A DNA stretch of 63,969 bases, counting the filler, from Collodictyon triciliatum (lineage: Eukaryota): the NCBI GenBank assembly GCA_043381765.1. It is 12 parts of 12 records of this genome, joined end to end, with 100 filler letters (N's around TTAATTAATTAA, not from the genome) between each part and the next. Parts side by side here need not be neighbours in the genome. Positions count along the whole stretch, not along the records: positions 49,467 to 54,316 come from JBHJMP010005770.1; 11 more parts are not named here. One strand, 5' to 3'. The notes under the pieces were generated by a model that was not told the origin of the DNA, searched no databases, and saw nothing but the letters and a program-made list of their open reading frames with translations. Below are positions 1-63,969 of this stretch, piece by piece. Both the position numbers and the translations under genes were made by a program. The stretch's first letter is position 1. Each line of letters opens with the position of its first letter.

Positions 1-37935: not shown

Positions 37936-39753
37936 CCCGACACGCTCAACCACAATTAAAGAAGGCTCCAAATCAATCGGTGATTGCAAATGCTTAGATT
38001 CGTATGTGTCATATGATGCTATTTGCACCTGTCCTCCAGGAAAATTTGAGGATGGCGTGGAGTGTGTTCCATGCAGACTTGGTTCATACAAACCAACAAA
38101 CGGCACAAATTTCTGCCTATCGTGTGGTGATAAATTTACGACAAAAAACAATGGCTCTATTTATTCGACCGATTGTGAATGCAAAACGGGATTTGAGTTA
38201 AGAAATTCTACTTGTGAATGCAAACCTGGCTGGTATGAAAAGCAAGGAAACTGCTACGAATGTCCTTTAGATACATACAGCGATGATTATGGACTAAAAT
38301 ATTGTAAAATGTGTCCTGAGGGATTTGAATGTGAAGGAACCAGTCAACCAACAGTTGCCCCTGGATATTGGCAGACTCAAACTAAAAATGGAGAATATGT
38401 CGCCTATAAATGCTTGAATGAAAACGCATGTAACGGAGGAAACAAAACTTGTGCTGATGGATACACTGGGCCATTATATAGTGTTTGTGACAATGGATAC
38501 GGAAAAACTGGATATTACTGCACTAAATGCCCACCGAAAGGAGTGAACATATTCTTGATTTTCCTGAGCTTTTTTATTCCACTAGCCTTCGTTTTCTTCA
38601 TGATAGAGCAATCAAGACAGACAAGAACAGGAAATATTCAAATCCTGAAATCTCCCTCCACGCATTTCCAAGTTTTGTCATATTTGGCGAACTTTGATGT
38701 AAAATGGAGCTCAATCATAATTTCAGCTATGAAAATCCCAGCCCTGTTTTCATTTTCTCTTTCAATAGACAGCTACCCGATGGAATGTCAACTAGAGCTA
38801 TCGATTTTCGAAAGAATATTGCTTACGATGTTAAGTCCAGTAATATTGATAGTAATCATGTTAATTTTATTTTAATGAAAGAGTTGAGGAGACTTTACAA
38901 AAATGAGATTTCAAGAAGTAATTTTACACTTACACATATTCGGGAAGAAATCATGTACTCGATGTTGGTCATGCTATTTTTTGTCCATCCTTCAATCACA
39001 TCGAGCATCGCACAGATATTTCCATGTGAAAAACTCGGGGATATAAGATATTTGAAGGCTGATATGTCGATTTTATGTGGTGAAGAAACATACAAATTTT
39101 GGAGAAATGTTTCTTTTGTTTTCCTTTTTGCCTATAGTATCGGCGGACCGCTCTTAATTTTGGTCAGAATAATTCGCAAAAGAACAGCGTTGAGCAATCC
39201 TACTTCGAAAACTTACGCACTTTTCAGATTTTTGATTGATGGATATACTGAAAAGTGTCAATACTGGGAGGTCGTCTTGATGATGCAAAAGTTGATCATT
39301 GTGATGATAAGCACGTTCTTTCCTGCTTCGCTTCAAATATACTCTGGTTTGTGGCTGCTGTTTCTGATGATTGCTTCGACCATTTATTTCAGGCCATTCA
39401 TATCCAATGTGCTGAAAAAGTCACAACTGCAATCCCTTATGATTCTCTATTTCACCTTGATGTTGAGCCTGCTTTTCAAATACAGCAGTATTAATCAAAA
39501 AACCGAAGTTGTGTTGGTGCTTTTGGTTGTTGTTCTGAATGGAGGAATATGTATCGTTTTCCTTTCAAAGGCTGGCCCTGTTATTATGAGATTGTTACTC
39601 TCACGATTTTTGTCCATGCTCAACTCTATTTGGAACTTTATTGTTTATAATTGGGTTTCAAATTTTATTGTCAGAAAAATAATGTGCATGAGACTTCGCA
39701 AAGATGTGGAGATGCATGATATTAGTCATCCGAAAGAAGTTCAAGAGTTTTGA
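35631..39753 (+). CDS. Intronless Cys-rich (GCC2/GCC3, ephrin-receptor-like repeat) surface protein with C-terminal multi-pass TM region; 5' incomplete; apparent 1-nt frameshift near 38865 (pseudogene or assembly error)
   Basis: Frame is open from the contig start to TAA at 38873-38875, with C.xCP.GT[FWY] repeats. The TM region continues in another frame to 39753 (LKADMSILC, FRFLIDGYTEKCQYWEVV, RPF). Confidence 0.82.
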
Positions 39754-40389
39754 AATTATCTTAGAGTACTTATGAGTATTCAAAATCTTCCCTTTTTTAT
39801 GGTCTGCTATTTCAATACCAAAATGTTCATCTTTTTTACCTGATGAGTCAGATTTTGAAATAATTGAGGATAAAAAATATTATAATATTATTAAATCAAT
39901 ATTTTACCTTTTAAGTCACAATAATTAATAGCCATAAATACTGAATTTTAAATAAATGACCTCTGAGATAGATGTTTTGAGTGCCACTCAATATGTCAAT
40001 GTATGATTCATATTTTTGTATGATTACTCTATTAAACTATGTATTCGTGAAAATTATAATATCTTGATACTTGTGAGCGATTAATATATCATAAATATTT
40101 CAAGAAACCATTAGGGCAAAGCTCATCTTTTTCGGTTCTCCAGATCGTGCATTAGTTATGTTTCAACTTAATTATATTTTTGCTTTATTCAATTCAAAAT
40201 GCAGCGAGGTTATGCCATACAAGGGGTGAGATAAGTGCACATGGTAGAGAGCAAACACGAGTAGGGGAAGATGTACTGTGTAGGGGCTAGCACCGGAAAG
40301 AAATCAGTGATAACGAGTTGGTCAGGTGGGCGGCATAACTGGTTTATTGGCTGCGTGGGTAGCAGTGGTTGGATATGTTGTGGGAGATA

Positions 40390-40557
40390 TCACACGACAC
40401 ATTCCCACATCTCTCTTCGCTTGCGGTCAGAGTGGCGAAGAATGCGCGCATGTTTCAGCAGGCTGTTCAGGAAGCTGTATTGCACGAGGCTTTCAAGCCT
40501 GGATACATTGATTTCTCGTTCGGGTGACTCATTAGAGCGAGAGAATGCACGCACACT
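40390..40557 (-). CDS. Probable 3' end of an unidentified gene
   Basis: Open frame from the contig edge: ...EREINVSRLESLVQYSFLNSLLKHARILRHSDRKRREMWECVV*; higher GC than the flank. Confidence 0.35.
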   Translation of the reverse strand, partial: SVRAFSRSNESPEREINVSRLESLVQYSFLNSLLKHARILRHSDRKRREMWECVV

Positions 40558-42085
40558 NNNNNNNNNNNNNNNNNNNNNNNNNNNNNNNNNNNNNNNNNNN
40601 NTTAATTAATTAANNNNNNNNNNNNNNNNNNNNNNNNNNNNNNNNNNNNNNNNNNNNAAAAAAAAAAAAAAAAGCCAAAGCGAAACAAAACGAAAAGAAA
40701 GGAAAGGAAAAAGAAGAAAAGAAAAGAAAAGAAAGGGAAAAGAAGGGAAAAGAAGAGAATAGAAAAGGAAAGAAAAGGAAAGAAAAGAAAAGGAAAGAAA
40801 AGGAAAGAAAAGAAAAGAAAAGAAAAGGAAAGGAAAAAAGAAAAGAGGAAACAAAAACGAGAGAGAGAAAGGAAAGAGAGAAATATTGGGAATCGAAAGA
40901 AAACTTCATGCCTACAGAACGAAAAGATTAATTAAAAATAATTAAAAAAAAAAACGGTGATATGTGTTTCGAAATTTGAATCACTTGCAAAAATGCCAGA
41001 AATAAAGAGACACTGCCAGTGTTTCTTCCGTTACATCGCAACGAGTTTGAAAGTATGGGACTAAACACAGCGCTCTTAATCCGTTTGTGTTTGTTTAGGT
41101 CAAGCTCAGTTTTCTTCTCGTTTTTTTTCTTTCTAATCTTTTTAATCGGCTCAGGCTATTTAGAATCATTCAACTCGCCAGCTGGAGGGCGATGTAACCC
41201 TACATCTCCTCAAAATATAAAGTTTAAATCAATATATCTGCAAATTGCATCGAGGGGAGGTATCTAAAAGTAAAAGAAATACAGCGAAAGAGTGTGATTT
41301 TTATCATTCGTTTAAGTTTATACAGTTGTGTATAGATTGGCTTCAAAATATATGGTGATGTGCCGACGTTTTACTCTCGAATCAACCATGAGAGTGCCAG
41401 AGCGAGTTGCATTTTTATTCTTGTTCTATCTTTGTTGCTTGTTTTTTTTTTTTTTTACCAATCCATTCGGAATAATACGATGGTGTTTGGCTGGCTCTTA
41501 GTTCTCCAATATGAAATGGATTTTGAAGCCAACAGGTGAAATTGGAGAGTTTGTAATTTTATTTCAATAAAGGCATGCGTTGAGTAGAAAGATGAGAAAA
41601 GGAAAAGCTGAGAAAGAGACAACGTAAGTCAGTTCCTTGGACACGAAGGTGGGAAGTGACGTGAAATCCTTCGTTGCATGTATTTCACTGCAGCTGCAGT
41701 CTCTAGGCGTTTCATCCGTATGTGTTGAAGGGTCTAATCCTAACATCTTTCAATGTTATGTGCTAATCTTTATCCTTTGTGGGCGGAACTATTTTATATC
41801 ACTTGTTAGTTCTATCTTTGCCGATTATTTGGCTGGGCTGTCATCTTCTCAACTACTTTTTTTTCGGAATCCCACAGAGCACTTAATTTTGTAGAGATAA
41901 TACATCGAAGGAATATCCCTCAGCGGCAGAAAGTCGCTCGAAACTATCATTTGTGTCTGATTAATTATCCGTAGATTAAAATCAATATTCCGTGTATTTT
42001 TGCTTTCAAGAACCACAGAAATATGCTACTTCTCTTTTTCAACATCATCTGTCGTTTATTCGGGGTATATCCAATGATATTATAT

Positions 42086-42188
42086 GTGTTGTGTTGTGTT
42101 GTGTTGTGTTGTGTTGTGTTGTGTTGTGTTGTGTTGTGTTGTGTTGTGTTGTGTTGTGTTGTGTTGTGTTGTGTTGTGTTGTGTTGTT
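42086..42188. repeat. (GTGTT)n microsatellite
   Basis: Visible directly. Confidence 0.95.
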
Positions 42189-42256
42189 TTATGGCCCATG
42201 AAACTTTTACTGACGATTACAGGGTGAATATTGCTGGTAGAAAATGATGCCAGCCG

Positions 42257-45255
42257 TCAGAAGGGAACCATCTTAACAAGAATCCCGTATACTAGAATAC
42301 CTGGAGACTCTTCTGTGTAGTACTCAAGACTCGAGTTTGGGATATTTGGGTCTATTATAGAGTCACCTACACGATAGCAAAATAACGTATGTGATACAAC
42401 AATCTTCGAGAGAAGCCTTACGAAATTCGTACATGCGCTTTGGATATTGTGGTTTGTAGAAATAAAGGGAAAATGGAGACAGAGATGTAAAGAAAAAAGC
42501 ATAGAAACAAAAATGGAAATGGCAAGAAAAAAAAAGAGAAAGAAAAACAAATTTTAAAAACCATTCCCAAAGGTTTCTTGTCCTATTTTATAAGACCCAG
42601 GCCTCTGTCTTGTTTGGAAAACAAACTGAACTTTCAGCCTGATGGAAGGGTCTGTGGCACACTGCCATACGGTGGGCACAGCATATCTATCATCCGAGGA
42701 GTAAATAATGGAGGGACTGGTGAATATGTTGTTGGGATTAAATTCCTCCATCTCTCCGGTGTGTTTGTTCATCCGATTCCAGCTGTTTGCGATATGTCCT
42801 TCTTGAATCTCACATCGACCTCCTCCCAAGGGAACATCACCAGGTTTTAACAACCTTTTCCCTCCGGCAATAATCTTTTTGACACCTTGCGCATTTGTCC
42901 CGTGGAATGAATTGTGCCAGGTCTCAAAGACTTTGTTATGTTTTACAAACCCATGGTCTACAGACAACCCAAGTCTCGACCACCCGGCAGGCAAAATGTA
43001 TATTGCCGGAGGAGAACCTCTGGTGTCGACAATATTTGGATTTCCGGTAGTCTCAAAGCAGCTTATGCAAAAGCATCTGTCAAAATACGGGTCGAAATGT
43101 TCCTGCGGAAATGACCCCAACAACTCAGATAATATGTTTTTGGCTGTTAAGAACTCAGGACAACCTAAAATATGAACACTAGTCTTTACCATTGCAGTTG
43201 TTAACTCAAAAAAGAAAATGAGCGCAACCCAAAAAAAAAATATTATTATGAACTGCATTTCCTGATATTTCTTGAGTTTTGATGATACGAGGCGTTGGAA
43301 AGGAGGGGGATAAGTAAGAATAAGAATAGAGATTTCCAAAATCCAAATAAATTTAGTGGGAATATGATCGGATTCGTAAAGCATACCTATGTCGCGTGGT
43401 GCTTTGGTACGTCTAACATCTTCGGGGCTCAAAGCAGTTTTTAAGAATGTATCAGAGATATCAGTTATTGGATCAGGGATATCCTCCAATCGGAGATTCC
43501 GAAGCGACTCAGCAATTGTTTTGGTCGACTTTTCAGATGGCTTTGACTTACAAGACCAACAAGGTAACTGAGAAATTCCTACAGGAGCACTCTTGATATA
43601 GACCTTTCCGCTGTGCTCTATAACGAGAGTCTCTAGTTTGTTCAATCGTGTGACCAGTTGAGGCAGCCGAGAAATCTGTAGACGGTTGTATGTGAGTTTA
43701 GTAGCAATCTTGACACAGTCAAAGTTGTCACCCTTCACTTCTGAGATGTTATCATAACAGTGCCATCGAGAAAATAGAGGATTTCATTGTATGTCCATAT
43801 CATCACGATGCTTATTGGCCGTATATAGTCCAGCCCTGAAGACATCACATATAAATGCTCGGTTCAAGAATGGCTTGTTTTGAAGAAATAATAATGTAGA
43901 GATGTTTCATATTACATATACATACATACATACATACATACATACATACATACATACATACATACATACATACATACATACATACATACATACATACATA
44001 CATACATACATACATACATACATNNNNNNNNNNNNNNNNNNNNNNNNNNNNNNNNNNNNNNNNNNNNNNNNNNNNNNNNNNNNNNNNNNNNNNNNNNNNN
44101 NNNNNNNNNNNNNNNNNNNNNNNNNNNNNNNNNNNNNNNNNNNNNNNNNNNNNNNNNNNNNNNNNNNNNNNNNNNNNNNNNNNNNNNNNNNNNNNNNNNN
44201 NNNNNNNNNNNNNNNNNNNNNNNNNNNNNNNNNNNNNNNNNNNNNNNNNNNNNNNNNNNNNNNNNNNNNNNNNNNNNNNNNNNNNNNNNNNNNNNNNNNN
44301 NNNNNNNNNNNNNNNNNNNNNNNNNNNNNNNNNNNNNNNNNNNNNNNNNNNNNNNNNNNNNNNNNNNNNNNNNNNNNNNNNNNNNNNNNNNNNNNNNNNN
44401 NNNNNNNNNNNNNNNNNNNNNNNNNNNNNNNNNNNNNNNNNNNNNNNNNNNNNNNNNNNNNNNNNNNNNNNNNNNNNNNNNNNNNNNNNNNNNNNNNNNN
44501 NNNNNNNNNNNNNNNNNNNNNNNNNNNNNNNNNNNNNNNNNNNNNNNNNNNNNNNNNNNNNNNNNNNNNNNNNNNNNNNNNNNNNNNNNNNNACATACAT
44601 ACATACATACATACATACATACATACATACATACATACATACATACATACATACATACATACATACATACATACATACATACATACATACATACATACAT
44701 ACATACATTCATAGATTCATAGATTCATGAAACTGTTGGCACACTCACCGGGTTTGAAGAGACGTCTAGATGACACAGGTCGGCGAGCGAGGACAACTCT
44801 GCAGGCAGAGCACTCAAGCGATTGCACGAGAGGTCCAGGTGGCGGAGCCTCTTGAGGCAGCCGATGTCAGGCGAGAGATACTCGATCGTGTTCTCTGCCA
44901 GAAACAGATGCACCAGCGCCGTGAGGGCGTAGAGTTCAAACGGGAGCCACAAGATCTTGTTTCCGCTCAAGTTGAGGAGGTGAAGAGCCGAGAGCCTCGA
45001 GAGGACCTTGGGCAAGCTGGTGAGGCAGTTTTTGCTTGCGTCCAGAGCACCCAGACTCGTCAGCACAGAGAGCCCGGCGGGGAGGCTCATGATCAGGTTA
45101 TCGGAAAGCAGCAGTACCTTCAGATCGCCCAGCCGCGTGACCTCCTCAGGCACTTGGAAAAGCGACGCCCCCACCTGCACATACCTGGCGCTGCTCTCCT
45201 TGTCTCTCCCCCGCCTAGTGCGCCCGCCCGTCGGCCCTCTGCTTGACTCAGCCAT
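42257..45255 (-). CDS. LRR protein fused to a NEURL4-type ADP-ribosyltransferase domain. Exons 45255-44749, 43675-43387, 43164-42562, 42366-42257 (about 502 aa if no exon is hidden in the gap)
   Basis: Exon 1 encodes about five 23-aa LRRs ending DVSSNP|GTGAGT. Exon 2 encodes the last LRR and cap. Exons 3-4 read CFCISC...RGSPPAIYILPAGWSRLGL...WHNSFHGT...IFTSPSIIYS...QFVFQTRQRPGSY...IDPNIPNSSLEYYTEESPGILVYGILVKM, colinear with the NEURL4 C-terminal ART domain. Exon lengths sum to 1509 nt, in frame. Confidence 0.82.
43915..44708. repeat. (CATA)n microsatellite spanning a scaffold gap (N 44024-44592) inside intron 1 of the LRR-ART gene
   Basis: Same repeat on both sides of the gap. Confidence 0.9.
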
Positions 45256-45932
45256 CGCGTCTCGCCACCGGGAGTCCTAATCGCGGCGCAACACGGATCG
45301 GATAGGGATGTGCGCACGGTTTGACAGTTTTGAAAGTCATACATCAGAGCCTGGTTTGCTTGCCCTTTTCTGGTGTGGGCGGCGTTGTGTATGCGCTCCG
45401 CACCCATGAGTGCTTCATCGCCAGCATGATTGACATTATAGCCAAGTTAGCACCTTGCGCCGTGTCCCAGCAGGTTTTCGTCCGTGGCTGGAATCGCTCA
45501 CTGCCGCTATTTGGGAGCGACGACTCGACTTTCGTTCACCTCTCCTCGCCTTCTTTATTGAATGTTTCTTTTGAATCTGGATTGTGAATAGTGGTGGTGG
45601 GGGATAGGTTTAATGCGGCAGGACAGGACAGCCATTGCGGGCCGAGACAGCGGGCATGCGCGTTGGAAGGGCTTTGCGTTCTGGTGGTGTTTATGGGTCC
45701 GATGTGGGGAGAGGCTGCGTCTCCGTCCAGACGAAAGAGTGTGCAGGGACGGCGGCAAGAGTCAAGACGCAGTGCGCACATGCGGGCGGACAAACGGGAT
45801 CTTCGCTTGGCCGCAGGCGGGTGACGTGCACGTGCGGCCAGCGGTGTTTGTTGGGCTTTGTGGATCGGGCATACAAATACAGTCTAGGGCTGGGCTGAAC
45901 TGGGCTGGGCTGAACAGTCTGTGTGGCTGGAG

Positions 45933-46454
45933 TTACTTTGGAACGGCGCCGCAGTGGTGGGCGCTGGCAGCCTGGTGTTTGCCGCAGTAGTGTGCGCCGC
46001 AGCCGCAGGCCGTGGAGTGGAGCGCGAGTCGGGCGTTGCACACTCCGCAGCGCGGCCGGTTGAGCGACTTGCTGGCCCGGGGCTCTTGGATCGTGTCGTG
46101 GGGGAAGTCCTCTGCGAGGGCGGCCGGGGCGTGGGTGGCGGGCCGATCGACAAGCGCGTCGAGGAAGGCGGCAGCCTGGTTGGCAAAGGCAAAGGCCTCC
46201 GGGGTGGTCTGCTGCTGCTGGGCGAGCTTGTCCCACTGGGCATCAATCTGCTTCTGGCTCAGGGGCAGCTGCAGTGTCTGCAGTCTAGGCTTGTGGAGTT
46301 TGCTGATGCGGGTGTAGCAGGTGTTGCAGAAGTGCCCAAACTCCTTGTTGAATTCGGGGTGGTTCGGGCAGTCGGACGTGCAGTCGATGAGTGGGAGGAG
46401 GTAGCGGCTTCCGGTGATCTGGTCCAGGGGGGCGTTCTCGATGAGGGTGTCCAT
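45933..46454 (-). CDS. A20-like + AN1-type zinc finger protein (stress-associated protein/ZFAND type), intronless
   Basis: N-terminal CTSDC...FCNTCY and C-terminal AN1 RCGVCNARLALHSTACGCGAHYCGKHQAASAHHC. Confidence 0.82.
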   Translation of the reverse strand: MDTLIENAPLDQITGSRYLLPLIDCTSDCPNHPEFNKEFGHFCNTCYTRISKLHKPRLQTLQLPLSQKQIDAQWDKLAQQQQTTPEAFAFANQAAAFLDALVDRPATHAPAALAEDFPHDTIQEPRASKSLNRPRCGVCNARLALHSTACGCGAHYCGKHQAASAHHCGAVPK

Positions 46455-47008
46455 TTCGTTGCCGGTTTTTGCTGGGTTCTTTGGTCTTGTGTGGTGTTTC
46501 GGTGGTGTTGCTTGGGGCTGGTGCAGTAAGAGAATGGTGGCGTTGAGAAGACTGGTGCGCGCTTTTCTGTTCTGTATTTTATTTTTCTTGATATATTCTT
46601 CCGTTGCTTACCTTTGGTGTTGCTGGTGTCGTTGGCTGTGTGCTTCGGTCTTCTTGTTAATGATTTTGTGAATAGTGGAGGAAAAAGCCAGAGGTTAAGA
46701 GAATTCGAAATTGTGTACTTATAGGGTTGTGCTCTCTGGGGTGATTCAAATTCATCTCCGACCACATTCACCGGAACGCTCCAACCGAATTTTCTGGACA
46801 GATGCCGTTGTTAATAGACAATTTCTACGAAGTTCTATTTTTGACAATCAAAATTAGGATGACCACACTATAATATATTATTATATTATCATGTCGTAAG
46901 ATTTAATATAAGATTTGCCATTAGAACTTTATTGACAGACTATATAGTTATTGTACAGTAAATTCCATATTTGAAACATATTTTTCTGGAAATACTTCCT
47001 ATTTGGTA

Positions 47009-48722
47009 TCATGAAAACTGCTGCGTATTTGGTGCGAGTTCGCCAGAGCGCAAATAGCAAACAAGTAGCTTTGCTTCTGCCATTACTGTCTTGTAGTCCG
47101 CCCTGTCACGNNNNNNNNNNNNNNNNNNNNNNNNNNNNNNNNNNNNNNNNNNNNNNNNNNNNNNNNNNNNNNNNNNNNNNNNNNNNNNNNNNNNNNNNNN
47201 NNNNNNNNNNNNNNNNNNNNNNNNNNNNNNNNNNNNNNNNNNNNNNNNNNNNNNNNNNNNNNNNNNNNNNNNNNNNNNNNNNNNNNNNNNNNNNNNNNNN
47301 NNNNNNNNNNNNNNNNNNNNNNNNNNNNNNNNNNNNNNNNNNNNNNNNNNNNNNNNNNNNNNNNNNNNNNNNNNNNNNNNNNNNNNNNNNNNNNNNNNNN
47401 NNNNNNNNNNNNNNNNNNNNNNNNNNNNNNNNNNNNNNNNNNNNNNNNNNNNNNNNNNNNNNNNNNNNNNNNNNNNNNNNNNNNNNNNNNNNNNNNNNNN
47501 NNNNNNNNNNNNNNNNNNNNNNNNNNNNNNNNNNNNNNNNNNNNNNNNNNNNNNNNNNNNNNNNNNNNNNNNNNNNNNNNNNNNNNNNNNNNNNNNNNNN
47601 NNNNNNNNNNNNNNNNNNNNNNNNNNNNNNNNNNNNNNNNNNNNNNNNNNNNNNNNNNNNNNNNNNNNNNNNNNNNNNNNNNNNNNNNNNNNNNNNNNNN
47701 NNNNNNNNNNNNNNNNNNNNNNNNNNNNNNNNNNNNNNNNNNNNNNNNNNNNNNNNNNNNNNNNNNNNNNNNNNNNNNNNNNNNNNNNNNNNNNNNNNNN
47801 NNNNNNNNNNNNNNNNNNNNNNNNNNNNNNNNNNNNNNNNNNNATATATATATATATATATATGGGTGATTTATAAAACACGGGATTGCAAATATATCAT
47901 AACTATTATTTTTCAAAAAGCCTGTGATAAGCGGATGTTGGTTATAGTTGCAATTAAGACATAAAAAATAAGGAGATTTGCCTTGAACGTCTGAGCGATC
48001 AAATCACAAGTTTTTAGTCTCTTTGAAGATTCGTCATCAGTTTCTAATGTGAAATGTTCTTCGCCATGACAGGGATAAGTCTCTTCGACACTAACCTCTG
48101 CATAAGTTAGGGGCCTCTTATGGGGGAGATTTGGCTGGGTTTGGGGTTTTACAAATACCACAGGAAGAGACTGAGACATGCATATACTTCTAATGACAGA
48201 TAAAATTGATTTCTATGAGTGAGTGTGATACTTCTGAACCATCTTAAATATTGACCTGATTACAGATAAAAGTAGCATTATGGATTTCAAACATTCTCCA
48301 CTTTTTTTCTTTAGAAAAAGAAACAAAGAAATATCATCAGACATAAGCCATACACGTCGCGCATGGGGTATGTACAATATTTGTCGCCTCTGGCTTGGTT
48401 TCTTTGCTCACAAATCAGCCTCAGATATTCTTTTGAAGGAACAAAGGTGAGCTTCGTTTGAGATTTAGGCTTCCCTGCCTGACTCGCATTGAGCTGTAGA
48501 TGTCAATGTAATTCAGTGTCACAAAACACATGCAGCTTATCGAAAAACAATCCATGCACGTAATTTTGAAAGAGCTATAACAGAAATATATGATACACAT
48601 TAATACGTTCTGGTGTAGCAGGTTTGTTGAGAAGCCCAAAACGGATGTTACTGCGCTCATGTATTCTGGGCCATCAAGTGAGTACACATGGCCATCTTCA
48701 TGAAACTGTGCGATGTTTTCCT
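47009..48722 (-). CDS. Unidentified multi-exon gene, partial, interrupted by gap 47111-47843
   Basis: GT-AG-bounded open stretches (ENIAQFHEDGHVYSLDGPEYMSAVTSVLGF; MSQSLPVVFVKPQ...DLIAQTFK; DRADYKTVMAEAKLLVCYLRSGEL...*). No family recognised. Confidence 0.4.
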
Positions 48723-49094
48723 AAGGTTTGGGCAAATTGAAACTAAAATTAATTTTTTTAAATGTATTTTCAAACATAAGCACTCAAAAAAAAAAAAAAC
48801 GGATAGTTAAAGATATATAGGAGAGGAAGCATTCATCATAAAAAATAAAAAAAAATACTTTCTGCTGATAAAGGATAGAATAGAACTTGTAAAAATATTC
48901 CTCAGTCGGCCGCAGAGTCTGACGAAGGGTTTGATGCTATGACGCGCTCGGCGCGTGGCCGGGTATAAAATTATTTTACAAAGGAAAGCAGAGCGGATTT
49001 TTTCCCCATACTCTTCAAAAGGAGAGAGAAAAATAAGTTCTATGTCGAGTCTGTTTATTATTATCATTTCGAGGTGATAGCAAAAAAAGATTAA

Positions 49095-49366
49095 ATGAAT
49101 AAAAACAAGAAATAAAAAACATAAAATAAAAAACATAAAATAAAAAACATAAAATAAAAAACATAAAATAAAAAACATAAAATAAAAAACATAAAATAAA
49201 AAACATAAAATAAAAAACACAAAATAAAAACCGAGAAATAAAAAACAAGAAATAAAAAAAAAGAAATAAAAAACGAGAAATAAAAAACGAGAAATAAAAA
49301 ACGAGAAATAAAAAACGAGAAATAAAAAACGAGAAATAAAAAACGAGAAATAAAAAACGAGAAATA
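49095..49366. repeat. 14-bp A-rich minisatellite (AAAATAAAAAACAT / GAAATAAAAAACGA)n
   Basis: Visible directly at contig end. Confidence 0.9.
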
Positions 49367-49466
49367 NNNNNNNNNNNNNNNNNNNNNNNNNNNNNNNNNN
49401 NNNNNNNNNNTTAATTAATTAANNNNNNNNNNNNNNNNNNNNNNNNNNNNNNNNNNNNNNNNNNNN

Positions 49467-51845
49467 CAATCCTCGAAGGCTCTCCACTACGCCGGATGTG
49501 ACGAAATCTGCTTTACACACAACCCTCGAAGGCTCTCCACTATTCCAGATTACGACGAAGTCTGCCTCACACAAGACACACAGAGGCTTTCCACTATGTC
49601 GGAATACGACGCAGTCTGCTTCACACACACAAATCCGCAGAGGCTCTCCACTATGCCGGAATACGACGCAGTCTGCTTCGCGCACGCAACCCTCGAAGGT
49701 TCTCCACTATGCCGGATTACGAAGATGTCTGCTTCACACGCACAACCCTCAAAGGCTCTCTACTGTGCCCGAATACGACGCTGTCTGCTTCACACACAAC
49801 CCTCGAAGGCTCTCCACTATTCCAGATTACGACGAAGTCTGCCTCACACAAGACCCGCAAAGGCTCTCCACTATGCCAGGATGTGACGATGTCTGCTTGA
49901 CACAAGACCCTCGAAGGCCCTCCACTATGCCGGATTACGACGCAGTCTGCTTCGCGCACGCAACCCTCGAAGGCTCTCCACTATGCTGGAATACAACGAA
50001 ATCTGCTTCACACACACAAATCCGCAGAGGCTCTCCACTATGTCGGATGTGACGCAGTCTGCTTCACACACAACCCTCGAAGGCTCTCCACTATGCCGGA
50101 ATGTGACGAAATCTGATTTACACACGACCCTCGAAGGCTCTCCACTATGTCGGATGTGACGCAGTCTGCTTCACGCCACAACCCTCGAAGGCTCCACTAT
50201 GCTGGAATACGACGCAGTCTGCTTCACACACACAAATACTGCTAAGGCTCTCTACTGTGCCCGAATACGACGAAGTCTGCTTCACACAAGACCCTCGAAG
50301 GCTCTCCATTATGCCGGATTACGACGAAATCTGCTTCACACACAACCCTCGAAGGCTCTCCACTATGCTGGAATACGACGCAGTCTGCCTCGCACAAGAC
50401 ACACAACCCTCGAAGGCTCTCCACTATGTCGGATGTGACGAAATCTGCTTCACACAAGACCCTCGAAGGCTCTCCATTATGGCGGATTACGACGAAATCT
50501 GCTTCACACACAACAACCCCCGAAGACTCTCCATTACGCCGTGATTACGACGCAGTCTGCTTCACACAAGACCCTCGAAGGCTCTCCATTATGCCGGATT
50601 ACGACGAAATCTGCTTCACACACAACCCTCGAAGGCTCTCCACTATGTCGGAATACGACGCAGTCTGCTTCACACACGCACAAATACTGCTAAGGCTCTC
50701 CACTATGCCGGATGAGACACAGTCTGCTTCACACATGCAACCCTCGAAGACTCTCCATTATGCCGAGATACGACGCAGTCTGCTTCACACACAACAACCC
50801 CCGAAGACTCTCCATTATGCCAGGAATACGACACAGTCTGCTTCACACACAACAACCCCCGAAGACTCTCCATTACGCCAGAATACGACGCAGTCTGCTT
50901 CACACACGCAAATACTGCTAAGGCTCTCCACTATGCCGAACGTCGACGAAGTCTGCTTCACACATGCAACCCTCGAAGGCTCTCCACTATGTCGGATGTG
51001 ACGAAATCTGCTTCACACAAGACCCGCAAAGGCTCTCCATTACGCCGGAATACGACACAGTCTGCTTCACACACAACAACCCCCGAAGACTCTCCATTAC
51101 GCCAGAATACGACGCAGTCTGCTTCACACACAACAACCCCCGAAGACTCTCCACTATGCCGGAATACGACGCAGTCTGCTTCACACACGCAATCCTGAAA
51201 GGCTCTCCACTATGCCGGAATACGACGCAGTCTGCTCCACACACACAATCCTCGAAGGCTCTCCACCATGCCCGAATACGACGAAGTCTGCCTCGCACAC
51301 ACAACCCTCCAAGGCCCTCCACTATGCCGGGATGTGACGCAGTCTGTTTCACACACAACCCTCGAAGGCTCTCCACTATGCCCGAATACGACGCAGTCTG
51401 CTTCACACACACAAGACATACAGAGGCTCTCCACTATGCCGGAATACGACGCAGTCTGCTTCTCACACACAACCCTCAAAGGCTCTCCACTATGCCGGAA
51501 TACGACGATGTCTGCTTCACAAGACACACAACCCTCGAAGGCTCTGCACTATGCCGGGATGCGACGAAATCTGCTTCACTCAAGACCCGCAAAGGCTGTG
51601 CGTTTGCCGGAATACGACGAAGTCTGCTTCACACACGCAACCCTGAAAGGCTCTCCACTATGCCGGAATACGACGATGTCTGCTTCACAAGGCACACAGA
51701 CACACAGAGGCTCTCCACTATGCCGAACGTCGACGAAGTCTGCTTCACACACAAGACCCGCAAAGGCTCTGCACTATGCCGGACGTCGACGAAGTCTGCT
51801 TCACACACAAGACCCTCCAAGGCTCTCCACTATGCCGGAATACGA
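49467..51845. repeat. Variant-unit minisatellite, about 42 copies of a 53-61-bp unit (consensus AGGCTCTCCACTATGCCGGAATACGACGCAGTCTGCTTCACACACAACCCTCGA)
   Basis: Counted GGCTCTCCACTA-like heads from 49478 to 51821; the array runs off the contig start. Confidence 0.95.
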
Positions 51846-52615
51846 AAACCGTAAGCCTTAAGCAATCAGATATTCTATTTTGCTCTTCGTATTTTGTTTT
51901 GCACTTGCATACACCTAGTCGATGTTTTTGCTATAATTCATATAGAAGGTTTATTCATGCATAAAGCACAAAAATTGAATTTCCCTTGTGAAAATAGTGC
52001 TATGTGTGCAGTTATGTGAAATTCGAAGCCCAATCCGCTGTTTATTGAGCAACAAAGCCGAATTGCGGACACAAAGGGTCTCCACTATGCCGAATACGAA
52101 AGCCGTAAGTCTTAAGCAATCAGATATTCTATTTCCCATCTCTCACTTCGAGCATTTTGTCTTTTTACTCCACACACTTAGTGGATGTTTTTTTTGTTAT
52201 AATTCATATAGAAGGTTTATTCGTGCATAGAGCACAAAAATTGAATTTCCCTTGTGAAAATAGCATTAGGTGTCAGGCTAGGGGAACATTCGAAGCCCAA
52301 TTCCCTGTTTATTGAGCAACAAAGTCGAATCGCGGACAATTCGCAAAGGCTCTCCACTATGCCGAATACGAAAGTCGTAAGTCTTAAGCAATCTGATATT
52401 TTATTTTGCTCTTTACTTCACTTTGAGCATTTTGTTTTTTTACTTGCATACTTAGTCGATGTTTTTTTTTGTTACAATACATATAGAAGGTTTATTCATG
52501 CATAGAGCACAAATAATAAATCTCTCTTGTGAAAATAGTGCATTCTGTGTCCGACTATGGAACATTCGAAGCCCAATACCTTGTTTATTGAGCAACAAAG
52601 TCGAATCGCGGACAC
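51820..52615. repeat. Three tandem copies of a roughly 256-271-bp unit whose head is homologous to the 56-bp unit
   Basis: CTCCACTATGCCG(G)AATACGAAA..CGTAAG.CTTAAGCAATC.GATATT...ATATAGAAGGTTTATTC...TTCGAAGCCCAAT...TGTTTATTGAGCAACAAAG.CGAAT.GCGGACA begins at about 51821, 52077 and 52348. Confidence 0.92.
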
Positions 52616-53382
52616 GAGACTCAGCATATTCCTGTCCACGTGCAGACGTGAAGGACTTCAGGTGAGTATCCCATTTACACACAAACATTTTTATCATTAA
52701 GAGAATCTCTTATTTTCTCCATTATCATTACAACAATTCGAAATACTTAAGCATTTTTTCTGCTTTTCAATAACCAAAGAATCCATAATAAAATCTCAAC
52801 AACCCATTTTCCAATGTGCATTCTCCAGTTTGTGATTGCAGAATTTCGGCCACTCTCCAACCGCAGCGACGCCGGACTTAGCACAAAGAGGCGCATCCGT
52901 GCAGGTGATTCAGGAAACCCAGGAACATGCAGCAACTCCTCCGCACCAACGCGACTCATGTGGCCACCCCCAGTATTCCCAACCATATGGCAATTCCCAG
53001 GTCTTTGGTGACGCCCGGTGACGCACGCGACAAGCACCCGGCTATTCCCAAGACTTTCGATGCAAGAGGTCAACCTTGGCTGTGGCCAACCCCGAACCGG
53101 TGAATTTCCAAGGAAGCACAAGCACACAAGTTCTGCACAAGTCGTCTTCTCGGAAAAATTCGCCGGCCTTTGCGGGATATTTAATGTCGTCTTGTCGAAA
53201 TCCTTGCCCCTCTTTTCTTATTCACAAAGTACTTTATGATCTCCGTGTGCACAACCCCACCATCCTGACTCGAGTGATTCTGTCCTGTGTGATTGTCAAG
53301 TCCGGTCATAAAACAAATAAATGATGTGTATTGTATTGACACCCAGCCAGTCTACCCATATATACAGTCGGAATCTGTCCAG

Positions 53383-54240
53383 ATGTCCGATCACCTCACA
53401 CCTGCCCAAGTGGATGCGCTTTTGGAAGAAGTCCGGATTCTCTCTTACGATCCAATTGCTGATATTGCCAGTCTGAAAAGATCCACATATCTGGATCTCA
53501 GTGAAAAGAATCTGTCATCTGTGCCGCCTGGTGTCTTTTTGTTGACTGGTCTTAAAGAATTGTATCTTAATGGCAATCAGTTGTCATCACTACCTGCACA
53601 AATATCGTGTTTGACTGGTCTCATAGAATTGTATCTTGGTGAAAATAAGCTGTCATCACTACCTGCACAAATATCGTGTTTGACTGGTCTCAGTGTACTT
53701 TATGTTTATGACAATAAGCTCTCATCTCTTCCTGCACAAATATCGTGTTTGACCGGTCTCACATATCTTAATGTTTGTGGCAATAAGTTGTCATCACTAC
53801 CTGCACAAATATCGTGTTTGACTGGTCTCACATATCTTAATGTTTGTTACAATCAGCTGTCATCACTACCTGCACAAATATCATGTTTGACTGGTCTCAC
53901 AGAACTTGATATTTATGTAAATCAGTTGTCATCGCTACCTCCACAAATATCGTGTTTGACTGGTCTCACATATCTTTATGTATTTGACAATCCGGTATGT
54001 TTTTATTCATATATTATTTTATATTTATGTTTAAAAGATAATGACTGACAACGATACACACAGATGGAGGAGCTTCCAGCACAAATCACAGCGCTCACAA
54101 ATCTGAAAAAACTCTGGATAAACTACGGATACACACAAACCATAAAGAGAGCCCCGCGTGGCATCTCAAATCTCCCCTGCTGGAATAACACAGCATACTC
54201 AGACAATAAACGCATCCGCGCTCTGCAGCTCTACGACCCC
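53383..54240 (+). CDS. Intracellular LRR protein with tandem 69-bp repeats. Exons 53383-53994 and 54064-54240; 3' incomplete
   Basis: LTGLxxLxLxxNxLSSLPAQISC repeats (about 7). DNP|GTATGT...CAG|MEELPAQITALTNLKKLWINYGYTQTIKRAPRGISNLPCW...LQLYDP|GTAAGC. Confidence 0.9.
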
Positions 54241-54416
54241 GTAAGCACACATCCACCCCCAACCCCCACATACACAACACAGGACACAACTAACATAACC
54301 CTAGGTCGATACCGCANNNNNNNNNNNNNNNNNNNNNNNNNNNNNNNNNNNNNNNNNNNNTTAATTAATTAANNNNNNNNNNNNNNNNNNNNNNNNNNNN
54401 NNNNNNNNNNNNNNNN

Positions 54417-57400
54417 GATACCATCTATTCACACCTTCGTCATAAACGGTGCATCCAAAAACACCAAACACCTCTCTTGCGACCGAATAGTATATAAAAA
54501 ACAGAAGATTCAATGCGATGAAAACGGCCTGCAATAAAATATTTTTTTTAGAATTACTAAAGATGAAGCTGAAACAATATGGAGATTTACAATTGAATAT
54601 ATTTTTCCATCCTTACTTTGTTCTGCTTGTGTCCATGTCCAAAATAGTACGTGGCTGAGCCAACAACGATAAAGATTGGTATTCTTGCAAAACTGAACAT
54701 CAGAGAAGCAAACACATCGTCTACTCCAAGCACACAGGAAAGGTTAGGAAATTGGATTGAACCAATAGACGATGAAACTTCAATAAAGCTGTTTGCATCT
54801 TCTGAAAGAACGATTCCATTAGACACAATCGACAGTGTTTGCATGTGGAACATTATTATCCTGAGTTTCGCTACAAAAAAATATTCTGATTAATGAAGAA
54901 AGAATCAAGTGAAATAATTTAGTGACATTTACCTGATTTCGATGTCTCTGTGAAATACAGGTAGCAAATGAACATAAAGAATCCAATCGAACCAATAATC
55001 AGGGTTGAATAAATCGTTCCTTTATCGCATTTCACACACGACCTCCCTTGATTTCCGTATCCATTCTGACATTTTGAGCAGGCATTGCCTTCATATCCCT
55101 CTTGACAAAGGTCTGTGATTTCGACCGTCGTATTTGAATTCGAAATTTTCTCTGGAATCGACACATCACATGACTCACGACGTGGACATGGCAGTATTGA
55201 ATTCACAGAGGTAATGCTTGGTGAAGCATGACAGAATTTCAAGGACGTTCCATCAAGGCAATCACATCCTCTTGCGCATTGAACGCAGTTATTTCCAAAG
55301 CCGAAATATCCAGGCAAGCATTTACAAAATTCAAAATCATAATATTCTGGATTCAAGTCAACCTCCAACTCAATTAGACCAGATTTCGAAATAATGGAAG
55401 GACAAATGTAGCGTTTTGATTCGTCTTGGAGATTGAAAGATGTTGTGAAATTCATGAAATCAGGAAGAAAATTAGCTGTTCCGTGATTCATCGATGTTTT
55501 ATTCAATCCCAAATACTCGAGCCTTGAAAACCCGATGTATGATTCAGGAATGCTCCCAACAATCGGATTTCCAGTGATGTCAAGGGAAGTCCATCTCAAT
55601 AGAGTTGTAAGTTCATCAAGCTTAGTGATGTTGTTGTTTTTAAGACTTAATGTTTTTATGTTAAGGACATAGTCAAAAATCAACCAATTCAGTTCCCCAT
55701 AGAGTTGGTTTTCATCAAGCAAAAGGTTTTCATAAAAATAATCAAATTTGCCTGCTTCTGGAACTATGAAAACACTAGCGTCTCCTGAAAAAGAATTATT
55801 TCTCAGATCAATGGTCACTAGATTCGGCAGATTCCAGAATAAATCAGGCATGTTTCCAGAAAATTTATTGTGAGATAAGACGAGTGATTTAAGTTCTAAT
55901 AATCCCTGAAAATAGGTTGGGACTGTGCCGTTCATTTTGTTCCAAGACAAGTCGATGTATTTAATTGAAGGTAATATCCAGTTATCAGGTATAGAGCCAC
56001 TGATTTGGTTTTCACTCACATCCAGTCTTGTCAGGTTATTCAGATTGAACATCGGTAATGAGCCTGACAACTTATTTCGGAATAGCAATATTTCCTTGAC
56101 TTCGTCGCAATATTTGAAATCTGGAACCTCTCCCTCCAACTGATTATCATAAACAGAAAAAATCTCCATTTTACGCATGTATGAGAATTTTGGAATTGTG
56201 CCTAAAATTACTCATTAATATGAAAGGAAATGTAAAATCAAAAGAAATAGAAAGGGAAAATGAGTAGAAATCACCATTTAATCTGTTTCTATCAAGGTAA
56301 ATTCTTTTAACATTTGTAATACCACTGAAGTTTGGAACGGCTCCTGTAATAAAAAGTTAGTTTTGCATCAATATTACATGAAATAACAATTAAACTTACC
56401 ATTCAATTGATTACCGGAAAGATAAATTTCTAAAACATTAGGAATTCCACTGAAGTTTGGAACCGTTCCTGTAATATAAAGTTAGTTTTGTACTTATATT
56501 TTATATATGAAATAATAATTAAAACTTACCATCCAATTGATTGCCGAAAAGAAATATCTCTAGAATATTTGGAATCCCCCTAAAATTTGGAACCATTCCT
56601 GTAATATAAAGTTAGTTTTTCTATGCCATCATATTTAAGTAAACGAAAAACATACCATGAACCTTGCAGCTATAAATTGCAAGAAACTGAACATTCGGCA
56701 ACACTGAGAAGTCAGGAAGAGTTCCTGAAATGGAAAAATCAATAGAATTCAGAAGAAATTATATTAAAAATTACTTTGTACCTGTAATTTTTTCACTTGA
56801 ACCAATCCACATTCTCTTCAGTGACTGTATTCCAGAAAAATCTGGTATTGTTCCTTCCAAAATATTCCCATCAATCTCAAGGTGTTCAATTTCCGGCATT
56901 CCTTGAAAGTCTGGAATCGTTCCTGTAATTTGATTCACAAAGAGATTCAGATACGTTATACTTGGGAGATTAATGTCTGGAGGATTTCCGTAAATGGAGT
57001 TGTAGCTCATGTCCAAGGAATCCAATAACTGAAACTTCTCAAAAATCGCAGAGGCAGCTTCAATGTCACCGTTAAGGTTGTTTCCTGACATACTGATTCT
57101 GAATATGGGACATGTATTGCTCTACAAATATAAAGGAAAATTATTAAAAGTGAAATCAAAAGAGATTACCATCATTTCAAGAAATACCTTATACTCTTCA
57201 TCCGAGCAGCTCTGATGACACGATATTCCATACCAATCACAAATCGGGATACTTTCATTCTTCCATTCAGTGTTCCGAAACCAATCATCGCCGCCAAGTG
57301 AATCGTAAAGTTGGACAAGCAGTTCGTATTGAGTCCCAGTATTTCCATCGGCCACACTTCGGTTTTCTTCGTTCTCTAACCCCCGTTCTCTGTTTCCACT

Positions 57401-57777
57401 TCGTTTTTGCGAATGAATATCTTTGTAGAAATCGACATTACTAGATGTTAATTTTCTTCCGTAATTCCATTCAGCACCATGTCCATTTTCTAGCGAGTAT
57501 TCTCCATCTTTGCAGCCATTCATCAACCCTGAAAAGTTATCCTCACTCTCTTTTAACAAAGGACATGTCTCATCGTAGTAGCTCAACAGAATTTGGAATG
57601 CATCTTCGACTTTCATGGAAAGTAACTCATCTCTTGAATACTGGCATCTGTTTTCCTTATTTGAGTCGAAAAGGTATTTTATAAAACATCATAAATCAAC
57701 ACATACCTTTGACGTGGGTGAATTGAGGATGCCGATGAAACAATGAAAACGATGGCAACAAACGCAACCAAAAGCAT
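54417..57777 (-). CDS. Signal peptide + plant-type LRR ectodomain + Cys-rich linker + multi-pass TM receptor, 3' incomplete. Exons 57777-57707, 57647-57188, 57121-56782, 56724-56656, 56598-56530, 56468-56400, 56343-56275, 56201-54933, 54870-54617, 54528-54417
   Basis: Signal peptide MLLVAFVAIVFIVSSASS; LRR N-cap LVQLYDSLGGDDW...ICDWYGISC; LxxLxLxxNxLxGxIP repeats; CQEGYEGNACSKCQNGYG; TM helices. All junctions are phase-consistent GT-AG. Confidence 0.88.
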
Positions 57778-60271
57778 CGAATTTCTGGTTATATATTTAA
57801 AATTAAGACTAATTAATCAAATTTATTTATCACAGATTGAAATATGAAACGCACGTTGCAGGAATTTTGGGAGATGTCCTTCTCGATTCGAAGAAATTGT
57901 TGCGTTGGAAATCAGTTCTTTTTTCGTCAGGTGAGTGCATTTCTATCCTATTGCAACCAATTTCTCTGTAAGTTGAATATTATCAGTTCTGCTGATATTT
58001 TATTATCCAAACATAGGAATATTCAGCAAACATGATTTCAAGAATATTCAGTATTAAATAAAGGAATTCTCAAATTGAAGCTTAATTTTGTGTCTACTTA
58101 TCAAATATTATTGATTTTCCATGTGATATAAAGTTGATACGATGAAAATAATGCATCATTTATAAAAATAAATCAACACAAACATATTGCATACGAAAAA
58201 TGAATGAATTTTTTTAGTGTATAATTTTATTTTCATTATTTGATTCTATAATTTTTCCATTAACTGTCTTATTTATATTTTTAACTTTCCTTGTAATAAA
58301 TCAACATCATATCCGTAAACCAATTTTTTTTCGTACACTCATATCTTGATTCAATATTTATAATCATCTCTCTTGTTTCAACTTCATATAAACCAGGTAA
58401 ATAATCTATTATTCAGCATCTTTGGATATTCACCGATAAGCTAAAACGTATGATTGCAAATACAAATGAATTTTGATAGATAAGAGTATCATGAGTTTGT
58501 GCTTCATATGAGTTGATTCACGACTAAAATAATTAAAAGAGAATGGAACTATTTGCATAAAATCATTGTGACAGCCAGAACTTTGTTCATTCCTAAAATT
58601 ATAAATGTCAGTTCCAAATTATATAAAAAATGTTCTTGGTTATTGCATTCGTATAAATTGTTATTCATAATCAAAATGAAAAATGTTAGGATAAAAGGAA
58701 CCATTTATTTGAATCCTCTTAGTGTTAACCATATAACTACACAGTAATTAATCAAACAATCAGAGGTTAAAACAGCCATATTATCAGATAATTTATGAGT
58801 CAATTATTAAAGAAACCCTGTTTGATTGACAATGACAAATAATAATCATATGAGAAAAATGATATCACCCTGGAACATGGCTTCCGATAAATTTGTTCTG
58901 GATTTTAAAAGTCTAAAATTGAGTATATGAAATCTTCCTTCAGTTAGCTGGATTACTAATTGTTTTAGAACTATGGTTACTCATGAAGTACGCCCATATG
59001 TGTATGGACAAGGCCAAGCGATGAATCACATCCTAATATTTGGTAAACTTACATTAACAAATGATTGAAATACCAAAATATGTTTTGTGAGAGCTGGGTA
59101 TCATCTCTAAGAGGTTCAGTGATTAGCAATAAGTTTCACTATAGATTTGCATGTATCTGTTTCATCGTGATTATTTCATTCTCTANNNNNNNNNNNNNNN
59201 NNNNNNNNNNNNNNNNNNNNNNNNNNNNNTTAATTAATTAANNNNNNNNNNNNNNNNNNNNNNNNNNNNNNNNNNNNNNNNNNNNTTTTTTCTTTTTTCT
59301 TTCTTCTTTTCTTCTTTTCTTCTTTTCTTCTTTTCTTCTTTTCTTCTTTTCTTCTTTTTTCTTTATTCTTTTTTCTTCTTTTTTTTGGTCGCTCGTTGTT
59401 GTGGCAGCAGGGCGATCGATTTTCGAAAGTGAGAACCGATTCAAAGAAAATCAGGTAAGAGTCGCCATTATCATTTCTGGATATTATCATTCATATATTT
59501 TTGCAACATTTGAAATGTGCAGTATGATGAACTATGGAGTTGGTAATGTAATATATATTCACTATGTGTACTTTACTTAACCATCAGATATACTACATTA
59601 AAGGCCACCCCAGACTTGCCCCAACCACAACACGAACAGAAACATATCCATTATATTCCAGATATGAATATTCCAATAATAGCATAAAGACAAAAGGGCG
59701 CCACTGCTTTTCCGAAAACACCAAATTTGGATAAATAGCCGAAAATTCTCGTAGCCACCGAAAAATGTGTGAAACAAAACCCTTTTTTTCTCACGGTTTT
59801 GTTGGATAAAATCCGCCCGGCCGAACTACAATCAAGCGGAAAGCGCCGTGATTCCTGTGCGGCCGAATCAATGAAGCGGCACAAAGCGTGCGGACATGAT
59901 TCTATGCAGAAACTCTAATGCTGTTGCGGCTGGTGCCATAATATGTTAAATATCCTGAGAAAACGAATAAAGGAAAAAAAAATAATAATTATCCTGAGAG
60001 AAAACAACGAGACGCATCGATATTGCGGTGTTGCCTCACAATACGGTTTCCTTTTCTCTTTTCTCTCTTTATTTCTTTTCTCTCTTTTTCAGCAGAAGCA
60101 TTTGTTGCTTTGGTGCCCCTTGTCGGTCTCCTAGTATTGGATACCTCTTCTAGAACTCTTTTTTTTTCTTCTTCCTCTTCTTCTTGTTTCTATAGCCTAT
60201 CTATCAGATAAGGGTTTTATCTTGGACGACATCGTGCTTTAACTATGAGACAGTTCTGATCTTTAGAAGTG

Positions 60272-60408
60272 ATGAGTTTCCTCAAGCCTTTTCTGCCCGC
60301 TTTCCATCGTGCTGTGCCCGTCGCGCGCAGTGGCTTCACTCTGTCTGCCTCCTTCCAACAAGTTGCCAAGTACACAAGTACGGTTATCCTCTCCCTTTCT
60401 CTTCAGTT

Positions 60409-60506
<98 letters not shown>

Positions 60507-62998
60507 CCTCTTGTCCCTCTTGTTCCTCTTGTTCCTCTTCTTCTTGTAGTCGCTCACTGGGCTAGGCCTCTCTCCTGTCCTTATCCGTCTGCTTGTGAGA
60601 GCCTGTGTGTGTATTATATCGCTGCCTCTTGACTTGCCTAAATATAGCTGGCTTGACTGTCCACGGTCTCTTGTCAGAACTTTCTAGTTTACTGCCCTAA
60701 TCTCCAGTACAGTGCACTCGTTGGCTAATATTCTTCTAGACCCTCATCACCTTGATTAAACGATGTACAGGCACAAGTGCAAAGACGTACGCAAACATCC
60801 TTGTTGAGAAGAAGGACAGTGTTGGCGTGATCACTTTGAATCGCCCAAAGGCTCTCAATGCTCTCTGCGATGCCCTGATCCGCGAGCTGTCCTCTGCTTT
60901 GGAGGACTTTGAGGGAGACGACAGTGTCGGTGCGGTTGTTCTCACAGGCTCAGACAGAGCTTTCGCTGGTTTGTTTAGTCTGCATTCAGTCATGTCCGTA
61001 CCTTTTACTGAAGTCAATTTATCGCCCAAGTTATCTTCTATTTATAAAGTATCAAATACCAAATATCACTTATCTAATATCAAATATCAAATATCAAATA
61101 TCAAATATCAAATATCACATATCACATATCACATATCACATATCACATATCACATATCACATATCACATATCACATATCACATATCACATATCACATATC
61201 ACATATCATAATTAGGGAATCAGTGCTTGCTAATTATTCTACACTCATCCATGGCAATATAGCTGGTGCTGATATTAAGGAAATGGCTGAAAAGTCTTAT
61301 ATGGAGTGCTACAAGAAGAACATGTTCGCTACATGGGACAAGGTTGGACTCGCCAGAAAGCCTGTGATTGCTGCTGTGAACGGGTTTGCGCTTGGAGGTG
61401 GCTGTGAGCTTGCTATGATGTGCGACTTTAGTAAGTTAGCTGCAGTAATTTCCAAGAACATTTTTTATTCTCCATTTTCAGTTTTTTTTTTTTTCTTATC
61501 TGAGTCATATTTTTCATATTTCTTCGGCTGAAAGCCAAAAAAGAACAACAACAACCAAAAAAGCATATATTTTTATGATAGAAAATAAGAAAATTGGTGC
61601 TTATTGTGTCCCGACCCACATTCATAATTTTATCTCAATTTTATCATTTAGTTATCGCCGGGGACAATGCCCAGTTCGGCCAACCCGAAATTAAGCTTGG
61701 AACCATCCCCGGTTTAAACCTTCATTCATTTACAGATTCCCCTACTTAAATGGTCTCATATAAACTATTCTTATACGAAACTCTATATTGGACTGCGCTG
61801 TACGTTTATTGAATTTCCGATTTCATTTGTTAATTGAACTACCTTTCCAATCATCTAGGCGCTGGAGGAACGCAAAGACTCACCCGTGCCATTGGCAAGG
61901 CCAAAGCCATGGACTTGGTCCTGACAGGTCGCTTGATCACCGCCGCAGAAGCTGAAAAAGCTGGTCAGATTTGCATTTATATCATACTATTCAACATTCA
62001 GACACCATCTAATTCTTAAGTATTGGCCTGTGTTATATATCCCTTTATTCCCCTTTATATTTCTATAATAAAATTGATAATCGGATTGATAGGCCTCGTT
62101 GCCCGTGTTGTTCCTGCCGGAGAGACTGTGGCCACTGCCTTGGAAGCTGCCAAGGTCATCGCATCCTACTCCAAGCCCATTGGTAATGATTCATTTTTTT
62201 TATCATGCTTAAATGGACAGACAGCAGGGCTTCGATTCTTTTCATACTGCATGTTGAAATTCAGTAAGGAGCTCACTCACATTCTTCATTTCTCCCATGC
62301 AGTTGCCCTCGCTAAGGAATGTGTGAACGCTGGTAACCCTTTTATATGACATAATCAATTAATATGGTCATCTCCCCTCTAATTTTGTTATTCACGGATT
62401 CAACATAAATTGTTGAAATGCGCGTGACTTAATGAAAGCAAATAAATAAATGAATAATAAATGAATAATAACTGAATAATAACTGAATAATAACTGAATA
62501 ATAACTGAATAATAACTGAATAATAACTGAATAATAACTGAATAATAACTGAATAATAACTGAATAATAAATGAATAATAAATGAATAATAAATGAATAA
62601 TAAATGAATAACAAATAAATGAATAACAAAAAATAACAAAAAAAGGGAAAGGATTCACTGAAATCTGGCTGTGAGATTATTAATACAGTATTATGGAATA
62701 ATCATCAACCCTAGCCGACCAGCTCACTCTTCGTGATGGACTTCTCTTTGAAAGACGCGTTTTCTTCTCCACCTTCGCCACTGTGCGTACACAGATATAT
62801 TCAGACTATTAATCCATATGACAATGACACAATGACACAATCACACAATGACACAATCACACAATCACACAATGACACAATCACACAACCACACGGTTCA
62901 TTTCCTATCTAATCCTCGTCTCTGGCGCCCAGAAAGATCAAAAGGAGGGAATGCGCGCCTTTGCTGAGCGTCGCGCACCAAAGTTCGTTGATGAGTAA
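60272..62998 (+). CDS. ECHS1: Mitochondrial short-chain enoyl-CoA hydratase. Exons 60272-60377, 60771-60968, 61263-61430, 61652-61711, 61859-61963, 62093-62182, 62303-62332, 62715-62782, 62933-62998
   Basis: Transit-peptide-like N-terminus; [94 protein letters not shown]. Confidence 0.97.
60408..60506. repeat. (TTG)n intronic microsatellite. Other ECHS1 introns carry (ATATCAC)n at 61075-61208 and (GAATAATAACT)n at 62450-62615
   Basis: Visible directly. Confidence 0.93.
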
Positions 62999-63840
62999 CC
63001 AGAGACACACACGGATAACGACTTCCTGTTTGGATTCTGCCTCCAACGAACGAGCTGCTTTCGTCACTAAGCAAATAAAACGAAAAGAAAAAAAAGAAAA
63101 AAAAGAAAAAAAAGAAAAAAAGAGAAAAAAAAAAGAAAAAAGAAAAAAGGAAAAAAAGAAAAAAAAGAAAAAAAAGAAAAAAAAGAAAAAAAAGAAAAAA
63201 AAGAAAAAAAAGAAGAAAAACTCACAAAACACTACAGACGCAGCCTCCACAGGAGACACCTGGGCGCAAACAGCACTGTACCATACCATGGCCGCCAAGC
63301 CACACCCACTGGACTGGGTTCTCCACTCCCAAGCCGACCTGACAGTCTGCGCAGACGACTTTGCAACCGATCCGTGGGCGTTTTTCGGGATGAAGCGGAA
63401 CATATTCCTCGACCAAACCCAGACTCTTCGTGCCTCAGCTGAAATCGCAGGGCCACCCGAGTCTTCTGCAGCCTCCGAGCACACCTCGCAAACGCCGCGT
63501 CACACTGCTTTGCTTTCGCACGGCTTTATGGGCTCAGAAACATCCACGAAACCGCGGCCAAAGGACAAACCAGAGTCCCCATTCCGTAACGAGGTGCATT
63601 CGTCTCATGAAAGCCGCGCAGTAAACTCTTCACGGGAAACGCATCTGCCACTAAACGAGTCTTTCAAATCACCCCAGAGCCAAAAATCATTGCGGACGCC
63701 AACACGTCGACTGAATTATGAAAACAAAGACTGCTCTGTGGTGATGCATTCTGCCGCAGGGTATTTGGAAAGTGATGCTGGGTAAAATTTCCTTGCGCTG
63801 TCATGACCTGACAAATAATATATCAACAATCGACTATATT

Positions 63841-63969
63841 CACCAACACCAACACCAACACCAACACCAACACCAACACCAACACCAACACCAACACCAA
63901 CACCAACACCAACACCAACACCAACACCAACACCAACACCAACACCATCACCAACACCAACACCAACAC
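63841..63969. repeat. (CACCAA)n microsatellite at window end
   Basis: Visible directly. Confidence 0.93.

Follow-up and report, generated by a model that had tools for sequence, protein, structure and literature searches.

In plant NLR and receptor-like proteins, the solvent-exposed x residues of the LxxLxLxx motif in the leucine-rich repeats (LRRs) are under diversifying selection, and in their multigene families this selection is combined with gene conversion and unequal crossing-over. The variable lymphocyte receptors (VLRs) of lampreys and hagfish carry a hypervariable concave face, rich in aromatic residues, on a constant LRR scaffold; in the germline, the VLR genes are incomplete, and their somatic assembly draws on flanking cassettes. 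The known diversity-generating retroelements (DGRs) are those of prokaryotes and phages, where their targets have C-type-lectin or Ig folds. Among protists, the Ectocarpus LRR-ROCO genes show positive selection on the concave face and variable repeat number, according to passages of Zambounis et al. 2012 (PMC3341825). The same passages propose unit-level rearrangement as a source of receptor diversity and describe each LRR as its own 72-nt exon and ROC-COR as the effector. LRRs are paired with an ADP-ribosyltransferase (ART) domain in LRRC9, which sections of PMC7955679 describe as having an LRR-ART-LRR layout and a degenerate active site and report as absent from CRuMs.

Here, we analyzed an LRR gene of Collodictyon triciliatum (GCA_043381765.1), which belongs to a lineage of poorly studied protists near the base of Amorphea. 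Among the papers listed in a search of a limited literature library, none tied Diphylleia or Collodictyon to leucine-rich repeats. The array in this gene belongs to an already known type, the young LRR array with a variable binding face.

Structure and genomic setting of the LRR gene

The window, meaning the whole stretch of 63,969 nucleotides that was analyzed, is a chain of approximately 5-kb unplaced contigs joined by 11 linkers of the form N44-TTAATTAATTAA-N44, which carry stops in six frames. Because these contigs are unrelated, proximity across linkers is biologically meaningless, and nothing elsewhere in the window can be called nearby. The LRR gene lies on the contig at 49467-54316. 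The linkers and the features of this contig are as follows.

4830, 9714, 14597, 19479, 24360, 29235, 35575, 40602, 49411, 54361, and 59230 (within window 4786-59285): linkers
49467-51845: 54/56-bp satellite at the contig start, upstream of the LRR gene, approximately 42.6 copies, 78-79% matches
51819-52614: 275-bp repeat, 3 copies; together with the satellite, it immediately precedes the LRR gene
53383..53994, plus strand: exon 1 of the LRR gene, from the ORF and sequence, with the ATG at 53383 and a Pfam LRR_8 match (E 1.6e-34)
53473..53541, plus strand: first, degenerate LRR (LKRSTYLDLSEKNLSSVPPGVFL), in the array register and outside the near-identical set
53542..53994, plus strand: array of seven 69-bp units in tandem, each coding for 23 residues (LTGLxxLxLxxNxLSSLPAQISC)
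53995..54063, plus strand: 69-nt GT..AG intron, with a GTATGT start, a CAG end, and an in-frame TGA
54064..54240, plus strand: exon 2, encoding the remainder of LRR 9, a degenerate LRR 10, and a linker
54241..54316, plus strand: 5' part of the second intron (GTAAGC); the contig stops at 54316

The product of exon 1 begins with an N-terminal cap, which is non-hydrophobic, followed by a single degenerate LRR and the seven-unit array. Unit 7 contributes 39 bases (through codon 13) to exon 1, is interrupted by the 69-nt intron, and is completed by exon 2; excision of 53995..54063 brings back the 23-residue LRR register (..FDNP/MEELPAQITA LTNLKKLWIN.., where the slash marks the junction). The gene is truncated, as its unplaced 4.85-kb contig stops inside intron 2 and the 3' part is missing. 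The profile matches in Pfam were LRR_8 (E 1.6e-34), LRR_4 (4e-24), and LRR_1 (1.6e-13), and exon 2 matched no Pfam family. Both marks of the 23-residue LRR class were found, namely, a profile match and a regular period with one predicted strand per repeat. A single-sequence AlphaFold model of low confidence (pLDDT 63) has a strand every 23 residues at unit codons 6-9, and a position of the x residues on the concave beta-sheet fits this predicted strand placement.

Upstream of the gene, a GC-richer stretch at 52826-53151 was matched by a 437-nt contig of the RNA run X5 with 6 differences. This contig diverges from the window at 52826, beside a possible AG acceptor, and the stretch may be a 5' UTR exon or belong to another transcript.

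Three further contigs of the window were noted. At 9770-14552, minus strand, long intron-free ORFs encode fn3-like repeats, a Por_Secre_tail (T9SS sorting) domain, and an IgGFc_binding-like protein, and this contig looks like Bacteroidota-type bacterial DNA within the eukaryotic assembly. A tandem repeat at 35638-38875, plus strand, has a period of 279 bp with 8.2 copies and 85% matches; it codes for cysteine-rich Ephrin_rec_like modules, with 15 stretches matched, within an 826-residue ORF that runs on into hydrophobic segments, and it represents another repeat protein of recent expansion. The contig that comes next in the chain carries, at 54919-57616 on the minus strand, a receptor-like gene whose product combines LRRs of the plant type (24 residues) with a cysteine-rich region and a membrane helix; this gene is unrelated to the 23-residue LRR family.

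Constant scaffold and variable x positions

Tandem Repeats Finder reported a period of 69 with 6.5 copies and 84% matches at 53542-53991. The framework 30-mer CCTGCACAAATATCGTGTTTGACTGGTCTC occurred six times, three times exactly and three times with one mismatch, always inside the array, against 0 expected occurrences (100 shuffles). These counts confirmed the first-pass annotation, made from the sequence alone, which had described a framework nearly identical at the DNA level. The scaffold (LSSLPAQISCLTGL) was near-identical even at silent sites. Translation of the units reproduced the x residues listed there (KE-Y-NG, IE-Y-GE, SV-Y-YD, TY-N-CG, TY-N-CY, TE-D-YV, and TY-Y-FD), and the two codon columns it quoted (AAT, GGT, TAT, TGT, TGT, TAT, TTT and TAT/AAT/GAT) were also recovered. 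By similarity, the units fell into the groups 1-2 and 4-5-7.

Of the 69 columns of the unit, 25 were variable, comprising 13 of the 18 columns in the x codons (5, 6, 8, 10, 11, and 13) and 12 of the 51 in the framework (Fisher p = 4e-4). None of the 17 framework second positions varied. The earlier statement that changes largely spare position 3 was overstated, as three of the six third positions in the x codons vary; in the five core x codons, position 3 accounted for 4 of 20 parsimony steps (p = 0.15 vs one third). Tyr made up 10 of the 35 x residues, which were also rich in Asn, Asp, Cys, and Phe, all encoded by NNY codons.

Substitution rates among the units

Nei-Gojobori values were pooled over all unit pairs, with x5 denoting codons 5, 6, 8, 10, and 11. 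At x5, dN was 0.64 and dS 0.18, and overall dS was 0.25; in the convex-half scaffold, dN was 0.012 and dS 0.16. Since the units are mutually related, Fitch steps were counted on a UPGMA tree of the units. Of the steps in the x5 codons, 20 were non-synonymous and none synonymous; the framework had 3 non-synonymous and 13 synonymous steps, and codon 13 had 4 non-synonymous steps. The resulting x5 omega was approximately 1.9 per site (one-sided binomial p = 0.044 vs all synonymous steps), a comparison of repeats within one protein that is distinct from diversification between alleles or paralogues. The finding of 0 synonymous steps among 20 at x5 had p = 0.022. However, in the beta-half framework codons 4, 7, 9, 12, and 14, dS was 0.59, and against this local silent rate the excess of x5 dN vanishes.

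The non-synonymous excess at x5, from seven units and approximately 33 events with p of approximately 0.04, is suggestive, not strong. Diversifying selection with repeat homogenization, as first put forward in the earlier annotation, is still the best-supported reading, but its statistics are weak (dN/dS of approximately 1.9) and its signature is generic.

The same contrast in unrelated LRR arrays

A protein-guided search across metagenome contigs gave 42 LRR loci (best 49% identity), all of them unrelated; none of the 42 is a family member, and they serve as comparators only. A 23-base framework word had no exact matches in metagenome contigs, and protein searches at near and shorter lengths returned best identities of 44-58% and no family fragments. 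A fixed 23-residue pattern with at least four in-register units identified 22 arrays in 19 of the 42 loci and none in the other 23. At their source, generic 23-residue arrays are annotated as internalin A, SHOC2-like, or LRR protein.

pN at x5 exceeded overall pS in 9 of the 22 comparator arrays and in 9 of the 10 of those with pS < 0.46. The target array (x5 pN 0.45 vs pS 0.21) had the third-highest ratio. Comparator examples from DNA at 21%, 44%, 62%, and 63% GC likewise had near-identical scaffold DNA and changed x codons. The target array was distinctive only by the invariance of its scaffold protein, with a convex-half pN of 0.01 vs 0.12-0.47 in the comparators. Because the same signature is present in 9 of 10 young unrelated arrays, it is generic and not peculiar to the target locus. 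The contrast between scaffold and x positions is thus the rule for young 23-residue arrays, and no special mutation machinery is needed.

A paralogue with a predicted C-terminal ART domain

A paralogue of the LRR gene lies on another contig of the window, with the following features.

44725-45255, minus strand: paralogue LRR exon on the other contig (tblastn 40% identity, E 9e-23; Pfam LRR_8)
43387..43738, minus strand: paralogue linker exon, homologous to target exon 2 (tblastn 35% over 54 residues, E 9e-8)
42557..43162, minus strand: predicted main ART exon of the paralogue, 202 residues, Neurl4-like, PARP-fold
42257..42364, minus strand: predicted last ART exon, 35 residues, with the conserved LE(Y/W)YT glutamate and the stop codon

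The six LRR units of the paralogue are old, mutually diverged, and saturated (pS 0.67). An assembly gap lies between its LRR exon and linker exon, and an intron follows the linker exon. The linker motif IKxAPxGISxLPCW of exon 2 is common to the target gene and this paralogue.

The C-terminal ORF of the paralogue matched no Pfam family, and a profile of the ART domain had no matches at E ≤ 1 among PDB chain sequences. An exhaustive search for relatives of the domain returned 609 clusters, 48 of them at E ≤ 1e-30. In the 21 homologues scanned, no Pfam family covered the ART domain, and 6 of the 21 had no Pfam match at all. The domains preceding it in homologues were Macro plus WWE (a PARP14-like layout), Neuralized repeats (as in homologue P0203), LRR plus ZU5, LRR_6 plus Roc, numerous LRRs with a membrane region, WD40, Kelch, ubiquitin plus WWE, kinase, and 'GT4-conflict'.

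The structure model is of the complete homologue P0126, which is 49% identical to the paralogue (alignment of 32, pLDDT 93.7). In a Foldseek search with this model, all 15 of the matches listed (E ≤ 0.001) were PARP catalytic or ART domains; the best listed match was PARP4 (E 1.3e-4), and TM-scores were 0.3-0.45. VIA-align of the model gave Z 10.3 with the ART domain of PARP1 (rmsd 3.9 Å over 168 residues) and Z 10.2 with PARP16. As modeled for P0126, the C-terminal domain family of the paralogue has the ADP-ribosyltransferase fold. In the alignment of 32 sequences, H89, Y156, and Y162 do not vary, and at least 90% of the sequences retain E219; the counterparts in the window paralogue are FHGT, SPSIIY, and LEYYT. 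By analogy, these columns of the H-Y-E type are putative catalytic positions.

Passages of PMC3417536 name a 'Neurl4-like ART' family, and a table in the part of PMC7955679 cited here gives the NEURL4 motifs as HGS .. ELE. By motif and description, the paralogue domain fits the family and the motifs given in these parts of the two sources. Because exon 2 of the target gene is homologous to the linker of the paralogue, we infer from paralogy that the missing 3' part of the target gene probably also encodes a Neurl4-like PARP-fold ART domain. A search of a limited literature library found no description of an LRR plus Neurl4-like ART family.

Family variants in public sequencing runs

The runs containing parts of the window were mostly freshwater metagenomes. 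None reached half in its word share of 52700-54316, and the best values were 0.22-0.23. Runs X1, X2, X3, and X5 were compared at a likeness of at least 88%, in the form of assembled contigs that may stem from related strains or species. X1 contained 139 and X3 213 short contigs that were 88-100% alike; in the classes ≥99%, 95-99%, 90-95%, and <90%, there were 31, 39, 53, and 16 contigs in X1 and 45, 65, 83, and 20 in X3. At a single position (53368), the number of distinct contigs reached 15 in X1 and 14 in X3. Cover was scant or absent in X1 and X3 for the bins at 53672-53779, and absent in X2 across 53456-53779.

Nine joints led from different points of the array straight to 54063/54064 with the intron absent; X3 contained six of them and X1 and X5 two apiece, X1 and X3 having one in common. 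X5 is on record as a metatranscriptome, which places its two exon-2 joints in an RNA library. The shorter side of the joint anchors was 20-45 bases. By hand translation, eight of the nine carry other variable segments, then N-P or N-L, and then exon 2; the joint segments read SS-Y-FD, EV-F-FN, IG-Y-SD, SV-A-CA, SV-Y-YV, TY-N-ES, TY-E-HA, and TE-D-YV. SV-Y-YD (target unit 3) and TE-D-YV (target unit 6) appeared as the terminal unit at exon-2 joints. Two "goes back" joints contained the further internal units TR-D-QS and TC-E-GH. Among the joints listed, none skips exactly 53995-54063 from the last unit of the target itself. A contig of X2, which is DNA by guess, retains the intron with 32 differences.

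Assembled contigs do not distinguish between germline paralogues and somatic variants. As we read them, a large number of related genes may share the scaffold and exon 2 and differ in x positions and unit number. The contigs and joints indicate a multi-copy family in which at least some members appear to be spliced and transcribed.

At 53384, a related contig of run X1 has a different coding start that replaces the target N-terminus right after the start region. It reads MGNTLS by hand translation, which is N-myristoylation-like, and some family members may be membrane-tethered.

Origin of the array and its variable face

We consider it probable that this is an ordinary germline protist gene with a young, homogenized LRR array and selection on the concave face, within a multi-copy expressed LRR-ART family. 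In such a history, near-identical 69-bp units would arise by tandem duplication, and we infer that unequal crossing-over or gene conversion would keep them alike; such homogenization would account for a scaffold that is almost unchanged at silent sites as well. In each unit, the five or six x residues, predicted to lie on the concave beta-sheet, would be repeatedly replaced by point substitutions, and selection would retain these replacements. The outcome would be a constant horseshoe with a unit-specific surface, presumed to bind ligands, that differs among family members. In the working model, a likely arrangement is an LRR sensor coupled to an ART effector. The LRR proteins of the family look cytoplasmic. 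Passages of PMC3417536 treat 'passive' diversification as usual for lineage-expanded LRR receptors, which matches this proposed history.

A neutral history would need less: a young array whose scaffold is under strong purifying selection and whose x positions are unconstrained (omega of approximately 1), with no positive selection. The contrast between scaffold and x positions would then follow from the LRR consensus alone. Variable x positions are established for all LRR proteins, the x5 dN of 0.64 equals the beta-half framework dS of 0.59, and the excess over overall dS reaches only borderline significance (p = 0.044), all of which would sit well with neutrality. On the other hand, x5 dN is 2.6 times overall dS, there are 20 non-synonymous steps at x5 and no synonymous ones (p = 0.022), the strong overrepresentation of Tyr (10 of the 35 x residues) hints at a binding surface shaped by selection, and the same excess in 9 of 10 young comparator arrays is hard to obtain from neutrality alone; we regard this history as unlikely, if well short of negligible. 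An assembly artefact, in which the number and order of units reflect a chimeric or collapsed path through paralogues and the exact array is present in no gene, appears more doubtful still. The contig is small and unplaced, the family is multi-copy, and near-identical stretches reach 42 bases, longer than typical short-read k-mers, such that unit order and number in a short-read contig could be misassembled; poor coverage of 53672-53779 in X1 and X3 leaves units 3-4 without independent confirmation. However, every unit keeps both the reading frame and the 23-residue register intact, the similarity groups (1-2 and 4-5-7) are sensible, and even a chimeric path would be assembled from genuine units of the family, leaving the contrast of framework with x positions unaffected.

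The first-pass annotation had also offered targeted mutagenesis or cassette exchange, which we found unsupported. Such programmed diversification would be somatic or developmental cassette exchange or hypermutation, as in lamprey VLRs, or DGR-type mutagenic retrohoming. In one version, the scaffold would serve as recombination homology, with units exchanged between family members or mutated within a clone to give a VLR-analogous LRR-ART repertoire; we consider this version highly improbable. The segments of units 3 and 6 that are terminal and joined to exon 2 in other contigs, a tendency toward higher silent divergence in the unit's variable half, and the many variable-segment variants within single runs would suit programmed diversification, but a multigene family would be just as likely to show many variants. 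The feature that defines VLR-type assembly, an incomplete germline gene, is not seen here: the ORF is continuous from the ATG at 53383, with one normal spliceosomal intron (69 nt, GT..AG). Shuffling of the Ectocarpus type, with one LRR per exon, does not apply within this array, given that the seven units lie in a single exon and the sole repeat intron cuts the last unit. With up to 3 mismatches allowed across the whole window, the framework 30-mer occurred only inside the array, and thus the window holds no second or template copy. In the ORF listing for the contig at 49467-54316, no adjacent reverse transcriptase was found, and the only other long ORFs listed lie in the 54/56-bp satellite. 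The earlier remark that the window has neither template nor reverse transcriptase holds for the second framework copy; its reverse transcriptase part carries no weight in a window of unrelated contigs. Changes are not confined to positions 1 and 2, and the variable columns include third positions, also in x codons, and all four bases, unlike variation from an adenine template. Among two-fold codons (NAY, TGY, TTY, and CAY), 21 of 23 end in T in exon 1 outside x5 and 16 of 19 within x5, and the preference reverses from 21 T to 2 C in exon 1 to 4 T to 9 C in exon 2. The NNT column thus reflects amino-acid make-up and local codon preference rather than adenine-directed mutagenesis, and its DGR reading was rejected. 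Taken with the same pattern in unrelated arrays and with the restriction of DGRs to prokaryotes and phages and to other target folds, these observations make programmed diversification very hard to credit.

An ordinary, homogenized germline array is thus our preferred reading, and the contrast of scaffold with binding face is textbook LRR evolution, for which a new mechanism is not required. A family that couples a Tyr-rich variable LRR surface to a Neurl4-like ART would be a candidate recognition-plus-effector (immune-like) system. If true, it would add one case bearing on how common it is among eukaryotes to generate receptor repertoires via passive diversification of LRR families.

Comparison with known systems

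The likeness to DGRs is superficial and limited to one NNT column; the target gene is eukaryotic and spliced, encodes an LRR fold, and shows neither a template repeat nor, in the ORF listing, a reverse transcriptase on its contig. As in VLRs, a constant scaffold is combined with a hypervariable, aromatic-rich concave face, but unlike VLRs, the target gene is complete through the array and gives no sign of somatic change. Plant NLRs differ in their LRR subclass and in the NB-ARC domain, which the target does not have; furthermore, the plant evidence comes from alleles in populations, whereas the target evidence comes from repeats of one gene and short contigs. The Ectocarpus LRR-ROCO and LRR-kinase genes are similar to the target in being a protist family of cytoplasmic LRR proteins. 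Unlike them, the target has seven 69-nt units in one exon, which makes exon shuffling impossible within its array, and its effector would be an ART domain. LRRC9 pairs LRRs with an ART domain in a combination proposed as sensor plus effector, as for the target family; in contrast to LRRC9, the order in the paralogue is LRR and then the predicted C-terminal ART, and the putative triad columns are retained. The generic 23-residue arrays of bacteria and protists (LxxLxLxxNxLxxLPxxIxxLxxL) have the same repeat length and consensus as the target at no more than 49-58% identity, and compared with them, the target gene is spliced and eukaryotic and belongs to a family whose members probably end in an ART domain.

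What the first reader, a model, noticed from the sequence alone, without database searches (positions are those of the whole stretch)
53383..54240. Second contig carries a paralog of the LRR-ART gene (same intron, same cap): a modular LRR-effector family
Seen: both genes break at a phase-0 intron straight after the last LRR 'NP' (DVSSNP| and YVFDNP|). Both resume with homologous exons: ISRLPQLVTRLNKLETLVIEHSGKVYIKSAPVGISQLPCW...LRNLRLED versus MEELPAQITALTNLKKLWINYGYTQTIKRAPRGISNLPCW...IRALQLYD. This independently supports the splice model across the gap. Inference: two members in 12 effectively arbitrary contigs suggest a large expanded family, in which an LRR exon and a conserved cap exon may be joined to exchangeable C-terminal effectors. 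The effector of this copy lies beyond the contig end.
Basis: partly seen in the sequence, partly recalled or inferred. Interest (0 to 1): 0.75.

Follow-up and report, generated by a model that had tools for sequence, protein, structure and literature searches.

The report
Capped LRR gene family with swappable enzymes
The second contig carries the front part of a true relative of the LRR-ART gene: both belong to a protist gene family in which a leucine-rich-repeat sensor closed by one conserved unit is joined to different enzyme domains.

Summary
Gene B (53383-54240, +) has an ATG, seven 23-residue LRRs ending in NP, a 69-nt GT..AG phase-0 intron, and a 59-codon exon. That exon is homologous to exon 2 of the LRR-ART gene (gene A, minus strand): 19/54 identical, E 9e-11, with a shared IK.AP.GIS.LPCW motif.

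A profile of the two exons found 178 proteins at E<=1e-3 among 1.84 billion representatives. Of the 150 listed, 42 carry the unit. Of 30 looked up, 20 are Diphylleia rotans transcripts, 9 are exon-sized ORFs on short unnamed NCBI contigs with the same exon borders, and 1 is from a metagenome.

Relatives join the LRR-plus-unit module to kinase, Roc-COR, NYN RNase, RING-NHL or SAM domains. Gene A joins it to a probably PARP-like ART domain.

Contigs from an RNA library and two other runs join LRR text to the unit exactly at NP|MEELP.

The "cap" is a degenerate LRR closure. It recurs 2-5 times in many relatives, so it is not always terminal.

Gene B's repeats vary only at seven positions of the xxLxLxxNx stretch, by recall the concave binding face.

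What follows 54240 is unknown. This is a new variant of a known kind (LRR-enzyme fusions such as ROCO).

The parts
52662..52828 (+). Putative intron in the 5' untranslated part upstream of gene B (GTGAGT...CTCCAG, 167 nt)
   Evidence: Splice-site letters are. An RNA-library contig (X5 record 24, 437 nt) lies on 52826-53151. Its 112 further 5' letters resemble, but do not equal, window 52630-52661. Inferred from a relative or paralog, not from this locus.
53383..53994 (+). Gene B exon with the start codon: 52-residue N-terminal part with one looser LRR, then seven 23-residue LRRs, the last one cut after NP
   Evidence: Open frame of 204 aa. Pfam LRR_8 at E 1.6e-34. 69-nt period, 6.5 copies, 84% matches. 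The first in-frame stop upstream is at 53290-53292.
53995..54063 (+). Phase-0 intron, 69 nt, GTATGT...ACACAG
   Evidence: Eight contig joints from three runs link LRR text ending ..AAYCC(G) directly to 54063/54064. cDNA-derived relatives read NP-I.ELP without interruption.
54064..54240 (+). Closure ('cap') exon, 59 codons, phase 0 at both ends. It holds the second half of the last LRR, a short degenerate repeat (INYGYTQTIKRAP), GISNLPCW, and then RIRALQLYDP
   Evidence: It aligns to residues 79-143 of relative P0008, which AlphaFold models at pLDDT 92-97.
54241..54316 (+). Start of a second intron (GTAAGC) or, less likely, a Pro/Thr-rich linker read in frame (VSTHPPPTPTYTTQDTTNITLGRYR). It is cut by the contig end
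   Evidence: 8 of 9 exon-sized paralog ORFs show an in-frame V (GTN) at this spot; 7 of those stop 1-11 codons after it and P0025 stays open. The frame here stays open to the end. A 102-nt contig of run X1 covers 54223-54316 with no difference.
44749..45255 (-). Gene A exon 1: start codon and about six LRRs, ending DVSSNP. GC3 0.77
   Evidence: (LRR_8 at E 4.4e-16).
43676..44748 (-). Gene A intron 1, phase 0, GTGAGT...CTACAG. It holds (ATGT)n on both sides of a 569-N scaffold gap (44024-44592)
   Evidence: The join across the gap is inferred.
43387..43675 (-). Gene A exon 2: closure unit (ISRLPQ...IKSAPVGISQLPCW...IAESLRNLRLED) plus about 30 further residues. It ends in phase 1
   Evidence: best relative is P0014, 52% over 63 aa.
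42562..43164 (-). Gene A exon 3: main part of the PARP-like ART-type domain (WHNSFHGT, IFTSPSIIY)
   Evidence: 11 homologues at E 9e-49 to 4e-24. Alignment A2. All 12 structural matches at Z>=2 are PARP-family catalytic domains. No Pfam family.
42257..42366 (-). Gene A exon 4 with the TGA stop: end of the domain (SLEYYTEE...ILVYGILVK)
   Evidence: Homologues continue with ..ELEWYTKE..GIV..GL.V.. exactly where exon 3 ends. Splice letters are, where the donor GTTTTT is weak.

Best explanation
Gene B is the 5' part of a real member of a lineage-specific family of cytosolic LRR proteins. So far the family is seen in the freshwater flagellate Diphylleia rotans, in short unnamed NCBI contigs and in freshwater samples.

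A block of 23-residue LRRs (LxxLxxLxLxxNxLxxLPxxIxxL) is closed by a conserved unit of about 60 residues. The unit consists of the second half of the last LRR, a shortened repeat in which the Asn is replaced (..IE..G...I.RAP), two short helices on GI[TS].LPCW, a helix (S.SEAL), and a last strand (L.LY). In gene B and its closest paralogs this unit is a separate exon with phase 0 at both ends.

Behind one or several such modules comes a low-complexity linker and an enzymatic or signalling domain that differs between members: kinase, Roc-COR, NYN RNase, RING-NHL or SAM. In gene A it is a PARP-like ADP-ribosyltransferase domain.

Shown: homology, exon borders, the variety of C-terminal domains in relatives, and the ordered fold of the unit in a model of a relative.

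Inferred: the hypervariable positions of the repeats (by recall the concave face) bind a ligand or substrate, and the closure unit plus linker couple this to the C-terminal enzyme. That is either recruitment of a substrate to the enzyme or release of autoinhibition, as proposed for ROCO kinases and bacterial LRR-enzyme effectors (recalled knowledge).
For: Homology:
- The two closure exons share 19/54 residues, E 9e-11.
- A profile of the two gave 178 hits at E<=1e-3, 28 at <=1e-10 and a best hit of 2e-32, in 1.84e9 representatives.
- 42 of the 150 listed hold a stretch covering the IK.AP.GIS.LPCW core at >=15 bits.
- 46 units at >=20 bits, together with the 2 window units, align into one clear consensus.

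Sources: of 30 looked up, 20 are D. rotans transcripts, 9 are unnamed NCBI ORFs on 523-844 bp contigs, and 1 is JGI/IMG.

Exon borders:
- 4 of the 9 NCBI ORFs read Q (CAG) directly before [IM]E.LP, as gene B does.
- 8 of 9 read V (GTN) just after L.L[YF][DEN]; 7 of those stop 1-11 codons later and P0025 stays open.

Splicing: 8 of the 13 listed joints run from LRR text plus letters ending ..CC to 54063. Five are in X3, two in the RNA library X5 and one in X1.

Variety of C-termini: of 28 relatives, 7 carry a kinase, 6 Roc (4 with COR-A), 1 NYN, 1 RING and 13 LRRs only.

Fold: the relative P0008 was modelled at mean pLDDT 86.3. The blocks covering the unit score 92-97, with strands at 94-96, 107-109 and 139-141 and helices at 110-119 and 131-136, and a dip to 79 straight after. 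The best solved look-alikes are LRR proteins (LIC10831 at E 3e-14, SHOC2) at a low TM of 0.34-0.38.

Binding face:
- In gene B repeats 1-6, seven positions (5, 6, 8, 9, 10, 11, 13) carry 81 non-synonymous and 0 synonymous pair differences.
- Fifteen positions are invariant in protein, and eight of these carry the 48 synonymous pair differences. Position 19 has one A-to-P change.
- Of the 10 differences listed in the LRR region for other runs, 8 fall in codons 8, 10 and 11 and change the residue. The other 2 are synonymous.
Against: - Nothing beyond 54316 is known, so this copy may have no effector or may continue with more LRR modules. Paralog P0096 runs on into LRR-like text.
- No joint of gene B's own intron was listed. 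Runs X1 and X3 are only guessed to be RNA, and joints at 90% likeness in mixed samples can come from other organisms.
- A 102-nt exact contig crosses the proposed second donor at 54240/54241. This fits DNA, unspliced RNA or a read-through linker.
- Word-index searches with either closure exon found nothing, and two scans of JGI metagenome contigs found nothing.
- 13 of the 28 relatives show LRRs only, though several are partial transcripts.
- No ligand, substrate or activity has been tested for any member. Invariant scaffold positions with variable x positions are partly what any LRR shows.
Confidence: 0.8

Rival explanations
1. The unit is not a cap before an effector but an internal irregular repeat of long multi-module LRR proteins. 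On this reading gene B simply continues with further LRR blocks and may be an LRR-only scaffold protein.
For: Many relatives hold several units about 130-180 residues apart: P0003 has 5, P0157 has 4, P0005 has 3, and P0004, P0006, P0007, P0008, P0010 and P0015 have 2 each. In the P0008 model, strands go on at LRR spacing after the unit. Paralog P0096 reads ..ITLVDLSYNEVS.. after its unit. 13 of 28 relatives have LRR families only.
Against: Single-unit relatives go straight from L.LY into a linker and an enzyme: P0012 NYN, P0022/P0169 SH3-kinase, P0113 kinase. Gene A does the same. Multi-unit proteins also end in enzymes (P0010 kinase, P0015 RING, P0003 Roc-COR). The two readings are therefore compatible for the family and differ only for this copy.
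Confidence: 0.35
2. Gene B is a dead or fragmentary copy inside repetitive DNA. On this reading the many look-alike contigs reflect a dispersed repeat that happens to contain LRR exons, not a working gene family.
For: The same contig is mostly tandem repeats: a 54-56-nt unit in 42.6 copies at 49467-51845, and a 275-nt unit in 3 copies at 51819-52614. The paralog ORFs sit on very short contigs of 523-844 bp, as is usual where assemblies break in repeats. The upstream non-coding region 52650-53380 is also covered by look-alike contigs.
Against: Both exons have intact frames and canonical splice sites. In the scaffold positions of the repeats all differences are synonymous, while seven positions of the xxLxLxxNx stretch are hypervariable. 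That is a pattern of selection, not decay. Joined forms are present in an RNA library (X5). Relatives are full-length transcripts with enzymes.
Confidence: 0.1
3. The two contigs, or the two halves of gene A's scaffold, come from different organisms or were joined wrongly. On this reading 'LRR-ART' is an assembly artefact and the two copies are not paralogs in one genome.
For: The window is a mixture. Piece 9770-14552 is bacterial, with Por_Secre_tail and IgGFc_binding. Gene A exon 1 has GC3 0.77 against 0.39-0.47 for exons 2-4, and they are separated by a 569-N gap flanked by (ATGT)n. None of the 11 homologues of the ART-type domain shows an LRR. Precomputed Pfam is empty for 9 of them, WD40-type for P0185 and other families for P0192. 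4 were scanned here with no family found.
Against: The same rare unit and the same intron position occur in both contigs. Gene B shows LRR-intron-unit with no gap and with its own GC3 swing from 0.31 to 0.58. The LRR register runs on across gene A's junction (NP|I.RLP..V..L..L..L.I), as in cDNA-derived P0014. The same microsatellite lies on both sides of the gap, which fits an unresolved repeat. Gene A's unit is physically linked to the ART exons without any gap.
Confidence: 0.1

Closest known systems
ROCO / LRRK-type proteins (LRR - Roc - COR - output domain)
   Same: The same class of 23-residue LRRs sits N-terminal to an enzymatic output. Five clusters of unit-bearing relatives carry Pfam Roc, four of them with COR-A (P0003, P0024, P0080, P0086; P0011/P0164 has Roc only), some with DUF4062 and AAA_16.
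   Different: Gene A has no Roc or COR and other members carry kinase, NYN or RING without Roc. The LPCW closure unit matches no Pfam family above cut-off. It matched solved structures only through generic LRR likeness.
SHOC2, RSU1 and Leptospira LIC LRR proteins (solved structures)
   Same: These are the best sequence-profile and fold matches of the LRR part. RSU1 residues 79-119 align through the unit, showing that it derives from an LRR.
   Different: They have regular solenoids without the GI[TS].LPCW motif and without a fused enzyme. Superposition on the P0008 model is poor (TM 0.34-0.38, rmsd 9-11 A over about 260 columns), so the unit breaks the regular curve.
NEURL4 C-terminal ART domain (predicted by de Souza and Aravind 2012, as cited in PMC8932523; activity reported in PMC8932523)
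   Same: Gene A's domain family has FHGT, IFTSPS and ELEWYT. The table in PMC7955679 gives HGS, LLS and ELE for NEURL4 (passages read). One homologue is named a SPRY domain protein. All 12 structural matches are PARP-family domains.
   Different: No NEURL4 sequence was compared here. The N-terminal partner is LRR plus closure unit instead of neuralized repeats. The model is poor (pLDDT 55.7) and Z is only 2.2-4.1.
LRRC9 (LRR - ART-like - LRR; PMC7955679, passages read)
   Same: It is a precedent for LRRs and an ART-type domain in one eukaryotic protein, with the idea that a bound 'bait' switches the ART domain on.
   Different: In LRRC9 the ART-like domain is nested between two LRR blocks and has a divergent Y-V-K site. 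In gene A it is C-terminal and keeps H..E-type motifs. No sequence comparison was made.
Bacterial LRR-enzyme effectors of the IpaH/SspH type and NLR/STAND receptors (recalled, not tested)
   Same: The working principle is the same: an LRR surface picks the target or ligand and controls a linked catalytic or signalling domain.
   Different: IpaH-type proteins are bacterial and carry one fixed ligase domain. NLRs have the LRRs at the C-terminus behind a STAND NTPase. Neither has this closure unit as far as the searches here show.

Membership tests
LPCW-closed LRR family (Diphylleia-type LRR-enzyme proteins; no published name found) | N-terminal block of 23-residue LRRs of the LxxLxxLxLxxNxLxxLPxxIxxL type | tested here: met
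   Gene B exon 1 matches LRR_8 at E 1.6e-34 and holds seven repeats. Gene A exon 1 matches LRR_8 at E 4.4e-16.
LPCW-closed LRR family (Diphylleia-type LRR-enzyme proteins; no published name found) | Closure unit ..LP..IT.L..L..L.I....G...I.[RK]AP.GI[TS].LPCW.. followed by ..L.L[YF] | tested here: met
   Both window units align over the full length with 46 units of relatives. Each scores 81-82 bits against the family HMM, which includes them. The independent profile search is.
LPCW-closed LRR family (Diphylleia-type LRR-enzyme proteins; no published name found) | Phase-0 intron between NP and [IM].ELP (genomic members) | tested here: met
   Genes A and B show it. 4 of 9 exon-sized NCBI ORFs read CAG (Q) directly before [IM]E.LP.
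LPCW-closed LRR family (Diphylleia-type LRR-enzyme proteins; no published name found) | C-terminal enzymatic or signalling domain behind a linker | not testable with these tools
   Gene B's contig ends at 54316 and no genome is held. Gene A meets the feature.
ROCO proteins | Roc GTPase followed by a COR domain | tested here: not met
   Gene A exons 3-4 match no Pfam family. For gene B the downstream part is unknown. Some relatives do meet it.
PARP-like (H-Y-E clade) ADP-ribosyltransferases, NEURL4-like branch (gene A only) | ART fold | tested here: inconclusive
   The model has pLDDT 55.7. Foldseek gave no match at E<=0.001, and its top two matches are PARP1 at E 4.6 and 5.9. VIA-align found 12 of 48,161 chains at Z>=2, all 12 of them PARP-family catalytic domains; the best is PARP4 at Z 4.1, rmsd 5.2, 112 aligned.
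PARP-like (H-Y-E clade) ADP-ribosyltransferases, NEURL4-like branch (gene A only) | Conserved His (HG[ST]) and acidic residue (ELE) motifs | tested here: met
   H87-G88-T89 are invariant in 12 sequences. ELEWYT is conserved in the homologues and reads LEYYTEE in exon 4. NEURL4's motifs are taken from PMC7955679. Which residues are catalytic is inferred.
LRRC9 family | ART-like domain nested between N- and C-terminal LRR blocks | tested here: not met
   Gene A ends 35 residues after exon 3 with a stop codon, and no LRR follows.
NLR / STAND receptors | Central NACHT/NB-ARC NTPase with C-terminal LRRs | tested here: not met
   The LRRs are N-terminal in both genes, and gene A has no NTPase domain. 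Two relatives carry AAA_16 behind Roc-COR.

The most novel reading that the evidence does not exclude
The family is a lineage-specific, rapidly diversifying repertoire of cytosolic recognition proteins in collodictyonid-like protists. It would be an innate-immunity-like or prey/self-discrimination system built independently of NLRs. Hypervariable LRR faces act as the sensors. A dedicated closure exon with phase 0 at both ends acts as a universal adaptor, letting exon shuffling attach the sensor to many outputs: ADP-ribosylation, phosphorylation, GTPase switches, RNA cleavage and ubiquitylation.
Probability: 0.3. Interest if true: 0.7.

Novelty: new variant of a known kind. Interest (0 to 1): 0.5.

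Why it matters
LRR-enzyme fusions are the backbone of signalling and immune receptors in plants, animals and amoebae (ROCO kinases, NLRs, receptor kinases).

This family offers three things. First, it comes from one of the least studied deep branches of eukaryotes. Second, its junction element is conserved, structurally ordered and encoded by its own symmetric exon, yet it matches no Pfam model and no solved structure beyond generic LRRs. Third, its members combine one sensor type with at least six different outputs, including a PARP-like ART. The 11 homologues found for that ART domain show no LRRs.

Together this gives a natural experiment on how sensor and output modules are recombined. It also gives a concrete handle, the unit's HMM, for cataloguing such genes in protist genomes and freshwater metagenomes.

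Tried and rejected
Tools that were closed or empty:
- Whole-genome scan: no genome is held.

Searches that found nothing useful:
- Word-index protein searches with gene A's and gene B's closure exons among longer proteins: no hit at E<=0.01.
- JGI metagenome contigs: two scans. 479 and 109 pattern matches, none confirmed by tblastn. One alignment was too loose to give a pattern.
- Prokaryote genome contigs: one 17-residue match in a Paludibacteraceae MAG (L001, 76% identity). I take it as chance.
- Rfam over the whole window: no family.
- PDB by sequence for gene A exon 3 and its profile: nothing meaningful, only paxillin at E 6.5.
- Foldseek with the poor ART model: nothing at E<=0.001.
- BLASTP of the LRR exons against the fetched proteins picks generic LRR proteins, so it does not help to pair exon 1 with exon 2 of gene A.

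Sequencing runs:
- No run holds half of the words. The best holds 0.26.
- The freshwater habitat labels of small-share runs are not used as evidence.
- Run X1 has no cover over intron 1 (53994-54049).
- The summed depths of about 900-1500 over the closure exon are not used as a copy number.
- No joint for gene B's own intron was listed, and no loose end at 54240 was among those shown (31 were not shown).

Considered and dropped:
- A 43-nt second intron (54241-54283, ending ACACAG) with a next exon DTTNITLGRYR. The resemblance to ..NENITD..LI..W.. of relatives is too thin.
- A tree of closure units labelled by effector type was not built. Seventy columns would not resolve it.
Full report
**Setting.** The window is twelve pieces of about 4.8-8.7 kb separated by artificial N44-TTAATTAATTAA-N44 spacers. 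Most pieces look eukaryotic: short GT..AG introns, microsatellites and AT-rich spacers. One piece (9770-14552) is bacterial, with a T9SS sorting domain and an IgGFc_binding domain, so the source is a mixture. No whole genome is held for the window.

**The observation.**
- Gene B starts with ATG at 53383. The nearest in-frame stop upstream is at 53290-53292.
- 53383-53994 encodes 204 residues: a 52-residue N-terminal part and seven 23-residue LRRs, ending ...LTYLYVFDNP. GTATGT follows.
- After 69 nt, ACACAG precedes a 59-codon exon (54064-54240) reading MEELPAQITALTNLKKLWINYGYTQTIKRAPRGISNLPCWNNTAYSDNKRIRALQLYDP. GTAAGC follows that.
- Gene A lies on the minus strand of piece 40658-49366. Exon 1 (45255-44749) ends ..LDVSSNP before GTGAGT. 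Exon 2 (43675-43387) starts ISRLPQLVTRLNKLETLVIEHSGKVYIKSAPVGISQLPCW after CTACAG. Both introns are phase 0.
- BLASTP of the second exons gives 19/54 identities, E 9e-11. The LRR exons give 56/141 identities, E 9e-27.

**Is it more than LRR likeness?**
- The first 20 residues of the second exon are the back half of an ordinary LRR. The rest (..I....G...IK.AP.GIS.LPCW...L.L.D) matches no Pfam family; both exons only graze LRR_14 at E 0.06-0.11, far under its cut-off.
- A two-sequence profile (A1) was run against 1.84 billion representative proteins. It gave 178 hits at E<=1e-3, 28 at <=1e-10 and a best hit of 2e-32.
- A local hmmsearch shows that 42 of the 150 listed hits have a stretch covering the core motif at >=15 bits. 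The other hits match only through the LRR half.
- Forty-six such units at >=20 bits align with the two window units into one consensus: NP-[IM].ELP..IT.L..L..L.IE..G...[IV].[RK]AP.GI[TS].LPCW.N..KP...M..S.SEAL..L.LY.
- In the six-frame translation of the window only these two units score, at 81-82 bits.

**Who has it.**
- Thirty unit-bearing representatives were looked up. Twenty are Trinity transcripts of Diphylleia rotans in EukProt. Nine are unnamed NCBI ORFs on contigs of 523-844 bp. One is a JGI/IMG metagenome ORF.
- The nine NCBI ORFs are exon-sized (68-121 aa) and are the closest relatives of gene B's exon, at 41-57% identity.
- Four of them read Q (CAG) directly before [IM]E.LP, as gene B does.
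- Eight of them read V (a GTN codon) one to three residues after L.L[YF][DEN]. Seven of those stop 1-11 codons after it; P0025 stays open.
- These are the same two exon borders as in gene B, both in phase 0. I cannot show that these contigs are from the window's own assembly.
- The window's genes have no near-identical D. rotans protein among those fetched. The best are 52% for gene A's unit and 47% for gene B's. So the source is a relative of the sequenced D. rotans strain, or these are simply different paralogs.

**Splicing.**
- Public runs hold at most 0.26 of the words of 52840-54316.
- Four runs were laid at 90% likeness: 123 contigs for X1, 7 for X2, 194 for X3 and 23 for X5.
- Eight of the 13 listed joints link LRR text, plus 1-27 unaligned letters ending in ..CC, directly to 54063/54064. 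Five are in X3, two in X5 and one in X1. Read in frame, the longer ones end AAC CCG or AAT CCG (Asn-Pro) directly before ATG GAG GAG.
- X5 is an RNA-Seq metatranscriptome. X1 and X3 are only guessed to be RNA.
- The eight junction sequences all differ from each other. They therefore stem from several paralogs or close relatives in which LRR and unit are joined exactly where the model predicts.
- Gene B's own joint (53994|54064) was not listed.
- cDNA-derived relatives read straight through NP-I.ELP.

**What comes behind.**
- Pfam on 28 unit-bearing relatives gave these results. A protein kinase in 7 (5 clusters; P0022/P0169 also have SH3). Roc in 6 (5 clusters), four of them with COR-A and some with DUF4062 and AAA_16. 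Zc3h12a NYN RNase in 1. RING in 1, with an NHL repeat at E 1.4e-4. LRRs only in 13, of which P0008 has a weak SAM match at E 0.0018.
- The N-terminal module of SAM-ended P0008 is 42% identical to kinase-ended P0162, 37% to kinase-ended P0017 and 31% to RING-ended P0015. One module type therefore precedes different outputs.
- Gene A's output domain (exons 3 and 4) has 11 homologues at E 9e-49 to 4e-24. They come from bdelloid rotifers, Reticulomyxa ('SPRY domain containing protein'), a WD40 fusion and unnamed sources. No LRR family is listed for any of them.
- The alignment confirms the exon 3 to exon 4 splice. It shows invariant WH.SFHGT and FTSPS and conserved ELEWYT.
- Its AlphaFold model is poor, at pLDDT 55.7. 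Foldseek gave nothing at E<=0.001, with PARP1 on top at E 4.6.
- In an all-against-model VIA-align search, all 12 of the 48,161 chains with Z>=2 are PARP-family catalytic domains, with Z 2.2-4.1.
- The motifs resemble those tabulated for NEURL4 (HGS, LLS, ELE) in PMC7955679 (passages read). NEURL4's ART activity is reported in PMC8932523 (passages read).
- The label 'LRR-ART' is therefore probably right, but the fold test is formally inconclusive.

**What the unit is.**
- A PDB profile search finds only generic LRR proteins. RSU1 residues 79-119 align through the unit (..L..L.L..N.L..LP.GF..LP against ..L..L.I..G...I.RAP.GI..LP). The unit is therefore a degenerate LRR.
- The relative P0008 was modelled with 15 family members at mean pLDDT 86.3 and pTM 0.53. 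Residues 91-140 score 92-97.
- The model has strands at 94-96, 107-109 and 139-141, only 13 and then 32 residues apart instead of 23. Two short helices lie on GITALPCW and one helix on SISDSL. Confidence dips to 79 right behind, and regular LRRs resume after that.
- Solved LRR proteins align over about 260 columns, but at TM 0.34-0.38 and rmsd 9-11 A. The unit therefore interrupts the regular curve.
- Gene B's second exon corresponds to residues 79-143 of P0008. It is exactly this closure element.
- Many relatives hold 2-5 units about 130-180 residues apart. 'Cap' is thus apt for single-unit members such as gene A, P0012 and P0022, but in others the unit closes each of several LRR modules.

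**Gene B's repeats.**
- The 69-nt repeats are 84% alike.
- Among repeats 1-6, fifteen of 23 positions are invariant in protein, and eight of these show synonymous differences (48 pair differences). Position 19 has one A-to-P change.
- Positions 5, 6, 8, 9, 10, 11 and 13, the xxLxLxxNx stretch, carry 81 non-synonymous and no synonymous pair differences.
- By recall, not from any call here, these positions are the solvent-exposed ones on the concave side of LRR proteins.
- Ten differences were listed in the LRR region between the window and contigs of other runs. Eight change codons 8, 10 or 11 and two are synonymous in codons 4 and 14. Forty-seven further differences were not shown.
- This is the pattern expected of a binding surface under diversification on a conserved scaffold. 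No formal test was possible.

**How it most likely works (inferred).** The LRR face binds a partner. The closure unit seals the hydrophobic core and ends the module. A low-complexity linker then leads to an enzyme that acts on, or is switched by, what the LRRs hold. This is the logic proposed for ROCO kinases, for LRRC9 (PMC7955679) and for bacterial LRR-ligase effectors (recalled). Because the closure exon is symmetric, with phase 0 at both ends, in gene B and at least three paralogs (P0013, P0021, P0029), exon shuffling is a plausible route to the observed variety.

**Open points.**
- The 76 bases after 54240 are either an intron start or a Pro/Thr-rich linker. GTAAGC and the paralog pattern favour an intron. 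For a linker, the frame is open to the end, relatives such as P0006 read ..LTLFDPAAFVHPPVSAS.. here, and an exact 102-nt contig of X1 crosses the site. I put the intron at about 0.7.
- Whether an effector, more LRR modules or nothing follows is unknown.
- Gene A's exon 1 is joined to exon 2 only across an N gap, with a GC3 jump from 0.77 to 0.39. Gene B, P0014 and the LRR register make the join likely but do not prove it.

**Novelty.**
- Searches of the held library for Diphylleia rotans with 'leucine-rich repeat' found 0 papers.
- Collodictyon with 'leucine-rich repeat' found 1 paper, on dynein.
- Diphylleia with LRR and kinase found 0 papers.
- For Diphylleia rotans with genome, none of the 12 listed of 50 papers concerns this family, judging by title and abstract.
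- Subscription journals and supplements were not searchable.
- LRR-enzyme fusions are a well-known kind. New here are the closure unit, its exon, the breadth of outputs in one lineage and the LRR-unit-ART member. I rate it a new variant of a known kind, of moderate interest.

Noticed in passing
window 9770-14552: This piece is bacterial, not eukaryotic. It has long uninterrupted minus-strand ORFs with fn3/Ig-like repeats, a Por_Secre_tail (T9SS) sorting domain and an IgGFc_binding domain. Two very similar long ORFs (10838-13003 and 12898-14604) lie in tandem. The source assembly is therefore a mixture.
   Followed up: partly
window 49467-52614: Upstream of gene B lies a 54-56-nt tandem array of 42.6 copies (49467-51845), followed by three 275-nt units (51819-52614) that share the core CTCCACTATGCCGAATACGA. 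The stretch after the last unit ends in a GTGAGT donor (52662). An RNA-library contig of a relative appears to use it, spliced to 52829.
   Followed up: partly
window 44593-47110 versus 40658-44023: There is a sharp composition step across the scaffold gap inside gene A. Exon 1 and the neighbouring Cys/His-rich ORF (45939-46454, minus strand, no Pfam family) have GC3 0.77 and 0.64. Exons 2-4 have 0.39-0.47. (ATGT)n runs flank the 569-N gap on both sides.
   Followed up: partly
window 35633-39753: A very long open frame holds 17 Ephrin_rec_like cysteine-rich repeats (E 6e-137) followed by hydrophobic, membrane-like segments. It looks like a giant repeat-rich surface protein.
   Followed up: no
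window 54922-56211 (minus strand): This is a different LRR gene on the next piece. It has 24-residue plant-type LRRs (..L.G.IP..), then a cysteine-rich EGF-like stretch and a hydrophobic segment, with no LPCW unit. It is a receptor-like architecture unrelated to the family studied.
   Followed up: no
proteins P0182-P0192 (homologues of window 42563-43162, minus strand): The closest relatives of gene A's ART-type domain are in bdelloid rotifers (Adineta, Rotaria), Reticulomyxa and unnamed environmental sources. Their N-terminal parts are quite different, and none lists an LRR. This patchy spread invites a check for horizontal transfer.
   Followed up: no
proteins P0003, P0024, P0080, P0086 (Diphylleia rotans): Large ROCO-type relatives combine 1-5 LPCW-closed LRR modules with Roc and COR-A. 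P0003, P0080 and P0086 add DUF4062; P0024 and P0086 add an AAA_16 (STAND-like) NTPase. Domain sets of this kind are typical of conflict or immunity proteins.
   Followed up: no
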